From the NCBI GenBank assembly GCA_036308065.1, contig JAXJWL010000148.1:1-61529 (forward strand): a stretch of 61,529 nucleotides of DNA, written 5' to 3'. A program made the translations under genes and the position numbers. The notes under the pieces are model-generated. The model had not been told where the DNA came from. It made no database searches and saw nothing but the letters and a program-made list of their open reading frames with translations. Below are positions 1-61,529 of the stretch, one piece after another; within the stretch, counting starts at the first letter, position 1; the number at the start of each line of letters is the position of its first letter. The stretch comes from Paludibacteraceae bacterium (GTDB taxonomy: Bacteria > Bacteroidota > Bacteroidia > Bacteroidales > Paludibacteraceae).

Positions 1-1557
1 ACTCTAGACGGCGTAGAACGTTCTCTTGGCGAAAACGACCTAATGATTTGCAACGCAGAAGAAGGTATGTGTATTGCTGGTGTATTTGGTGGTTTAGACT
101 CTGGCGTAACAGAAAGCACCACTAAAGTGTTCATCGAAAGTGCATATTTCAACCCAGTGAGCATTAGAAAAACAGCTCGTCGCCATGGCTTAAATACCGA
201 CGCATCTTTCCGCTACGAACGTGGTTGCGACCCAAATATCACCCTTTATGCACTTAAACGTGCTGCTACACTTATTCAAGAAGTAGCAGGTGGTCAAATT
301 TCATCAAATATTATAGACATTTACCCAAATCCAATTGAAGATTTCAAAGTAAGTGTTACTTATAATAAAATAAACTCACTTATCGGTGCTGAAATTTCTA
401 AAGAAACTGTTAAACAAATCCTTTCAGGACTAGAAATTAAGATAGAAAGCGAAACAGAAGAAGAACTAAATCTTCTTGTTCCTCCATACAGAGCAGACGT
501 AAAACGTGACGTGGACGTAATAGAAGACATCCTTCGTGTTTACGGATACAACAATGTAAACCCAGGAGTTTCACTTCAATCTGCTATCAGCTATTCTAAA
601 CAACCAGACTCAACAAAACTTCAAAACAAAGTTTCTGATTTCCTTTCTGGTGCTGGATTTAATGAAATCTTAAACAACTCATTAACAAAGGTTTCATATT
701 ACAACGACTTGAAATCTTATCCAGTAGAAAACGCTGTAAAAATAATGAACCCACTTGGTACAGACTTAAGTGTAATGCGTCAAACACTTCTTTTCGGAGG
801 TCTTGAAAGCATTTCTAGAAACTTAAATCACCGTCAAAACCGTATTTGCATGTACGAGTTTGGCGAATGCTACCACTACAATAGTGAAAACAAAAAAGAA
901 GATAACGTGCTTTCTGCATACTCAGAAGAACTTCACCTAGGTATGTGGCTTGCCGGCAACCACACAAATGCAACTTGGGCAGATAAAGAACGCAAATTCT
1001 CTTTCTTCGATCTTAAAGCATACGTGGTTTCTTCTCTTACTCGCATTGGCATTAAAGCAGAAGCTTGCGTTTCTTCTAAAAACGAAGAAGACATCTTCAG
1101 CCAAGGCATCAACATCTGCACAAGAGGAGGCAAATGCCTAGTAAGCATGGGTATTGTAAGCAAAAAATTACTTAAAGCATTCGACATCAATACAGATGTA
1201 TTCTTTGCTGATTTCAACTGGAAACTTATCCTTAAACAACTTAAAAACAGCAAAGTAACATACAAAGACATTCCTAAATTCCCAGAAGTAAAACGTGACC
1301 TTGCTCTACTTTTAGACAAAAACGTAAACTTCGAGGAAGTAGAAAAAATAGCTTACGAAACAGAACGTAAACTCCTTAAAAATGTAGTATTATTCGACGT
1401 TTACGAAGGTAAAAACCTAGAAGAAGGCAAAAAATCTTACGCTATCAACTTCACCCTTCAAGACGCAGAAAAAACTCTTCAAGACAAACAAATTGACAAG
1501 GTAATGCAAAACCTTATCAAAGCGTACGAAACAAAACTTGGAGCTAAAATTAGATAA
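1..1557 (+). CDS. pheT: Phenylalanine--tRNA ligase beta subunit, C-terminal part. The ORF is open from base 1, so the 5' end lies outside the window.
   Basis: Frame 1 is open from position 1 (TLDGVERSLGENDLMICNAEEG...). B3/4, B5 and the C-terminal FDX-ACB-like region (FDVYEGKNL..KSYAINFTLQ) are typical of PheT. Confidence 0.9.
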   Translation, partial: TLDGVERSLGENDLMICNAEEGMCIAGVFGGLDSGVTESTTKVFIESAYFNPVSIRKTARRHGLNTDASFRYERGCDPNITLYALKRAATLIQEVAGGQISSNIIDIYPNPIEDFKVSVTYNKINSLIGAEISKETVKQILSGLEIKIESETEEELNLLVPPYRADVKRDVDVIEDILRVYGYNNVNPGVSLQSAISYSKQPDSTKLQNKVSDFLSGAGFNEILNNSLTKVSYYNDLKSYPVENAVKIMNPLGTDLSVMRQTLLFGGLESISRNLNHRQNRICMYEFGECYHYNSENKKEDNVLSAYSEELHLGMWLAGNHTNATWADKERKFSFFDLKAYVVSSLTRIGIKAEACVSSKNEEDIFSQGINICTRGGKCLVSMGIVSKKLLKAFDINTDVFFADFNWKLILKQLKNSKVTYKDIPKFPEVKRDLALLLDKNVNFEEVEKIAYETERKLLKNVVLFDVYEGKNLEEGKKSYAINFTLQDAEKTLQDKQIDKVMQNLIKAYETKLGAKIR

Positions 1558-1586
1558 ACCAAAACTCGCATAGCGAGTTACCTATT

Positions 1587-1748
1587 AAAAGCACCCTTTA
1601 GGGTGCAATCGAGTTGTAACCCTGTCTCAAGCGGAGCGCGAGGCGGGGACAGAAAGATACCGATTAAACTCCACCCGCTAGGGTGGCACAGAGTTGTAAC
1701 CCCGTCTCAGAGGAGCAAAGCGACGGCGAGGCGGGGACAGAAAAAAAA
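1587..1748. repeat. Dispersed double-hairpin repeat, family A, two tandem ~70-nt units
   Basis: Each unit is CACCC-N3/4-GGGTG, then GAGTTGTAA, then CCCCGTCTC-N14-GAGGCGGGG, then ACAGAAAGA. A near-identical dimer is at 4770-4921. Confidence 0.85.
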
Positions 1749-1772
1749 TAAACATATAAACTAAATAATATC

Positions 1773-2489
1773 ATGGGAAGAGCATTTGAATATCGCAAAG
1801 CGACCAAAATGAAACGTTGGGGAAACATGGCCCGCGTTTTCACCAAAATTGGTAAACAAATTACTATAGCTGTACGTGAATCTGGTAGTGATCCAAACGG
1901 CAACCCACGTCTTAGAATGCTTATGCAACAAGCTAAGAAAGAAAACATGCCTAAGGAAAACGTAGAACGCGCTATCAAAAAAGCATTATCAAAAGATGAA
2001 GCAGATTACAAGGAATTAAACTATGAAGGATACGGTCCTCACGGCATCGCTATCTTCGTAGAAACAGCTACCGACAACCACAACCGTACAGTATCAAACA
2101 TCCGTAGCTACTTTACAAAACACGGTGGTTCTCTAGGCACATCTGGCTGTCTTCAATTCCTTTTCGACCACAAATGTGTGTTCTCAATCGTACCAAAAGA
2201 AGGTATGGAACTTGAAGAACTAGAATTAGAACTTATCGACTTCGGTGTAGAAGAATTAGACAAAGATGACGAAGGCAACATCGTATTCTACGGCGACTTC
2301 CAATCTTATTCTGCTATCCAAAAATATCTAGAAGACAACAACTTTGATATCAACAGTGCAGAGTTTGAACGTATTCCAAACGACTACAAAACTCTAACTG
2401 AAGAACAAAAAGCATCAGTTCAAAAACTTCTTGATAAGATTGAAGAAGACGAAGACGTACAAAACGTATATCACAATATGGCTGAGTAA
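1773..2489 (+). CDS. yebC: YebC/PmpR family DNA-binding transcriptional regulator
   Basis: 238 aa. N-terminus MGRAFEYRKATKMKRWGNMARVFTK, and the overall length is typical of the YebC family. Confidence 0.9.
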   Translation: MGRAFEYRKATKMKRWGNMARVFTKIGKQITIAVRESGSDPNGNPRLRMLMQQAKKENMPKENVERAIKKALSKDEADYKELNYEGYGPHGIAIFVETATDNHNRTVSNIRSYFTKHGGSLGTSGCLQFLFDHKCVFSIVPKEGMELEELELELIDFGVEELDKDDEGNIVFYGDFQSYSAIQKYLEDNNFDINSAEFERIPNDYKTLTEEQKASVQKLLDKIEEDEDVQNVYHNMAE

Positions 2490-2490
2490 T

Positions 2491-3012
2491 TTATACTCGC
2501 TGTAGGAAATGACAATAAGCAGCAGCAACGGCGTCGGTTGCATCAAGTTTTTTAGGAAGTTCTTCCTTTGAAATACAAAGCAATCGGCGAACCAAGTCTG
2601 CCACCTGTTCTTTAGAGGCTCCACCATTGCCGGTGAGAGCCATCTTTATTTTTAGAGGGCTATATTCGTACACTTTAAGTCCTGCCTGCATACATGCAGC
2701 AATAGCCACACCCTGAGCACGACCAAGTTTTAGCATCGACTGCACATTTTTGCCATAGAAAGGCGCTTCGATAGAAAGTATTTCAGGGTCAAATTCGTTG
2801 ATAATTTCTGTAACACGAGTGAAAATCTTGTTGAGTTTGTCGTAGTGAGTTTCGCAATCTTTAAAGTCGATTACACCCATTGTAAGCAGAGTTGCTTTGT
2901 TCCCCACTGTCTTTATCACCCCATATCCCATCACAGTAGTACCAGGGTCGACACCTAAAATCACTTGCTCTCTGCGTTGCAGATTTCTCAAACTTATCAC
3001 ACTCATATACAA
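2491..3012 (-). CDS. ruvC: Crossover junction endodeoxyribonuclease RuvC
   Basis: ILGVDPGTTVMGYGVI N-terminal catalytic motif and ~170 aa length. The start may be the ATG at 3006. Confidence 0.88.
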   Translation of the reverse strand: MYMSVISLRNLQRREQVILGVDPGTTVMGYGVIKTVGNKATLLTMGVIDFKDCETHYDKLNKIFTRVTEIINEFDPEILSIEAPFYGKNVQSMLKLGRAQGVAIAACMQAGLKVYEYSPLKIKMALTGNGGASKEQVADLVRRLLCISKEELPKKLDATDAVAAAYCHFLQRV

Positions 3013-3016
3013 GACT

Positions 3017-3913
3017 TTATCTTAAACGAGCATCTGCTCCCCACATTAGTTTTTCACGAAGTGTATTGAAGTATGTATGATTCAATCTCTTTGCCACTTT
3101 CACAGAATAAGTCGCTTTTTCTATACTCAAACGAACACTGTTTGTGCATAGTGAAGAACGTCCATCTAGCGACACCAAGAAATGATTTGTGCGACTTTCT
3201 ACCTCAAGTTCTATTTTCCAATTGTCTGGAATAATTACTGGACGTAAATTTAAACTATGAGGAGCCACAGGAGATAGCATAAACGATTTATTTTCTGGCA
3301 TCATAATAGAAGCCCCCACACTAAGAGCGTATGCTGTACTACCTGTTGGAGTAGAGATTAAAAGACCATCGGCTCTATATGTGCAAAGATACTCTCCGTT
3401 AATAATCGTGTGCACACGAATCATAGAAGAAGAGTCCTGTTTAAGCACCGCTATCTCGTTGAGTGCCACAGAATTAAGTTCATTATCACTTCTTTTCAAA
3501 GAAAGCACAGAACGCTCTTCAATAGTGAAACCAGAAGAGAAAATTTCATTGATTGCAGTAGTAATTTCGTCGCCTGGCACATCCACCAAGAAACCCAAAT
3601 TGCCAAGGTTTATACCCAAAATTGGAATACTCGCCTCGCCAATTTTATACGCAGTTCTCAAAAAAGTACCATCACCACCAAGACTCAAAGCCAAATCTAC
3701 AGAAGGATAATCTTCCTTTTTCAACAAACTATACTTAGGCAAATCTTCAATGTGACTTCCCACTACAAATCCATTCACCTCAGCATCTAAAAGAATCTCC
3801 ACAGACTTGTTTTCCAATACAGTAAACAAATCTCTTAGCGCTTTTGAAAATCCATTTTTACGAACACTACCAAAAATGGCTACTTTCTTTATTTGTGTAA
3901 AACTTTCTAACAT
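3017..3913 (-). CDS. nadK: NAD+ kinase
   Basis: GGDGTFL motif (LSLGGDGTFLRTA), 298 aa, PpnK family architecture. Confidence 0.88.
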   Translation of the reverse strand: MLESFTQIKKVAIFGSVRKNGFSKALRDLFTVLENKSVEILLDAEVNGFVVGSHIEDLPKYSLLKKEDYPSVDLALSLGGDGTFLRTAYKIGEASIPILGINLGNLGFLVDVPGDEITTAINEIFSSGFTIEERSVLSLKRSDNELNSVALNEIAVLKQDSSSMIRVHTIINGEYLCTYRADGLLISTPTGSTAYALSVGASIMMPENKSFMLSPVAPHSLNLRPVIIPDNWKIELEVESRTNHFLVSLDGRSSLCTNSVRLSIEKATYSVKVAKRLNHTYFNTLREKLMWGADARLR

Positions 3914-3942
3914 TTATTAATAGAAAAAAGGTAATAATTTTG

Positions 3943-3950
3943 TATCTTTG
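3943..3950 (+). promoter_or_regulatory. Bacteroidota-type -7 promoter box (TATCTTTG) upstream of pdxJ
   Basis: Matches the TAnnTTTG consensus. It lies 53 nt upstream of the pdxJ ATG. Confidence 0.45.
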
Positions 3951-4002
3951 CTCGTTGATAATATAGAGTTAGATACTGCAAAGTAAACTATTTTTTACGA
4001 AA

Positions 4003-4719
4003 ATGACAAAATTAAGTGTAAATATAAATAAAATAGCTACAATTCGTAATGCCCGCGGAGGCAATACGCCTAATCTTTTACAAGTAGCTTTAGATTGCGA
4101 AAAGTTTGGTGCTCAAGGGATTACAGTACACCCTCGCCCAGATGAAAGACATATTAGATATTCAGACGTACGTGAGTTAAAACCTCTACTTACAACTGAA
4201 TTTAACATTGAAGGTTACCCATGCAAGTCTTTTATCGACCTTGTTACAGAGGTAAAACCTGCTCAAGTGACCCTTGTGCCAGACCCACCAGAAGCATTAA
4301 CTTCAAATGCAGGTTGGGACACTATCAAAAACAAAGATTTTCTTATCGAAGTGGTTTCTGAGTTTAAGAAACACGGCATTCGTACTTCTATTTTCACAGA
4401 CACTCGCAAAGAAATCATTGCAGCAGCCGCAAAAATTGGCACTGATAGAATAGAACTTTACACCGAACCATACGCTGCAAACTACGCTAAAGGCAGAGAA
4501 GAAGCAGTTGCACCTTTTGCTGAAGCTGCACTTTTCGCTTCTGAATGTGGACTAGATGTAAATGCAGGTCACGACCTAAGCCTAGAAAACCTAAATTATT
4601 TCTTCGAGAAAGTACAACCTCTTAGCGAAGTATCTATTGGTCACGCACTTATCTCAGACGCCCTATATTTAGGGTTAGAAGAAACTATTAAGCAATACCT
4701 TGCTCAGTTACAAAAATAA
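4003..4719 (+). CDS. pdxJ: Pyridoxine 5'-phosphate synthase
   Basis: [17 protein letters not shown]-terminal signature, 238 aa. Confidence 0.92.
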
Positions 4720-4769
4720 ACACGGACACAGCACGCTGTGTCCCTACATTATACATAAAAATACAGATT

Positions 4770-4921
4770 AAAGGCACCCGCAGGGTGCAATCGAGTTGTA
4801 ACCCCGTCTCAAGCGGAGCGCGAGGCGGGGAACATAAAGAAACCGATTAAACTCCACCCGTCAGGGTGGCACAGAGTTGTAACCCCGTCTCAAGCGGAGC
4901 GCGAGGCGGGGACAGAAAGAT
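4770..4921. repeat. Dispersed double-hairpin repeat, family A, second locus (two tandem units)
   Basis: Near-identical to 1587-1748, including GAGTTGTAACCCCGTCTCAAGCGGAGCGCGAGGCGGGGACAGAAAGA. Confidence 0.85.
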
Positions 4922-4945
4922 AAAAAAAACACTAAAAACATAACA

Positions 4946-5647
4946 ATGAACCTATTACAAATTACAGACGTAGCACTTACAACAGCTATCGATAGCACAG
5001 CAATGGCAACAGCAGATGTTGCACAAATGAATTATTGGGAAATGGCAAAAAAAGGTGGTCCATGGATTATGATTCCACTTTTAATCCTTTCTATTATGGC
5101 AGTTTACATCTTCATTGAAAGATATGTTGCCATTAAAAAAGCATCAAAAGAAGACAAAACCTTCATGGATAGAATCAAAGACTATATCACCGAAGGCAAA
5201 CTAGACTCTGCTACCAAACTTTGCCAACAAGCAAACAACCCAATGGCTCGTATGGTAGAAAAAGGTATTTCACGCCTTGGCAAACCAATGAACGACATTC
5301 TTGTAGCAATTGAAAACGTAGGTAACATAGAAACCAACAAACTAGAAAAAGGATTCAACATGCTTGCGACCATCTCTGGTGGTGCTCCTATGCTTGGTTT
5401 CTTGGGTACCGTTATTGGTATGGTCCAAGCATTCTACGACATGGCAAACGCAGGCAACAACATCGACATCACAGTGCTTTCAAACGGTATCTACACCGCT
5501 ATGATTACCACTGTTGCAGGTCTTGTTGTAGGTATTATCGCATTCTTTGCATACAACTTCCTAGTTTCTATGCTAGATTCTGTAGTACAAAAAATGGAAC
5601 ACCGTACTATGGAATTTATGGACTTACTAAACGAACCTATAAAATAA
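4946..5647 (+). CDS. exbB: MotA/TolQ/ExbB proton-channel family protein
   Basis: 233 aa. Three hydrophobic segments and a conserved C-terminal region (GGAPMLGFLGTVIGMVQAF). It is followed by exbD and tonB-like genes. Confidence 0.88.
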   Translation: MNLLQITDVALTTAIDSTAMATADVAQMNYWEMAKKGGPWIMIPLLILSIMAVYIFIERYVAIKKASKEDKTFMDRIKDYITEGKLDSATKLCQQANNPMARMVEKGISRLGKPMNDILVAIENVGNIETNKLEKGFNMLATISGGAPMLGFLGTVIGMVQAFYDMANAGNNIDITVLSNGIYTAMITTVAGLVVGIIAFFAYNFLVSMLDSVVQKMEHRTMEFMDLLNEPIK

Positions 5648-5651
5648 GTTT

Positions 5652-6065
5652 ATGGCATTAAAGAAAAGAAATAAGGCAAGTGCTAGTTTTAGCATGTCGT
5701 CTATGACAGACTTAGTGTTTCTACTTTTGATTTTCTTCATGATTACATCAACAGTAGTTACTCCAAGTGCTATTAAACTTCTTTTACCTCAAAGTAGTTC
5801 ACAAGCATCTGCAAAACCACTTACCCGCGTATACATAGACTCAAACATCAATTTCTATGTTGCCGAAGGCAAAAATAAAGAACGCCAAGTGGCATTTGAA
5901 GACATTGAACCATTTCTAAAATCTGTAGTACTTGCAGAACCAGAAATGTACATTGCGCTTTACGCAGATGAAAGTGTACCTTATAGAGAAATAGTAAAAG
6001 TTCTAAACATAGCTAATAAAAACAAGTTTAAATTAGTTATTGCTACTCGTCCTGTACGCGAGTAA
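5652..6065 (+). CDS. exbD: ExbD/TolR family biopolymer transport protein
   Basis: 137 aa with an N-terminal TM segment (MTDLVFLLLIFFMITS) and a typical ExbD periplasmic domain. Confidence 0.88.
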   Translation: MALKKRNKASASFSMSSMTDLVFLLLIFFMITSTVVTPSAIKLLLPQSSSQASAKPLTRVYIDSNINFYVAEGKNKERQVAFEDIEPFLKSVVLAEPEMYIALYADESVPYREIVKVLNIANKNKFKLVIATRPVRE

Positions 6066-6086
6066 TACATTCTGTATCAACAAATA

Positions 6087-7001
6087 ATGAGTAAAAAGAA
6101 AAAAGATAACGATAGTAAGATAGCTGGTACCATTGGCACTATTGTGGTACACGCTTTACTTCTTCTTGTGCTTATTTTCACAGGAATTTCTACTATTATT
6201 CCAGATACAGAAGAAGGTCTTTCTGTAAACTATGGCACCAACATGGACTTAGGCGACGGTCTTTTTGAACCTGCTCCACAAAGTGCAATAGAAGACCAAC
6301 TTGTAGAAGAACCAAAGGTAGAACCTGTTCAACCAACAAGTCCTCCTCCTGCTCCTGCAGAGCCAGACATTGTGGAAGAAGAAATGGAAACTCAAGACAT
6401 TGAGGAATCTCTTGCCATAAAGAAAGCTAAGGAAGAAGCAGAAAAGAAACGTAAAGAGGAAGAAAAACGTAAGGCAGAAGAAAAGCGCAAAGCTGAGGAA
6501 GAAGCAAAACGCATTGCTGAGGAAAAACGTAAAGCAGAAGAGAAAAAGAAAGCCGAAGAAGCTAAAAAACAACAAATTGCTAACGCTCTTAAAGGTGCAT
6601 TCTCTACAGCAGGACAAACCTCAAACACCACTTCTACTGGTCAAGGCAACACTGGCACAGCAGGAAATAAAGGAAATCCTTTTGGTGATGCAAATTCAAA
6701 CTCTTACGAGGGTGGAGGCACAGGCAACGGACATAGTTACAACCTTAATGGACGTACAATAAACGGCGGACTACCTACTCCACAATACAATAGAAACGAA
6801 GAAGGTGTAATCGTGGTGAGCATAGAAGTAAACCCAGCAGGTACTGTAGTTTCTGCGAAAGCAGGTGCACTTGGTACCACAATTATAGATGCTTCACTGA
6901 GAAAAGAAGCAGAAAAAGCAGCTATGAAAGCGAAGTTCAATGCCATAGGTGGCACCACACTTCAGTCTGGAACAATAACATATAGATACAAACTAAATTA
7001 A
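6087..7001 (+). CDS. TonB/TolA-like energy transducer with a long K/E/A-rich linker
   Basis: N-terminal TM anchor, a Pro-rich stretch (PVQPTSPPPAPAEP), a KAEEKRKAEE low-complexity linker and a TonB-C-like end (GVIVVSIEVNPAGTVVSAKA). It follows exbB and exbD. Confidence 0.75.
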   Translation: MSKKKKDNDSKIAGTIGTIVVHALLLLVLIFTGISTIIPDTEEGLSVNYGTNMDLGDGLFEPAPQSAIEDQLVEEPKVEPVQPTSPPPAPAEPDIVEEEMETQDIEESLAIKKAKEEAEKKRKEEEKRKAEEKRKAEEEAKRIAEEKRKAEEKKKAEEAKKQQIANALKGAFSTAGQTSNTTSTGQGNTGTAGNKGNPFGDANSNSYEGGGTGNGHSYNLNGRTINGGLPTPQYNRNEEGVIVVSIEVNPAGTVVSAKAGALGTTIIDASLRKEAEKAAMKAKFNAIGGTTLQSGTITYRYKLN

Positions 7002-7006
7002 TATAT

Positions 7007-8173
7007 ATGAGTAATCAACGTTACATGATGCGCGGTGTTTCTGCATCAAAAGAAGATGTACATAACGCCATTAAGAATATTGATAAAGGTCTTTACCCAA
7101 AGGCATTCTGTAAAATAATCCCTGATATTCTAGGCGGAGACCCAGAATATTGCAACATTATGCACGCAGATGGTGCAGGTACAAAATCTTCACTAGCATA
7201 TCTTTATTGGAAAGAAACTGGTGATATTTCTGTATGGAAAGGCATTGCGCAAGACGCATTAATCATGAATATCGACGACCTTCTTTGCGTAGGTGCTGTG
7301 GACAATATCCTAGTATCTTCTACCATTGGTCGTAACAAACTTTTAGTTCCAGGTGAAGTGATTTCAGCTATCATCAATGGTACTGACGAACTTCTAGAAG
7401 AACTTCGTGAAATGGGTGTTGGCGTTTACGCTACTGGTGGTGAAACTGCAGACGTAGGCGACCTTGTACGTACTATTATCGTAGACAGCACCGTTACTTG
7501 CCGTATGAAACGTAGCGACGTAATCAACAATGCAAATATTGCTCCTGGAGATGTGATTGTAGGTCTTGCTTCTTACGGACAAGCTACTTACGAAAAATCA
7601 TACAACGGCGGTATGGGTAGCAATGGTCTAACATCTGCTCGTCACGACGTGTTCGCTAAATATTTAGCAGAAAAATATCCAGAAAGCTACGATGCTGGTG
7701 TACCTAGTGAACTTATCTACTCAGGTGGTTTAAAACTTACCGACGAAGTAGAAGGTAGCCCTATTGACGCAGGCAAACTAGTACTTTCTCCAACTCGTAC
7801 ATACGCACCTGTTGTGAAAAAACTATTAGACGCACTTCGTCCAAACATTCACGGTATGGTTCACTGCTCTGGTGGTGCACAAACCAAGATTCTTCACTTC
7901 GTGGAAAATGTTCACGTTATTAAAGACAACCTATTCCCTATTCCTCCACTATTCAAAACTATTCAAGAACAAAGTGGTACAGATTGGGCAGAAATGTACA
8001 AGGTATTTAATATGGGACATCGTCTTGAAGTTTATCTACCAGAAGAATTTGCTGCTGAAGTAATTGAAATAAGCAAATCATTTGGCATCGATGCTCAAAT
8101 TGTGGGTCGTGTAGAAGCATCAGACCACACACACCTAACTATTAAAAGCGAAAAAGGAACATTTGAATATTAA
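7007..8173 (+). CDS. purM: Phosphoribosylformylglycinamidine cyclo-ligase (AIR synthase family)
   Basis: HADGAGTKS motif and AIR-synthase N and C domains, 388 aa. Confidence 0.8.
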   Translation: MSNQRYMMRGVSASKEDVHNAIKNIDKGLYPKAFCKIIPDILGGDPEYCNIMHADGAGTKSSLAYLYWKETGDISVWKGIAQDALIMNIDDLLCVGAVDNILVSSTIGRNKLLVPGEVISAIINGTDELLEELREMGVGVYATGGETADVGDLVRTIIVDSTVTCRMKRSDVINNANIAPGDVIVGLASYGQATYEKSYNGGMGSNGLTSARHDVFAKYLAEKYPESYDAGVPSELIYSGGLKLTDEVEGSPIDAGKLVLSPTRTYAPVVKKLLDALRPNIHGMVHCSGGAQTKILHFVENVHVIKDNLFPIPPLFKTIQEQSGTDWAEMYKVFNMGHRLEVYLPEEFAAEVIEISKSFGIDAQIVGRVEASDHTHLTIKSEKGTFEY

Positions 8174-8176
8174 TTT

Positions 8177-9280
8177 ATGTCTGCATTATTAGAAAAAATA
8201 GAAGGTTTATATCATAAGTTTGAGGAAGTTTCTACCCTTATCACAGACCCTGCTGTGATTTCTGATATGAAACGTTTCGTAAAACTAAACAAAGAATATC
8301 GTGACCTAGAACAAATTGTAAATGCAGGTAACAGATATAAAACTCTACTTCAAAACATAGCTGGGGCGAAAGAAATTCTAGAAACAGAAAACGACCCAGA
8401 CCTACGCGAAATGGCTAAAGCCGAACTTGACGAACTTGAACCTCAAGTGGCACCAATGGAAGAAGAAATCAAGATTCTTCTTATTCCATCAGACCCAGAA
8501 GACGCTAAAAATGCGATTGTGGAAATCCGTGGTGGTACTGGTGGTGATGAGGCGGCTATTTTCGCTGGCGACCTATTTAAAATGTATAGCAAATACTGCG
8601 AATCTAAAGGTTGGAGAGTAGAAGTAACAAATGCTAATGAAGGTACTGCTGGTGGTTACAAAGAAATTGTTTTCAATGTAACAGGCGAAGGCGTTTATGG
8701 CATTATGAAATATGAATCTGGTGTGCACCGTGTGCAACGTGTGCCTGCTACAGAAACCCAAGGTCGTGTTCACACATCTGCATCTACCGTAGCTGTGCTT
8801 CCAGAAGCCGACGAATTTGACGTAGAAATCAACGAAGGTGAAATCAAATGGGATACATTCCGTTCGTCTGGTGCTGGTGGTCAAAACGTAAACAAGGTAG
8901 AATCTGGTGTTCGCTTGCGTTATATGTGGAAAAACCCTGTTACAGGCACAGTTGAAGAAATTTTGATTGAATGTACAGAAACACGTGATCAACCTAAAAA
9001 CCGTGAACGTGCTCTTTCTCGTCTTAGAACAATGATTTACGACCGTGAACACCAAAAATATATCGACGATATTGCTTCACGTCGTAAAACAATGGTTTCT
9101 ACTGGCGACCGTAGTGCAAAGATTCGTACCTACAACTATCCACAAGGCCGTATCACAGACCACCGTATAAACTATACTATTTACAACTTAAACGCATTTA
9201 TGAATGGCGACATTCAAGACTGCATCGACAAACTGATAATAGCAGAGAATGCAGAAAGAATGAAAGAAAGTGAATTATAA
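8177..9280 (+). CDS. prfA: Peptide chain release factor 1
   Basis: GGQ motif (SGAGGQNVNKVES) and the RF1-type PAT tripeptide (RVPATETQGRVHTS). Confidence 0.93.
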   Translation: MSALLEKIEGLYHKFEEVSTLITDPAVISDMKRFVKLNKEYRDLEQIVNAGNRYKTLLQNIAGAKEILETENDPDLREMAKAELDELEPQVAPMEEEIKILLIPSDPEDAKNAIVEIRGGTGGDEAAIFAGDLFKMYSKYCESKGWRVEVTNANEGTAGGYKEIVFNVTGEGVYGIMKYESGVHRVQRVPATETQGRVHTSASTVAVLPEADEFDVEINEGEIKWDTFRSSGAGGQNVNKVESGVRLRYMWKNPVTGTVEEILIECTETRDQPKNRERALSRLRTMIYDREHQKYIDDIASRRKTMVSTGDRSAKIRTYNYPQGRITDHRINYTIYNLNAFMNGDIQDCIDKLIIAENAERMKESEL

Positions 9281-9284
9281 TATC

Positions 9285-9364
9285 TTATCGGTCACTGAGC
9301 CTGTCGAAGTGCCCGATAAAATTAAAATAAAATATGCGGGGGCTTCGACAAGCTCAGCCACCGT
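9285..9364. repeat. Family B hairpin repeat, two inverted copies (CTGAGCCTGTCGAAG / CTTCGACAAGCTCAG)
   Basis: TTATCGGTCACTGAGCCTGTCGAAGTGCCCGATAA is followed by the inverted copy GCGGGGGCTTCGACAAGCTCAGCCACCG. A third copy is at 37971-38006. Confidence 0.8.
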
Positions 9365-9380
9365 TTAAAAACAACATACT

Positions 9381-10211
9381 ATGACTAGAGAAGAACTTTT
9401 TGAAAACATCAAACGCAAAAGATCATTTCTTTGCGTTGGTTTAGATACAGATATCAATAAAATTCCTGAGCATCTATTCGAAGACGAAGATGCTATGTTT
9501 GCTTTCAACAAAGCTATCATCGATGCTACAGCAGACCTTTGCGTGGCATATAAACCAAACCTTGCTTTCTACGAAAGCCTAGGTATTGCAGGTTGGGAAG
9601 TGCTAGAACGCACAGTAGAATACATCCGTGCAAACTACCCAGACCAATTTATCATTGCTGACGCAAAACGTGGCGATATTGGCAACACATCTGCTATGTA
9701 TGCTCGTTGCTTCTTCGGCAACATGGATTTCGACACAGTAACAGTTGCTCCTTATATGGGTGAAGATAGTGTTTCTCCATTCCTTACCTACCCTGGTAAA
9801 TGGGTTACTCTACTTGCTCTTACATCAAACAAAGGTGCATTCGACTTCCAATTTACAGAAGACAAAGAAACTGGCAAAAAACTATTTGAACAAGTATTAG
9901 AAACTTCTAAAAAATGGGGTAACGAAGACAATATGATGTATGTAGTAGGTGCAACTAAAGCAAATATGCTACAAGACATCAGAGCAATTATCCCAAACAA
10001 TTTCCTACTTGTTCCTGGTGTTGGAGCACAAGGTGGTAGCCTAGAAGCTGTTGCAGAATACGGTATGAACGACCAATGTGGTCTTCTTGTAAACTCTTCT
10101 CGTGCCATCATTTATGCAGATAGCACAGAAAACTTTGCAGAAGCAGCTCGCGCAGAAGCACTAAAAGTGCAACAAGAAATGGATGCGCTTTTAACTAAAA
10201 AAGGAATCTAA
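9381..10211 (+). CDS. pyrF: Orotidine 5'-phosphate decarboxylase (type 2)
   Basis: [10 protein letters not shown] active-site motif. 276 aa fits the long type-2 PyrF. Confidence 0.9.
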
Positions 10212-11422
10212 TGAACAAACGAAAAATAGTTAACGACCCTGTATTTGGTTTCATAACGATACCATGCGACCTAATATACGATTTGATGCAACACCCAATG
10301 GTGCATCGTCTTACTCGTATCAAACAATTAGGTCTCACATGCTATGTGTATCCAGGAGCACAACATACCCGTTTCCAACACTCATTGGGAGCACTTTTCC
10401 TAATGACCGAAGCCATAAAAACACTTCAAAACAAAGGAAACGACATCACTCCAGAAGAAGCCGAAGCAGTATACGCAGCTATTTTCCTACACGACGTGGG
10501 GCATGGACCATTCTCTCACACACTTGAGGAATTCTTCTACAAAGACATTTCTCACGAAGATATTGGCATTGCCATTATTGAGAAACTTAACGAGGAATTT
10601 AATGGCAAACTAAGCCTTACAATTGAAATCCTAAAAAACACATATCACAAGAAATTTCTTCACGAACTAGTTTCTGGGCAGTTAGATATGGACCGCCTCG
10701 ACTACCTAAGACGTGATAGTTTCTTCACTGGCGTGAGCGAAGGCAATATTGGCTCTGCCAGAATTATTAAAATGCTAAACATAAAGGACGGCAAACTCGT
10801 GGTGGAAGCCAAGGGTATCTACTCTATTGAAAACTTCCTTATGAGTCGCCGACTTATGTATTGGCAGGTTTATCTGCACAAAACAGCATTTGCAGCAGAA
10901 ATGATGCTTTGCAAAACACTTGAACGTGCTAGATACCTAGTTCAAAAAGGTGAAAATATCTTTGCTTCAGAAAACTTAATGTATTTCCTAAAGCAACAAC
11001 AAGAAAAAATCACCGCAGAAAATTTATCTATTTTCACCACACTAGACGACACAGACATTTGGGTGAGCATGAAAGCATGGGAGCGTCATTCTGATAAAGT
11101 TTTGTCTACTCTAAGCAGTGGCATCATAAATAGAAGTATTTTCAAGTTGGAGATTTCCAACGAGTCTATTCCAGCAGAAGTGCAAAACAAAAAACTAGAA
11201 GAAATTCAAAACAAGTGGAATTTAAGCAGAGAAGATGCAGATTTTCTAGTTGCACAAAAAACTGTTTCAAATCACCTATACAGCAGAGGGGAAATGGGAA
11301 TAGATATTCTTTACAGCGACGGAAGCACAAAGAGTATTTCACAAGCTTCCGACATGTTCAACCTAGATTTACTATCAAAAAAAGTCTCAAAATGTTATTT
11401 TTGTTACGTTAGAGGGCTTTAG
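10211..11422 (+). CDS. HD-domain phosphohydrolase (dNTP triphosphohydrolase-like)
   Basis: RFQHSLGA ... LHDVGHGPFSH HD motifs, 403 aa. Confidence 0.8.
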   Translation: MNKRKIVNDPVFGFITIPCDLIYDLMQHPMVHRLTRIKQLGLTCYVYPGAQHTRFQHSLGALFLMTEAIKTLQNKGNDITPEEAEAVYAAIFLHDVGHGPFSHTLEEFFYKDISHEDIGIAIIEKLNEEFNGKLSLTIEILKNTYHKKFLHELVSGQLDMDRLDYLRRDSFFTGVSEGNIGSARIIKMLNIKDGKLVVEAKGIYSIENFLMSRRLMYWQVYLHKTAFAAEMMLCKTLERARYLVQKGENIFASENLMYFLKQQQEKITAENLSIFTTLDDTDIWVSMKAWERHSDKVLSTLSSGIINRSIFKLEISNESIPAEVQNKKLEEIQNKWNLSREDADFLVAQKTVSNHLYSRGEMGIDILYSDGSTKSISQASDMFNLDLLSKKVSKCYFCYVRGL

Positions 11423-11476
11423 ATTTTGATTTAATAATAAAACTTATTATTTTTACCTAATTTTTAGCAAATAACT

Positions 11477-12523
11477 ATGGAATTTTCAGCTTTACAAATT
11501 GCAACATTATTAGGTGGCACTATTGAGGGCGACCAAAACGTACTTGTAAGCAATTATTCTAAGATAGAAGAAGGCAAACCAGGAACACTTTCATTCCTTG
11601 CAAATCCTAAATACGAGAACTATATTTACGAAACAAATGCTAGTATTGTTCTTGTAAACAACGATTTTAAACCTTCAAAACCAATAAAATCTACCCTTAT
11701 TAGGGTGCCAAACGCATATCTAGCACTAGCAAAACTATTGCAGTTTGCAGAAAAACACAAACCTCGTAAAACAGGTATAGACAAAACTGCTAAGATAGAA
11801 CGTTCGGCTAAAATAGGTAAAAATGTATATATCGGTCCATTCGTTTACATTGGAGAGAATGTGGTGATTGAAGATGGCGTGCAAATTTATTCTCATTCAT
11901 CTGTAAACGATTTTGCAAAAGTTGGAGCTGATACCAAGATTTACAATTCTGTGGTGATTTATCACGAATGCGTAGTAGGTAAAAATTGTATTATCCACGC
12001 AAACACAGTGATTGGTTCTGATGGATTTGGTTTTGCAAAAAATCCAGACGGAAGCTACTTCAAAATGCCACAAAATGGAAATGTTATCATAGAAGATAAT
12101 GTAGAGATAGGTGCTGGCACCACAATCGACCGTGGTAGTATGGGTTCTACTATTTTAAGAAAAGGTGTAAAAATAGACAACCAAATACAAATAGCACACA
12201 ATGTGGAAATAGGCGAAAACTCAGCCATGGCAGCATGCTCAGGTATTGCAGGTTCCACAAAAGTGGGCAAAGACTGTATCATTGCTGGTATGGTTGGTAT
12301 TTCAGGTCACATCCAAATAGCAGACAACACTACAATTGGTGCATTCTCTGGCGTAAGCAACACAATCAAAGAACCAGGACAAATCTACCAAGGTGCAGTG
12401 GCAATTCCTATTATGAAAAACAAACGTTCATTTGCTGTTTATCGCAATCTGCCAGATTTGAGCAAAACAGTTTACGAACTAGAAAAACAAATAAAAGAAC
12501 TAAAAGAGGCGCTAAATAAATGA
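11477..12523 (+). CDS. lpxD: UDP-3-O-acylglucosamine N-acyltransferase
   Basis: Left-handed beta-helix hexapeptide repeats and an LpxD N-terminal domain. It sits immediately upstream of lpxC and lpxA. Confidence 0.88.
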
Positions 12524-13422
12524 GTAAACAATTTACCATAAATGAGTCCTTTTCACTTTCAGGGAAAGGTCTTCACACAGGGTTAAACATTGAAGCAAAA
12601 TTTCTTCCTGCAGCAGAAAACACAGGAATAGTATTTAAAAGAGTAGACCTAGAAGGTGCTCCAGAAATTCCTGCCCTAGCCACTTACGTTTCTGCGACAG
12701 AAAGAGGAACAGTACTAAAAAAAGACAATGCTTCAGTGAGCACTATAGAGCATATTATGTCTGCGTTTATGGCGCACGGCATCGACAACTGCGTCATAGA
12801 AATAAACGCACCTGAAGTGCCTATCCTAGACGGCAGTGCAAAATTTGTGGTAGAAGCACTCAACAAAGTAGGCAAAAAAGAACAAAATGCTGAAAGAAAA
12901 TTCTTTGAAGTAAACGAAGAAATGACTTTCACCAATGGCAACACCACCATTAAACTTCTTCCTGCCGACGATTTCTGCGCAGAAGTTACTATCGACTTCA
13001 ACTCTCCTATTCTAAAAAAACAAACAGCAAGCATTTGCGGATTTACAAACTACGACAAAGAAATTTCATCTGCTCGTACATTTGTTTTCGTGAGAGAAAT
13101 AGCGCTTCTTCTTCAACACAACCTTATTAAAGGTGGAGACTTAGACAACGCCATTGTTATCTACGACCAACCACTTACCAAAGAAGCAATCACAGATATT
13201 TGCAATAAAATAAATGTGCCTGTAATCGAAGTAGAAGATTTAGGTTATTTAAATCACAGACCTCTAGAATGGGAAAACGAACCTGCTAGACACAAACTTC
13301 TAGACCTTATTGGCGACCTTTCACTTATTGGTCTTCCTATTAAAGGTAAAATAGTAGCAGAAAAACCTGGTCACGGATACAACACATTCGTGGCACAAGA
13401 AATTTTAAAACTTATAAAATAA
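12520..13422 (+). CDS. lpxC: UDP-3-O-acyl-N-acetylglucosamine deacetylase (stand-alone, no FabZ domain)
   Basis: An LpxC fold sequence that ends [20 protein letters not shown] at 300 aa. It overlaps the lpxD stop by 4 nt. Confidence 0.88.
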
Positions 13423-13428
13423 TATAAT

Positions 13429-14196
13429 ATGATTTCAGAACAAGCATTCGTACATCCTAATGCAGAGATAGGCAAAAATGTAACTATCGATGCTTTTGCA
13501 TACATTGATGAAAATGTAGTTATAGGAGACGGCACACATATCTATCCTCATGCCACAGTGCTTTCTGGTGCTAGAATAGGTAAAAACTGTAATATCTTCC
13601 CTGGAGCAGTTATCTCTGCTATTCCACAAGATTTAAAATTTGTGGGAGAAGAAACTACAGCAGTTATCGGAGATAATACTACCATTCGCGAAAGCGCTAC
13701 AGTAAACAGAGGCACTGCATCTAAAGGCACTACCATCGTAGGAAGTCACTGTCTAATTATGGCTTACGCTCACGTGGCTCACGACTGTAAACTTGGCGAC
13801 AGAATTATTTTAGGTAATGCTACCCAACTAGCAGGCGAAGTTGTTGTAGACGATTGGGCTATTATTAGTGGCGGTACACTAGTACACCAATTCTGCCATC
13901 TAGGTGCACACATTATGGTACAAGGCGGAAGTAAAATCACCAAAGACATTCCTCCATACATGATGGTAGGTAGAGAACCACTTGGATACATGGGTCTAAA
14001 CATTGTAGGACTTCGTCGTAGAGGTTTCATCGCAGAACAAATGAACGCAATCCAAGAAAGTTATCGTTATGTTTACCTTTCTGGTCTAAACACCACACAA
14101 GCCCTAGAAGCAATTGAAAAGAACATTCCAGAAAGCAAAGAGAGAGAAGATATTTTATCATTTATAAAAAGTTCAGAACGCGGTATAATTAAATAA
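13429..14196 (+). CDS. lpxA: Acyl-ACP--UDP-N-acetylglucosamine O-acyltransferase
   Basis: Hexapeptide repeats with an LpxA C-terminal helical domain, 255 aa. Confidence 0.9.
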   Translation: MISEQAFVHPNAEIGKNVTIDAFAYIDENVVIGDGTHIYPHATVLSGARIGKNCNIFPGAVISAIPQDLKFVGEETTAVIGDNTTIRESATVNRGTASKGTTIVGSHCLIMAYAHVAHDCKLGDRIILGNATQLAGEVVVDDWAIISGGTLVHQFCHLGAHIMVQGGSKITKDIPPYMMVGREPLGYMGLNIVGLRRRGFIAEQMNAIQESYRYVYLSGLNTTQALEAIEKNIPESKEREDILSFIKSSERGIIK

Positions 14197-14198
14197 TT

Positions 14199-15869
14199 AT
14201 GGAAAACGAAGTAAAAAAATCGTTGAATTTCATTGAAGAAATTGTAGAGAAAGACCTACAAGAGGGTAAAAACGACGGACGTATTCAAACTCGTTTCCCA
14301 CCAGAACCAAACGGTTACCTACACATTGGACACGCAAAAGCCATCTTTATGGACTTTGGTATTGCTCAAAAATACAATGGTATTTGCAACCTACGTTTCG
14401 ACGATACCAACCCAACAAAAGAAGATGTTGAATATGTAGATTCTATCCAAGAAGACATCAACTGGCTTGGTTTTAAATGGGCAAATGTTTATTATGCTTC
14501 AGACTATTTTCAGCAACTTTGGGACCTTGCAGTAAAACTTATTAAAGACGGCAAGGCTTATATCGACGAACAAAGCGCAGAAGAAATTGCAAAACAAAAA
14601 GGTACTCCTACCACTCCAGGTACAGAGAGCCCATATAGAAACAGACCAGTAGAAGAAAACCTGGAACTTTTCCAAAAAATGAATACTGGCGAGATAGCAG
14701 ACGGTGCAATGGTGCTTCGTGCCAAAATAGATATGGCATCACCAAATATGCACTTCCGCGACCCTATTATGTATCGTGTTATCACCACTCACCCACACCA
14801 CCGTACTGGCACTGAGTGGAAAGCATATCCAATGTACGACTTCGCTCACGGTCAATCAGACTATTTCGAAGGCGTTACCCACTCTATTTGTACACTAGAG
14901 TTTGTGGTTCACCGTCCACTATACGATTGGTTCATCGACCAATTTGCAGACACCGACTACAGACCTCACCAATACGAGTTCAACCGCTTAAACATTAGCT
15001 ACACAGTAATGAGTAAGCGTAAAATGCTTCAACTAGTACAAGAAGGATTGGTAGCAGGTTGGGACGACCCTCGTATGCCTACTATTTGCGGTCTACGTCG
15101 TAGAGGTTATACACCAGAGGCAATCGCAGACTTCATCGACCGCATCGGTTATACCAAAGTAGATGGTATGATAGACGTGTCTCTTCTAGAACACTCTATT
15201 CGTGAAGACTTAAAACCAAAAGCACACCGTGTAAGCGCTATTTTCGACCCTGTGAAACTTGTTATAACAAACTATCCAGAAGGCGAAAAAGAATATATGG
15301 TTACAGAAAACAACCCAGACTGCGAAACAGCAGGTACTCGTGAAATGCCATTCTCTCGCGAAATCTTCATTGAAAGAGGCGACTTTATGGAAGATGCTCC
15401 AAAAGATTTCTTCCGTTTAACCCCTGGTGGCAGAGAAGTGCGACTTAAAGGTGCATACATTATTCAATGTACTGGTTGCGAAAAAGATGCAGAAGGCAAT
15501 GTAACCACTGTTTACTGTACATACGACCCAGACACTAAGAGTGGCACAGAAGGTAGCAAACGTAAAGTGAAGAGTACAATCAACTGGTTAGACAAAGATG
15601 GCTATATCGAAGCAGAAGTGCGACTATACGACCGTTTGTTCAAAGTTGAAGACCCAGCATCTTACGACGGCGACTTCCACGACCTACTAAACGAAAACTC
15701 ACTAGAAGTGAAAACAGCCCTAGTTGAAAAACACCTAGATGGTGCAAAACCAGGCGACCACTTCCAATTCCTAAAAGTAGGTTACTTCACCGTAGACAAA
15801 GACTCTACCGCTGATAAACTAATTCTTAACAGAACAGTATCTCTAAAAGATAATTGGAGTAAGAAGTAA
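14199..15869 (+). CDS. glnS: Glutamine--tRNA ligase
   Basis: HIGH (YLHIGHAK) and KMSKS-like (VMSKR) motifs, 556 aa. Confidence 0.92.
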   Translation: MENEVKKSLNFIEEIVEKDLQEGKNDGRIQTRFPPEPNGYLHIGHAKAIFMDFGIAQKYNGICNLRFDDTNPTKEDVEYVDSIQEDINWLGFKWANVYYASDYFQQLWDLAVKLIKDGKAYIDEQSAEEIAKQKGTPTTPGTESPYRNRPVEENLELFQKMNTGEIADGAMVLRAKIDMASPNMHFRDPIMYRVITTHPHHRTGTEWKAYPMYDFAHGQSDYFEGVTHSICTLEFVVHRPLYDWFIDQFADTDYRPHQYEFNRLNISYTVMSKRKMLQLVQEGLVAGWDDPRMPTICGLRRRGYTPEAIADFIDRIGYTKVDGMIDVSLLEHSIREDLKPKAHRVSAIFDPVKLVITNYPEGEKEYMVTENNPDCETAGTREMPFSREIFIERGDFMEDAPKDFFRLTPGGREVRLKGAYIIQCTGCEKDAEGNVTTVYCTYDPDTKSGTEGSKRKVKSTINWLDKDGYIEAEVRLYDRLFKVEDPASYDGDFHDLLNENSLEVKTALVEKHLDGAKPGDHFQFLKVGYFTVDKDSTADKLILNRTVSLKDNWSKK

Positions 15870-15882
15870 ATTTAAATAACAG

Positions 15883-15906
15883 AAAAGAGGCATCAAAGCC
15901 TCTTTT
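15883..15906. terminator. Bidirectional intrinsic terminator between convergent glnS and the R-M operon
   Basis: 9-bp stem AAAAGAGGC / GCCTCTTTT with a 6-nt loop, flanked by A and T runs. Confidence 0.75.
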
Positions 15907-15921
15907 CTTCTTTTTACAATA

Positions 15922-16617
15922 TCACATCATAAATCTCTCCAATTTATTCTTCCATCTTTCCCAATCCGGCATTTCCTTTTGCAATAGTTCCCAAAAAGCT
16001 TTTGTATGATTAGGATGTACTAAATGACATAGTTCGTGAGTTATCACATACTCTATACACGGACGTGGTGCCATTATAAGCCTTGTATTGAGTATTATTT
16101 TTCCATTAGGAGTACAACTCCCCCAGCGGTTTTTCATTTCAAGAATGCACACAGAAGATGGTATCACTTCATATTTTGCAAACTTCTCTATAATAGGTTG
16201 TGCATACTCTAAAAATTTTTCGTTTGCACGCACCTTATACCATTGCTTCATTAAGTCTCTAACGTTATTTTTAGACGTGCATACCACCTCAAAAAATCTT
16301 CCCTTATACTTCACACTATTGTAATTACCTTCCTCCACTTTAAGAAGAAATTGGCGACCTAAATAATAATGAGATTCACCACTAATGTACCTTTTCTCTG
16401 GCATTGCAGGTCCTAATTCACTAAAAAATTGCAATTGGCGCCATATCCATCTTAAACGTTTTTGCAACTTAACATCTATTACATCGCTCTGCGTTCCAAT
16501 AGGTGCCAATACCTCAACATTTCCTGTAGGATATACCTTTATACCAAGTGTCTTTCTATCAGAAAAAATCACTTTATAAGGTATTATATTTGCTCCAAAA
16601 TTCAATCTACCCTCCAT
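15922..16617 (-). CDS. M48/DUF45 (YgjP-like) zinc metallopeptidase, last gene of the Type I R-M operon
   Basis: HExxH motif (ITHELCHLVHPNH), 231 aa. Its ATG overlaps the hsdR stop (TAATG). Confidence 0.8.
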   Translation of the reverse strand: MEGRLNFGANIIPYKVIFSDRKTLGIKVYPTGNVEVLAPIGTQSDVIDVKLQKRLRWIWRQLQFFSELGPAMPEKRYISGESHYYLGRQFLLKVEEGNYNSVKYKGRFFEVVCTSKNNVRDLMKQWYKVRANEKFLEYAQPIIEKFAKYEVIPSSVCILEMKNRWGSCTPNGKIILNTRLIMAPRPCIEYVITHELCHLVHPNHTKAFWELLQKEMPDWERWKNKLERFMM

Positions 16618-19600
16618 TACTTATACCACTTTTTAGCTACCTCAACACAATTATCAATAATAGAATCCATATTATCAAAGGTTATTGGAAGGCCCTTTTC
16701 TCGCTTTATTTCATCTATTAAATAATCTTCAATATTAAGTTTTATCTCAGAAATTACTTTGTCTTTAAAGGTCCAATCTACCATTACTTTTTCATCTATA
16801 AAAATAGAAGACTTAATAATTTTATCTATTTCGTTAGCAGTAACTAAAGCCAACTCTACCTCATTAAACGAAGAATTATTTTTACAAACCTGTTTATAAA
16901 CCTCTAAAGTAAGACCATAATATGCTTTTGCTGCAGGATTGTCTTGTAACGATTCAGGTATTTCACTATCGGTGTGACTCAATACCTTATGCATTATATT
17001 CTCTGCTTTTTGTAGATATTCTGCCTCTGTGATACGACCTTGCCTATATTCCTCAATAGTCTCTTGTAACATTTTAGAAAACTTCTTAAAGAAAGCAGGG
17101 TCGGTATCTAATACTTCTGAAATGTATTTGGTAGTACGAGATGCAATAGTATCAGCTTTTGCAGCCTTCCCAACAACCTTTTCTACCTCTTCTGCAAAAA
17201 GTTCTTTATCAAAGATATTAACCAAGTTTGTTATAATCTCAACATCACCACTTTCTATATGCGTATCTATCAGCTTTTGTATCTGCCCCTCATATTGACT
17301 ATAGTTCACCGTATCTGAATAACGTTCTTGCACAGCTTTTCTCAATCGTAAGAACATCTTCAAATCTTCTTTGTAGTGATTTATTATTTCTATAGGAGTT
17401 GATTTATAAAAATCTATAGATGCAAGAGAAATTTTCAATGTTTTTGCAAAGGCTGTTAGTTTGTCATAAAACTCTGATCTTATATTTTCTTCTCGCAATA
17501 TTTCACCCAGAGACTCTAAATCTTGCTTATTTTTGGCAGTTTTTAGTATATCCCAAACATCACTATGGCGTTGAGGCAATTTAGCAACTTCAAGTGCTAT
17601 ATTTGAATATATTCCAACCACATCCTCTTCGTCGAAGTCTGAATAAATATCCAATGCCTCATTTAAGTTGGCAAAGACGCCATAATAATCAATAATATAA
17701 CCAAACTCCTTGTCATCACATACTCTATTAACACGGGCTATTGCTTGCAATAAGGTATGTTCTCTTAATTTTCTATCAAGGTATAATACTGTATTTTTAG
17801 GTTCATCAAAGCCAGTTAATAATTTATCTACAACAATTATTATCTCTGGACTTTCTCCATTTTTAAAACGGTTTATTATATTTTGCTCATACTTAGTAGC
17901 CGTTCCATGTTCATCCATCATACGCTTCCAGAAAGCTACTTCAGCATTCGAGGTTTCTCCGTATGCATCATCTTCACCTTCGCGAGTATCTGGTGATGTA
18001 ATCAATACTTCAGAAGATACAATCCCAATCTCGTCTAAATATTTTTTATACAAAATCGCTATGCGCTTGCGAGGTGCTACCAATTGACCTTTAAACTTAG
18101 AGCCTTGCCAATTGTCACGAAAATGTTGCGATATATCCCATGCAATTGCATAGATTCGTTGCTCCGTTTGGTTTATTTGATCCGCCCTACTAAATTTCTT
18201 TTTTAAATCGGCGCGTTGAGCATCTGTCATCCAATCGCAAATCCGTTCAAAATAACGGTCAATAGAGTCTGCATGTACTTTTTGTGGAACCATTCTGCCT
18301 TCATATAATAAAGGTACGACCGCTCCGTCTTTTACTGCCTGATCAACAGTATAAATAGGCTTAATAATACCTCCAAATCTTGCTGCGGTACTTTTCTCTT
18401 TCTTCATAAGTGGGGTACCCGTCATGGCAATAAAGCAAGCATTGGGCAAGGTCCTTTCCATTTTTATAGCCATTTCACCATACTGGCTTCTATGACCCTC
18501 GTCTATCAAAACAAATATATTCGCATCTGTCAATGGTGCTTTCATCCTATTAACAGCTGCATCAAATTTATTTATTATAGTAGTAATAATAGTAGAACGA
18601 TTACTTTCTAATAATTTCACTAAATTGCTACCTGTTGTAGCATTTTCTACTTGAACCTGACACTTCTTAAATGTTGCAGTTATTTGTCTATCTAAATCGG
18701 TACGGTCTGTTACTAGTATAATACGTGGATTCTTAATGCTCTTGTCTAAGATGATAGCCTGTGCCAATAGTACCATCGTTAGTGATTTCCCCGAACCTTG
18801 CGTATGCCAAATCACTCCTCCTCTACGTTTTCCACCCTCAATATTGCGCACACGTTCCATTACTTTTTCTACCGCAAAAAACTGTTGGTATCTTGCAATT
18901 TTCTTTACTCCATCATCAAACAACGTAAAACGATACATTAGTTGAAGTAAGCGTTCTGGTCGGCATAAATTATACAAATAAGCATCTTGAACAGACGGAA
19001 TTTTAGGTAAACCATATTGTTCTCCCTCTTCTGCTACCATCATATAACTGGATTCACTAGAATATGTTCTCTGATTTACCTTTTCCGACAATTTATAACG
19101 ATATAGTTCCTCTGCCGTTTTATCTACAAACTGCTCTACCCACTTGTTCCAAAACTTTTTAGGGGTTGCTGTGGTTGCATAGCTCACGTCGTTCACATTG
19201 GTAGCCAACAAAAGGGTGGAATACACGTATAAAGCACGAATTCCGTCTTCCTTTTGGTTTCGTAAATGTTGTGAAATAGCTTGGTCCAATGAATCTGTTA
19301 TATCAGGTCTTTTACATTCTATTACACACAATGGAATGCCATTTACAAACAAAACAATATCTGGACGATATGTTTCACTCATACCAGCTCTGCTTACTGC
19401 ATACTCCTCTGTTACATGAAATACATTATTTTCAATATTATTCCAATCTATATACTGCATCACATAACTCTTCTTATCTCCATCTACAATTTGTTCTACC
19501 GTTTTCCCTGCAGTTAAAAGGTCGTAGGCCGATTGAGCAGCAGTAATATAACCCTCCGACATAGGCAAGTTTTTCAGAGCATCTACACCTGACGCAATGT

Positions 19601-19817
19601 TTTGTTCAGAAAACAATGTTGTGCGCCAACTACTCACTTGTACTGTATTTATTTTTGCCAATTGTTTACGCAATACAGCTTCCAATAATACATTACTAGT
19701 ATTACCTCCACGTAGTTCCATTGCCTCATCTGGCGATAGATACGTATAACCAAGCTTTTTTAGCATATTTAAAGCTGGTATTTGGCTTATATGGTTTTCT
19801 TTAAATGAGAGGGTCAT
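16617..19817 (-). CDS. hsdR: Type I restriction enzyme R subunit (endonuclease/translocase)
   Basis: PD-(D/E)xK-like nuclease region (RPDIVLFVNGIPLCVIECKRP), helicase motif I (TQGSGKS) and motif II (LIDEGHRSQ), 1066 aa. Confidence 0.93.
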   Translation of the reverse strand: MTLSFKENHISQIPALNMLKKLGYTYLSPDEAMELRGGNTSNVLLEAVLRKQLAKINTVQVSSWRTTLFSEQNIASGVDALKNLPMSEGYITAAQSAYDLLTAGKTVEQIVDGDKKSYVMQYIDWNNIENNVFHVTEEYAVSRAGMSETYRPDIVLFVNGIPLCVIECKRPDITDSLDQAISQHLRNQKEDGIRALYVYSTLLLATNVNDVSYATTATPKKFWNKWVEQFVDKTAEELYRYKLSEKVNQRTYSSESSYMMVAEEGEQYGLPKIPSVQDAYLYNLCRPERLLQLMYRFTLFDDGVKKIARYQQFFAVEKVMERVRNIEGGKRRGGVIWHTQGSGKSLTMVLLAQAIILDKSIKNPRIILVTDRTDLDRQITATFKKCQVQVENATTGSNLVKLLESNRSTIITTIINKFDAAVNRMKAPLTDANIFVLIDEGHRSQYGEMAIKMERTLPNACFIAMTGTPLMKKEKSTAARFGGIIKPIYTVDQAVKDGAVVPLLYEGRMVPQKVHADSIDRYFERICDWMTDAQRADLKKKFSRADQINQTEQRIYAIAWDISQHFRDNWQGSKFKGQLVAPRKRIAILYKKYLDEIGIVSSEVLITSPDTREGEDDAYGETSNAEVAFWKRMMDEHGTATKYEQNIINRFKNGESPEIIIVVDKLLTGFDEPKNTVLYLDRKLREHTLLQAIARVNRVCDDKEFGYIIDYYGVFANLNEALDIYSDFDEEDVVGIYSNIALEVAKLPQRHSDVWDILKTAKNKQDLESLGEILREENIRSEFYDKLTAFAKTLKISLASIDFYKSTPIEIINHYKEDLKMFLRLRKAVQERYSDTVNYSQYEGQIQKLIDTHIESGDVEIITNLVNIFDKELFAEEVEKVVGKAAKADTIASRTTKYISEVLDTDPAFFKKFSKMLQETIEEYRQGRITEAEYLQKAENIMHKVLSHTDSEIPESLQDNPAAKAYYGLTLEVYKQVCKNNSSFNEVELALVTANEIDKIIKSSIFIDEKVMVDWTFKDKVISEIKLNIEDYLIDEIKREKGLPITFDNMDSIIDNCVEVAKKWYK

Positions 19818-19850
19818 AGTGATTATTATTTAGGTTTTTGTAAGATCACT

Positions 19851-19889
19851 TTCCTGACGTCAGGAAGATGAACATGTTCCTGACGTCAG
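19851..19889. promoter_or_regulatory. Two TGACGTCA-centred dyad sites in the hsdS-hsdR intergenic spacer
   Basis: A 16-bp perfect palindrome TTCCTGACGTCAGGAA lies at 19851-19866. A second copy TTCCTGACGTCAG (10-bp palindrome core) lies at 19877-19889. Their centres are 26 bp apart. Confidence 0.6.
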
Positions 19890-19899
19890 CAATATGATA

Positions 19900-21105
19900 T
19901 TATGAAACTTTTACTCTTGTTTTGCCTGTTAGTAATTGTTGCATTAAACCTTGTTTTTGATGACGTAATGCTTCAATTTTTTTACGTTGTGTTTCTATTT
20001 CCTTATCGGCTGATGTAAGTACCGATGCGATTGCTTTTTGTTCGGTTAGAGAAGGTATAAAAACTTTCACCTTACTAAAGTCATGAAATTTACAATTTAA
20101 CGTATCTCCAACTAGACCTTGAGAATGTGTCCAAAAATCATATACAACTCTTGATAACTTTAATAAGACAGAAATAAAAAAAGGATCAATATTAGACTTT
20201 GGAATCACTATGGTATAAGCAGGACTTACAATTCCTTCTATGGTAGATAAAGCACTTCGTCCTTGCCACATTCTCATCGTATTATAACCTATATCATTGG
20301 GACAAATTCGTTTGTATTTTGATTTATCTTCATTGGAGATATCCTTCTTATCCGATTCTGATTGCATAATAACACCTCTTTCTGCTGTAATAGACAGAAG
20401 AGGTAAATACTCGACATTACATTCATTACGTTCCTCAAAAACTTCACCTAATTCTATTTTCTTCCATGGTTCTGTAAATCCAGGAAGGCGAGTTTTACCT
20501 GTTAGCAGACGTTGCATAAGCCCGCGTTTACGAAGCTCTAACTTTTCTATCAACTTACTTTGCTTTTCTATAGCATCATCCCACGTACACAATATCTCTG
20601 CTATTTTTATCTGCTCCGCAAGAGGTGGGAGGGCAAGTCTATATGGAATAATATGTTTATTATTTATCTGTGGTATAGTAGAAGTATCTGCTATTTTAAA
20701 TAACTTTTCATAGATAATTTTAAAGTATAAATAATCTCCACAGACATCTTTTCTAGGAGTAATAGCCATCATATTACTATCCATATAAATTTCACAGCCT
20801 GCAATTCTTACTTTATTATTTAAAATAGCAGCTCCTCTCTTCGGGAATATTATACTCCCTTTCTGAATTAAACTACGAACATCATTAGAATACTCACGAC
20901 TGAAAAATTGGAATTTCTCACAATTATTCATATCCTCAACCTTAATATATGGGTATTTCCCTTTTTCTTCTAATCTATATATGGAAGGACTCTCACCACT
21001 TGTTATAAACACTAAATTTCCAAGTGTAGTCACCTCCCACTCTTCTGGAATTATCCCAACAACAGAGTCTTTATATCCTTGCGGTATGTTATTTTTATCT
21101 TTCAT
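19900..21105 (-). CDS. hsdS: Type I restriction-modification specificity subunit (two target-recognition domains)
   Basis: 401 aa. It has two TRDs, each followed by a conserved coiled-coil region (PPLAEQIKIAEIL...LMQRLLTGKTRL and PSLTEQKAIASVL...LMQQLLTGKTRV). Confidence 0.9.
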   Translation of the reverse strand: MKDKNNIPQGYKDSVVGIIPEEWEVTTLGNLVFITSGESPSIYRLEEKGKYPYIKVEDMNNCEKFQFFSREYSNDVRSLIQKGSIIFPKRGAAILNNKVRIAGCEIYMDSNMMAITPRKDVCGDYLYFKIIYEKLFKIADTSTIPQINNKHIIPYRLALPPLAEQIKIAEILCTWDDAIEKQSKLIEKLELRKRGLMQRLLTGKTRLPGFTEPWKKIELGEVFEERNECNVEYLPLLSITAERGVIMQSESDKKDISNEDKSKYKRICPNDIGYNTMRMWQGRSALSTIEGIVSPAYTIVIPKSNIDPFFISVLLKLSRVVYDFWTHSQGLVGDTLNCKFHDFSKVKVFIPSLTEQKAIASVLTSADKEIETQRKKIEALRHQKQGLMQQLLTGKTRVKVS

Positions 21106-21703
21106 TTATTTTAATTTTCTTTAAATACATATTAAAAGCCTCTTCATACTCCTCTTTAATGTACACATAACCACTTAAGGCTCTTATCTCGCTATCGTCC
21201 AAAGTCATTTCACTATAAAAGTCTTTTTCAACAATTGTGTTTACTAATACATTCTTTGCACTATCTACTATTATATCCATTAAGGTATCTATGTTTATAG
21301 GATTATTCAACCTCATTGTATATGGCAATGATTGTAATGCATATCCAAATGCCTCTGCATAATTTCCTTTTTCATGATGGTTTATTGCCCAAGTAAAAGC
21401 TATTAAGTGCCTTGACTGATATACACTATTTTCTATTAATAATTTTTGTTTTTCTATTTCACCTTCTAGTTTATCAAGTTCAGAAAGTTTATTTCTAATC
21501 TCTATTGTGTTATAAATCTGCCAACCCACAACAAAAGTCACGATAATTGCAAGCAAAGCTACTATAACTCCAATAAATGTTTCTATTCCGATAACAGAGA
21601 GTTTCCATACATTACATACCCACAAAAGAATTAGAGTTACAACAGACACGATAGCTGTTATAGACAAACCAATAGCCCAATTAACTTTTCTATCTATTTT
21701 CAT
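21095..21703 (-). CDS. Uncharacterised 2-TM / coiled-coil / helical-domain protein embedded in the R-M operon
   Basis: 202 aa. There are two hydrophobic helices (about residues 8-30 and 37-62), a heptad-like segment (NKLSELDKLEGEIEKQKLLIEN) and an ~100-aa helical C-terminal part. The start is 9 nt after the dinD-like stop, and the gene overlaps the hsdS start by 11 nt. I recognise no family. Confidence 0.6.
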   Translation of the reverse strand: MKIDRKVNWAIGLSITAIVSVVTLILLWVCNVWKLSVIGIETFIGVIVALLAIIVTFVVGWQIYNTIEIRNKLSELDKLEGEIEKQKLLIENSVYQSRHLIAFTWAINHHEKGNYAEAFGYALQSLPYTMRLNNPINIDTLMDIIVDSAKNVLVNTIVEKDFYSEMTLDDSEIRALSGYVYIKEEYEEAFNMYLKKIKINER

Positions 21704-21712
21704 ATCAAAACA

Positions 21713-22579
21713 TTATTTATCACTATCTTTTTTATTCTTGTTTTCTTTCAACATCTTTTTTTGTTTAGTTTCAATGCTCTTAATACTTTCTGCCACAGGC
21801 AAGTCTTCTGGCATTGTACCTCCTAACTCTTTAATGGTTTGACGAACCTTTCTACCTACCTCAAAATGAGTTTTGTTTGCATTGAGTTTTCCTTTTATAT
21901 TTTCTCTGCGTAACTTTTCTTCTGTTTGCGTTGCACGGAAAAGATTTGCAGCTAACTCAGTACTTCCCATGTGGTCTAGAATCTTCTGACTTTTCTTTAA
22001 ACCTTTTCTTGCATGAATTTCTTTTGCACCAAGTCCACCATACAATCCTTGATAACCATAATTCTGAAAAATCGCATAATCGCGAGGTTCTATTACACCG
22101 GCATCTTTTGCTGCGCTAGCCAACTGAGAATTATGTTTTAGTAATTCTTCTCGTAAAAACAGGCGTTTCTCTTCTTCTGTGGACAACTGATTATACTCAT
22201 CCATTTGCTGCACCTCAGCAATGCGTGTTTGTATAGCAAAATAGGTCTGTGCTTGGGCTACTATTACCTTATTTGGGTCTGCATTTTGAACAGTAAGATA
22301 ACAAGCATAGCGGGTAAGTTTTATCGTTTCTATAGGACGAACCGCTCCACGAGCTATTGTAATCATTTCGGTGACGTCACCGAAATGTTCAACGACCTCA
22401 TTTGCACTATTAACACAGGCTTCCTTAGCTTTATTTATAACAGCCAAAAAGTTTCTATAATCAGCATAACCTAATACACGCGCTAATTCTCTTGATGACC
22501 AATATTCTACACCATTTTCGTCTATTTTTCGAATACTCTCAAAAATCGACACAGTTTCTTTTGTTAACTTCGTATTCAT
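21713..22579 (-). CDS. dinD: DNA-damage-inducible protein D (DinD)-like protein
   Basis: ENGVEYWSSRELARVLGYADYRNFLAVINKAKEAC ... LTRYACYLTVQNADPNK ... AQAQTYFAIQTR closely parallels the E. coli DinD N-terminal region. 288 aa. Confidence 0.75.
   Translation of the reverse strand: MNTKLTKETVSIFESIRKIDENGVEYWSSRELARVLGYADYRNFLAVINKAKEACVNSANEVVEHFGDVTEMITIARGAVRPIETIKLTRYACYLTVQNADPNKVIVAQAQTYFAIQTRIAEVQQMDEYNQLSTEEEKRLFLREELLKHNSQLASAAKDAGVIEPRDYAIFQNYGYQGLYGGLGAKEIHARKGLKKSQKILDHMGSTELAANLFRATQTEEKLRRENIKGKLNANKTHFEVGRKVRQTIKELGGTMPEDLPVAESIKSIETKQKKMLKENKNKKDSDK
22364..22387. repeat. 24-bp perfect palindrome CATTTCGGTGACGTCACCGAAATG inside the dinD-like CDS
   Basis: Read directly from the sequence. 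It encodes HFGDVTEM on both strands and has the same TGACGTCA core as the hsdS-hsdR dyads. Confidence 0.9.
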
Positions 22580-22592
22580 AAGAAAAATTATT

Positions 22593-24119
22593 TTAGATTC
22601 CCAACTCTTTTAAATACTCATTCATTTGTTTTCTTACTTCTGCAAGTTCTGTTTCAAGAGTTTCAATTTCTTGCTGAAGAGCAACTATATCTATTCCTGC
22701 TTCTTCTTCGTAAGTATCTACATATCGAGGGATATTAAGATTATAATTGTTTTCTTGTATTTCATCACAAGTTGCTACATATGCATATTTGTCTTCTACC
22801 ACACCTACACCAAGTGAAGATTCTGTAAATTTACGATATGTAGAAACAATATGCTCTATATCTATATCACGCAGTTTATTTTGATTTTTACCATTTTCAA
22901 ACTCTCTACTTGCATCTATAAACAGCACATTATTAGATTTTTTAGACTTGTTGAATATTATAATAGCGGCAGGAATACCTGTTCCGTAAAACAGGTTTGC
23001 AGGCAAACCAATCACAGCTTCTAACAAGTTTTCGTCAATGGTTTGTTGGCGAATTTTTCCCTCGCTTGCCCCTCTAAACAAGACACCATGTGGTATAACT
23101 ACACCCACTTTGCCATGTTCATTTGCCACTTCCAACATGTGACTAATAAATGCCCAATCACCCTTACTTTTAGGAGGAACACCACGCCAAAAACGGTTGT
23201 ACTTATCATTTGGCGCTTCTTCTGCACCCCATTTTTCCAAAGAAAAAGGAGGATTTGCCACAACTGTATCAAATTTCATCAGAGCATCACCATCCTTTAA
23301 TTTAGGATTTCGCAAAGTATCTCCCCAACGTATTACAGCACTATCAAAACCATGCAATAACATATTCATCATAGCCAATGCCCATGTACTTCCATTTAAT
23401 TCTTGTCCGTAAAGCGAAAAATTATCAGACCCAACTTCTCTACCTGCTTTTATCAAAAGCGAACCAGAACCACAAGTAGGGTCACAAATGCGAGAACCAG
23501 GTGCACTTTTTGTTAATTTAGCAAGCAATGTTGATACTTCTTTAGGGGTGAAAAATTCCCCAGCTTTTTTCCCAGCGTCACTTGCAAAATGTTCTATCAA
23601 GAACATATATGCATCACCAATCACATCGTTATGTTCCAAGTGAGATTCATCAAATTGTAATTTTGGGTCCGCAAAATCATCAAGTAATGTTTTTAGTCGA
23701 ACATTCCTATCTTTAACTTCACCAAGATTACTACTATTAAAACTAATATTTCTGAAGATACCACTTCCATCTTCACTATTAAGTTTTTCTCTATTGGCAT
23801 TTTCCAAATCAACCAAAGCTATATCTATCAATTCACCTATATTTGGCTCGTTACGATTTTCGTACAAATAATAGAACGAACTTGTTGCTGGAATCTGAAA
23901 ACGCTCACGACGCATAGCACGTTGTGTACGTTCTTCATCACCATCATATCGTTGTAAATATGCTTCATATTTTGACTTATTTACATCACTAATGTATTTA
24001 AGAAAAAGCATCGTTAAGATATAATCTTTGTACTGATTAGGATCTACCACCCCGCGAAATGTATCACAGGCATTCCATACAACTTTGTTAATGTCCTCTT
24101 GGGTTATTTTTGTGCTCAT
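22593..24119 (-). CDS. hsdM: Type I restriction-modification N6-adenine DNA methyltransferase subunit
   Basis: AdoMet motif (DPTCGSGSLL), catalytic NPPF (VVANPPFSLEKW) and an HsdM N-terminal domain. 508 aa. Confidence 0.93.
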   Translation of the reverse strand: MSTKITQEDINKVVWNACDTFRGVVDPNQYKDYILTMLFLKYISDVNKSKYEAYLQRYDGDEERTQRAMRRERFQIPATSSFYYLYENRNEPNIGELIDIALVDLENANREKLNSEDGSGIFRNISFNSSNLGEVKDRNVRLKTLLDDFADPKLQFDESHLEHNDVIGDAYMFLIEHFASDAGKKAGEFFTPKEVSTLLAKLTKSAPGSRICDPTCGSGSLLIKAGREVGSDNFSLYGQELNGSTWALAMMNMLLHGFDSAVIRWGDTLRNPKLKDGDALMKFDTVVANPPFSLEKWGAEEAPNDKYNRFWRGVPPKSKGDWAFISHMLEVANEHGKVGVVIPHGVLFRGASEGKIRQQTIDENLLEAVIGLPANLFYGTGIPAAIIIFNKSKKSNNVLFIDASREFENGKNQNKLRDIDIEHIVSTYRKFTESSLGVGVVEDKYAYVATCDEIQENNYNLNIPRYVDTYEEEAGIDIVALQQEIETLETELAEVRKQMNEYLKELGI

Positions 24120-24120
24120 A

Positions 24121-24669
24121 TTATAGATTGTTTATTATTTTACTTTCAAATAATTGACTACGTTTTTGCATTATTGCTTGACACAACATTTGTTCACGTT
24201 TGTACAACTTTGCCAATTGCAAACATTGTTGCTGCTTCTCTACAGATGGTATTGGGATTTCAATCTCCCCTAGCACATTCTTTGATATTGACAAAATTGC
24301 ACTACCTTTTGCTTGTTGCATCAATATTCTTTGCGTTCTTGACAAATTAAGAAACCACGCCACATAAGCAGGCAATACATTTTCTTTATCGTTTATACGT
24401 AATACCAAAAATGAGGAAGAAGCCACAGCTTTATATCCCATTTCTGGAACCTCTACACACTGATTCTTACCACCCTTGCAAACTACTAATAAATCACCAC
24501 TATTTAACATATACTTATCACTCACCTCTATAGTAGGACACAACGAAACATCCACATTTCCTTCATCATCAAAATCACTTTGCTGTAAATACACTGCATT
24601 TGGAGTTGGAGATTTTTTTGCAAAAACCCCTGTCTGAACAATTGCAATATCATAAATCTTTGTCTTCAT
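24121..24669 (-). CDS. Half-size HsdS-like specificity protein (single TRD plus one conserved helix)
   Basis: 182 aa with the TRD pattern (GDLLVVCKGG..., FLNLSRTQRILMQQAKGSAILSISKNVLGEIEIPIPSVEKQQQ). It abuts the hsdM start with a 1-nt gap. Confidence 0.7.
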   Translation of the reverse strand: MKTKIYDIAIVQTGVFAKKSPTPNAVYLQQSDFDDEGNVDVSLCPTIEVSDKYMLNSGDLLVVCKGGKNQCVEVPEMGYKAVASSSFLVLRINDKENVLPAYVAWFLNLSRTQRILMQQAKGSAILSISKNVLGEIEIPIPSVEKQQQCLQLAKLYKREQMLCQAIMQKRSQLFESKIINNL

Positions 24670-24688
24670 CTTATATTAAATTGCTCTA

Positions 24689-24696
24689 CAAAAATA
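24689..24696 (-). promoter_or_regulatory. Candidate -7 box (TATTTTTG) for the R-M operon
   Basis: Matches TAnnTTTG on the minus strand, 20 nt upstream of the half-hsdS ATG. Confidence 0.4.
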
Positions 24697-24871
24697 TAAA
24701 TTACATTTTTATTATGCAAATTTTTCTTAGTATATTTTCTACTAATTTCTATAGTAAATGTCATTATTCTCTATAAAGAACTAGTAATGAAGATATTAAC
24801 AACTAGAAACACAAAAATGCGAATGCTCCAATTAGTGCATCCGCATTTTACTTGTTAAAATTTGAATTGTA

Positions 24872-26059
24872 TTACTCGATTATACCTAGTAATCTAGCGT
24901 TTTTAGCGATTTTTTCTACTGCTTCGTCGATTTGGTCGAATGTATGTGTAGCCATTAGAGAGATACGAATTAGAGTATCTTGAGATGGTACAGCAGGAGA
25001 AACCACTGGGTTTACGAATACGCCATCATCCATAAGCATACGTGTTAGGCGGAATGTTTTTTCGTTGTCACGTACATATAGAGGAATAATAGGTGTGGTT
25101 GTGTGACCAGTTTCAAATCCTTTATCTTTGAAGGCTTGAAGCATTCTGTGAGTGTTGTCCCACAATGCTTTTTGACGCCATTTTTCTTCTTCCATTACTT
25201 CTAGAGCAGCAAGCACTGCACCTGCAGCAGCAGGAGTGATACTAGCACTGAAAATAAGTGTACGAGAGTTATGTTTTAGATAGTTGATTACGTCTTTGTT
25301 TGAAGCGATGAAACCACCGATAGTAGCAAGAGATTTACTAAATGTACCCATTACTAGTTCCACGTCGTTTTGCACTCCGAAGTGTTCACAAACCCCTGCA
25401 CCTGTTTCACCAAATACACCTAGAGAGTGGGCTTCGTCAATCATAATAGAAGCGTTGTATTTTTTAGCCAAATCTACCATTTCTGGAAGTTTTGCTAAGT
25501 CGCCTTCCATTGAGAATACACCGTCTGCAACAATAAGTTTAATCTTGTCTGGTTCGCATTGTTGAAGGAATTTTTCTAGTTGTTCCATATCGTTGTGACG
25601 ATATTTAAACTGTTTTGCCATGCTAAGACGAGAACCTTCAATAATAGAAGCGTGATTTAAACGGTCTAATAAAAGGTAATCTTCTCTACCACCAAGGCAA
25701 GGAACAACACCTGAGTTTACTGTAAAACCAGTAGCATAAACCAACGCCTCTTCCTTTCCTACTAGTTTTGCTAGTTTTTCTTCTAGTTCAATGTGAATAT
25801 CCAATGTTCCGTTTAAGAAACGAGAACCTGCGCAACCTGTACCATATTTTTCAACAGCCTTGATAGAACCTTCTTTAATCTTTGGGTGATTTGTAAGACC
25901 TAGATAACTGTTTGAACCAAACATTAATACTGGTTTACCATCAATTTGAACCACTGTGTCTTGGTCTGAACTGATTGGTCTAAAATATGGATAAACTCCA
26001 GCTGCTTTTGCTTTTTGAGGCACATCATATTGTGCTAAGCGTTCACTTAATATACTCAT
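24872..26059 (-). CDS. spt: Alpha-oxoamine synthase family PLP enzyme, probably serine palmitoyltransferase
   Basis: 395 aa. The N-terminus (YDVPQKAKAAGVYPYFRPI...MFGSNSYLGL) and the FSKSL PLP-lysine region resemble Bacteroidales SPT. KBL or BioF activity cannot be excluded from sequence alone. Confidence 0.6.
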   Translation of the reverse strand: MSILSERLAQYDVPQKAKAAGVYPYFRPISSDQDTVVQIDGKPVLMFGSNSYLGLTNHPKIKEGSIKAVEKYGTGCAGSRFLNGTLDIHIELEEKLAKLVGKEEALVYATGFTVNSGVVPCLGGREDYLLLDRLNHASIIEGSRLSMAKQFKYRHNDMEQLEKFLQQCEPDKIKLIVADGVFSMEGDLAKLPEMVDLAKKYNASIMIDEAHSLGVFGETGAGVCEHFGVQNDVELVMGTFSKSLATIGGFIASNKDVINYLKHNSRTLIFSASITPAAAGAVLAALEVMEEEKWRQKALWDNTHRMLQAFKDKGFETGHTTTPIIPLYVRDNEKTFRLTRMLMDDGVFVNPVVSPAVPSQDTLIRISLMATHTFDQIDEAVEKIAKNARLLGIIE

Positions 26060-26104
26060 AATATTTCAGTTTAATAAACAATTCTAATTAAGTATCATAC
26101 AAAG

Positions 26105-26629
26105 TTAGGAATTTTTATTTAATTCCACCAATTCTACAGGATAATTTGTGTATAGAATTTTATTTTCATTATCTACCTCAGCAATAAAATCCTCTACTGC
26201 AGGTAACAAAATCTCACCATCTTCGGTCTTAATACCAAACAAGATATTTACAGTTTGGTCGTCTACAAAAGAGATTTCGCCCAATTTTTCATCGGCATTT
26301 ACCACAGTAAAACCAACAAAATATTCATACGAAAGCATTTCATCGTCACTCATAAGCTCAATAGGCAGATAAATATCCTTTCCTATGAGTTTGCGCGCCT
26401 CTGTTTCGTCTTCTATATCCTCAAGAGTAAGAAGTACCGAATTTGAGGATTTAATCCTTATATTAGAAACAAAAAAAGGCACAAATATACCGTCCATATC
26501 AAGAACGATATATTCTGCCATATCTATTGTATCTGCATTAATATTACAATTCAACTCACCGTTTACACCGTGAGTCTTATTTATCTTCCCTGCTCTAAAA
26601 ACCTCTTTTTCTAGAATCATAGACATCAA
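26105..26629 (-). CDS. rimM: 16S rRNA processing protein RimM
   Basis: GKINKTHGVNGEL N-terminal motif and a PRC-barrel C-terminus, 174 aa. Confidence 0.85.
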   Translation of the reverse strand: MMSMILEKEVFRAGKINKTHGVNGELNCNINADTIDMAEYIVLDMDGIFVPFFVSNIRIKSSNSVLLTLEDIEDETEARKLIGKDIYLPIELMSDDEMLSYEYFVGFTVVNADEKLGEISFVDDQTVNILFGIKTEDGEILLPAVEDFIAEVDNENKILYTNYPVELVELNKNS

Positions 26630-27018
26630 TTTACAGAAAGTATTCTATCTACCACAAATTCACTCACACCACGCCAAGGAAGCGCATCAATATATTCTTT
26701 ATAATGTAGTTCAACTTCCTTGCCACTGCAACGCATTAGTGAGTCTGCAATAGCTTGGTCTTCTACAGAAAACTTAAACTCGTAAGATTGAATAGTGCCA
26801 GGGGTATTTGCCTTAAAACCATTTTGAATCAATTTTCCCTCATAGGTTTTAAATACGTAGCCTTTTTTCACTAAATAATTTAGTTCGCCAGACTTCACAC
26901 CTTCGCCAAACACAAAGTAGTAACGGAAATATAAAAATCCACTTAAGGCTAACACCAAAACAAGCACTACTATAGAAATTATCTTTGCTTTCATATCAAT
27001 TTTAGGTTTATCATACAA
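26626..27018 (-). CDS. Hypothetical membrane-anchored protein
   Basis: An ORF with an N-terminal TM segment (AKIISIVVLVLVLALSGFLYF). It overlaps the rimM start by 4 nt. I recognise no family. Confidence 0.5.
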   Translation of the reverse strand: MYDKPKIDMKAKIISIVVLVLVLALSGFLYFRYYFVFGEGVKSGELNYLVKKGYVFKTYEGKLIQNGFKANTPGTIQSYEFKFSVEDQAIADSLMRCSGKEVELHYKEYIDALPWRGVSEFVVDRILSVN

Positions 27019-27122
27019 AAATAATGATTATTGATAGAAATCAAAAGAAATAGGGATAAAAGTTGATAAACAGAAGTAAAAAAAGAGACAATAAAAAAGC
27101 AAGTCGTTTTGACTTGCTTTTG

Positions 27123-27197
27123 TGGGCGATGACGGATTCGAACCGCCGACCCTCTGCTTGTAAGGCAGATGCTCTGAACCAGCTGAGCTAATCGCCC
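27123..27197 (-). tRNA. tRNA-Val (anticodon TAC)
   Basis: Cloverleaf built by hand: acceptor GGGCGAT/ATCGCCC, D-stem GCTC/GAGC, anticodon stem TCTGC/GCAGA with loop CTTACAA, T-arm GGCGG-TTCGAAT-CCGTC. CCA is not encoded. A terminator hairpin follows at 27097-27122. Confidence 0.92.
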
Positions 27198-27238
27198 TTT
27201 TTGTTGTTATTGAGTTGCTTTATCTCTCAATTGCGATG

Positions 27239-27270
27239 CAAAGATAGCACACATTTTTGGACTGTGCAAA
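27239..27270 (-). promoter_or_regulatory. Candidate Bacteroidota promoter for tRNA-Val (-33 TTTG, 20-nt spacer, -7 TATCTTTG)
   Basis: On the minus strand, TTTG lies at 27267-27270 and TATCTTTG at 27239-27246. Confidence 0.5.
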
Positions 27271-27441
27271 TTTTTCAGCAACTTTTTTTCAAAAAAAATG
27301 CATTTTTTTGAAAAAACACCGTTTTTTGCCCGTTTTTTACCGATAAACAAAAGAGCGACACTAAAAAGTATCGCTCTTTGAATATTTTTGAATAAAATGT
27401 TTTTTAAAGAAGGGATTTTTAGGCTCCCCTTAAAATACATT

Positions 27442-28893
27442 TTATAGGCTGTCGCCGAAATCTTCGCGGAATTTAGCAACCAATTTTTCTTGCCAATCTG
27501 AAGTTGGACGAAGACGACCAAAGAAGAAACGAAGAACTTTAGGTTCGTCGTAGAATTCTAGGCCACCGATAAGGTCACGGTTTTCGTATACCCATTTAAT
27601 ACGGTCGATAGCGTAGTTCACTTGAGATAGAGTGTAAACACGACGTGGCATAGCCATACGTACAAGTTCTAGTTCTGCGTAACGTTCGCTACCGTCTGGG
27701 TTACGTTGTTCTGATAGAGTACCACGTTCCATACCACGAACACCACTAGCAATGTAGATAGCAGCAGCAAGAGCAGCGGCTGGATAATCTGCGTGAGAAA
27801 GGTGAGGAAGAATTTCACTAGCATTTAAGTGACAACCAAGACCACCTGCAGGAACTACTACTGGCACACCAGCTTTTTGAAGTTCTTTCACCATATATTC
27901 AATGAAAAGAGGACCTTGAGAAATGATGTCGAAGTCCATAGTTTCTTGAAGACCTACGGTAATAGCTTCCATTTCACGAACAGACATACCACCGTATGTT
28001 AAGAAACCTTCGTATAGTGGAATAAATTCTTTCATTTTTAAGCAAAGTGCTTCGTCGCGCATTGCGATACCACCACCACGGCCGAAACCAAGTTTACGAG
28101 CAGAGAAGTAGATAATATCCATTGCGTTAGCAATTTTTAAAGTAATATCTTCGATAGACATATCTTTAGCTGCTTCTTCACGCACTTTGATGAAATATAA
28201 GTTGTCTTGTAGAAGAGATGCGTCAAGCACAGTCATGATACCGTTTTGTTTACAGATATCAGCTACAGCTAGCATATTTTCCATAGAAAGTGGTTGACCA
28301 CCAACAAGGTTTGTACCAGCTTCGATACGTACGAATGCTACGTTTTCAGCACCTAGAGTTGCGATACGTTCACGAAGTAGGTCTAGGTCGAAGTTACCTT
28401 TAAATGGGCTTAAATCGTGTGGATCAAGACCTTCTTTTACGATAAGTTCTTCTACTGTACCACCAAGACGTGTAATGTGAGCTTTAGTGGTGGTAAAGTG
28501 GAAGTTCATAAGAACTGTTTGACCTGGTTTAACAAATGCTTCTGCCAAGATATTTTCACAAGCACGACCTTGGTGAGCTGGCAAGAAGAAGTTTGTGTTA
28601 AACATTTTACCAACTTGAGCAGATAGGCGGTTGAAAGTTTCAGAACCAGCATAGCTATCGTCTGCTATAAGCATAGCAGCTTGTTGTCTATCAGACATGG
28701 CATTTACACCAGAGTCTGTTAGCATATCCATGAAGATGTCTCTATTTTGAAGAAGGAAGGTATTGTTACCTGCTTCATTCATAAATTTATAACGGTCTTC
28801 TACTTTTGGTAAGTTAAGTTTTTGTACAATACGTACCTTATGCATTTCTAACGGCATTTTTTCACCGTATGCAAGTTTAATTTCTTGGCTCAT
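27442..28893 (-). CDS. tnaA: Tryptophanase / tyrosine phenol-lyase family beta-eliminating lyase
   Basis: 483 aa. N-terminal region FLLQNRDIFMDMLTDSGVNAMSDRQQAAML..DDSYAGS parallels TnaA. The substrate (Trp or Tyr) is not resolvable by eye. Confidence 0.8.
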   Translation of the reverse strand: MSQEIKLAYGEKMPLEMHKVRIVQKLNLPKVEDRYKFMNEAGNNTFLLQNRDIFMDMLTDSGVNAMSDRQQAAMLIADDSYAGSETFNRLSAQVGKMFNTNFFLPAHQGRACENILAEAFVKPGQTVLMNFHFTTTKAHITRLGGTVEELIVKEGLDPHDLSPFKGNFDLDLLRERIATLGAENVAFVRIEAGTNLVGGQPLSMENMLAVADICKQNGIMTVLDASLLQDNLYFIKVREEAAKDMSIEDITLKIANAMDIIYFSARKLGFGRGGGIAMRDEALCLKMKEFIPLYEGFLTYGGMSVREMEAITVGLQETMDFDIISQGPLFIEYMVKELQKAGVPVVVPAGGLGCHLNASEILPHLSHADYPAAALAAAIYIASGVRGMERGTLSEQRNPDGSERYAELELVRMAMPRRVYTLSQVNYAIDRIKWVYENRDLIGGLEFYDEPKVLRFFFGRLRPTSDWQEKLVAKFREDFGDSL

Positions 28894-28905
28894 AATATTT
28901 ATATT

Positions 28906-31527
28906 TTAATTTCTTAATTTTGCTATTGATTCTTCCAACACAGCTATTTTACCTTCTGCATCAGCTTTTTTCTTACGTTCGTTTTCTACGATTTCTGGTT
29001 TAGCGTTAGCAACAAAACGTTCATTAGAAAGTTTTGCATTCACACCTTTAAGGAAACCTTGAAGATATACGATTTCTTTTTCCATCTTCGCAATTTCTTC
29101 TTCTACGTTGATTCTGCCTTCCATTTTCACTGCATATTCTACTGCACCTACTAGGAAACCAGCTGCTGTTGCATCTTTTTCAGACACATTTTCTACAGAA
29201 GAAAGGTTTGCCATTTTCACGATAAGTGCATCCAAAGAAGCATCGTGAGCACCTATTATTTGTAGGTTCAAGGCATCTTTGTTTAGAATATTTTTTTGAA
29301 GACGAATGGTACGAATACCAGAAACGACTTCTTTTGTTTTTTCAAATTTTGCAAGTAATTCTTTGTTTACTTCTTTAATAGCTGGCATTTGAGCCACCAT
29401 AATGCTTTCACCTTCTTTGCGGTCTGCAAGTGCTTGCCATAGTTCTTCTGTAATAAATGGCATAAATGGATGAAGAAGTCTTAATAAAGAATCGAAGTAA
29501 GAAACAGTTGCTTCGTATGTAACTGCATCTATTGCTTTCATATATTCTGGTTTTACCATTTCTAAGTACCAAGCAGAGAATTCGTCCCAGAATAGTTTAT
29601 ATACAGCCATAAGTGCTTCAGATAGACGATATTTTTTGAATAAGTCGTCTATTTCTGCTACTGTTTCTGCAAGTTTTGCATCAAACCATTCTACTGCAAG
29701 GCGTGCAGATTCAGGTTGTGCTATTGTTGAGTCAACATTCCAACCTTTTACAAGACGGAATGCATTCCAAATTTTATTATTGAAGTTACGACCCTGTTCG
29801 CAAAGAGCATCGTCGAATAAAATGTCGTTACCTGCAGGAGCTGCAAGCATCATACCCATACGCACACCGTCTGCACCGAATTTTTCGATTAGTTCTAGTG
29901 GGTCTGGAGAGTTGCCAAGCGACTTACTCATTTTTCTACCAATCTTGTCGCGCACGATACCTGTGAAGTACACATTTTTAAATGGCATTTTACCTTTATA
30001 TTCATAACCTGCCATAATCATACGTGCCACCCAGAAGAAGATAATATCTGGACCAGTTACAAGGTCTACAGTTGGATAATAGTAGTTGATTTCTTCATTG
30101 TCTGGATTGTTGATACCATCAAATAAAGAAATTGGCCACAACCAAGAAGAGAACCATGTATCTAAGCAGTCTTCGTCTTGACGTAGGTCTTCAATTTTCA
30201 AATCGTTGTTTCCAGTTTTCTTTTTAGCTTCTTCTAGTGCTTTTTCTGCAGTTTCCGCTACCACAAAACCACCTTCTGGAAGGAAGTATGCAGGAATGCG
30301 GTGACCCCACCAAAGTTGACGGCTAATACACCAGTCTTTGATATTTTCCATCCAGTGACGATAAGTATTTTTATACTTAGCAGGATAGAACATAATATCA
30401 TCTTTCATTACAGGTTCTAGCGCAATCTTAGCAAGGTGTTCCATTTTCAAGAACCATTGCATAGAAAGTTTTGGTTCAATAGGCACATTGGTACGTTCAG
30501 AACAACCTACCTTGTTTGTATATGCCTCTACTTTTTCTAGTAGACCTGCTGCTTCTAAGTCTTTTTCTATTTGGTTACGAACATCGAAACGGTCCATACC
30601 AACATAAAGACCTGCAGCCTCAGAAATAGTACCATTGTCGTTGAAAATGTCTATTGTAGGCAAGTTGTATTTTTCACCTAGCATATAGTCATTCACATCG
30701 TGTGCAGGAGTAACTTTTAAGCAACCTGTACCAAATTCAATATCCACATATTCGTCTTCTATTACAGGAATAACACGATTTACAAGTGGAACTATTACTT
30801 TCTTACCTTTTAGGTGAGTGTTTTTAGGGTCGTTAGGGTTGATACACATAGCAGTGTCACCCATAATGGTTTCTGGACGAGTAGTAGCCACTACTGCGTA
30901 ACCATCTTCACCCTCAATCATATAACGTAGGTAATATAGTTTACCTTGTTGTTCTTTGTAGATAACTTCCTCGTCTGAAAGAGCTGTAAGAGCTTTTGGG
31001 TCCCAATTTACCATACGTACACCACGGTAAATAAGACCTTTGTTGTAAAGGTCGCAGAACACCTTCATTACACTCTCGCTTCTAAGGTCGTCCATAGTAA
31101 ATGCAGTACGAGACCAGTCGCAAGAAGCACCAAGTTTGCGAAGTTGTTTTAAGATAATACCACCGTGTTCGTCTGTCCACTCCCAAGCATGTTTCAAGAA
31201 TTCTTCACGAGTAAGGTCAGTTTTTGCAATACCTTGAGATGCCAAACGACCTACCACTTTCGCTTCAGTTGCAATAGAAGCGTGGTCTGTACCTGGCACC
31301 CAACAAGCATTTTTGCCTGTCATTCTAGCACGACGCACCAAAATATCTTGAATAGTATTGTTCAACATGTGACCCATGTGTAGCACACCTGTTACGTTTG
31401 GTGGAGGGATAACCACTGTATATGGTTCACGAGAGTCTGGTTTAGACTCAAACAACTTGTTGTCTAACCAATATTGATACCACTTCTGCTCTATCTCAGC
31501 AGGACTATATTTACTATTTAATTCCAT
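28906..31527 (-). CDS. valS: Valine--tRNA ligase
   Basis: HIGH-type motif ([16 protein letters not shown]), KMSKS (RKMSKSLGN) and a C-terminal coiled coil. I place the start at [17 protein letters not shown] (31527) rather than at the 26-codon upstream extension. Confidence 0.92.
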
Positions 31528-31665
31528 ACTTTTTATGTGTTTAGAATAGACTTTTTCATGCCTTTGTATAGGCACAATCCGCCCTATCCCATTAAAATTT
31601 TGCAAATTTATAAAAAAGTTATGGATAAATACAATTTTAGGCGAGTAAAATTTCCATTCTTTTAC

Positions 31666-31673
31666 TATATTTG
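31666..31673 (+). promoter_or_regulatory. Candidate -7 box (TATATTTG) upstream of the deacetylase-like gene
   Basis: Matches TAnnTTTG, 32 nt upstream of the ATG at 31705. Confidence 0.45.
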
Positions 31674-31704
31674 CAAGGATAAAAAATCACAGATATTCAC
31701 AGAT

Positions 31705-32490
31705 ATGAAAGATTTTACCTTAAAAAAATATAGAGAACTACTTGTGGCATTTAAAAATGCTGGTTATGAGTTTTATACCTTTGAGCAATACCTAAATAAA
31801 TTGGATTCGCTTGCCGAGAAATTTATAGTTTTGCGTCACGATGTAGATTTAAAAGTGGACAATTCTGTGGCTACTGCCATGATAGAAAATGAGTTGGGTA
31901 TAAATTCTACATATTATTTTAGGGTAATTCCAGAAAGCAATCAGCCAGATAAAATCAAGAAAATTGCATCACTTGGTCACGAAGTTGGCTATCACTACGA
32001 AGATATGTCGCTTTTTAATGGCGATATCGACAAGGCTTACGAACATTTCAAGGAAAAATTGGAATATTTCAGAGGTTTTTACCCTGTGAAAACAATTTGT
32101 ATGCATGGTGCTCCTACTAGCAAATACGACGGCAAAGACCTTTGGAAAAAATATGATTATAAAGCACTTGGCATTGTTGGCGAACCATATTTTGATATAG
32201 ATTTTTCTAATTTGTTTTACCTTACAGACACTGGCAGAATGTGGGACGGATACAAAGTGAGTGTACGCGACAAAATACCTGTGTATCAAGATATTTGGAC
32301 AAAAGAAGGAAAGATTTACCACTCTTCTAACGACATTATTTCTGCCATTGGTGGCAGTCTTCCTACTCGCATTATGATTACCACCCACCCACAACGCTGG
32401 ACCGACTCAAGCCTAGCATGGTGGAAGGAGTTTGTGATGCAAAGCGCTAAAAATATTATTAAAAGAATTATGTTAAAAGTGAGAAGTTAG
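31705..32490 (+). CDS. Polysaccharide deacetylase-like (NodB-fold-like) protein
   Basis: FIVLRHDVD...GHEVGYHYE pattern. I place the start at MKDFTLKKY, because the longer ORF would overlap the valS start and the promoter. Confidence 0.55.
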   Translation: MKDFTLKKYRELLVAFKNAGYEFYTFEQYLNKLDSLAEKFIVLRHDVDLKVDNSVATAMIENELGINSTYYFRVIPESNQPDKIKKIASLGHEVGYHYEDMSLFNGDIDKAYEHFKEKLEYFRGFYPVKTICMHGAPTSKYDGKDLWKKYDYKALGIVGEPYFDIDFSNLFYLTDTGRMWDGYKVSVRDKIPVYQDIWTKEGKIYHSSNDIISAIGGSLPTRIMITTHPQRWTDSSLAWWKEFVMQSAKNIIKRIMLKVRS

Positions 32491-32493
32491 GAC

Positions 32494-32549
32494 GAATTCC
32501 TAATTGCCTACGGCGATTCTTCGAATTCCTAATTCCTAATTCCTAATTA
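32494..32549. repeat. Family C heptamer array (GAATTCCTAATT; 3x TAATTCC) with an embedded small hairpin AATTGCC-TAC-GGCGATT
   Basis: Read directly from the sequence. Related arrays are at 33537, 38816, 41971, 49048 and 53434. Confidence 0.8.
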
Positions 32550-32582
32550 TTCACTGACGTTCATCAATACGTCCTAATTATT

Positions 32583-33557
32583 ATGCGTAGCATAACCTCA
32601 TCCGAGTGGCAAGAACTATTGGCCGAGAGCCCATATTCCAATGCCTTTCAGACGGAAGAAATGTACAATTTCCTTTCGTCACTGGGGTGTTTACACTCAT
32701 TCCTTTCATGCGTTAGAAACACCGATGGCAAACTCGTTGGCCTTGTCGTAGGCTATATTCAAGCCGAAAAAGGCATAAAAAAACACTTTTCACGCCGTGC
32801 CATTATTCAAGGTGGACTTTTGCTTGCAAAAGATATTGCCGAAGGCGAACTAAAAACTCTTTTAGAAGATATTAAACAAAAAACCTCATCTGCCATTTAT
32901 GTAGAAATAAGAAACAATGCAGATTATTCCGAGTACAAAGATATTTTCCAAAAATACGGTTTTGAATACAGACCTCATCTCAATTGTCTAATAGACTGCT
33001 CCGACGCGGACCTAGCATTCAAAAATATGAATGAGAGCCGCCGCAGACAAGTGCGCATTGCCACAGAAGCAGAATACGAGGTAAAAATGGCAGAAACCGA
33101 AGCCGAAGTAGATGAATTTTACAATCTACTTGCAAACCACTACAAAAACAAGGTAAAAAAGCCAATTTTCCCTAAAGAATTTTTCGCACAAATACTTGCT
33201 CAAAATGTAGGCGAAATTATGCTTATAAAGATAAACGGCAAGGTTGTTTCTGGAATGCTACAACTTTGTCACGACAACACAGTGTACGATTATTATGTGT
33301 TTGGACTAGACACCCAATACCCTAACAACTACCCTTCTGTGTTAGTTTATTGGGAAACAATCAAACGTGCATATGCACTTGGCTACACCACATTCGACAC
33401 GATGGGAGCTGGCACCCCAGGACAAGCCTACGGCGTACGCGACTTCAAACTTCGCTTTGGCTCACACCTAGTAGAACACGGCCGCTTCCTATCCATAAAC
33501 AAAACCTTTCTCTACAAACTCGGCAGTCTTGTTATAAAATTAGGAATTAGGAGTTAG
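32583..33557 (+). CDS. FemAB-family (GNAT-fold) peptidoglycan-bridge-type aminoacyl/peptidyl transferase-like protein
   Basis: 324 aa with two-domain FemAB/GNAT-like organisation (YVEIRN...; MLQLCHDNTVYDYYVFGLD...). The last codons are made of the heptamer repeat (KLGIRS*). Confidence 0.55.
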   Translation: MRSITSSEWQELLAESPYSNAFQTEEMYNFLSSLGCLHSFLSCVRNTDGKLVGLVVGYIQAEKGIKKHFSRRAIIQGGLLLAKDIAEGELKTLLEDIKQKTSSAIYVEIRNNADYSEYKDIFQKYGFEYRPHLNCLIDCSDADLAFKNMNESRRRQVRIATEAEYEVKMAETEAEVDEFYNLLANHYKNKVKKPIFPKEFFAQILAQNVGEIMLIKINGKVVSGMLQLCHDNTVYDYYVFGLDTQYPNNYPSVLVYWETIKRAYALGYTTFDTMGAGTPGQAYGVRDFKLRFGSHLVEHGRFLSINKTFLYKLGSLVIKLGIRS

Positions 33558-33562
33558 GAATT
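33537..33562. repeat. Family C heptamer array (AATTAGGAATTAGGAGTTAGGAATT)
   Basis: Read directly from the sequence. It overlaps the 3' end of the FemAB-like CDS. Confidence 0.8.
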
Positions 33563-33712
33563 GCTGTGCAAGTGAGAGCAGAACTAAGCTTGCTTAAGTT
33601 ATGCCGAGCGCAGCCATTAATCGCCGTTAGGCAATTTCCAAATTAACTATATAATTATAATAAAAAACTAACTTTTTCTTGTGAAATAAAAAAAATATTC
33701 AGTATTTTTGCA

Positions 33713-33720
33713 AAAATTTA
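33713..33720 (+). promoter_or_regulatory. Candidate -7 box (TATTTTTG) for the ilv leader/operon
   Basis: Matches TAnnTTTG. It ends 7 nt before the leader-peptide ATG. Confidence 0.45.
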
Positions 33721-33727
33721 TTAGAAA

Positions 33728-33787
33728 ATGAAACAAAATCTAGTCGTCGTGTCTATTTTAGGCTTAGTGGTGGTAGTCCGCCATTAA
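33728..33787 (+). CDS. ilv operon leader peptide MKQNLVVVSILGLVVVVRH (19 aa)
   Basis: A short ORF in which 11 of 19 codons are Val, Leu or Ile. It lies between a candidate promoter and an intrinsic terminator, directly upstream of ilvD. Confidence 0.7.
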   Translation: MKQNLVVVSILGLVVVVRH

Positions 33788-33822
33788 CACGGGTAGGTTT
33801 TGTATATATAATATATGTGTAG

Positions 33823-33848
33823 CCTTCCCCTTTTTGGAAGGTTTTTTT
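33823..33848 (+). terminator. Attenuator terminator upstream of ilvD
   Basis: CCTTCC-CCTTTTT-GGAAGG hairpin followed by TTTTTTT, 17 nt before the ilvD ATG. The upstream GGGTAGG (33792-33798) can pair alternatively with CCTTCCC. Confidence 0.65.
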
Positions 33849-33864
33849 AATAATATAAGGTAAT

Positions 33865-35694
33865 ATGAAAATTCAATTACGCAGTGCACAAAGCACAGAA
33901 GGAAGACGCATGGCAGGTGCCAGAGCATTATGGGTGGCCAACGGTATGAAAAAAGAACAACTTGGCAAACCTATCATCGCTATTGTTAACTCATTTACAC
34001 AATTTGTTCCTGGTCACACACACCTACACAAAATAGGTCAAGAAATAAAAGCAGAGATTGAAAAACTAGGTTGTTTCGCAGCCGAATTTAATACAATTGC
34101 TATCGACGACGGCATTGCAATGGGTCACGATGGTATGCTTTACTCACTTCCTAGCCGCGACATTATTGCCGACAGCGTGGAATATATGGTAAACGCACAC
34201 AAAGCTGACGCAATGATTTGCATTAGCAACTGCGACAAAATCACTCCAGGTATGCTTATGGCATCTATGAGACTAAACATTCCTACTGTTTTCGTTTCTG
34301 GTGGTCCTATGGAAGCAGGCGAATGGAACAATCGCAAACTAGACCTTATCGATGCAATGGTAATGTCTGCCGACAAATCTATTTCCGACGACGATGTTTC
34401 AAACATTGAACGTTCTGCTTGCCCTACATGCGGTTGTTGCTCAGGTATGTTCACTGCAAACTCAATGAACTGCTTAAACGAGGCTATCGGTCTTGCACTT
34501 GTGGGCAATGGTACTATCCTTGCTACACACAAAAACAGACACAATCTGTTTATGAAAGCCGCTCACCTTATTGTTGAAAACACATATAAATACTATAGAG
34601 ACGGCGACGATAGCATACTTCCAAAAAGCATTGCTACTCGCGACGCATTCCTAAATGCTATGAGCCTAGACATCGCTATGGGTGGTTCTACAAACACTAT
34701 TCTTCACCTTTTGGCTATTGCTCAAGAAGCAGGAGTTGATTTCAACATGGACGACATCGATGCTCTTTCTAAAAAGACTCCTTGCCTATGTAAAGTGGCT
34801 CCAAATACTACAAAATACCATGTTCAAGACGTAAACCGTGCTGGTGGTATCATGGGTATTATGAACGAACTTGCACAAAAAGGTCTTGTAAACGCAAATG
34901 TAAACCGCGTGGAAGGCATTACACTTGCCGAAGCTATTGAAGAATACGATATTACAAAAGAAAACATTAGCGAAACTGCTAAAAATATTTACTCATCTGC
35001 TCCTTGCCGCAGATTTAATATTGAGCTTGGTTCACAAGAAACTTACTACGATAACCTAGACACCGACAGAAAAGAAGGTTGTATTCGTAGCGTAGAAAAT
35101 GCCTACACAAAAGATGGCGGTCTTGCTATCCTTAAAGGAAATATTGCTATCGACGGTTGCGTAATCAAAACAGCAGGTGTAGATGAAAGCATTTGGAAAT
35201 TTACTGGTAAAGCAGTGGTATTTACATCACAAGAAGCAGCTTGCGACGGCATCCTTGGCGGAAAAGTAAAAGCTGGTGACGTGGTAATCATCACTCACGA
35301 AGGTCCTAAAGGTGGCCCAGGTATGCAAGAAATGCTTTACCCTACCTCTTATATTAAATCAATGCACCTAGGCAAAGAATGTGCACTTATCACCGACGGA
35401 CGTTTCTCTGGTGGTACATCTGGTTTAAGTATTGGTCACATTTCTCCAGAAGCTGCATCTGGTGGCAATATTGGTTTGATCGAAGATGGAGATATTATTG
35501 AAATAGACATACCAAATAGAAGTATCAATGTAAAACTTAGCGACGAAGAACTAGCCGCTCGTAGAGAAAAAGAAATGGCACGCGGCAAAGACGCTTTCAC
35601 TCCAAAAGACCGTAACCGTGTGGTTTCTAAATCGTTAAGAGCATACGCTTCACTTGTAAGCTCTGCAGACAAAGGTGCAGTAAGATTAATTTAA
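33865..35694 (+). CDS. ilvD: Dihydroxy-acid dehydratase
   Basis: 609 aa. CDKITPGM and the Fe-S ligand region ([17 protein letters not shown]) are present. Confidence 0.93.
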
Positions 35695-35713
35695 ACAAAA
35701 CGAAACTCTATAT

Positions 35714-37402
35714 ATGGAAAAGATTTCTGGTGCTCAGGCACTTATCAAAGCATTATTAAATGAAGGTGTAGATACCATTTTCGGATACCCTGGTGGAGCT
35801 ATCATTCCAGTATTCGATGCTATGTACGATTTCTACAACGATTTTAAGTATGTGTTAACCAGACACGAACAAGGTGCAATTCACTCAGCACAAGGTTATG
35901 CACGTGTATCTGGCAAACCAGGTGTTTGTATTGTAACTAGTGGTCCTGGTGCTACCAACACTATTACAGGTATTGGCGACGCTATGCTAGACAACACTCC
36001 ACTAGTGGTTATCACAGGTCAAGTGGGTAAATCACTTCTAGGTACAGATGCTTTCCAAGAAATTGACGTGGTAGGCATCACTCAACCTATTACCAAATGG
36101 AGTTACCAAATTCGCGACGAAAAAGAAATAGCATGGGCTGTGGCACGTGCATTCTATATTGCAAACAACGGAAGACCTGGTCCTGTGGTACTAGACTTTG
36201 CAAAAAATGCTCAAACTGCATTGGTAGATTTCAAACCAGAAAAATGCAATTTCATTAGAAGTTACATCCCTACTCTTCCACTTAAAACAGAAAAAGTAGA
36301 AAAAGCAGCCGACCTAATCAACAATGCTAAAAAACCACTTGCACTTGTTGGTCACGGTGTAACAATTGGCAAAGCCGAAGAAGAACTAAAAGCATTTTTA
36401 GAGGTGGCAGACATTCCTGCTGCATGGACTATGCTTGGCGAAAGCGCAATGGCTACCGATTACCCTTTAAATAAAGGTATGCTTGGTATGCACGGAAATA
36501 TTGGTCCAAACATCAAAACCAATGAATGCGACCTACTTATTGCAATTGGTATGCGTTTCGACGACCGCATCACTGGCGACCTAAACACATACGCAAAACA
36601 AGCAAAAGTAATCCATTTCGACATAGACCCAGCAGAAATAAATAAAAATGTGAAAGCAGACGTGGCTATTTTGGGCAACGTAAAAGAAACTCTTCCTGCC
36701 GTAACCAAACTGCTAAACAAAAACGAGCACAAAGAATGGATTGCATCGTTCGACGAATACGACAAAAAAGAATTTGATAGCGTTATAAACAAAGAAGTTT
36801 ATCCTACCGAAGGTCCTATTAAAATGGGCGAAGTGGTAAGAAAAATTTCTGATGCAACCAATCGCAAGGCAATCCTTGTTACAGACGTTGGTCAAAATCA
36901 AATGGCTGCCATTAGATATTTCCAATTTACAGAAAAACGCAGTGTAGTAACCTCTGGCGGTGCTGGCACAATGGGATTTGGTATCCCTGCAGCTATCGGC
37001 GCAAAAATCGCTGCTCCAGAACGCACAGTTTGCCTATTCTGTGGCGACGGTGGTTTCCAAATGACAATGCAAGAACTTGGCACCATTATGCAAGAAAACC
37101 TTGGCATTAAGATGATTATCATGAACAACAACTTCCTTGGCATGGTGCGTCAATGGCAAGAATTATTCTACAACGAACGTTATTCATCTACCCCACTAGT
37201 AAACCCAGACTTCACCACTATTGCAAGTGCATACGGCATCAAGTCTCGCCTTGTAAACGAACGTGAAGAACTAGACGGAGCAATAGGCGAAATGCTAGCC
37301 GACGACAAATCATTCCTACTTATCGTAAACGTAGATATGAAAGAACTTATCTACCCTATGATACCAGCAGGAGGTTCAGTAACAAATATCTTGATTAATT
37401 AA
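35714..37402 (+). CDS. ilvB: Acetolactate synthase large (catalytic) subunit
   Basis: ThDP-binding motif GDGGFQM...NN, 562 aa. Confidence 0.92.
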   Translation: MEKISGAQALIKALLNEGVDTIFGYPGGAIIPVFDAMYDFYNDFKYVLTRHEQGAIHSAQGYARVSGKPGVCIVTSGPGATNTITGIGDAMLDNTPLVVITGQVGKSLLGTDAFQEIDVVGITQPITKWSYQIRDEKEIAWAVARAFYIANNGRPGPVVLDFAKNAQTALVDFKPEKCNFIRSYIPTLPLKTEKVEKAADLINNAKKPLALVGHGVTIGKAEEELKAFLEVADIPAAWTMLGESAMATDYPLNKGMLGMHGNIGPNIKTNECDLLIAIGMRFDDRITGDLNTYAKQAKVIHFDIDPAEINKNVKADVAILGNVKETLPAVTKLLNKNEHKEWIASFDEYDKKEFDSVINKEVYPTEGPIKMGEVVRKISDATNRKAILVTDVGQNQMAAIRYFQFTEKRSVVTSGGAGTMGFGIPAAIGAKIAAPERTVCLFCGDGGFQMTMQELGTIMQENLGIKMIIMNNNFLGMVRQWQELFYNERYSSTPLVNPDFTTIASAYGIKSRLVNEREELDGAIGEMLADDKSFLLIVNVDMKELIYPMIPAGGSVTNILIN

Positions 37403-37415
37403 ACTTAAAGAACTT

Positions 37416-37967
37416 ATGGAAAAGAAATTATATACAGTAACCATATTCTCAGAAAACACCCCAGGTTTGCTTAATCAAGTAACCATCGTTTTCACAAGAC
37501 GTCAGATAAACATTGAAACACTTTCTGTGTCTCCTTCTGCCCTTAAAGGCATTCACAAGTTTACTATCACAGTAAACACCGACAAAGACACCATAGAAAA
37601 AGTTGTAAAACAAATAGACAAACGTATCGACGTTATCAAAGCATATTACAACACCGACGAAGAACTTGTGTTCCAAGAAATTGCACTTTTCAAAATTTCT
37701 ACCGAAAAAGTTCTTGCAATGGGCGGCATTGAAAAACTTATTAGAAAATACAACGCTCGCATCCTAGAAATACTTGAAAACTGTATCGTGCTAGAAAAAA
37801 CTGGTCTTTACACCGAAACACAAGAAATGTTTGACGAGCTTCAGGCTAGCATTGGCGTGCTTCAATTCATCCGTTCTGGCCGCGTTGCCGTTACCCGCAG
37901 CAACATCGAACGCTTGTCAGATATGCTTGCGAATATAGATAAGATTAAATTAGGACTAAATGACTAA
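37416..37967 (+). CDS. ilvN: Acetolactate synthase small (regulatory) subunit
   Basis: ACT domain N-terminus (YTVTIFSENTPGLLNQVTIVFTRRQINIETLSV), 183 aa. Confidence 0.88.
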   Translation: MEKKLYTVTIFSENTPGLLNQVTIVFTRRQINIETLSVSPSALKGIHKFTITVNTDKDTIEKVVKQIDKRIDVIKAYYNTDEELVFQEIALFKISTEKVLAMGGIEKLIRKYNARILEILENCIVLEKTGLYTETQEMFDELQASIGVLQFIRSGRVAVTRSNIERLSDMLANIDKIKLGLND

Positions 37968-37970
37968 ATA

Positions 37971-38006
37971 TTATCGGTCCCTGAGCCTGTCGAAGGGCCC
38001 GATTAA
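37971..38006. repeat. Family B hairpin repeat, third copy
   Basis: TTATCGGTCCCTGAGCCTGTCGAAGGGCCCGATTAA, close to the copy at 9285-9319. Confidence 0.8.
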
Positions 38007-38032
38007 CAATATACCGACTAAACAATTGAACA

Positions 38033-38764
38033 ATGAATAAACACACAATAACAATTCCTGTGGCACCACGTGAAGCAGATTTCCTTTCACAAGCCAATCT
38101 TATCACATTCTTTATGTATGTGCTAGATTCATCAGGATATGCCAGTCACGACAAAGAATACAGCGTTGACAACCTAAACAAAATGGGCTTCACATGGGTA
38201 TTATCACGCTTTGCGATGGAGATATTCAAATACCCAAAAATGTATTCTACCATAAAAATAGACACTTGGATAGAAGATATAGGCGCAATAGTTTCAACAC
38301 GTAACTTTAGAGTTTACGACGAAAGCGGAGAAGTAATTGCACAAGCCACTTCATACTGGTCAATGATAAATTTACAAACAAGAAGACCAGTAAACCTACT
38401 AGAATCACCATTTAAAGACGCCCCTATCAATCCAGAAAAGAACGATATGAGCAGACCTGCCAAGATTCTAGAAATAAAAGGTGAAAAAGCAAGCGAAACT
38501 ACCGTAAAATGCTCAGACATAGACTTTAACATTCACACAAACAGTGCACGTTACGTAAAATGGCAAATAGACACCTATAGCCTAGACGACTTCAAAGACA
38601 GACAAATCAAGAGATTTGACATCAACTATCTTCAAGAAGCACTTTATGGTGAAACCATTGAAGTTTTCAAAGAAGAAAGAGGCAATGAGCACTATTTCGA
38701 CCTTAAAAATGCCAACGGAAGAAGCATTTGTAAAACGATTTTAACTTGGGAAGATAAAAAATAA
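38033..38764 (+). CDS. Acyl-ACP thioesterase family protein
   Basis: 243 aa with a double hot-dog pattern typical of acyl-ACP thioesterases (FTWVLSRFAMEI..., IDFNIHTNSARYVKW). Confidence 0.75.
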   Translation: MNKHTITIPVAPREADFLSQANLITFFMYVLDSSGYASHDKEYSVDNLNKMGFTWVLSRFAMEIFKYPKMYSTIKIDTWIEDIGAIVSTRNFRVYDESGEVIAQATSYWSMINLQTRRPVNLLESPFKDAPINPEKNDMSRPAKILEIKGEKASETTVKCSDIDFNIHTNSARYVKWQIDTYSLDDFKDRQIKRFDINYLQEALYGETIEVFKEERGNEHYFDLKNANGRSICKTILTWEDKK

Positions 38765-38815
38765 CTAATTATCTTTGAGTTAAATAAAAAAATCGTAACT
38801 TTGCAGTCCAATAAA

Positions 38816-38847
38816 ATTAGGAATGAGGAATTAGGAATTAGGAATTT
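38816..38847. repeat. Family C heptamer array (ATTAGGAATGAGGAATTAGGAATTAGGAATTT) upstream of ilvC
   Basis: Read directly from the sequence. It shares the 22-mer AGGAATGAGGAATTAGGAATTA with the reverse complement of 49048-49078. Confidence 0.85.
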
Positions 38848-38900
38848 AATTTCACAATAAACTCAATAAAAATAATCAAATATATAAAATACAAACAATT

Positions 38901-39947
38901 ATGGCACAAATGAATTTTGGCGGTGTAATCGAAAATGTTGTTACACGCGAAGAATTTCCATTAGAAAAAGCACGCGAAGTGCTAAAAAATGAAACTATCG
39001 CCGTTATCGGTTACGGTGTACAAGGCCCAGGCCAATCATTAAACCTAAGAGACAATGGTTTCAATGTAATCGTAGGTCAACGTAAAGGTGGCAAAACTTG
39101 GGAAAAAGCTATCGCTGATGGTTGGGTTCCAGGTGAAACACTATTTGATATAGAAGAAGCATGCCAACGTGGTACTATTATCCAATACCTTCTTTCTGAC
39201 GCAGCTCAAATCGAAGTATGGCCAGTAGTAAAACGCAACCTTACTCCAGGTAAAGCACTTTACTTCTCTCACGGTTTCGGTATCACTTACAAAGAACGTA
39301 CAGGTATCATTCCTCCAGCAGACGTTGACGTTATCCTTATCGCTCCTAAAGGTTCAGGTACATCTCTTCGTAGAATGTTCCTACAAGGTAGAGGTCTAAA
39401 CTCTTCTTACGCTATCTTCCAAGATGCAACAGGTAAAGCAATGGAACGTACAGTAGCTCTAGGTATCGGTGTAGGTTCTGGTTACTTATTCGAAACAACA
39501 TTTGAAAAAGAAGTTTACTCAGACTTAACAGGTGAACGTGGTTCATTAATGGGTGCTATCCAAGGTCTACTTCTTGCTCAATACGAAGTTCTACGTGAAA
39601 ATGGTCACGAACCATCAGAAGCATTCAACGAAACTGTAGAAGAACTTACCCAATCTCTAATGCCTCTATTCGCAGAAAACGGTATGGACTGGATGTATGC
39701 AAACTGCTCTACTACAGCTCAACGTGGTGCTCTAGACTGGATGGGACCTTTCCACGATGCTATCAAACCAGTTATGAGAGACCTTTATGCAAGTGTTAAA
39801 TCTGGCGAAGAAGCTCAACGCTCTATCGACTCAAACTCTAAACCAGACTACCGCGAAGGTCTAGAAAAAGAACTTGCAGCTCTACGCGAAAGCGAAATGT
39901 GGCAAGCAGGTGCAGTAGTTCGTAAACTACGCCCAGAAAACAACTAA
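38901..39947 (+). CDS. ilvC: Ketol-acid reductoisomerase
   Basis: NADP-binding GYGVQGPGQSLNLRDNG motif, 348 aa. Confidence 0.93.
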   Translation: MAQMNFGGVIENVVTREEFPLEKAREVLKNETIAVIGYGVQGPGQSLNLRDNGFNVIVGQRKGGKTWEKAIADGWVPGETLFDIEEACQRGTIIQYLLSDAAQIEVWPVVKRNLTPGKALYFSHGFGITYKERTGIIPPADVDVILIAPKGSGTSLRRMFLQGRGLNSSYAIFQDATGKAMERTVALGIGVGSGYLFETTFEKEVYSDLTGERGSLMGAIQGLLLAQYEVLRENGHEPSEAFNETVEELTQSLMPLFAENGMDWMYANCSTTAQRGALDWMGPFHDAIKPVMRDLYASVKSGEEAQRSIDSNSKPDYREGLEKELAALRESEMWQAGAVVRKLRPENN

Positions 39948-39970
39948 TAAATAGATACAATTCTATATTG

Positions 39971-40008
39971 AGAGGGTGCTCATTTTTTGGGCACCCTCTA
40001 TTTTTTTT
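39971..40008 (+). terminator. Intrinsic terminator of the ilv operon
   Basis: AGAGGGTGC / GCACCCTCT stem followed by T8. Confidence 0.85.
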
Positions 40009-40023
40009 GTCATTTATATTTCT

Positions 40024-40031
40024 TATCTTTG
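40024..40031 (+). promoter_or_regulatory. Candidate -7 box (TATCTTTG) for recA
   Basis: Matches TAnnTTTG, 56 nt upstream of the recA ATG. Confidence 0.45.
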
Positions 40032-40086
40032 TTCGTTCATTGAGATTTATTCATCTTATTTTATTAATCATTAAAAATTAATCAAA

Positions 40087-41112
40087 ATGGCAGAAAAAGA
40101 AACAGAAAAAAAGCAAGTCAATGCTGAAAAGTTAAAAGCCCTACAAATGGCTATCGACAAGATCGAAAAAGACCATGGCAAGGGTACCATCATGAAACTT
40201 GGTGACAACAAAGTAGTAGACGTACCTGTTATTCCTACAGGTTCTATTGGTCTAAACGCAGCTCTAGGTGTAGGTGGTTATCCACGTGGTAGAGTAATCG
40301 AAATCTTTGGTCCAGAATCTTCTGGTAAGACTACCCTAGCTATTCACGCTATTGCAGAAGCACAAAAAGCAGGTGGCATCGCAGCTATTATCGACGCCGA
40401 ACACGCATTCGACCGCTTCTATGCAGAAAAACTTGGTGTAGATGTAGAAAACCTATTTATCTCTCAACCAGACGACGGCGAACAAGCACTAGAAATCGCA
40501 GACCAACTTATTCGTTCTTCTGCAATTGACATTATCGTAATCGACTCTGTAGCAGCGCTTACTCCTAAAGCAGAAATAGAAGGTGATATGGGCGACAACC
40601 GTGTAGGTCTTCAAGCACGCCTTATGTCTCAAGCTTTAAGAAAACTTACTGCGAGCATCAACAAAACAAACACATGCTGTATTTTCATCAACCAACTTCG
40701 TGAAAAAATCGGTGTTATGTTTGGTAACCCAGAAACAACCACTGGTGGTAATGCACTTAAGTTCTATTCATCTATTCGTTTGGACATTCGTCGTGCTACA
40801 CAAATTAAAGAAGGTGACGATGTTATCGGTAACCAAACTCGTGTGAAGGTGGTTAAAAACAAAGTAGCACCTCCATTCCGCAAAGCAGAATTCGACATTA
40901 TGTTTGGCGAAGGTATTTCTAAAGCAGGTGAAATCATCGACATGGGTGTAGAAACTGGCATTATCAAGAAAAGTGGTTCTTGGTTTAGCTACGGCGACAG
41001 CAAACTAGCACAAGGTCGTGATGCTTGCAAACGAATTATTCAAGATAATCCTGAACTTGCAGCTGAATTGGAAGAAAAGATTATGGCAGTCCTTAACGGA
41101 ACACAAGAATAA
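40087..41112 (+). CDS. recA: Recombinase RecA
   Basis: Walker [10 protein letters not shown], with RecA sequence conservation throughout. 341 aa. Confidence 0.96.
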
Positions 41113-41168
41113 TAACAAAACAAACTGAGGCATCTTGGCTTAAAAGGTGCCTCTTATATTATAAAACT

Positions 41169-41972
41169 ATGTACAAAGACAATTTCAAAAAAAACAACTT
41201 TAAGCGTGGCAATCGTGGCGGAAACAACAACGCAGGGAAAGAACCAGGCAACAAAATGATTTTTGGTATTCGTGCCATTATTGAAGCTATAGAAGCAGGT
41301 CACGAAATAGACAAAATCCTACTTAAAAAGGACATTCAAAGTGAACTTTCACAAGAACTTTTTGCTGCCGTAAAAGGCAGAAATATACCTGTGGTGCGTG
41401 TTCCAGTAGAAAAAATCGATCGCATCACCAACAAAAACCACCAAGGAGCAATCGCATTTATTTCTCCTGTGGCATACCAACGCATCACTCACCTTATTCC
41501 TCAACTATATGAAGACGCGAAATGCCCATTCATCGTAGTTTTAGACGGTGTAACAGACGTGAGAAACTTTGGTGCAATTGCTCGTACTTGCGAATGCGCA
41601 GGTGTAGATGCAATTATGATTCCGCAACTTGGCAGCGCTTCTATCAACGCTGACGCTATAAAAACCTCTGCAGGTGCCCTTCTTTCACTTCCAGTGTGTA
41701 GAGAACACAACCTTGCAGCCATGGTAAACTACCTAAAAGAATGCGGTTTACGCATCTTTGCTGCTTCAGAGAAAGCAACTCAATCATATACAGAAGTAGA
41801 TTACAGCGGTCCTATTGCCATTGTAATGGGCGCAGAAGACGTTGGTATCTCTCCTGAAATCATGGAACTTTGCGACGAACACGTAAGCATTCCAATCAAC
41901 GGCAACATCCAATCTCTAAACGTATCTGTTGCCGCCGGCGTTTTAATATATGAGGCAATAAAGGGAAGATAG
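41169..41972 (+). CDS. rlmB: 23S rRNA (guanosine-2'-O)-methyltransferase, SpoU/TrmH family (RlmB-like)
   Basis: An N-terminal basic tail, a substrate-binding domain and a SpoU MTase domain (LNVSVAAGVLIYE at the C-terminus). Confidence 0.8.
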   Translation: MYKDNFKKNNFKRGNRGGNNNAGKEPGNKMIFGIRAIIEAIEAGHEIDKILLKKDIQSELSQELFAAVKGRNIPVVRVPVEKIDRITNKNHQGAIAFISPVAYQRITHLIPQLYEDAKCPFIVVLDGVTDVRNFGAIARTCECAGVDAIMIPQLGSASINADAIKTSAGALLSLPVCREHNLAAMVNYLKECGLRIFAASEKATQSYTEVDYSGPIAIVMGAEDVGISPEIMELCDEHVSIPINGNIQSLNVSVAAGVLIYEAIKGR

Positions 41973-41996
41973 TTAGGAGTTAGAAGTTAGGAGTTA
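41971..41996. repeat. Family C-like heptamer array (AGTTAGGAGTTAGAAGTTAGGAGTTA)
   Basis: Read directly from the sequence. It begins at the rlmB stop codon. Confidence 0.75.
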
Positions 41997-42126
41997 TCAC
42001 GCCCGTTAGGGTGTGAATCTTAATAATAGGCAGGTATCAGAGGGCAACGCCCGGCGATGCCTGTATAAAACATAAAAAATTAAGGGCACGCCCGTAGGGT
42101 GTGCTTCCGAGCGCAGCGAGTATTTT

Positions 42127-42792
42127 ATGCAAGTTTTATACGAAGACAATCATATTATCATTGTAAACAAATCTAGTGGCGAAATTGTCCAAGGCGACAA
42201 AACTGGCGACACCCCACTAGTAGAAACCGTGCGTGCCTATATCAAGGAAAAATACAATAAGCCAGGCAACGTATTTTGTGGTCTAACACACCGACTAGAC
42301 CGCCCTGTAAGCGGCGTGGTTATCTTTGCAAAAACCAGCAAAGCCCTTGAGCGCATAAACAATATGCTTAAAAACCACGAAATAAAGAAAACCTATTGGG
42401 CTATCGTTAAAAACCCTCCAAAACAAAGCGAGGGTACATTGGTTAACTACCTTGTACGCAACGAAAAACAAAACAAATCATTCGCCTATCCTACCGAAAA
42501 ACCAAACTCAAAACGAGCAGAGTTAAACTATAAAGTGATAGGCAAATCAGACAACTATACATTGCTTGAAGTAAACCTTATCACAGGTCGTCACCACCAA
42601 ATTCGCTGCCAACTAGCAGCTATGGGTTGCCCAATCAAGGGTGATTTAAAATATGGATTCGACCGTTCAAACCGCGACGGCAGCATCAACCTGCACGCCC
42701 GTAGCGTAGAGTTCATCCACCCTGTATCAAAAGAACTCATCCACGTAGAAGCACCCACCCCACAAGACACACTCTGGAAAGCACTACAATAA
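42127..42792 (+). CDS. RluA-family pseudouridine synthase
   Basis: Catalytic HRLDRPVSGV motif, 221 aa. Confidence 0.85.
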   Translation: MQVLYEDNHIIIVNKSSGEIVQGDKTGDTPLVETVRAYIKEKYNKPGNVFCGLTHRLDRPVSGVVIFAKTSKALERINNMLKNHEIKKTYWAIVKNPPKQSEGTLVNYLVRNEKQNKSFAYPTEKPNSKRAELNYKVIGKSDNYTLLEVNLITGRHHQIRCQLAAMGCPIKGDLKYGFDRSNRDGSINLHARSVEFIHPVSKELIHVEAPTPQDTLWKALQ

Positions 42793-42800
42793 AAAGTGCC

Positions 42801-42862
42801 AACCGAACAAGTACCGAACAAGTACAGGACAAGTACAGGACAAGTACAGGACAAGTAAAAAA
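42801..42862. repeat. 11-bp tandem repeat, ~5.5 copies (CAAGTACCGAA x2, CAAGTACAGGA x3, CAAGTAAAAAA)
   Basis: Read directly from the sequence. It starts 9 nt after the rluA-family stop and is followed by the hairpin GCGGTTGAC-N6-GTCAACCGC (42863-42886). Confidence 0.9.
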
Positions 42863-42963
42863 GCGGTTGACTTATGCTGTCAACCGCTGAACATTTAAAA
42901 ATTAGTACTTATAAAGAACAGCCTCTGCTATTCTTGAGGATTCAAAGTAAAACTTTGATATTT

Positions 42964-43542
42964 CTATTTTATGAGTATACAATGTGTGGTTAAATCGTCT
43001 AATGAGAAACAAGGCTTTTCAAGAAATATTGTGGTAGGCTGTATCACGCTATCACCTAAAGCATCATTTATGGACTTTGCTATTAGTTCTGTACAATAAA
43101 GCAAACTATCTGTGCTATTGTTGAAATCAAAGTCGAAACGAGCTCCACGAGCATTTCGCACCATAGCCTTATTAACAACTTCATCTCTCACCTCTAGCGG
43201 ATATTCTAGCCGATAAACAGCAAAAGTATCTGCCAAAGCTAAAAAGTTTTCTATTGACTCGATGCGCACAGAACTTGGTTCTTTTGTTTCTTCCATTTCA
43301 CAATGAAGAACACTTATTTCACCTACAGAATCTACCACCACTATTCCTACATGCGAGAAGACTCCTGCTTTTGAAGCGTACGAAGAAAATAGTGAAGAAA
43401 CAAATCCATCTTCTCTGCGTAAAACGATGTCGCCATTTTCTATTGGTTGGTCTATTATTACTTGGTGCACTTGTGTTTCTTTAGTACAAGACACCAAGAA
43501 TAATAAACAAAACAATATTATTTTCTGACATCTACAAGCCAT
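42964..43542 (-). CDS. YiiX/DUF830-like permuted papain-fold (NlpC/P60 superfamily) lipoprotein
   Basis: Lipobox LLFLVSC, GDIVLRR...GVFSHVGIVV and a YCTELI putative catalytic Cys region. 192 aa. Confidence 0.6.
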   Translation of the reverse strand: MACRCQKIILFCLLFLVSCTKETQVHQVIIDQPIENGDIVLRREDGFVSSLFSSYASKAGVFSHVGIVVVDSVGEISVLHCEMEETKEPSSVRIESIENFLALADTFAVYRLEYPLEVRDEVVNKAMVRNARGARFDFDFNNSTDSLLYCTELIAKSINDALGDSVIQPTTIFLEKPCFSLDDLTTHCILIK

Positions 43543-43856
43543 TCACCATCTACCTTAGTCAAGTCAAGTTTTTCTTCTCTACCTTTTTCGTTTAGAAACC
43601 AAACCCAAGCACTATCTCCAGAAACTGAGTCTTTTACAATTTTTGTTTCCCAATTTTCAACAGGTTTGTGTTTGAAACTAATTGCCATATCAACAAATTG
43701 TTTAGCAGTTTCTGTACAGCATTCTTTTGCTTTATCGTAGTTACCTGTATTAAGATTGGTGATAAACTCTTCTGCCACATCCACGTGGTTGCTTCCACAA
43801 GAAGCTAGACCTAGAGCTACTGCTACTAGAAATAAAATTCTTTTTATTGTTTTCAT
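43518..43856 (-). CDS. Small hypothetical lipoprotein
   Basis: Signal peptide with lipobox (LGLASCGS), 112 aa. I recognise no family confidently. Confidence 0.55.
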   Translation of the reverse strand: MKTIKRILFLVAVALGLASCGSNHVDVAEEFITNLNTGNYDKAKECCTETAKQFVDMAISFKHKPVENWETKIVKDSVSGDSAWVWFLNEKGREEKLDLTKVDGEWLVDVRK

Positions 43857-43928
43857 GTTGTTTGTATTTGATTGTTGTTAGTGAAAACTAATATCTCGGG
43901 GTGCCGAGATATTAGCTTAAAACTGATT

Positions 43929-44420
43929 TTAGAAGGTATAGCGTGCAGCTACAGCGATAGCACCAGAATATAGACCATCAGCATAGAAGTCTACACCATA
44001 TTTGTTACCTTCAACACCAATAAGTGGGCGCCAGTCTACTGAAAGTTGTAGTGGGAAATCAAAGATGTATTCTACACCAATACGTCCAGCTACACCACCA
44101 AATGCGTAAGCTGAATACCACCATCTACCCCAGTCGTAACCTACACCAGCACCTACACCAGCATACCAGTTTAATTTACCTTTGCTTATTGCTGGGAATT
44201 CTAGACCACCTGGGTTGATCCAATCATAAGTAGCAGCAGCTTCAATAGCGTTGAAACCAGGAAGACCAACTTCCACTTCAATCATGTTGTTTTCACCCAT
44301 GCTGTGTTGATAAGAAGCACCAGCACCATAACCGATACGTACACCTACTGCACGTGGTTGAGCAAACGCTGCAGTAGCCATAGCTACAGCAAATACGAAT
44401 AATAAAGCAATCTTTTTCAT
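43929..44420 (-). CDS. Small outer-membrane beta-barrel protein
   Basis: Signal peptide, alternating G/aromatic beta-strand pattern and a C-terminal ...ARYTF with terminal Phe. 163 aa. Confidence 0.7.
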   Translation of the reverse strand: MKKIALLFVFAVAMATAAFAQPRAVGVRIGYGAGASYQHSMGENNMIEVEVGLPGFNAIEAAATYDWINPGGLEFPAISKGKLNWYAGVGAGVGYDWGRWWYSAYAFGGVAGRIGVEYIFDFPLQLSVDWRPLIGVEGNKYGVDFYADGLYSGAIAVAARYTF

Positions 44421-44471
44421 AATAATAAAAATTTTTAAGGGTTTATAAATAAATTAAATAAATAAATTAAA

Positions 44472-44681
44472 TTACCATACACTAATTAGTCTGTTACCTT
44501 CGTCTGTTTTCACGATGTAAATACCTTCAAGCGAACCATTTAGATGTGTTACATTTATACCTGTTAGGTTATAGATTTCAAAGTCTAGTTCTGAATATAT
44601 AGTACCTTCTTTAGCATAAACATCTATTGCAGGCACTTCGTCTATTGCAACAAAGTCTTTATGAATTACAGGGCGAATTGG
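44472..44681 (-). pseudogene. Orphan T9SS C-terminal sorting domain fragment (no start codon and no cargo domain)
   Basis: The minus-strand frame reads PIRPVIHKDFVAIDEVPAIDVYAKEGTIYSELDFEIYNLTGINVTHLNGSLEGIYIVKTDEGNRLISVW*. It begins directly after an in-frame TAA (44682-44684) and has no Met. The EIYNLTG...GIYIVK pattern is typical of Por/T9SS CTDs. Confidence 0.7.
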
Positions 44682-44788
44682 TTAACATCTCTTACTAAGA
44701 GATATAAAGAATCCCAGAGTTAAATTCATACAAAAAAATGAACTTAACTCGGGATTTTTCTTTACATCCGCAGATTACCCTACAATAC

Positions 44789-44900
44789 TTAGCGGAACTA
44801 TAGTTTTTTGCATATTTCCGCTAATTATCTTTACATAATCAGCGGAACTACTACTTTTTTGACGCACTTCCGCTAATTATCTCGCAATAAGTTGCGGAAA
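44789..44900. repeat. Two ~50-bp tandem units plus a third partial one, each AGCGGAA-N~20-TTCCGCTAATTATCT
   Basis: AGCGGAACTA occurs at 44791 and 44841, TTCCGCT at 44816 and 44868, and TGCGGAAA at 44893. More AGCGGA half-sites lie at 46433 and 46455, on the other side of the ATPase gene. Confidence 0.8.
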
Positions 44901-44914
44901 TTAAAATATTTTTA

Positions 44915-44922
44915 TAGATTTG
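44915..44922 (+). promoter_or_regulatory. Candidate -7 box (TAGATTTG) for the ATPase gene
   Basis: Matches TAnnTTTG, 19 nt upstream of the ATG at 44941. This argues against the TTG start at 44920. Confidence 0.45.
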
Positions 44923-44940
44923 CTAAAAAATACAATTACT

Positions 44941-46389
44941 ATGAAACAATGTTTAATAGGTAGAGAAGTTGAACTAAAGTCACTTCAACAGTATATTAAT
45001 TCAGAACGTTCAGAATTTGTTGCTGTTTACGGCAGACGACGTGTCGGTAAAACATTTCTTATTCGTCATGCTGCTGAAGAAAAGTTTACATTCTTTATGA
45101 CAGGCGTTTACAAAGCCTCTAAATCTGAGCAACTAACAAACTTTGCTATAAGTTTGCAAAAATATTCTGGCTCAGATAGATTAATTTTGCCTAAAAATTG
45201 GATATTAGCCTTCTATGAACTTTCAAAATTTATTGAGAGTTTACCAGAGGGTAAAAAAATTATATTCATAGATGAGTTACCATGGTTAGACACTCCTAAA
45301 TCTGGTTTCATTGCTGCATTAGAAAATTTTTGGAATAGTTGGGCTGTTCTACGCAACGATATTAAACTTATTGTATGCGGTTCTGCTACTTCATGGATGA
45401 TTAACAATCTAATTAAAAGCAAAGGAGGTTTGCACAATAGACTTACTCATCACCTTGTTCTTCAACCATTTACATTAAAGGAAAGCGAAGAATATTTTAA
45501 AACATTTGGATTTGGTTATACAAGAAAACAAATTGCAGAATGTTATATGGCATTGGGTGGCATACCATTTTATATGTCAATGATGGATAAGTCTAAAAGT
45601 GTTTCACAAAATATTGATTATCTTTTCTTTGCAAATAATGCACCATTAAAAGAAGAATTTAATGATTTATATAAGGCATTATTTAAAAACTCTGCACCAC
45701 ACATTGACGTGGTAACAGCTCTAGCAACTAAAAACAAAGGACTTACTAGACAAGAAATCCTAAAAACAACAAAATTGCAAGATAACGGAGCTTTTAGTAC
45801 AATTCTAGAAGAATTGGAAGAATGCGGTTTTATAAGAGCCTATAGCCCTTTTGAAAAGAAAATCACATTGAATAATACTAGACAAAAAAACAATACCATC
45901 TACCAACTAGTAGATTTTTATACTTTGTTCTATTTCAACTTCATAAAACAAAACCACTATCATGATGAACACTTCTGGACTTCATCATATAATAGTCCTT
46001 TACACAACACATGGGCAGGACTATCATTTGAAATGTTGTGTCTAAACCATATCAACCAAATAAAGAATGCTTTAGGTATCACAGGCATCCAAGCATTAGT
46101 ATGTGCGTGGAGAAACCAAGAGCAAAATAATAAAACACAAATTGATATGCTTATTGACAGAAAAGATGACACAATCAATATATGTGAAATTAAATTTGCT
46201 AAAGACGAATTTGAAATAACAAAAGAATACGAAGCAAGTCTCAATAACAAAATAAATACATTTGCTAAAAGTTCTAATACAAATAAATCGCTAATGCTCA
46301 CAATGATTACTACTTTTGGAATAAAACCAAACATTCATAGTAACATTGTTCAGAACCAAATTTTATTGGAAGACTTATTTAAAGCATAA
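44941..46389 (+). CDS. AAA-type ATPase (archaeal-ATPase / DUF234-like architecture)
   Basis: Walker A GRRRVGKT, Walker B IIFIDELPW and a C-terminal region with a PD-(D/E)xK-like pattern (IDMLIDRKDDTINICEIKF). 482 aa counted from MKQCLIGRE. Confidence 0.7.
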   Translation: MKQCLIGREVELKSLQQYINSERSEFVAVYGRRRVGKTFLIRHAAEEKFTFFMTGVYKASKSEQLTNFAISLQKYSGSDRLILPKNWILAFYELSKFIESLPEGKKIIFIDELPWLDTPKSGFIAALENFWNSWAVLRNDIKLIVCGSATSWMINNLIKSKGGLHNRLTHHLVLQPFTLKESEEYFKTFGFGYTRKQIAECYMALGGIPFYMSMMDKSKSVSQNIDYLFFANNAPLKEEFNDLYKALFKNSAPHIDVVTALATKNKGLTRQEILKTTKLQDNGAFSTILEELEECGFIRAYSPFEKKITLNNTRQKNNTIYQLVDFYTLFYFNFIKQNHYHDEHFWTSSYNSPLHNTWAGLSFEMLCLNHINQIKNALGITGIQALVCAWRNQEQNNKTQIDMLIDRKDDTINICEIKFAKDEFEITKEYEASLNNKINTFAKSSNTNKSLMLTMITTFGIKPNIHSNIVQNQILLEDLFKA

Positions 46390-46473
46390 AATCATTATAA
46401 TTCGCTGAAGTACTACATTTTACTACTACTTCAGCGGATTATTTTTGTATAACTAGCGGAAATGATAATTTTC

Positions 46474-47439
46474 TCATAGAGACTTTAAAATCATATTATT
46501 TGCTTTGTCAATTGCTAGGGTGTCCAACGATGCTAGATAGATGCGCGTAGTTGTTTCTGAGTCGTGCCCCATACCCTCACTTATCACCGACAGAGGAACA
46601 TTTTTACTTTTTGCTATGCTCGCCCAAGCATGACGGGCAACGTATAAAGTAAGTGGTATAGTCAAACCAAGTTGCTTACCTATTTTCTTCAAACAGCGAT
46701 TGATATTGTGTGCGGTATAAAGATATTGCGTGCGCGCGTCTGTTTTATTAGATGGCTTTATAATAGGCAACAAATAAATAGACTGCGAGGTATCATATTT
46801 ATCAACAATTTCTTGCATACATTTTTCCCACTTTACAAACAGTTTTTGACCAGTTTTTCGCCTACAATACGACAACACGCCATTTTGCAAATCCTTTTTT
46901 CGTAAATACGCCATATCAACAAAAGACATACCCCTTGTATAAAAACTCAGTAGAAACATATCACGAGCAAAACAAAAGGTAGGTTTCAACGACAAGTCCA
47001 ACTCCTTTATTTGTTTTATCACCTTGAGCGGCACTGCTCGTTTCACTGTCCTATCCACTCCAGTATAAACATGCTTAAACGGGTATCGTTGCAAAGTAAG
47101 TTCCTTTTCCACTGCCCTATTATAAACCGCCCTAAGATTGCGCATATAAAACGACGATGTATTAAGACTCACTCCGCAGTTTCTCAAATAAACTTCGTAT
47201 GCCACCATCAAATCTGCATCCATTTCGTCCAATGACACATCTCTATTTTTCCTAAAACGCTTAAAACTATAAAGAGAAGCCGTATATGTTTCTGAAGTGC
47301 GTATCTTACCTAAAGTCTTTTGTTGTTCTATCACATCTTCCATAAATGAAAATAGACCATTTTTTGTGCATTTTCTTCTCTTATTCCTTGCTAACAGTTC
47401 CTCAAACATTGTGATAATAATTGAATTACTTTCTTGCAT
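46474..47439 (-). CDS. Tyrosine-type site-specific recombinase/integrase
   Basis: Catalytic pattern ...ARHAWASIA...GHDSETTTRIYL (R..H-x-x-R..H..Y) and an N-terminal SAM-like DNA-binding domain. 321 aa. Confidence 0.88.
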   Translation of the reverse strand: MQESNSIIITMFEELLARNKRRKCTKNGLFSFMEDVIEQQKTLGKIRTSETYTASLYSFKRFRKNRDVSLDEMDADLMVAYEVYLRNCGVSLNTSSFYMRNLRAVYNRAVEKELTLQRYPFKHVYTGVDRTVKRAVPLKVIKQIKELDLSLKPTFCFARDMFLLSFYTRGMSFVDMAYLRKKDLQNGVLSYCRRKTGQKLFVKWEKCMQEIVDKYDTSQSIYLLPIIKPSNKTDARTQYLYTAHNINRCLKKIGKQLGLTIPLTLYVARHAWASIAKSKNVPLSVISEGMGHDSETTTRIYLASLDTLAIDKANNMILKSL

Positions 47440-47592
47440 ACTCTTTGTTTTTAATGATTAGACATAAAGAAAACTGCACCTGACATTACATCAAGTGCAG
47501 TTTTATAAAATTTTGTGTGTTCGTAAAACTCTTAATTATTCGCTATGCTCATCTACACGTCCCAAAAGCCAACTCCTAACTCCACACACTAA

Positions 47593-48543
47593 CTATTTAT
47601 TAAATAGCTCTTTAATATTTCCTAAAGACCCCAACACTCCAGTTGCCTCATAAGGAAGGTATACTGTTTTATTATCCTTGCCAGAGGTCATTTCTTTTAA
47701 GCTTTCAATATACTTAATAGCAAGTAAATATTGCACAGGGTCTGCGCCTTTGTTAGATGCCACAGCAGCAGAAATTTGAGCAATTGCTTTTGCTTCTGCC
47801 TCTGCTTGAAGCACTTGAGCCTCAGCAAGACCTTGCGCTTTCAAGATGCTAGCTTGTTTTTCAGCCTCAGCTGCATTTATTTCCGCAGATTTTTCACCTT
47901 CAGATTTTAGGATAGCAGATTGTTTTTCACCTTCAGCTTTTAAGATTTCAGCACGACGGTCACGTTCTGCTTGCATTTGTTTTTCCATTGCAAAGCGAAT
48001 GCTTTCTGGAGGTGTAATATCTTGAAGTTCAACACGATTTACCTTCACACCCCATTTGTTTGTAGCATCGTCTAGCACAGCACGAAGCTTGCTATTAATA
48101 GTATCACGAGAAGTAAGAGTTTCGTCAAGTTCCATTTCACCCACCACATTACGAAGTGTAGTTTGAGTAAGTTTTTCAATTGCCAAAGGCAAATTTTTAA
48201 TCTCATAAACACTCTTCACAGGGTCTACTATTTGGAAGTAAAGCAGAGCATTAATCTCTGTCATTACGTTGTCTTTTGTAATCACACTTTGTTTGTCAAA
48301 GTCAATCACTTGCTCTCTTAAATCAATCTTTTTTGTAAGCCCGATAAAACCATTTGGCATGCGCACCGCAGTAGCTTTTGGTTTTTCCACAATAGGAAGA
48401 ATAATATTGATACCCGCTTGCAGAGTACGATTATATTTTCCTAAACGTTCAATAATAATAGTTTCAGACTGAGAAACAATCTTGATACCTTGTGACACAT
48501 AAATCACCACTAGTACCAACAATACAATTAAAAACTCTACCAT
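47593..48543 (-). CDS. SPFH/band-7 (stomatin/prohibitin-like) protein
   Basis: N-terminal TM, an SPFH domain and an Ala/Glu-rich coiled-coil tail. 316 aa, paired with nfeD upstream. Confidence 0.88.
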   Translation of the reverse strand: MVEFLIVLLVLVVIYVSQGIKIVSQSETIIIERLGKYNRTLQAGINIILPIVEKPKATAVRMPNGFIGLTKKIDLREQVIDFDKQSVITKDNVMTEINALLYFQIVDPVKSVYEIKNLPLAIEKLTQTTLRNVVGEMELDETLTSRDTINSKLRAVLDDATNKWGVKVNRVELQDITPPESIRFAMEKQMQAERDRRAEILKAEGEKQSAILKSEGEKSAEINAAEAEKQASILKAQGLAEAQVLQAEAEAKAIAQISAAVASNKGADPVQYLLAIKYIESLKEMTSGKDNKTVYLPYEATGVLGSLGNIKELFNK

Positions 48544-48551
48544 AACTTTTT

Positions 48552-48983
48552 TTATTTTAATGATTTAACTTTCAAAATAATACTATCTCGGCTAATTACT
48601 TCCACTTTTTCGCCCACGGCAATAACCTCAGAAGCCTCAGCCTTCCAATCGTCGCCATCAATTTTTACACGACCAGTGTTTTTATCTGGATTAATTTCCT
48701 CTGTTACAATTGCTTGACGCCCAACTATTGCATCTGCATTTGTCAAAACTTCGTCTTTCTTTTTAAGCAAAAATTTTACTACAAAAGGACGAATAAACAC
48801 AAAAGCTATAAATGAAACAACAGAAAAAATCAGCAACTGCCAAAGCACAGACAGCCCCAAATAAGCACCTAGTGCGGCAAACACAGCACCCAAAGAAAAA
48901 CAAACAACACCGAAACTCACTGTAAATATTTCTACTATAAGCAATATCAATGCTGTTATCAACCAAACGATATAAATTTCCAT
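48552..48983 (-). CDS. NfeD-family membrane protein
   Basis: Multi-TM N-terminus with a C-terminal OB-like domain (GRVKIDGDDWKA). It is the canonical partner of SPFH genes. Confidence 0.85.
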   Translation of the reverse strand: MEIYIVWLITALILLIVEIFTVSFGVVCFSLGAVFAALGAYLGLSVLWQLLIFSVVSFIAFVFIRPFVVKFLLKKKDEVLTNADAIVGRQAIVTEEINPDKNTGRVKIDGDDWKAEASEVIAVGEKVEVISRDSIILKVKSLK

Positions 48984-49047
48984 AATTATTATCTATTTTT
49001 TTATGAATTTCAAGTACTATCTTTTACAAAGATATAACATAAAACCA

Positions 49048-49078
49048 TTAATTCCTAATTCCTCATTCCTAATTCCTT
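49048..49078. repeat. Family C heptamer array (TTAATTCCTAATTCCTCATTCCTAATTCCTT)
   Basis: Read directly from the sequence. It lies in the divergent nfeD/pullulanase intergenic region. Confidence 0.85.
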
Positions 49079-49110
49079 GATTTTATGTTGGATTTTATAT
49101 TTTTTTTTAA

Positions 49111-49118
49111 TATTTTTG
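49111..49118 (+). promoter_or_regulatory. Candidate -7 box (TATTTTTG) for the pullulanase gene
   Basis: Matches TAnnTTTG, 86 nt upstream of the ATG. Confidence 0.4.
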
Positions 49119-49203
49119 CAAGGTTGAAACAAAGTATTGCCTATGAAATAGAAATTTACCTTATAGAAAAATCAAAATACTAAATTTTATTAACAATCAC
49201 ACT

Positions 49204-51207
49204 ATGTTTAAAAAATTAATTTCCGCACTTTTTATTTTATTATTTGCTATGTCTTCGTGTACAGAAAAACCACAAAAATACAATTCATTTAATGAATACC
49301 CAGTGTATGAAGGTAATGACCTAGAATACACATACACCCCAGAACTTACCACATTTAAACTTTGGTCTCCAGAGGCTGAACAAGTTAAAGTAAACATCTA
49401 CGAAACAGGTCTTGGTGGCGACCCACTATGCACTGTAGAAATGGATTATGAAGGGAAAGGTGTTTGGGCAACTAGTTTCGACGAAGACCTAAAAGGCAAG
49501 TTTTATACATTCCAAATCCTTTTTGAAGGCAATTGGCTTGCAGAATCTGTTGGTGCTTACGCAAAAGCTGTTGGTGTAAACGGCGTGAGAGGCGCTATCA
49601 TCGACATGGCAGAAACAAACCCTGAAGGTTGGGCAGAAGACAAATCTCCAGTTCTAAACAACTTCAACGAGATTTCACTTTACGAAGTGCACGTGCGCGA
49701 CTTCTCTGTTTCTCCTACCTCAGGTATGAAAAACAAAGGTAAATTCCTAGCATTCACCGAAGAAGGTACTGTTAACGACTTCGGTCAATCTACTGGTATC
49801 GACCACCTTAAAGAATTAGGCGTTACTCACGTTCACCTACTTCCATCATTCGACTATGCGTCTATCGACGAAACAACTTTAGAAAAAAATGTATACAACT
49901 GGGGTTACGATCCAGCAAACTTCAATGTACCAGAAGGTAGCTACTCTACAGACCCATACAACCCTATCAGCCGTATCAAAGAGTTTAAACAAATGGTACA
50001 ATCTCTTCACAAAAACGGCATTAGAGTAATTATGGACGTGGTTTACAACCACACAGCTACATGGGAAAATCACCCATTCACACGCACAGTGCCAGATTAT
50101 TACTATCGTCAAAACCCAGATGGTTCATATTCAAACGCTTCTGGTTGTGGCAACGAAACAGCATCAGAACGTGCTATGGTACGCAAATACATAGTAGAAT
50201 CTCTTAAATATTGGGTAAAAGAATACCACGTAGACGGTTTCCGTTTCGACCTTATGGCTATTCACGACATCACTACTATGAACGAAATTCGTAAAGCAAT
50301 GGACGAAATCGACCCTACCATCTTCATCTATGGTGAAGGCTGGACAGCAGGCGACTCTCCACTCCCATACGAAGAACGTGCTATCAAACAACACGTAAAC
50401 AGAATGCCAGGCATCGCAGTATTTAGCGACGACATCCGCGACGCACTAAAAGGTAGTTGGGCAAACGCAAAAGAACCAGCATTCGCAGCAGGTTACCAAG
50501 GCTACGACGAAACTATCAAATTTAGTGTAGTAGCTGCAACTCAACACGATAGCATTCACTACGGACTTATCAAATACGTAAACTTCCCATACGCATCAAG
50601 TCCATCACAAGTAATCAACTACGTATCTTGTCACGACGACCTTTGCCTAGTTGACAAAATCAATTATTCTTCTCCATACGGAGCAACAGACCTAGAAAAA
50701 CGCAAATTCAACCGTCTTTCTCAAAGTGTTGTATTCCTATCACAAGGTGTACCATTCATCTATGCTGGCGAAGAACTAATGAGAAATAAAAAAGGTGTTC
50801 ACAACTCATACCAATCTCCAGACAGCATCAACCAAATAGATTGGAACTTCAAAAAGACCAATCTAGACATGTACAACTACTACAAAGGTCTTATCCAAAT
50901 GAAAAAGGCACACCCTGCATTTAGAATGACCAACACAGAAGACGTACAACGCAACCTAAGATTTATCTTCACAGGTCAACAATGCGTGGTTGCTTACACA
51001 CTAGACGGTGCAGCAGTTGGCGATAGTTGGAGCAAAATTTTAGTTGTACACAACGGCAACAGACACAATATTTCATTAAATATCCCACAAGAAAACTGGA
51101 CCATTGCTTGCAACGGCGAAGAAGTAAACCCTAACGGTATCTTCAACTGGAACCAACCAGTACTAAACGTACCTGCATCTTCTACAATGGTTCTTTTCAA
51201 AAAATAA
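49204..51207 (+). CDS. pulA: Type I pullulanase (GH13) lipoprotein
   Basis: Lipobox (FAMSSC) and GH13 conserved regions (DVVYNHT, GFRFDLM, YGEGW, YVSCHDD). 667 aa. Confidence 0.88.
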   Translation: MFKKLISALFILLFAMSSCTEKPQKYNSFNEYPVYEGNDLEYTYTPELTTFKLWSPEAEQVKVNIYETGLGGDPLCTVEMDYEGKGVWATSFDEDLKGKFYTFQILFEGNWLAESVGAYAKAVGVNGVRGAIIDMAETNPEGWAEDKSPVLNNFNEISLYEVHVRDFSVSPTSGMKNKGKFLAFTEEGTVNDFGQSTGIDHLKELGVTHVHLLPSFDYASIDETTLEKNVYNWGYDPANFNVPEGSYSTDPYNPISRIKEFKQMVQSLHKNGIRVIMDVVYNHTATWENHPFTRTVPDYYYRQNPDGSYSNASGCGNETASERAMVRKYIVESLKYWVKEYHVDGFRFDLMAIHDITTMNEIRKAMDEIDPTIFIYGEGWTAGDSPLPYEERAIKQHVNRMPGIAVFSDDIRDALKGSWANAKEPAFAAGYQGYDETIKFSVVAATQHDSIHYGLIKYVNFPYASSPSQVINYVSCHDDLCLVDKINYSSPYGATDLEKRKFNRLSQSVVFLSQGVPFIYAGEELMRNKKGVHNSYQSPDSINQIDWNFKKTNLDMYNYYKGLIQMKKAHPAFRMTNTEDVQRNLRFIFTGQQCVVAYTLDGAAVGDSWSKILVVHNGNRHNISLNIPQENWTIACNGEEVNPNGIFNWNQPVLNVPASSTMVLFKK

Positions 51208-51986
51208 TGACAACTAGAGAAATAGTTAATATAATAGAATCTGAATATCCCAAATTCTCGCAAGAGATTTGGGATAATTCTGGTTTATTAATCGACAATG
51301 AAAACGCAGAAGCCACAGGCATTCTCATCTGTTTCGACATCACAGAAGACAGCATCAACGAAGCCATTGAAAAAAACTGCAATTTCATCGTCTCTCACCA
51401 CCCACTCTTTATTAATGGTCTGAAAAAGATTTCACAAGACACATACACAGAGCGTTGCGTGCGTCTTGCCATTAAAAACGACATTGCCATTTATTGTTGC
51501 CACACCCCTGTAGACAAATCTCGCAGTGGTATCAGTTTCAAAATGGCAGAAAAACTTGGGTTGGAAAATGTAGACTTCTTGAGCAAAGACGCAGACAAAG
51601 ACTTTGGTCTTGGCATTGTTGGAGAACTAACACAAGCCATGAATCCAATAGATTTTATCGCCCTTGTAAAAGAAACATTCGCCCAAGACAAGGTAAGATA
51701 CAGTCTAAACAAAGAGAAACCTATAAAAAAAGTAGCCTTTTGCGGAGGTAGTGGAGCATCACTCATAAATAGCGCTTTAAAAGCCAAGGCAGACGCTTAT
51801 ATTTGTGGCGACATAAAGCACCACGACTTCTTCAGCAGTCAAGAAGGCATCCTACTCATAGACGCAGGGCATTTTGAAACAGAGATTGCTATAAAAGATT
51901 TATTTTTTTCAGTTTTTTCAAAAAAAATTCCTAACTTTGCCGTCTATTTAGCAAAAACAGATAAAAGTCCAATAAAATACTTCTAA
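51207..51986 (+). CDS. Nif3-like dinuclear metal centre protein (YbgI/GTP cyclohydrolase 1 type 2 family)
   Basis: SHHPLFINGLKK motif and C-terminal GDIKHHD...GHFETE. 259 aa. Confidence 0.85.
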   Translation: MTTREIVNIIESEYPKFSQEIWDNSGLLIDNENAEATGILICFDITEDSINEAIEKNCNFIVSHHPLFINGLKKISQDTYTERCVRLAIKNDIAIYCCHTPVDKSRSGISFKMAEKLGLENVDFLSKDADKDFGLGIVGELTQAMNPIDFIALVKETFAQDKVRYSLNKEKPIKKVAFCGGSGASLINSALKAKADAYICGDIKHHDFFSSQEGILLIDAGHFETEIAIKDLFFSVFSKKIPNFAVYLAKTDKSPIKYF

Positions 51987-51990
51987 CGAT

Positions 51991-52776
51991 ATGACAGAAA
52001 AGACAAAAGAAATTTCAGTAGAGCAAAAACTTAAAGCTCTATATGATTTACAATGCATTATGTCTCAAATAGACAAAATCAAGATTTTACGTGGCGAACT
52101 TCCTCGTGAAGTACAAGACCTAGAAGACGAAATCGTTGGTTTACAAACTCGTATCCAAAACTTCAATAAAGACTGCGAAACTCTAACTGTAGAAATTGGC
52201 AAACTTCAAGAATCTATCAGAGTTTCTCAAGAAAATATGGCTCGTTACAAAGAACAAATGGATAATGTTCGCAACAACTTAGAATACGAACACCTAAGCA
52301 GAGAAGTTTCTTATGAAGAGCTAAACATCAAAGCATTTGAAAAGAAAATCAGAGAGTTTGAAGGAAGTATCAAATATAAACTAGACGAACAAGACAAAGC
52401 TAATGCTCTTCTTGCAGAAAAAGCAAAAGACTTAGACGATAAAAAATCTGAGTTAGATAGCATTATCGTTAGCACCAAAAAAGAAGAAGAAGAACTTAGA
52501 GAACAAGCTAAAACTTTAGAAGCAGTTATCGAGCCTCGTCTTCTTGCAGCATTTAAACGTATCCGTAAAAATGCAATGAATGGTCTTGGTGTGGTTTATA
52601 TCCAACGTGACGCTTGCGGTGGTTGTTTCAACAAAATCCCAGCTCAACGCCAACTAGACATCCGTTTAAGAAAGAAAATTATTGTTTGTGAGCACTGCGG
52701 CCGTATCATCATCGACCCAGAACTAGCAGGAGTAGTAATAGAAGAAGCACCTGCAGCTCCAACAAAAAGAAGATAA
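51991..52776 (+). CDS. Coiled-coil zinc-ribbon protein (COG1579-like, usual Nif3 neighbour)
   Basis: A long coiled coil followed by CGGC...CEHCGR zinc ribbon. 261 aa. Confidence 0.8.
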   Translation: MTEKTKEISVEQKLKALYDLQCIMSQIDKIKILRGELPREVQDLEDEIVGLQTRIQNFNKDCETLTVEIGKLQESIRVSQENMARYKEQMDNVRNNLEYEHLSREVSYEELNIKAFEKKIREFEGSIKYKLDEQDKANALLAEKAKDLDDKKSELDSIIVSTKKEEEELREQAKTLEAVIEPRLLAAFKRIRKNAMNGLGVVYIQRDACGGCFNKIPAQRQLDIRLRKKIIVCEHCGRIIIDPELAGVVIEEAPAAPTKRR

Positions 52777-52832
52777 TTTTGGTGATTGTACCAAACATAA
52801 AAAAAGTGGTTTCTCTCAAGAAACCACTTTTT

Positions 52833-53390
52833 TTATAGTATATTTTCAATTACTTTAGGATACCATTCATATTCCAGTGCATGCACCTTTGTTGCCACAT
52901 CCTCTGGCGTATCAGTAGGAAGCACCTCACATTTATACTGAGCCACGTGCTCACCCTCGTCAAATCTGTCATTCAAGAAGTGAATTGTAATACCAGACTC
53001 TGTTTCCTTGTTTTCCACCACTGCTTTGTGTACATTGTCACCATACATACCTTTACCACCATATTTTGGTAGCAAAGATGGGTGAATATTAATCACCTTG
53101 TTTGGATAAGCCTCAAGCATATCATCAGGTATTCTTAGCAAGAAACCAGCCAATACCACCAAATCTATTTTATTATCCAATAGAAACTTAGTTGCTACTC
53201 CACTTTCAAAGTCTGCCTTTGGAATCACATACGAAGGCACTCCAAGATACTTACATCTTTCGTGCACATACACTTCTTTTCTATTAGAAATCACAAATGG
53301 AACTTCCACTTCATTGTTTGCAGAGAAATATTTAATAATATTCTCAGCATTGCTTCCCGAGCCCGATGCTAAAATTGCTATTCTTTTCAT
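52833..53390 (-). CDS. purN: Phosphoribosylglycinamide formyltransferase
   Basis: SGSGSNAE and NIHPSLLPKYGG motifs. I place the start at MKRIAILASG (53390). Confidence 0.9.
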   Translation of the reverse strand: MKRIAILASGSGSNAENIIKYFSANNEVEVPFVISNRKEVYVHERCKYLGVPSYVIPKADFESGVATKFLLDNKIDLVVLAGFLLRIPDDMLEAYPNKVINIHPSLLPKYGGKGMYGDNVHKAVVENKETESGITIHFLNDRFDEGEHVAQYKCEVLPTDTPEDVATKVHALEYEWYPKVIENIL

Positions 53391-53433
53391 AAATTCAAAT
53401 TCGCCCACAAAAATAATAAAAAAATAAGAAAAT

Positions 53434-53465
53434 AACTCCTAATTCCTAATTCCTAATTCCTAATT
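53434..53465. repeat. Family C heptamer array (AACTCCTAATTCCTAATTCCTAATTCCTAATT)
   Basis: Read directly from the sequence. It lies in the divergent purN/M23 intergenic region. Confidence 0.85.
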
Positions 53466-53490
53466 ATTTTTGATTTTTATCAAAATTTCT

Positions 53491-53498
53491 TACATTTG
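53491..53498 (+). promoter_or_regulatory. Candidate -7 box (TACATTTG) for the M23-merR-phoA operon
   Basis: Matches TAnnTTTG, 24 nt upstream of the ATG at 53522. Confidence 0.45.
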
Positions 53499-53521
53499 CA
53501 GTTAGAAATCAAAAAAATACT

Positions 53522-54514
53522 ATGTCTTTCTTTAAGCCTAACGCTCCACAATATAAATTCAACAAGAAAACCCTTAAGTATGAAAAGGTTGAATACACCT
53601 TTTGGTACAGAACTAAGGGTGTGCTTCGATTTATATTTACCAGCGCATTGTTGGGCTTTGCATTTTTCCTACTCTTCATTTTCATTTTCCCTTCGCCTTC
53701 GGCAAAAAAACTACAAAAAGAAAATGAGGAAATTGCTACACAATACGAAATTTTGTCAAAAAAACTAGACCATGCTCTAGAAATTATGGATATTATCCAA
53801 GAACGCGACAACAATTTCTATCGTGTAATGTTAGAAGCAGACTCTATTCCATATCTACTTAGAACTGGAAACTATGCAGCTACCGCTAGATACGACAAAT
53901 GGGACGACTTCAAGACTGCATCACTAGTTAAAAACACATCTAAAAAGATAGACAAACTAAACAGAATGCTATACACTCAATCAAATTCCTTTGATGAGTT
54001 GATAGTACTTGCAAAACAAAGCGAAGACAAACTTCTACACATTCCTGCAATACAACCTATTCTAAATAAAGACCTTAAGCGCACCGCATCTGGCTACGGA
54101 AGACGTATCGACCCTATCTACAAAACAATACGTTTCCACAAAGGTATGGACTTCTCTGCCCCAACAGGCACAGAAATTTTTGCCACAGCCGACGGTGTCA
54201 TCGAAAAAATATCTTGGGACAAAACAGGCTACGGCAACTGCGTAGTAATCAATCATGGATATGGTTATGTTACCCTATATGCACACTGCCACAAATTCCA
54301 AAAAGGACTTAGAAAAGGCCTAAAAGTAAAACGTGGCGACGTAATCGCATTTGTAGGCAACACAGGCAAATCTACAGGTCCTCACCTACACTACGAAGTA
54401 AGATACAAGGGCAAACATCAAAACCCTCAAAACTATTATTTCCAAGACCTTTCACCAGAAGAATACGACAATATGGTGCGTATTTCTTCAAACAGCTCAA
54501 AAACATTTGACTAA
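53522..54514 (+). CDS. M23-family peptidoglycan metalloendopeptidase
   Basis: N-terminal TM with HKGMDFSAPTGT and GPHLHYEV motifs. 330 aa. Confidence 0.88.
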   Translation: MSFFKPNAPQYKFNKKTLKYEKVEYTFWYRTKGVLRFIFTSALLGFAFFLLFIFIFPSPSAKKLQKENEEIATQYEILSKKLDHALEIMDIIQERDNNFYRVMLEADSIPYLLRTGNYAATARYDKWDDFKTASLVKNTSKKIDKLNRMLYTQSNSFDELIVLAKQSEDKLLHIPAIQPILNKDLKRTASGYGRRIDPIYKTIRFHKGMDFSAPTGTEIFATADGVIEKISWDKTGYGNCVVINHGYGYVTLYAHCHKFQKGLRKGLKVKRGDVIAFVGNTGKSTGPHLHYEVRYKGKHQNPQNYYFQDLSPEEYDNMVRISSNSSKTFD

Positions 54515-54861
54515 TGAGCCAAGAGAAAGAGAAATATTATTATTCCATCACAGAAGTGGCAGAAATGTTTAATATAAATGCATCTACACTTCGTTTTTGG
54601 GAAAAAGAGTTCCCTACTCTAAAACCAGACACCAACGAGAAAGGCACACGAAAATACACTAAAAAAGATATTGAACTCATAAAACAGATTCATTATTATA
54701 GTGTTACAAAAGGTATGACCCTAAAAGGAGTGAAAGCACAACTCGTAAAAAATAAAAGCAAAAAATACGACAGCGTCACTCTTATAGACGAACTATTATC
54801 CATAAGAACTTCATTAGAAGAAATAAGAAAAGAACTAAACAAGTTTAAAGACACACCATGA
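54514..54861 (+). CDS. MerR-family HTH transcriptional regulator
   Basis: YSITEVAEMFNINASTLRFWEKEF helix-turn-helix. 115 aa. Confidence 0.8.
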   Translation: MSQEKEKYYYSITEVAEMFNINASTLRFWEKEFPTLKPDTNEKGTRKYTKKDIELIKQIHYYSVTKGMTLKGVKAQLVKNKSKKYDSVTLIDELLSIRTSLEEIRKELNKFKDTP

Positions 54862-55862
54862 AACAATTACTTATTATCTTATCAGTTTTGGCATTGAGCA
54901 TTTCGTCTTATGCCAACGAGCCTATCAAGCAAGTTATCTTCATTATAGGCGACGGTATGGGACTAAACCAAATGTGCAAACTAGACTCTCCAAACCATTT
55001 TGAACGCGCCAATTATATCGGCCTTTCAAAAACATACTCTGCAAGTCACAAAGTAACAGACTCAGCAGCAGGCGGCACAGCACTTGCATGCGGAGTGAAA
55101 ACACAAAACGGTATGCTAGGTATGAATGCGGACTCTATCCCTGTAAACTCTATTCTAAGCATTCTTAAAGAAAAAGGATTTAGCACAGGTATAGTAGCAA
55201 GTTGCCGTATCAATCACGCCACACCTGCTTCTTACTACGCACACCAACCAAACAGAAATATGGACGCAGAAATCCTTGCAGACCTTTATGCAAATGGTCC
55301 AGACGTTTTTGTAGCAGGTGGCAACAAACTTCTAAGCGTAGAATCACTTGAAAAAGCTGGTTACAAATATGTTAACAACATTGGTGACCTTCAAAAACAA
55401 GAAAATGGGAAAGTTGCATGCGTTTTAGCCACAGAAGATATGCCAAACGCACTTGAGCGTGGCAACGAAATCACCCTTGGCACCGCAGAAGCAATCAGAC
55501 TATTAGAAAAAAATGAGAAAGGCTTCTTCATTATGATAGAGGGTTCTCAAATAGACTGGGCAGGTCACAACAATCAAGCAGACTATATGCTAGCAGAAAT
55601 GCAAGACATCAACAAAGTAATCGGTCTTTGCCTGGACTATGCTGACGCAAACCCAGGCACACTTGTTATTGTCACAGCCGATCACGAAACAGGTGGCACT
55701 ACCATTGTAGGCGAAGAAAAAGAGTACAAATACACTACAGGCAACCACACAGGCGCTATGGTACCAGTTTATAGCTATGGCACAGGTGCAGAAAACTTTA
55801 GTGGAATATTTGAAAACACCACATTCAAAGACAAAATTTTAAATTTAATGCAAGTTAAATAG
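54858..55862 (+). CDS. Alkaline phosphatase family protein (compact PhoA-like)
   Basis: Signal peptide with GDGMG, the active-site Ser region DSAAGGTALACG, DWAGH and TADHETGG. 334 aa. Confidence 0.85.
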   Translation: MKQLLIILSVLALSISSYANEPIKQVIFIIGDGMGLNQMCKLDSPNHFERANYIGLSKTYSASHKVTDSAAGGTALACGVKTQNGMLGMNADSIPVNSILSILKEKGFSTGIVASCRINHATPASYYAHQPNRNMDAEILADLYANGPDVFVAGGNKLLSVESLEKAGYKYVNNIGDLQKQENGKVACVLATEDMPNALERGNEITLGTAEAIRLLEKNEKGFFIMIEGSQIDWAGHNNQADYMLAEMQDINKVIGLCLDYADANPGTLVIVTADHETGGTTIVGEEKEYKYTTGNHTGAMVPVYSYGTGAENFSGIFENTTFKDKILNLMQVK

Positions 55863-55883
55863 CTGAATATTAAAAAAAAGCAT

Positions 55884-55891
55884 TATCTTTG
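55884..55891 (+). promoter_or_regulatory. Candidate -7 box (TATCTTTG) for rplS
   Basis: Matches TAnnTTTG, 87 nt upstream of the rplS ATG. Confidence 0.45.
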
Positions 55892-55977
55892 CACTCGTTT
55901 TGGCGCAATCTCTGTCAAGGCAATGTTTGGAACTTGTTATATTGCGTAATGTCAAACCAAAAAAATAAATATTTAAA

Positions 55978-56325
55978 ATGGATTTATTAAAAATTGCTGA
56001 AGCTGCATTCGCAACTGGTAAAGAAATGCCAGCTTTCAAAAGTGGTGACACAGTAACTATCTCTTACAAAATTATTGAAGGTAACAAAGAACGTATCCAA
56101 CAATATCGTGGTGTAGTTATCAAAATCGTAGGTCACGGAAACAAAAAAAGATTTACTGTACGTAAAGTATCAGAAAACGTTGGTGTAGAAAGAATTTTCC
56201 CATTCGATTCTCCATTCATCGAAAAAGTAGAAGTAAACAAAATTGGTAAAGTACGTCGTGCGAAACTTTATTACCTACGTTCACTTACTGGTAAAAAAGC
56301 TCGTATCAAAGACAAAAAACAATAA
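55978..56325 (+). CDS. rplS: 50S ribosomal protein L19
   Basis: [29 protein letters not shown] is a canonical L19 sequence. 115 aa. Confidence 0.95.
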
Positions 56326-56351
56326 TAATACCATATCAGTTGGCTTAAAAA

Positions 56352-56383
56352 AGAGAAAATCGTTTGATTTTCTCTTTTTTTTT
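56352..56383 (+). terminator. Intrinsic terminator of rplS
   Basis: 10-bp stem AGAGAAAATC / GATTTTCTCT, loop GTTT, followed by T8. Confidence 0.88.
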
Positions 56384-56449
56384 ATGCAAAAGTTTGCATT
56401 AAAATTTTTATTTTATAAATTTGTATAGATTTTACAAAATTGTCATTCT

Positions 56450-56752
56450 GTGGAGAATAATACTTCCCTAAAACAGTTCACCAAAAAAGTAGAAGCGCTA
56501 GTGCGACTACTACAAGAAAAAGATGCTAAAATAGCATTGTTAGAGGCAGAGAAGGAAGAATTAAGAAAGGAAATAAAACTTTCATACGCAGAAAATGTAG
56601 AATTGCAAAACAAGTACGACAACTTGCAAATAGCACAAGCACTCATTTCATTATCAAATAAAGATGTGGCAAGAGCAAAAGCAAAGTTGACTACTATGAT
56701 GAAAACGATAGATAGATGTATTGAAAAAATAGATGACAATAGCCATGAATAA
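56450..56752 (+). CDS. Small coiled-coil protein (ZapB-like position upstream of zapA)
   Basis: 100 aa with heptad-rich sequence (LLQEKDAKIALLEAEKEELRKEIK). Function is inferred only from context. Confidence 0.5.
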   Translation: MENNTSLKQFTKKVEALVRLLQEKDAKIALLEAEKEELRKEIKLSYAENVELQNKYDNLQIAQALISLSNKDVARAKAKLTTMMKTIDRCIEKIDDNSHE

Positions 56753-57035
56753 TGATAAACTTCAAATAAAGCTAAATATTCTAGGCACAGATTTTAAATT
56801 ATACATCGAAAGGAGTGAAGAAGCTTACTATAGAAGAGCTGAAAGAGAAATTAATAAAATTCACACCAAATATTGTTCTAAATACTCATCTGTTAAAGAC
56901 TTTAATAAACTTTCTGGCATGACATTGTTGCACTTTGCAGTAAATCTATTGTACGAAAGAGACCAGTCTAACGACATATCAGAGAGTCTAACAGATTTGG
57001 GCAACTTAATAGAGCAATACACCAACAAGGAATAA
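56733..57035 (+). CDS. zapA: Cell division protein ZapA-like
   Basis: LNILGTDFKLYIERSEEAYYRRAEREIN resembles the ZapA N-terminal domain. An alternative start is at 56745. The gene lies upstream of rny, as in many Bacteroidota. Confidence 0.6.
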   Translation: MTIAMNNDKLQIKLNILGTDFKLYIERSEEAYYRRAEREINKIHTKYCSKYSSVKDFNKLSGMTLLHFAVNLLYERDQSNDISESLTDLGNLIEQYTNKE

Positions 57036-57060
57036 TATACCCTACTTAGTGTACGTTTTA

Positions 57061-57082
57061 TATATTTGCAATTCTATATTTG
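57061..57082 (+). promoter_or_regulatory. Two candidate -7 boxes (TATATTTG at 57061 and at 57075) upstream of rny
   Basis: Both match TAnnTTTG. Confidence 0.4.
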
Positions 57083-57138
57083 TCAAAAGACATGACAAAT
57101 AAGAGTTGCATTTTTTATTTTAAAATTATTTATATACT

Positions 57139-58668
57139 ATGGAATTTTTATTTTATATACTTACTTTTATCGTGGGCGGCATCATAGCGGTAATAGTCCT
57201 ACTGCTAGTGCAAAAGTCACTCGGTAATAGTATAATCGACACAGCGAAGGCAGAGGGGGAAGCTATTAAGAAAGCTAAACTTCTGGAGGTTAAAGAAAAA
57301 TATAACCAACTAAAAAGCGAGTACGACAAGCAAGTAAACTCTAGAAACTCTAAACTTCAATCACAAGAAGCTAAACTAAATCAAAAAGAAAAACTTCTTG
57401 TGGCACAAGAAGAAAAGATTATTAAAAAAGAAGGTGAACTAGAAACACTTAAAACAAATCTCGAAAATCAATTGGAATTGGCTGAGAAGAAAGACCAAGA
57501 ACTAGACAAACTTCACGCTAAAGCCATTGAAAAACTAGAAACAATCGCAGGACTATCTGCAGAAGAAGCAAAAAACACCATGATTGAGTCTTTAAAAGAC
57601 GAAGCGAAAACTGCTGCTATGCAGTACACCAACGAAATCATGGAAGAAGCTCGCATGAATGCAAACAAAGAAGCTAAAAAAGTAATTATCAACAGCATTC
57701 AACGTGTAGCAAGTGAAACAGCAATTGAAAATGCAGTAACTGTATTCCACATCGAGTCAGACGAAATTAAAGGTAGAATTATTGGTCGTGAAGGTCGTAA
57801 CATTAGAGCACTAGAAGCTGCCACAGGTGTGGAAATTGTTGTAGACGATACACCAGAGGCTATCGTTCTTTCAGCATTCGACCCTGTTCGTCGTGAGATT
57901 GCACGTCTTTCACTACACCAATTGGTTCAAGATGGACGTATTCACCCTGCTCGTATCGAAGAAGTTGTAACTAAAGTTACCAAACAAATTGAAGAAGAAA
58001 TTGTTGACATAGGTAAACGCACCACTATCGACTTAGGTATTCACGGTCTTCACCCAGAACTTGTGCGCCTTGTTGGTAAAATGAAATATCGTTCATCATA
58101 CGGTCAAAACCTATTACAACACGCACGCGAGACTGCAAACCTATGTGCAGTAATGGCATCTGAACTAGGACTAAATCCTAAAAAAGCACGCCGCGCAGGT
58201 CTGCTTCACGACATAGGCAAAGTTGCAGATGAGGAGCCAGAACTACCACACGCACTATTAGGTATGAAGATAGCGCAACGTTGTGGCGAAAAACCAGATA
58301 TCTGCAATGCTATTGGTTCACACCACGACGAAGTAGAAATGCAAAGTATGATTGCCCCTGTAGTTCAAGCATGTGACGCTATTTCAGGCGCACGTCCAGG
58401 TGCTCGTAGAGAAATCGTAGAAGCATATATCAAACGCTTAAACGACCTAGAAAACCTAGCAATGAGCTATCCTGGAGTACAAAAGACCTACGCAATCCAA
58501 GCTGGTCGCGAACTTCGCGTTATCGTAGGTGCAGACAAGATTGGCGACAAAGAAACAGAACTACTATCTGGTCAAATTGCACAAAGAATCCAAGACGAAA
58601 TGACCTACCCAGGACAAGTGAAAATCACCGTCATCCGCGAGGTCCGTTCCGTAGCAGTTGCGAAATAA
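57139..58668 (+). CDS. rny: Ribonuclease Y
   Basis: N-terminal TM, coiled coil, KH domain ([13 protein letters not shown]) and HD domain (LLHDIGK). 509 aa. Confidence 0.94.
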
Positions 58669-58692
58669 AAACTGAATCTCTGCATAAGAAAA

Positions 58693-58728
58693 AGAGGTAT
58701 CATTTGAATATGATACCTCTTTTGTTTT
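58693..58728 (+). terminator. Intrinsic terminator of rny
   Basis: AGAGGTATCA / TGATACCTCT stem followed by TTTGTTTT. Confidence 0.85.
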
Positions 58729-58741
58729 ACTACCCCGGTAC

Positions 58742-58775
58742 AAAAAAATAGGCATCGAATGATGCCTATTTTTTT
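58742..58775. terminator. Bidirectional hairpin terminator just 3' of tmRNA
   Basis: ATAGGCATC-GAAT-GATGCCTAT flanked by A6 and T6. Confidence 0.8.
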
Positions 58776-58776
58776 G

Positions 58777-59170
58777 TGGAGCTGGAGGGGATTGAACCCT
58801 CGTCCAAACGAAGAAATAACGTGCTTTCTACATGCTTATCTCTGCCTTCATTTTCGTCCCGCAACAAGACCAGAGCCACCAATTACGAGCTTATCTTCTA
58901 AAGTTTAATACCTCCATCGAAGCATAAAGGTACGAGTTCCGATATTGTAGCACCTCCGTTTCATCCTGCCTCAGAACAGCGGCCAATGGGAGATGTCTTG
59001 TCCAATCACCTTGTGAAAGGATAAAGCTAATCTACTATACTTCGATTAAGCAGCAAGAGCGTAAGTATTTTCGCCAGTTATATTTTCGAAAGTTCAGATT
59101 ATAGAGCCCCCTTCCAACGCTCTGCATGCTTACACCTTAGTTCTGCTCGCTGTCAAAGCCAGTCAGCCCC
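58777..59170 (-). ncRNA. ssrA: tmRNA (SsrA), tag reading frame GENTYALAA*
   Basis: The 5' end GGGGCTGACTGGCTTTGACAGCG pairs with the 3' end ...GGGTTCAATCCCCTCCAGCTCCA (tRNA-Ala-like acceptor and T-arm). The internal ORF GGCGAAAATACTTACGCTCTTGCTGCTTAA lies at 59046-59075. Confidence 0.93.
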
Positions 59171-59440
59171 GTTACGAACAAATTTTCGTTGGTGCATTGC
59201 CTCTCAAGAAACACCTTTCTTAAAAAGACATTGCAAAGATACTACCTTTACACAATATCTTCCAAACATTTTACAACAAATTATATTACAAAACTATTAC
59301 AAAAACACGAAAAAATTCAAATTTTAGCACATTTTTTGCACATAAACTACACTTTTGTGCATATAATTGTATCTATATTGCACATATTTACTAATTTTGC
59401 GCAGTGATTTTCACCCTAACAATCACAACAATAAAATAAA

Positions 59441-59622
59441 GAAGTTATAAGTTGAAACATAAGTAAGCAAGGATAAGTGAGGAGCGAACAAGAAATTATG
59501 AGTGAGTAGTTAGGAGGAAGGGGTTTTGCCGAAGGCGCCTTTTTCAACCCCTAACGACTAACTTCTCACTCATAATAAATTACTCCTAACTACTGATTCC
59601 CAACTCATAATAACTTCACAAG
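59441..59622. repeat. ~180-bp imperfect palindrome with purine-rich left and pyrimidine-rich right arms
   Basis: ATTATGAGTGAG...CTCACTCATAAT and AGGGGTT...AACCCCT form nested stems. The outer arms are GAAGTTATAAGTTG / CAACTCATAATAACTTC. Confidence 0.7.
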
Positions 59623-59644
59623 AAAAATTAAAACATAAAGAACT

Positions 59645-60454
59645 ATGACTAAAATTAAAGGTAGCAATGTACTTATCACCGGTGGTGGTTCAGGCATTGG
59701 TAGAATCATGGGACGCATCGTCCTAGAAAAAGGAGCAAAAAGCCTTACTATTTGGGATATCAACGAGGAAAACATGGCAAATACAAAAGCAGAATTAAAC
59801 TCAAAAGGCCAAGTTTACACTCAAAAAGTAGATGTTTCAAACCCTACTGCAGTAGAAGAAGCTGCAAGCACAGCAAAAAACAACTGCGGATGCATCGACA
59901 TTGTTATCAACTGCGCAGGCATTGTTGCAAACAACAAAACCTTCGACGAGCAAGGCGTTGCAGACATTACACGTACCATGAACATCAACGCCACAGCACC
60001 TATGCTAGTAGCAAGAGCATTCCTACCAGAAATGATAAAGAAAAACTTTGGTCACGTATGTAATATCGCGTCTGCCGCAGGTATGATTTCAAACCCTAGA
60101 ATGTCTGTTTACGCAGCAAGTAAATGGGCTGTTGTTGGTTGGTCAGACTCTGTGCGTCTAGAACTAAAACAAATGAAGAGCAAAGTACACTTTAGCACTC
60201 TAGCACCTTATTACATCAACACAGGCATGTTCGACGGCGTGAAATCACGCTTCTTCCCTATCCTAAAACCAGAACCAACAGCAAAGAAAATCATCAGAGC
60301 AATAGAAAAAAACAAAAATTTCAAAGGAATTCCATTTGGATTCCACTTCATAAGATTATGCCAAGGTCTGCTACCTACCTTCCTATTCGACTTCATCTTT
60401 GGTGAAGTTGTAGGAATCTTCCATGGAATGGACAATTTTAAAGGTAGAAAGTAA
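59645..60454 (+). CDS. Short-chain dehydrogenase/reductase (SDR) family oxidoreductase
   Basis: TGGGSGIG cofactor motif and YAASK catalytic motif. 269 aa. Confidence 0.88.
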   Translation: MTKIKGSNVLITGGGSGIGRIMGRIVLEKGAKSLTIWDINEENMANTKAELNSKGQVYTQKVDVSNPTAVEEAASTAKNNCGCIDIVINCAGIVANNKTFDEQGVADITRTMNINATAPMLVARAFLPEMIKKNFGHVCNIASAAGMISNPRMSVYAASKWAVVGWSDSVRLELKQMKSKVHFSTLAPYYINTGMFDGVKSRFFPILKPEPTAKKIIRAIEKNKNFKGIPFGFHFIRLCQGLLPTFLFDFIFGEVVGIFHGMDNFKGRK

Positions 60455-60542
60455 ATATTTTATTTTAACGACGAAAGCCACGGCTCTAATTAGAACTGTG
60501 GCTTTTTTACGTTGCAGTAAAAAAATGAATCAAACAATATTA

Positions 60543-61247
60543 TTACTCGCTCAAATAATAAGTAATAGAAGAGACTACTCTTACTCGTTTGATGTGTGGA
60601 GTATTTGAATCACGATTTCCAATACTAAAAGAGCCTTGACTAGCACGTTTAATCTTACCTAACTTGCTGTCTGAATCTTCAGCAAACTTCTCAGCTGTTT
60701 GACGAGCATTTATTGTTGCCTCTTCTACCATCTCTGGCTTAAGTTCATTAAGACCTTCAAACTTAAATTCTATTGGGTTTTCCCAATTGTCAGAAGAAAG
60801 AGTTACACCCTGTTTAATAAGTTGAGATTGTCTTCCCATAAGAGCAAGGACTGTATCAACCTTGTCTGTACAAACAGTAATAACATTTGTAGTTACATAA
60901 CGATACAAACGGTCATTGTTACCATACTCGTTAGCAAACTTATCAGAGATTTTTGGTGATGCTATAGAAATTTCGCTTTCAGGAATACCACCCTCCTTTA
61001 AGAAAGTAGTTATCACCTTATTTTTTTGATCTATTTGGTTATATACGTTTTGTAAGTCATCACCCATTATCTTGAAAGAGATAGGCCAAATTACCTTGTC
61101 TGCTTTTACCTCACGTTCGCACAAACCTTTTACATCTACTGTCCTTGTATAAGACATACAAAGATTTACACTTACTGGAATCATAATTCCAAAAACTATT
61201 AGGCCTACCATTATTGCAAGGCCAGAATATAATTTTCCTTTATCCAT
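60543..61247 (-). CDS. SIMPL-domain (DUF541) protein
   Basis: N-terminal TM/signal with SIMPL-like repeats (...ARQTAEKFAEDSDSKLGKI...). 234 aa. Confidence 0.7.
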   Translation of the reverse strand: MDKGKLYSGLAIMVGLIVFGIMIPVSVNLCMSYTRTVDVKGLCEREVKADKVIWPISFKIMGDDLQNVYNQIDQKNKVITTFLKEGGIPESEISIASPKISDKFANEYGNNDRLYRYVTTNVITVCTDKVDTVLALMGRQSQLIKQGVTLSSDNWENPIEFKFEGLNELKPEMVEEATINARQTAEKFAEDSDSKLGKIKRASQGSFSIGNRDSNTPHIKRVRVVSSITYYLSE

Positions 61248-61365
61248 AATTATAACTTTAAATTAACGTAGCAAAATTAACATTTAATACTTAAAACATT
61301 ATACACAATAGATATAAAAATTATAAACTATTTGTCCGCAAAAGCAAAAGAATCTAAAATATACA

Positions 61366-61403
61366 CAAAAAAAGAAGCCTGCAACTGTTTGTTGCAAGCT
61401 TCT
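61366..61403 (-). terminator. Intrinsic terminator downstream of 5S rRNA (end of rRNA operon)
   Basis: On the minus strand, stem AGAAGCTTGCAAC / GTTGCAGGCTTCT (one G-A mismatch) is followed by a T-run. Confidence 0.8.
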
Positions 61404-61410
61404 CTGAAAA

Positions 61411-61518
<108 letters not shown>

Positions 61519-61529
61519 AATAAGGTAGA

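Follow-up and report, generated by a model that had tools for sequence, protein, structure and literature searches.

Type I restriction-modification relies on two assemblies: HsdM2-HsdS methylates a bipartite target, and HsdR2-HsdM2-HsdS translocates and cuts unmodified DNA. Among the described variants, the RRDM island of EPEC has the composition RptR-RMS-DarTG-M48 (Zhang et al. 2025, PMC12255303), and in a staphylococcal Type I variant, hsdRSMS, correct methylation depends on an hsdS_short gene (Schiffer et al. 2023, PMC10030836). Non-hsd genes are nested among hsd genes in PrrC/EcoprrI, in TgvAB of Vibrio VPI-2 and in 'guilt-by-embedding' candidates (PMC12707154, PMC11411939, bioRxiv 10.1101/2024.01.29.577857). 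In addition, DinD-HsdS fusions are known that are able to methylate, such as Btr190I of Bibersteinia trehalosi (PMC4996451; PADLOC PDLC03083).

Here we describe a related island in a Paludibacteraceae bacterium, a gut member of the Bacteroidales, within a stretch of 61,529 nucleotides (the window). On the basis of sequence comparison, we consider it, with a probability of about 0.7, to be a Type I operon, predicted to be functional and gained by horizontal transfer, whose widespread lineage combines a five-gene kit with two cargo slots.

As in the EPEC island, seven ORFs lie on one strand, an M48-family zinc peptidase comes last after hsdR, accessory genes sit inside the operon and the whole was acquired horizontally. 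Plasmid relatives in E. coli and Klebsiella encode HsdM, HsdR and peptidase that are 58%, 40% and 34% identical to those of the window. Unlike the EPEC island, the window has no RptR regulator, TAGCTA operator repeats or DarTG; its slot between hsdS and hsdR is empty, and it has an upstream short S and two genes, for a DinD-like and a two-transmembrane (2-TM) protein, between hsdM and hsdS. With the staphylococcal variant it shares an S-like gene of ~190 aa with a single recognition domain immediately 5' of hsdM, an HsdM that is 42% identical, and a short S that is conserved while the long HsdS of the strains differ and that never recombines with long HsdS. However, hsdR is downstream here and upstream in staphylococci, HsdR is only 25% identical, and the short-S sequences are barely similar (a marginal match, 34% over 50 aa). 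The staphylococcal loci also lack embedded genes, and in S. xylosus pL1 no peptidase adjoins the system. Co-transcription of nested genes, common to the embedded-defence class, is predicted in the window, where DinD is matched by a PADLOC candidate model of that class. The island contains none of the embedded defence systems that have been validated, and we found no literature testing DinD for anti-phage activity. Like Btr190I, the island places a DinD homologue 5' of the specificity function; unlike in that fusion, DinD is made as a polypeptide of its own, with the 2-TM gene lying between it and hsdS.

The island (15922-24669) consists of seven intact minus-strand ORFs in the order short hsdS, hsdM, dinD, 2-TM gene, hsdS, hsdR and peptidase, with successive gaps or overlaps of 1, 13, 9, -11, 82 and -1 nt. 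Gene calls thus match exactly the order and spacings given by an earlier reading made from the letters alone (the sequence-only reading). Its impression that the island is more AT-rich than its neighbours also holds: GC content is 34.65% compared with 38.25% in the rest of the window, the minimum among all 8.8-kb windows of the stretch, and the contrast is retained at gene level (Mann-Whitney p = 4e-4). That reading had further placed an insertion between glnS and spt, and synteny agrees. In the three closest species representatives (L001, L020 and L032; GlnS 81-83% identical to the host's), the island is absent, glnS and spt are directly adjacent, 28-80 nt apart, and one hairpin is common to both genes. 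We take the island to be horizontally acquired, although no integrase, att repeats or adjacent tRNA was found to explain its arrival. In conspecific metagenome contigs (L082-L084), whose GlnS and Spt proteins are 100% identical to those of the host, the island occupies the same site. Island DNA is 91-99% identical to these contigs, a core-like value, except in three lower stretches: both hsdS recognition domains (~40%), the 3' half of the 2-TM gene (~80%), and the 3' end of hsdM with the 5' end of dinD (82-88%).

The seven genes are very probably one operon, as the sequence-only reading had proposed, with one promoter and one terminator seen for the island. The TAnnTTTG box that it had noted at 24689 belongs to a Bacteroidetes-type promoter on the minus strand (24689-24720), comprising a -33 TTTG (24720-24717), a 20-nt spacer and the -7 element TATTTTTG (24696-24689), which sits 20 nt 5' of the short-hsdS ATG. 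No other TAnnTTTG on the island strand combines a -33 element with a position ≤450 nt upstream of an island gene start. At the far end, the bidirectional terminator reported at 15883 is confirmed as an intrinsic hairpin at 15881-15908 with an 11-bp stem and T-runs on both sides, which serves both glnS and the island operon. On the opposite side, spt's own minus-strand terminator hairpin (24813-24852; -18.5 kcal/mol, followed by a U-tract) marks the edge of the insertion. Within the operon, the 82-nt hsdS-hsdR spacer carries two copies of CTGACGTCAGGAA flanking GAACATGTTC and contains a minus-strand hairpin/dyad element (19841-19902) with a 13-bp core stem formed by CUGACGUCAGGAA and UUCCUGACGUCAG. 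As RNA, the spacer folds at -28.3 kcal/mol (z = -5.98), and no U-tract follows the hairpin; L082 retains the second dyad and has a degenerate first one. The hairpin may serve as an mRNA processing or stability element, which would let levels of HsdM/HsdS and of HsdR-peptidase differ.

The enzyme core is complete. HsdM (22593-24119, minus strand; 508 aa), the N6-adenine DNA methyltransferase subunit, has HsdM_N and N6_Mtase domains, scores 290.8 bits against TIGR00497 (cut-off 242.75) and retains the DPTCGSG and NPPF motifs. The full-length specificity subunit HsdS (19900-21105, minus strand; 401 aa), whose gene overlaps the 2-TM gene by 11 nt, has two recognition domains, each a PF01420 stretch. 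In a comparison with L082 at the DNA level, identity is about 40% in both domains and 84% in the central conserved region; the recognition domains have been swapped between strains. HsdR (16617-19817, minus strand; 1066 aa), the restriction and translocase subunit, has HSDR_N, SWI2_SNF2, T1R_D3-like and T1RH-like_C domains, scores 471 bits against TIGR00348 and keeps its PD...ECK, GSGKS and DEGH motifs. Its closest solved structure is EcoR124I HsdR, matched over the motor region only (E = 6e-34).

The related loci L085, L086, L090-L125 and L171-L176 show a conserved scaffold with variable slots. Retrieval was by way of the 2-TM protein or DinD, which biases the frequencies of these two genes but not those of the short S or the peptidase. 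The standard kit comprises a short S-like subunit, HsdM, full-length HsdS, HsdR and a YgjP/M48 zinc peptidase, with slots for extra genes between hsdM and hsdS (slot 1) and between hsdS and hsdR (slot 2). Most cargo in relatives sits in slot 2, which in this genome holds only the 82-nt spacer with its hairpin; slot 1 here accommodates DinD and the 2-TM gene. Constancy in related loci and recurrence outside the Bacteroidota make both the short S and the peptidase more plausible as components of the enzyme kit than as passengers. At least one alphaproteobacterial plasmid has the short S: pEJ01 of Rhodobacter carries both genes, in the order short S-hsdM-RhuM-hsdS-HAD-hsdR-SprT, with a short S of 27% identity (E = 4e-18).

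The short hsdS-like gene (24121-24669, minus strand; 182 aa; PF01420 and PADLOC Specificity_I matches) encodes a single recognition-domain-like region and a C-terminal helix. It is a constant, non-shuffling member of this lineage: all 14 informative related loci have it upstream of hsdM, and conspecific strains share it at 99% identity while their long HsdS reaches only 41%. We suggest that it belongs permanently to the methyltransferase core, either as an assembly or fidelity cofactor like the reported staphylococcal hsdS_short, towards which we lean slightly, or as a homodimer conferring a second, constant specificity. The latter role may be taken further: as an autonomous specificity subunit that dimerizes with HsdM2, the short S would cause two motifs to be written and restricted, one fixed and palindromic, the other variable, asymmetric and set by long HsdS. 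This alternative is tenable, if somewhat doubtful. PMC6158711, and work cited in PMC10030836, describe engineered and natural half-HsdS proteins whose dimers form active enzymes that recognize palindromic targets. On a plasmid of Bacteroides finegoldii, a short S (32% identity) accompanies HsdM, with no long hsdS or hsdR within 12 kb on either side; because short S and HsdM stand alone there, the plasmid favours autonomy over a cofactor role. The short S also diverges faster than HsdM (53-72% compared with 88-90% identity). However, the alignment is collinear from Paludibacteraceae to Rhodobacter and diverges uniformly, with no recognition-domain mosaic of the conserved-region/variable-domain kind typical of specificity subunits. 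The protein is likewise unchanged between strains that swapped both long-HsdS domains, and S. xylosus yielded one motif only, which is non-palindromic and needs the short S (PMC10030836).

The peptidase (15922-16617, minus strand; 231 aa) is a YgjP-like, M48-annotated zinc metallopeptidase (PF01863, E = 1.5e-58) with an intact HELCH motif; its start and the stop codon of hsdR overlap in TAATG. It too is a constant member of the lineage, found downstream of hsdR in 10 of 10 informative related loci. Outside the Bacteroidota, homologues adjoin Type I genes on Klebsiella, E. coli and Geobacillus plasmids (Gamma-proteobacteria and Bacillota), in the order hsdM-hsdS-(cargo)-hsdR-M48 in the first two, and 574 plasmid records carry a homologue. 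We found no paper that assigns a function to an hsdR-linked M48 peptidase. The enzyme might control HsdR or clear stalled HsdR complexes, and could represent a built-in counterpart of ClpXP-dependent restriction alleviation.

The remaining two genes are the only ones that behave as embedded accessory genes. DinD (21713-22579, minus strand; 288 aa, with an N-terminal Bro-N domain) scores 393 bits against the NCBIfam equivalog NF008573 (cut-off 242) and matches PADLOC PDC-S13 (E = 6e-117) and phrog_8036 (E = 1e-102). It is an optional gene of slot 1: in related loci it is present, absent, pseudogenized or relocated. The 2-TM protein (21095-21703, minus strand; 202 aa) combines a membrane hairpin, a long stalk helix and a helical C-terminal domain in an AF2 model (pLDDT 90), and the second membrane helix is invariant in the family alignment. 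The protein has no match in Pfam, PADLOC or PHROG, and its model no fold match in the PDB. Its family of uncharacterised proteins of about 200 aa has 1465 representatives at E ≤ 1e-3. In Bacteroidales the family is usually coupled to hsdS, but members are also found at other defence-like loci, for example beside a Snf2 helicase and Type IIG-like methyltransferase (L149) or an FRG-domain gene (L129). The two genes occur independently of each other across related loci.

The sequence-only reading had regarded only hsdM, hsdS and hsdR as the enzyme and the other four genes as a layered defence module, read here as independent passengers using the operon for expression. Its passenger count was inconsistent, three in the title and four in the text. 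In full, this proposal is unlikely. It stands in so far as non-hsdMSR genes are carried: the PADLOC search that it recommended links DinD to a published phage-defence candidate, the 2-TM family is found in defence-like loci without Type I genes, the operons of relatives clearly hold cargo (an AAA_15/21 ATPase; DUF4062 with an SLFN/AlbA_2 ATPase), and defence genes embedded in Type I operons are well documented (PMC11411939; bioRxiv 10.1101/2024.01.29.577857). It fails for the short S and the peptidase, since passengers are expected to come and go, as DinD does, whereas these two accompany hsdM and hsdR invariably, both in every informative related locus and in other phyla. The junction of peptidase and hsdR, and the requirement for hsdS_short in the sole tested system (PMC10030836), also speak against it. 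Finally, it is most improbable that the locus is mainly an epigenetic regulator (a phase-variable methyltransferase or decaying remnant) rather than active defence: multi-hsdS Type I systems are often phase-variable (PMC7672463, PMC7394358) and hsdS is disrupted in some related metagenome variants (L171 against L173), but the island has no inverted repeats between its two S genes and no simple-sequence repeats or recombinase in or beside it, its ORFs and catalytic motifs are intact, and HsdR is 99% conserved between conspecific strains.

DinD and the 2-TM protein may be accessory modules in their own right, backing up restriction or localising it, with the 2-TM protein perhaps acting as a membrane anchor or membrane-damaging effector. 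As two of the four 'extra' genes are regular parts of the lineage, the island illustrates well an already known type of defence island and not a new one.

[quoted passage not shown] Its seven genes lie on the minus strand and encode, in order, a short HsdS-like protein (short S; 24669-24121, 182 aa), HsdM (24119-22593, 508 aa), a DinD-like protein (22579-21713, 288 aa), a protein with two membrane helices (2-TM protein; 21703-21095, 202 aa), HsdS (21105-19900, 401 aa), HsdR (19817-16617, 1066 aa), and a YgjP/M48 peptidase (16617-15922, 231 aa). Searches of Pfam, NCBIfam, and PADLOC confirm the gene assignments across the island. HsdM matches PF02384 (E = 4e-103) and PF12161, exceeds the cut-off of TIGR00497, and has intact motifs I (DPTCGSG) and IV (NPPF). 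The long HsdS contains two PF01420 stretches, representing two target recognition domains, and its mosaic of conserved and variable regions is evident when it is aligned to that of L082, a metagenome contig of the same species. HsdR carries the domains PF04313, PF18766, PF22679, and PF11867, scores 471 bits with TIGR00348, and has intact PD...ECK (PD-(D/E)xK nuclease), GSGKS, and DEGH motifs. Its only solved relative is the HsdR of EcoR124I (family IC), which it matches in the motor region only (E = 6e-34).

The ORF list agrees exactly with the genes, coordinates, and spacings of the sequence-only reading. Intergenic distances are 1, 13, 9, -11, 82, and -1 nt in gene order; the 2-TM and hsdS genes overlap by 11 nt and the hsdR/peptidase junction reads TAATG. 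The TAnnTTTG box proposed at 24689 belongs to a complete Bacteroidetes-type promoter upstream of the first gene, comprising TTTG, 20 nt, then TATTTTTG (24696-24689, minus strand). This is the sole minus-strand TAnnTTTG that has a -33 element and lies at most 450 nt upstream of a gene start. The bidirectional terminator expected at the island end lies at 15881-15908, and spt ends in a terminator of its own (about 24813-24852). Given the tight spacing, single promoter, and single terminator, the likeliest interpretation is that all seven genes form one operon, as had been proposed.

Neighbourhoods taken from homologues of the 2-TM protein and of DinD share a recurrent order: short S, hsdM, slot 1, hsdS, slot 2, hsdR, and peptidase, where the slots are intervals in which cargo genes can lodge. 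Short S precedes hsdM in 14 of the 14 distinct loci that reach that far, and the peptidase follows hsdR in all loci that could be scored (10/10). These frequencies are unbiased because neither gene served to retrieve the loci. On the Rhodobacter plasmid pEJ01, a 197-aa “hypothetical” protein is a homologue of short S (27% identity, E = 4e-18), and its gene is followed by hsdM, RhuM, hsdS, a HAD hydrolase, hsdR, and a peptidase annotated as SprT. Klebsiella and E. coli plasmids carry hsdM and hsdS, then either YecA with a cold-shock-domain protein or nothing, then hsdR and M48. In Geobacillus, the peptidase adjoins hsdR in convergent orientation. Homologues of the peptidase are found in 574 plasmid records.

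The sequence-only reading had treated four genes as passengers that, together with hsdM, hsdS, and hsdR, constitute a layered defence module. The passenger label fits DinD, which is clearly optional, and the 2-TM protein, which is frequent but separable. It does not fit the other two: because short S and the peptidase are constant across loci and beyond Bacteroidota, they are components of the kit itself. A modestly new proposal follows from these sequence comparisons, namely that short S and the peptidase together mark a phylum-crossing lineage with two cargo slots.

DinD occupies slot 1 in about half of the loci found through the 2-TM protein. The cargo of slot 2 is diverse and amounts to 0-4.5 kb; Prevotella sp. 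lc2012, for example, has a DUF4062 protein with an SLFN/AlbA_2 ATPase there, and a Bacteroidaceae MAG has an AAA_15/21 ATPase. In the window, slot 2 is an 82-nt spacer. Two near-identical Bacteroidaceae islands (L171, L173) differ in hsdS (9243-10198 and 9243-10544, respectively) and have unlike slot 2 cargo, an AAA_15/21 ATPase in one and a 230-aa unknown ORF in the other. In several such contigs, hsdS is split into ORFs of 72 and 246 aa; another has an intact 433-aa gene. The split hsdS of L171-type contigs points to a specificity gene that has been inactivated or replaced in nature.

Short S hits PF01420 and PADLOC models and has no significant similarity to the long HsdS of the window. Between the window and L082, it is 99% identical, compared to 41% for the long HsdS. 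In all loci, it aligns end to end with uniform divergence and without a mosaic of conserved regions and variable domains. A similar component is known from the staphylococcal hsdRSMS systems, in which hsdS_short is conserved, never exchanges domains, and had to be present in E. coli for methylation to be correct (PMC10030836). The short S of the window is likewise conserved between strains and exchanges no domains with the long HsdS. Direct similarity between the two short proteins is marginal (34% over 50 aa, pairwise E = 2e-4); the HsdM proteins are 42% identical. Among the 58 plasmid hits, the ten most frequent organisms do not include Staphylococcus. Instead of a methylation cofactor of this kind, short S may be a homodimer that confers a second, palindromic specificity. 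This is supported by engineered half-HsdS enzymes (PMC6158711) and by a Bacteroides finegoldii plasmid with only short S and HsdM. There (NZ_OY725910.1, 11974-14030), the genes of an HsdM-like methylase and of a short hsdS homologue (32% identity) stand as a lone pair among polysaccharide-utilisation genes, with neither hsdR nor a full-length hsdS within 12 kb on either side.

Judged by sequence, the locus would resemble three published arrangements in its working: the hsdS_short variant, the RRDM island (RptR-RMS-DarTG-M48), and Type I operons in which defence genes are embedded (PMC11411939; bioRxiv 10.1101/2024.01.29.577857). It misses membership features of the first two. Like the hsdS_short variant (Schiffer 2023), it has a single-domain S-like gene of ~190 aa abutting hsdM upstream, in addition to a full hsdS. 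However, the order of that variant is hsdR-S-M-S, whereas hsdR is downstream in the window; the resemblance is thus one of working, and membership of the clade is not established by sequence. The window shares with the RRDM island an M48/YgjP-like peptidase directly downstream of hsdR. The RRDM island differs in having an upstream RptR repressor gene, where the first gene of the window is the short hsdS, and in carrying DarTG between hsdS and hsdR, an interval that is non-coding and 82 nt long in the window. An RptR-type operator was rejected, as the promoter region (24670-24900) contains no TAGCTA repeats. A phase-variable shufflon was likewise rejected: the two S genes share neither inverted nor long direct repeats, and simple-sequence repeats and a recombinase are also absent.

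The peptidase belongs to the YgjP-like fold family (PF01863, E = 1.5e-58) and its HExxH motif is intact as HELCH. Similarity to WLM and SprT is weak and sub-threshold, as is that to proabylysin, its only match in the PDB. In the closest published case, the seven-ORF RptR-RMS-DarTG-M48 island of EPEC, the authors name the peptidase without assigning it a function (PMC12255303). Literature searches for COG1451, DUF45, or YgjP with Type I systems returned nothing useful. We infer that the peptidase may control HsdR or clear stalled HsdR complexes, on the basis of its start/stop overlap with hsdR, the strictness with which the two co-occur, and the proteolytic restriction alleviation that families IA and IB are known to require (PMC12707154). 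ArdC, a Spartan-like metalloprotease that counters HsdRMS, lends this weak support, given that its protease activity is dispensable for anti-restriction.

DinD matches PADLOC PDC-S13 (PDLC04919) over its full length (residues 1-285, E = 6e-117), the NCBIfam equivalog NF008573 (393 bits, cut-off 242), and the phage family phrog_8036. It has at least 8000 homologues, many of them about 84% identical and some labelled by NCBI as Bacteroidaceae or Bacteroidales MAGs. The alignment is shallow because only homologues at least 83% identical were recovered, and the structural model is poor (pLDDT 53). Fusions of DinD with HsdS exist and still methylate (PMC4996451), and PADLOC model PDLC03083 covers such fusions; by analogy, this suggests that DinD is physically associated with the Type I complex. 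No experimental report of a defence role for DinD/PDC-S13 was found in the literature, and it is a candidate only. In a related island (L085, GCA_045634045.1; 9469-9936 and 11899-13374), the DinD of slot 1 is a pseudogene of three frame-shifted fragments (81-86% identical to the window DinD), and slot 2 contains a divergent DinD-like gene (34% identity) with an extra 207-aa ORF. An obligate pairing of DinD with the 2-TM protein was rejected, as each is found without the other.

The 2-TM protein has no match in Pfam, PADLOC, PHROG, or NCBIfam. At E ≤ 1e-3, its family numbers 1465 representatives, almost all of them close to 200 aa long, and the second membrane helix is invariant in the family alignment (F-GVIVALLAIIVT--GWQI). 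The AF2 model (pLDDT 90) consists of a membrane hairpin, a stalk helix of ~70 residues, and a helical bundle, a fold for which the PDB offers no counterpart (best match E = 0.56). Within Type I scaffolds, the gene almost always abuts or overlaps hsdS. The Bacteroidales members show translational coupling with hsdS, and the C-terminal half of the protein diverges along with the adjacent recognition domain. The tight linkage to hsdS in Bacteroidales appears to be a new observation, if a modest one. About 17 homologues are in loci without Type I genes, one adjoining a Snf2 helicase and a Type IIG-like methyltransferase and another an FRG-domain gene. One contig (L149, 1322-16361) has a homologue inside an apparently different defence cluster, with a Snf2/DrmD-like helicase, a Type IIG/PglX-like methyltransferase, a 740-aa membrane-associated ORF, a GNAT-domain protein, an ASCH protein, and a protein weakly matching pAgo and pAgo-associated models. 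It is rather unlikely, in our estimation, that the 2-TM proteins form a novel, portable family of accessories to restriction-type defence systems that functions as membrane anchor or effector. As an anchor, the protein, with its helical domain in the cytosol, would tether the Type I complex to the membrane at the point of entry of foreign DNA. As an effector, it would be a membrane-damaging suicide protein released when restriction is blocked and, if so, a membrane-based counterpart of PrrC.

The RNA of the hsdS-hsdR spacer is predicted to form a 13-bp perfect stem inside a longer hairpin (-28.3 kcal/mol, z = -6.0), with no U-tract 3' of it. The hairpin is common to close relatives only, and one dyad is degenerate in L082. 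Rfam matches nothing in the island; outside it, the only matches are the flanking tRNA-Val and one far below the gathering score. The most economical explanation is that the hairpin serves as a processing or stability element, which would separate expression of hsdM/S from that of hsdR and the peptidase. It may instead be a protein operator, and several known sites were compared. The spacing of GAACATGTTC is wrong for a Cheo box, and the spacer does not match the RptR site. The decamer CTGACGTCAG was rejected as a dispersed element, as its copies are confined to this spacer, near-identical or conspecific contigs, and two chance-consistent hits. SOS/LexA control through the spacer dyads was rejected because, by eye, the Bacteroidetes motifs GGA-N5-TCC and CTAA-N5-TTAG (PMC8565304) have no exact copy in the spacer. 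The promoter region also contains none, which leaves DinD without the SOS operator of a DNA-damage-inducible gene in either interval. The nearest site, CTAT-AGAAA-TTAG (24754-24742, minus strand), is one mismatch from CTAA-N5-TTAG and sits 22-34 nt upstream of the -33 element of the island promoter. Its likeness to an SOS operator is probably due to chance in such AT-rich sequence.

The AT-richness noted by eye was borne out by windowed analysis. At 34.65%, the GC content of the island is below that of the remaining window sequence (38.25%) and is the minimum among all 8.8-kb windows of the stretch (per-gene GC, island vs rest: p = 4e-4). A GlnS search places the host in Paludibacteraceae. Among species representatives, the three closest ones (L032, L001, L020; GlnS 81-83% identical) have glnS and spt as convergent neighbours separated by 28-80 nt, an empty site that substantiates the proposed insertion between glnS and spt. 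A single shared terminator hairpin lies between the two genes in L020 and L032; the gap in L001 is too short for one. Presence or absence at a conserved chromosomal site and deviant composition therefore both hold for the island. Mobilisation by an integrase through att sites was rejected: no integrase or recombinase gene is in or beside the island, no att sites or flanking direct repeats were found at its boundaries, and spt, rimM, and a third gene lie between it and the nearest tRNA (Val, 27122-27197), at a distance of 2.4 kb.

The island occupies this glnS-spt site in three conspecific metagenome contigs (L082-L084). Their GlnS and Spt proteins are 100% identical to those of the window and their DNA is about 93-95% identical. 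Across most of the island, DNA identity to L082 is flank-like (91-99%). It is 82-88% at the hsdM 3' end and dinD 5' end, about 80% in the 3' half of the 2-TM gene, 84% in the central conserved region of hsdS, and about 40%, effectively unalignable, in both hsdS recognition domains. The shared site and flank-like identity indicate that the island is older than the split of these strains. The comparison further indicates that the specificity cassette was later replaced by recombination, taking part of the adjacent gene along.

Further features lie elsewhere in the window. Synteny with L082 (window 27000-28900 vs L082 1-4700) stops just past a 130-aa ORF (26626-27018). Beyond this point, the window has tRNA-Val, a tryptophanase-type beta-eliminating lyase, and valS. 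In L082, a 368-aa ORF and a 2182-aa PKD-repeat protein take their place, making this a second junction that varies between strains and adjoins a tRNA. A very AT-rich ORF (44920-46389, GC 30.8%) with ATPase_2/AAA_14 domains adjoins a tyrosine recombinase/integrase gene (46474-47439), and the two may constitute another small mobile or defence element. A tmRNA gene is located at 58776-59170 on the minus strand (tag peptide GENTYALAA).

These findings have consequences for annotation. Short hsdS genes and hsdR-linked M48 peptidase genes should be annotated as parts of a Type I lineage, not as separate defence systems. The peptidase-linked core of this lineage spans Bacteroidota, Proteobacteria, and Bacillota, with the short hsdS seen in the first two, and the two insertion slots of the scaffold can be mined for new defence genes. 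The zinc peptidase coupled to hsdR is a recurrent candidate for a built-in regulator of restriction. Likewise, the 2-TM proteins are a recurrent, uncharacterised family encoded near hsdS. Finally, the swaps of recognition domains between conspecific strains imply that methylation barriers differ within a single gut or rumen species.

Follow-up and report, generated by a model that had tools for sequence, protein, structure and literature searches.

A predicted two-transmembrane protein family in Type I restriction-modification operons and other defence islands of Bacteroidales is a candidate membrane-acting anti-phage module

What might a gene for a small, predicted membrane protein do inside a Type I restriction-modification (R-M) operon? 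The question is raised by a locus in the 61,529-nucleotide stretch of a Paludibacteraceae assembly (contig JAXJWL010000148.1) that was analysed here, called the window below. The operon lies on the minus strand and is tightly packed, in the order half-size hsdS-like gene, hsdM, dinD, target gene, hsdS, hsdR and ygjP. The half-size gene (24121..24669; 182 amino acids, a single TRD) is located immediately upstream of hsdM (22593..24119). The dinD gene (21713..22579) encodes a Bro-N domain followed by a C-terminal domain (NCBIfam NF008573, E 6.8e-118; PADLOC PDC-S13; Pfam Bro-N), and is a second embedded cargo gene, present in some strains and not in others. The hsdS gene (19900..21105) encodes a full-length specificity subunit with two TRDs, matching Methylase_S in two stretches (E 4.7e-30); these TRDs are swapped between strains. 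It is followed by hsdR (16617..19817) and by a gene for a YgjP-like metallopeptidase (15922..16617). The latter gene shares 1 nt of its start with the hsdR stop, and its place as the last gene of the operon is conserved among related loci.

The target gene occupies positions 21095..21703 of the minus strand and is listed as an ORF for 202 amino acids starting with ATG. As the dinD stop codon is at 21713-21715 and the target ATG at 21703-21701, the gap between them is exactly 9 nt. The last 11 nt of the target (ATGAAAGATAA, 21095..21105, minus strand) are overlapped by the start of hsdS, the ATG of which is at 21105, an arrangement that recurs in homologous loci. These coordinates agree with the original prediction, which had singled out the ORF as a candidate accessory defence gene. 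The overlap makes translational coupling to hsdS possible, and the target is probably expressed together with the Type I operon of the window. Its product does not match Methylase_S, N6_Mtase/HsdM_N or HSDR_N/ResIII, whereas the flanking genes match these strongly. The target is thus enclosed by the genes of a recognised multi-gene defence system, the arrangement on which guilt-by-embedding is based.

GC content is locally low, about 31%, and long chance ORFs arise in AT-rich DNA, so the target might have been a spurious ORF or an artefact of annotating AT-rich DNA between genes. Hundreds of homologues of conserved length, a dN/dS of 0.22-0.41 (around 0.3) between strain variants, saturated synonymous sites over an invariant second transmembrane helix and high-confidence AF2 models refute this reading, to which we attach practically no weight. 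The target is a genuine gene under purifying selection; the check for a coding signal proposed with the original prediction gave a clear answer.

A word-indexed search identified 128 homologues of about 200 amino acids, and a profile search with the target family returned 1531, 373 and 89 cluster representatives at E≤1e-3, E≤1e-10 and E≤1e-30, respectively. All attributed loci are from Bacteroidales, save one weak match confined to the N-terminal part. The protein had been described as uncharacterised, and it has no family above threshold in Pfam, NCBIfam, PADLOC or PHROG. A sequence profile search of the PDB gave E values of at least 0.11 for the family, and Foldseek searches of the PDB with the full-length or C-domain model returned nothing at E≤1e-3. 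A literature search on membrane proteins of hsd operons and on defence surveys of Bacteroidales revealed no specific description. No homologue was found by tblastn in phage records (50,697) or plasmid records (72,556), nor was the family found in IMG/VR; a phage or plasmid origin was rejected on these grounds. The sole viral lead is a borderline Foldseek match to BFVD A0A8S5L6Z6 (E 1.7e-3). Paralogy with any of the further cargo ORFs that lack annotation (207, 220, 282 and 108 amino acids, among others) was also considered and rejected, as there was no HMM match.

Defence genes inside R-M operons have precedents in PrrC and TgvAB (PMC12707154, PMC11411939), and defence candidates nested in multi-gene defence systems have been described under the term 'guilt-by-embedding' (Payne et al. 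2024, bioRxiv 10.1101/2024.01.29.577857). Since embedded defence genes of R-M operons are already established, the target adds a new family to a recognised pattern and does not amount to a novel kind of Type I system. Like the published candidates, it is nested between Type I subunit genes, it has homologues that are non-embedded or belong to other defence systems, and the dinD gene adjoining it is itself a listed candidate (the PDC-S13 mentioned above). Unlike them, it falls outside the published set: among 5027 PADLOC v2 models the best match was CARF_2M at E 0.1 and no PDC or HEC profile was matched, so the target is absent from the 145 published embedded candidates. It was probably missed because the family is found for the most part in Bacteroidales of the rumen and gut that have not been cultured.

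The predicted protein consists of a membrane hairpin, a stalk and a helical domain. The first transmembrane helix (TM1, about residues 9-29; 21617..21679, minus strand) is variable, with two old allelic forms inside one species. The second (TM2, about residues 42-62; 21518..21580, minus strand) and its juxtamembrane motif are near-invariant, reading D/E41-T/S-F-[VI]-G-V-I-V-A-L-L-A-I-I-V-T-x3-G-W-Q-I-x-N. It carries a ladder of small residues (G45/A49/A52/T56/G60), which forms part of a small or polar face (D41, G45, A49, A52, T56, G60, Q62 and N65) that runs on into the stalk. This stalk (residues 63-111; 21371..21517, minus strand) has coiled-coil type heptads, with a hydrophobic periodicity of 3.4-3.5 across residues 63-110, and is predicted to form one continuous helix with TM2. 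The remainder (residues 112-202; 21098..21370, minus strand) is a putatively cytoplasmic helical-repeat domain, hypervariable between family members and ending in a small two-stranded sheet. Two hydrophobic helices, a heptad coiled coil and a helical C-terminal domain had been foreseen in the original prediction; its quoted peptides are present, AF2 models the full-length protein and the C-domain with pLDDT values of 89.3 and 96.3, and all three elements hold at family level. Across the family, the N-terminal tail contains 2.3 Lys and Arg residues and the loop 0.41; by the positive-inside rule, this excess predicts a two-helix hairpin with both termini in the cytoplasm. The conserved acidic residue D/E41 is then predicted to face the periplasm at the mouth of TM2. 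A releasable, SAR-like TM1 was considered and rejected, its mean Kyte-Doolittle value of 2.15 and its Gly/Ala/Ser/Thr fraction of 0.28 being the same as those of TM2.

Conservation is distributed very unevenly, with an entropy of 0.73 bits in TM2 versus 2.55 bits in the C-domain. A recombination site, a regulatory element or another cause at the DNA level is rejected as an explanation for the invariance of TM2, because codons 43-65 are saturated with synonymous differences (pS 0.6-0.98), whereas pN is 0-0.15.

The C-domain is predicted to adopt a TPR-like helical fold, modelled with confidence and lacking a solved structural relative. The TPR-like character suggested earlier is weakly borne out. 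Consensus TPR sequences align with profile positions ~100-127 of the family at E 0.11-0.28, and the motif NYAEAFGYALQSL...NNPIN is similar to a TPR repeat. TPR and other helical-repeat domains (Get4, Sgt2, Sec72 and the RRNPP regulators NprR and Rgg) provide the best resemblances, but these are weak, all matches being below significance (Foldseek E at least 0.6 and TM at most 0.5; HMM E at least 0.1); Pfam TPR models match neither the target nor the tested family members.

Is the gene a part of the Type I system, or a guest in it? The genomic context of the family was surveyed in 101 loci, 21 from genomes and 80 from metagenomes; as these were retrieved by TM2-motif patterns and ranked by similarity to the query, the fractions are approximate. 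Type I markers are present in about 37% of them (7/21 genome and 30/80 metagenome loci), and about 60% contain no Type I marker at all. Among eight homologue loci examined separately, seven contain a Type I operon. Where a Type I locus has enough flanking sequence, the hsdS start is nearly always close to the homologue (within 120 nt in 27/30, range -4 to +43 nt), abutting or overlapping it. This recurrent place upstream of hsdS is what would be expected of an accessory dedicated to R-M, either a 'guardian' sensing R-M inhibition or a membrane tether or regulator controlling the position or the dose of HsdS/HsdM at the inner membrane, where foreign DNA enters. PrrC, which senses inhibition of EcoPrrI, provides a precedent for the former. 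Also in line with such a role, a second large clade of the family resides in another restriction-type operon, its second recurrent host, which combines an HKD+Snf2 helicase with a Type IIG RE-MTase. The loci without Type I markers speak against it, as Methylase_S is not one of the top families among their 148 neighbours; so do two distant Type I loci in which the order is hsdM-hsdS-target (L021 and L116), and copies that stand alone with opposite-strand genes on both sides (L004, L019 and L030). No conserved partner gene was found across the surveyed loci, and genomic contexts are interleaved in a neighbour-joining tree of the family.

Comparison of strains bears on the same question. Within one species, the target gene shows a mosaicism of old alleles and has diverged far more than the sequences on either side of it: on one species backbone, C-domain alleles differ with pN 0.15-0.29 and pS 0.5-0.84, compared with a pN of 0.006 for hsdR and 0.003 for a housekeeping aminotransferase. 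TM1 and C-domain alleles are combined differently among strains. This C-domain diversity is arms-race-like, although at the pairwise level the C-domain gave no sign of positive selection (omega>1), omega being 0.28-0.39 between alleles. The diversity could also result from hitch-hiking with the shuffling of the neighbouring hsdS TRDs. In favour of a dedicated R-M accessory, the target stays with hsdS across strains while dinD, Bro-N and 207-residue cargo ORFs come and go, and in one locus (L001) a variable block extends from about codon 80 of the target through TRD1 of hsdS, homology resuming in the centre of hsdS. Obligatory pairing of the C-domain with TRD1, a possibility prompted by this block, was rejected: the window and another locus (L033) have one C-domain allele in common and different hsdS TRDs, so there is no specific matching between them, which also counts against the accessory role itself. 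On balance, we consider a dedicated R-M accessory unlikely. The original prediction of a defence accessory of the Type I operon therefore stands as regards the tight embedding and the recurrent adjacency to hsdS, but not as regards specificity for Type I systems: Type I markers being restricted to little more than a third of the surveyed loci, and the others being other restriction-like or Abi-type islands, the target is not a Type I-specific accessory.

If the gene is a guest, it may still be asked whether its function is defence. Restriction, Abi and ATPase defence types are the commonest neighbour families, and the neighbours include PDC-S01, PDC-M41A, AAA_15/AAA_21, AbiH, TIR, Fic, SLFN_AlbA_2, HNH and NOV_C. 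Homologues located mainly outside defence contexts, for example in housekeeping operons, would have spoken against the prediction; no recurrent housekeeping or transfer operon was found among the homologue loci. A passenger without a role in defence, serving the envelope, a stress response or a mobile element (through addiction or the entry exclusion of conjugative DNA), might nevertheless accumulate in recombination-prone islands such as hsd loci. Many kinds of genes gather in variable islands, and the neighbours include non-defence genes (for a P-type ATPase, comM, DUF6340 and polysaccharide genes); comM, a common island-integration site, adjoins the homologue in four cases. The lack of omega>1 and of a recognisable functional domain would also fit a passenger. 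Apart from the neighbourhood, the absence of the family from the plasmid and phage collections argues against this, and a generic anchor would not look like a very strongly conserved TM2 joined to a hypervariable soluble domain. A passenger role is in our judgement rather doubtful. Split HMM matches indicate apparently disrupted copies in six loci (L014, L020, L076, L087, L097 and L109), which may reflect assembly errors or dispensability and could also be compatible with a costly gene.

The reading we prefer, at a probability of roughly 40%, is that the target is an autonomous, mobile defence-island gene, as opposed to a subunit dedicated to Type I systems. Its product would probably act at the membrane, in abortive infection or exclusion, with the variable cytoplasmic domain as its sensor. 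The defence role is suggested by the genomic neighbourhood: relatives occur almost only in phage-defence clusters of gut and rumen Bacteroidales, which makes the gene a good anti-phage candidate. In the mechanism we propose, TM2 and the stalk would drive homo-oligomerisation in the inner membrane, and the fast-diversifying cytoplasmic domain would bind a protein cue derived from the phage or from the infection. Binding would switch the TM2 bundle to a state that either compromises the membrane as a barrier, through depolarisation or a pinhole, or blocks DNA entry, with abortive infection or exclusion as a back-up to restriction. Oligomerisation and pore formation are suggested by the small-residue ladder and the heptads, patterns that also occur in membrane anchors that are not channels; sensing by the C-domain, a membrane-damaging output and an anti-phage phenotype are likewise put forward as what we infer from architecture and context.

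Comparison with known systems delimits this proposal. PrrC and RloC are anticodon nucleases encoded within Type I operons of the EcoPrrI type. In PrrC, a soluble protein, an ABC-ATPase-like part is joined to a tRNA nuclease domain whose activity the R-M complex keeps latent. Like PrrC and RloC, the target is an accessory gene in an hsd operon that could provide a second-line abortive response; unlike them, it has two predicted TM helices and no nuclease or ATPase signature, and most of its relatives are outside Type I operons. Defence effectors with two TM helices include SLATT and S-2TM-beta (CBASS), PycTM (Pycsar), retron 2TM and Cam1/Csx23 (type III CRISPR). The target would share with these a short membrane hairpin, a cytoplasmic sensing domain, a location in defence loci and, presumably, perturbation of the membrane by an oligomer. 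It differs from them in that its family is not recurrently partnered by a cyclase, CARF or SAVED gene (cyclase families are not among the top neighbour families), in that it appears self-sufficient, and in that its putative sensor resembles a protein-binding, TPR-like fold and not a nucleotide-binding one. Among the families listed, Pfam SLATT_1-5 and DUF4231 were found neither in the target (E≤1) nor in 35 members (E≤0.05).

In pinholins such as S68 of phage 21, a small-residue zipper of the second TM helix lines a small heptameric pore. Class II holins and pinholins have the topology predicted for the target, with both termini in the cytoplasm, and a TM2 rich in small residues; a few family members give sub-threshold matches to holin models (Phage_holin_2, E at least 0.01). 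In contrast to pinholins, the target family does not occur in phage genomes or lysis cassettes, its neighbours being R-M and Abi genes, and the target is three times longer, with a cytoplasmic stalk and domain of ~140 residues, and has no significant sequence similarity to them.

A membrane hairpin could also protect without killing, by hindering the translocation of phage DNA over the inner membrane so that the cell survives. Injection is blocked by small membrane proteins such as Imm and Sp of T4, SieA of P22 and the Sie proteins of lactococci, and a small, predicted inner-membrane protein encoded in defence loci, with a conserved acidic residue at the periplasmic mouth of TM2, would be compatible with such superinfection exclusion. 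The known Sie proteins are, to our knowledge, encoded by prophages or phages, unlike the target family; moreover, the predicted periplasmic loop comprises merely ~11 residues, and the variable domain that presumably determines specificity is predicted to be cytoplasmic. We regard a blocker of this type as improbable.

Returning to the preferred reading of an autonomous defence gene, a bolder version can be formulated, which we offer as a long shot. The family would be a new, Bacteroidales-specific, single-gene anti-phage family of membrane-tethered oligomeric 'sensor-pores', the TPR-like domain representing an ancient pool of alleles shuffled with the adjacent hsdS TRDs, and the form embedded in Type I operons might specifically protect the R-M complex from the anti-restriction proteins of phages. 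If true, restriction specificity and a second-line sensor for abortive infection would both be diversified at one recombination hotspot.

Gut and rumen communities are dominated by Bacteroidales, the anti-phage repertoire of which is poorly charted, as most discovery work has been done on Proteobacteria and Firmicutes. The present family stands out for being unannotated in all libraries searched despite its 373 representatives at E≤1e-10, and for a confident fold without a solved relative. It is also a simple object to test: a single gene of 0.6 kb, operons that naturally contain or lack neighbouring cargo, and a natural allele series of the presumed sensor domain. If the gene does not protect, it will be a useful caution on guilt-by-embedding predictions. 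If it does, a self-contained membrane effector-sensor would be added to the defence catalogue, and hsd loci would be seen to diversify beyond restriction specificity.

The 202-residue reading frame (21095..21703, minus strand, ATG start) belongs to a compact minus-strand operon, the genes of which were identified by Pfam, NCBIfam and PADLOC scans. In order, these are a half-size hsdS-like gene (24121-24669; 182 residues, a single target-recognition domain or TRD, Methylase_S E-value 1.6e-6), hsdM (22593-24119; N6_Mtase, 4e-103), dinD (21713-22579; Bro-N amino-terminal domain, NF008573 6.8e-118, PDC-S13 6e-117, PHROG 8036), the target gene, hsdS (19900-21105; two Methylase_S stretches), hsdR (16617-19817) and a YgjP-like metallopeptidase gene (15922-16617; PF01863, WLM/SprT-like, 1.5e-58). 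The original prediction placed the ATG 9 nt after the dinD stop codon and the 3' end in an 11-nt overlap with the start of hsdS (ATGAAAGATAA); both hold, and all the peptides it quoted are present in the translation. The remaining junctions measure -1 to 13 nt, except for 82 nt ahead of hsdR. In the window, the gene is probably co-expressed with hsdS and translationally coupled to it. The half-size hsdS-like gene, directly upstream of hsdM and beside a full-length hsdS, is kept at eight homologous loci; two specificity genes per operon could provide alternative methylase specificities. The operon ends, in the window and at almost every related Type I locus (eight named), with the YgjP-like gene, its start and the hsdR stop overlapping by 1 nt. 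The target gene and the 5' part of hsdS (20500-22000) have the lowest GC content of the region, about 31%, where the housekeeping flanks have 38-43%, as would fit cargo exchanged horizontally.

The reading frame is a genuine gene. A word-indexed search gave 128 homologues, nearly all of 195-215 residues, and an exhaustive profile search matched 1531 cluster representatives at E ≤ 1e-3, of which 373 reach ≤ 1e-10 and 89 reach ≤ 1e-30. Between strain variants of one locus, omega is 0.22-0.41 (pairwise Nei-Gojobori estimates from recombinant sequences); the conservation and coding signal on which the prediction depended are thus both present. Neither the protein nor 34 relatives scanned singly gave a near-threshold match in Pfam, NCBIfam, PADLOC v2 or PHROGs. 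The only name for members in any source is "hypothetical protein", besides one JGI "DUF485" label, which is evidently spurious. At six loci, the family profile matches as two successive segments, interrupted by a frameshift or stop codon; roughly 6% of loci are thus either disrupted or misassembled. Another locus, L110, has an intact copy with what seem to be short extra fragments upstream. P0180, a profile-search match of 276 residues, has near-identical residues 1-78 (the family's N-terminal hairpin with its juxtamembrane motif) followed by a P-loop segment (LIAGSTGSGKS...LILIDPKRTEL) resembling FtsK/SpoIIIE, and seems truncated at the contig end; it could be a true domain swap or an assembly chimera.

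In the AlphaFold2 model (35-sequence alignment, mean pLDDT 89.3), a helix at residues 3-29 (TM1) is followed by a short loop, a continuous helix at 40-111 (TM2 plus stalk) and a helical bundle at 115-196 capped by two short strands; the two hydrophobic helices read from the sequence are thus TM1 and TM2. The C-terminal domain modelled alone (residues 86-202, 57 sequences) reached a pLDDT of 96.3 and a pTM of 0.88. Foldseek found nothing in the PDB at E ≤ 1e-3 for either model, in line with the earlier statement that this domain could not be assigned to a family: it has no family-library match and no solved structural relative. The best, weak matches are helical-repeat or TPR-like proteins (Get4, Hif1, Sec72, Sgt2, ct2138, NprR and Rgg3; TM-scores ≤ 0.5), and a sequence profile search of the PDB gave consensus-TPR designs (E 0.11-0.28, profile positions ~100-127). 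"Slightly TPR-like" is therefore fair as a fold class, not as a family assignment. The sole borderline structural match of the full-length model, in BFVD, is an uncharacterised 151-residue protein from a metagenomic phage contig (A0A8S5L6Z6, Siphoviridae sp. ctnFV5; E 1.7e-3, TM-scores 0.43/0.54, 18% identity).

Among 90 non-redundant members, the amino-terminal tail carries 2.3 Lys+Arg per ~7 residues, and the 11-residue loop 0.41 Lys+Arg and 1.3 Asp+Glu. By the positive-inside rule, this pattern predicts an N-in, loop-out, C-in topology, and therefore a cytoplasmic stalk and C-terminal domain. Conservation differs widely along the protein: TM2 columns average 0.73 bits of entropy, those of TM1 1.9, those of the stalk 2.6 and those of the C-terminal domain 2.55. 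The consensus of TM2 and its flanks is [DE]41-[TS]-F-[VI]-G45-V-I-V-A49-L-L-A52-I-I-V-T56-x-x-x-G60-W-Q62-I-x-N65, with Gly45, Thr56, Gln62, Ile63 and Asn65 each present in at least 86 of the 90 sequences. Since synonymous sites of codons 43-65 are saturated (pS 0.6-0.98) and pN is only 0-0.15, the constraint acts on the protein, not on the DNA. Gly45, Ala49, Ala52, Thr56 and Gly60 lie on one helical face at i+3/i+4 spacing. In the stalk (63-110), the hydrophobic periodicity of 3.4-3.5 residues and the wholly hydrophobic columns 63, 67, 69, 73, 76, 83 and 90 support the heptad coiled-coil proposed earlier, and suggest that one shared face packs both in the membrane and in the cytoplasm.

In a one-genome-per-species collection, 22 family loci were found, all but one in Bacteroidales MAGs, most of them of rumen or gut origin (Prevotella/Prevotellaceae, Paludibacteraceae, Bacteroidaceae, Porphyromonadaceae, Ca. 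Enterocola and Ca. Aphodosoma); the exception, on a contig that carries a Staphylococcus MAG label, matches weakly and in the N-terminal part only. Metagenomes provided 80 further loci. Type I markers, scored with profiles made from the hsd genes of family loci, accompany the gene in 7 of 21 genome loci and 30 of 80 metagenome loci; these fractions are approximate, the loci having been retrieved with TM2-motif patterns, ranked by similarity and subjected to mechanical ORF calling, and the survey covers these loci of a family with ~1400 further, distant representatives in the exhaustive search. Of the 30 Type I loci with enough downstream sequence, 27 have an hsdS start within 120 nt of the target stop (observed range -4 to +43 nt). 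Seven homologues that were looked up, with 35-90% identity to the window protein, agree with this, and homologue operons carry other cargo (Bro-N/DinD, Fic, DUF4062, SLFN_AlbA_2, Abi_C, Abi_alpha). Such placement would suit a guardian or tether linked to the restriction-modification system, which is unlikely for a family that is not specific to Type I systems. Of the proposed Type I defence accessory, the embedding beside hsdS and the defence-type neighbours stand; the restriction to Type I does not.

No conserved neighbour was found in the remaining ~60% of loci. A second host recurs in at least eight: an operon of an HKD+Snf2 helicase (PADLOC C3a139, 7e-121) and a Type IIG restriction enzyme-methyltransferase (2e-149), with variable cargo around the target. 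This Bacteroidales operon, also present at a ninth locus (L019), encodes an Eco57I+TaqI_C enzyme of ~1050-1090 residues; its inserts, between and after the two genes, include unannotated 245- and 740-residue proteins, a 489-residue P-loop protein, an HNH protein, the target family, PDC-M41A, a GNAT-fusion protein and SLFN_AlbA_2. Elsewhere, the gene adjoins PDC-S01 (AAA_14+DUF4143, 5 loci), PDC-M41A, AAA_15/AAA_21 ATPases, AbiH, TIR, Fic/VbhA, HNH, SLFN_AlbA_2, NOV_C, RhuM, DUF1016/YhcG or radical-SAM proteins. Among the 148 nearest neighbours of 62 non-Type-I loci, the commonest families are Eco57I/TaqI_C/N6_Mtase (7), AAA_14/DUF4143 (5), AAA_15/AAA_21 (5) and ComM (4), with AbiH, ThsB_TIR and Fic twice each; no recurrent housekeeping operon was found, so homologues do not reside mainly in such operons. 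A non-defence passenger of variable islands could have contexts as changeable as these; next to neighbours of these kinds, we consider it improbable. Three loci have opposite-strand genes on both sides of the target, one of them (L030) between an AAA_15+TIR pair and AbiH. In a quick, rough neighbour-joining tree, members embedded in Type I operons are intermingled with those from other contexts, which implies several changes of context. The lack of a conserved partner, the copies with only opposite-strand neighbours and these changes favour a self-contained module over a subunit of a larger system. Phage records (50,697), plasmids (72,556) and IMG/VR yielded no relatives.

Several metagenomic contigs share the chromosomal locus of the window, flanked likewise by rimM, aminotransferase and glnS-type genes, with little divergence in flanks and core (pN 0.005-0.006 for hsdR, 0.002-0.003 for the aminotransferase; pS 0.03-0.26). 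Operon content varies: dinD separates hsdM from the target in the window, L117 and L121; it is missing at that position from L033-L036, which instead carry a 207-residue ORF and a 275-residue Bro-N gene after hsdS. DinD is itself embedded cargo; the first 272 of 717 positions of the PADLOC "Specificity_I" model PDLC03083 align to it, which hints at DinD-HsdS fusions elsewhere. The TRDs of hsdS are replaced between strains: in the window (19900-21105) and L033 (6599-7903), alignment (88-94% identity) is confined to the first ~75 nt, the centre and the conserved 3' part of the gene, and, judged from this alignment, both TRDs have been exchanged within one species, as in classic TRD shuffling. 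The target is kept beside hsdS in every shared-locus contig compared, and is a mosaic of old alleles around a near-identical TM2 block. Two TM1 alleles (pS 0.5-0.6) and at least three C-terminal domain alleles (pS 0.5-0.84, pN 0.15-0.29) combine as A+C1 in the window, B+C1 in L033, B+C3 in L119 and A+C2 in L117 and L121. Omega is 0.1-0.46 within every segment, so each allele is functional. The L001 locus, from a different genus, has a backbone ~80% identical in DNA to that of the window; homology ends at target codon ~80 and is not regained until the conserved centre of hsdS. The pattern could reflect frequency-dependent, arms-race upkeep of sensor alleles, or hitch-hiking with the hsdS recombination hotspot.

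Helical-repeat folds usually bind proteins or peptides. From the invariant membrane element and the diversifying domain of this fold class, we largely infer, at a probability of about 0.4, an inner-membrane sensor oligomer. The small-residue ladder of TM2, continuous with the heptad stalk, would suit tight homo-oligomeric packing; the fast-diversifying cytoplasmic domain of the oligomer would recognise an infection-associated protein, whereupon the TM2 bundle would compromise the membrane or block DNA passage. A non-lethal blocker of injection would share the membrane location, and appears highly unlikely. Two-TM effectors of signalling systems (SLATT, PycTM, Cam1, Csx23) and class II holins or pinholins are similar in architecture; assignment to either fails sequence and context tests.

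Defence genes inside restriction-modification operons are already established. PrrC is nested in the EcoPrrI operon (PMC12707154) and TgvAB in the Vibrio cholerae VPI-2 Type I cluster (PMC11411939), and Payne et al. generalised "guilt-by-embedding" to 145 candidates, included in PADLOC, with more than half of embedded genes still unexplained (bioRxiv 10.1101/2024.01.29.577857). In our PADLOC scan, the neighbouring dinD is one of these candidates (PDC-S13), whereas the target matches none. The target therefore adds a new family, in a new architectural variant, to a known phenomenon, and the sensor oligomer would provide an abortive-infection or exclusion layer complementing restriction.
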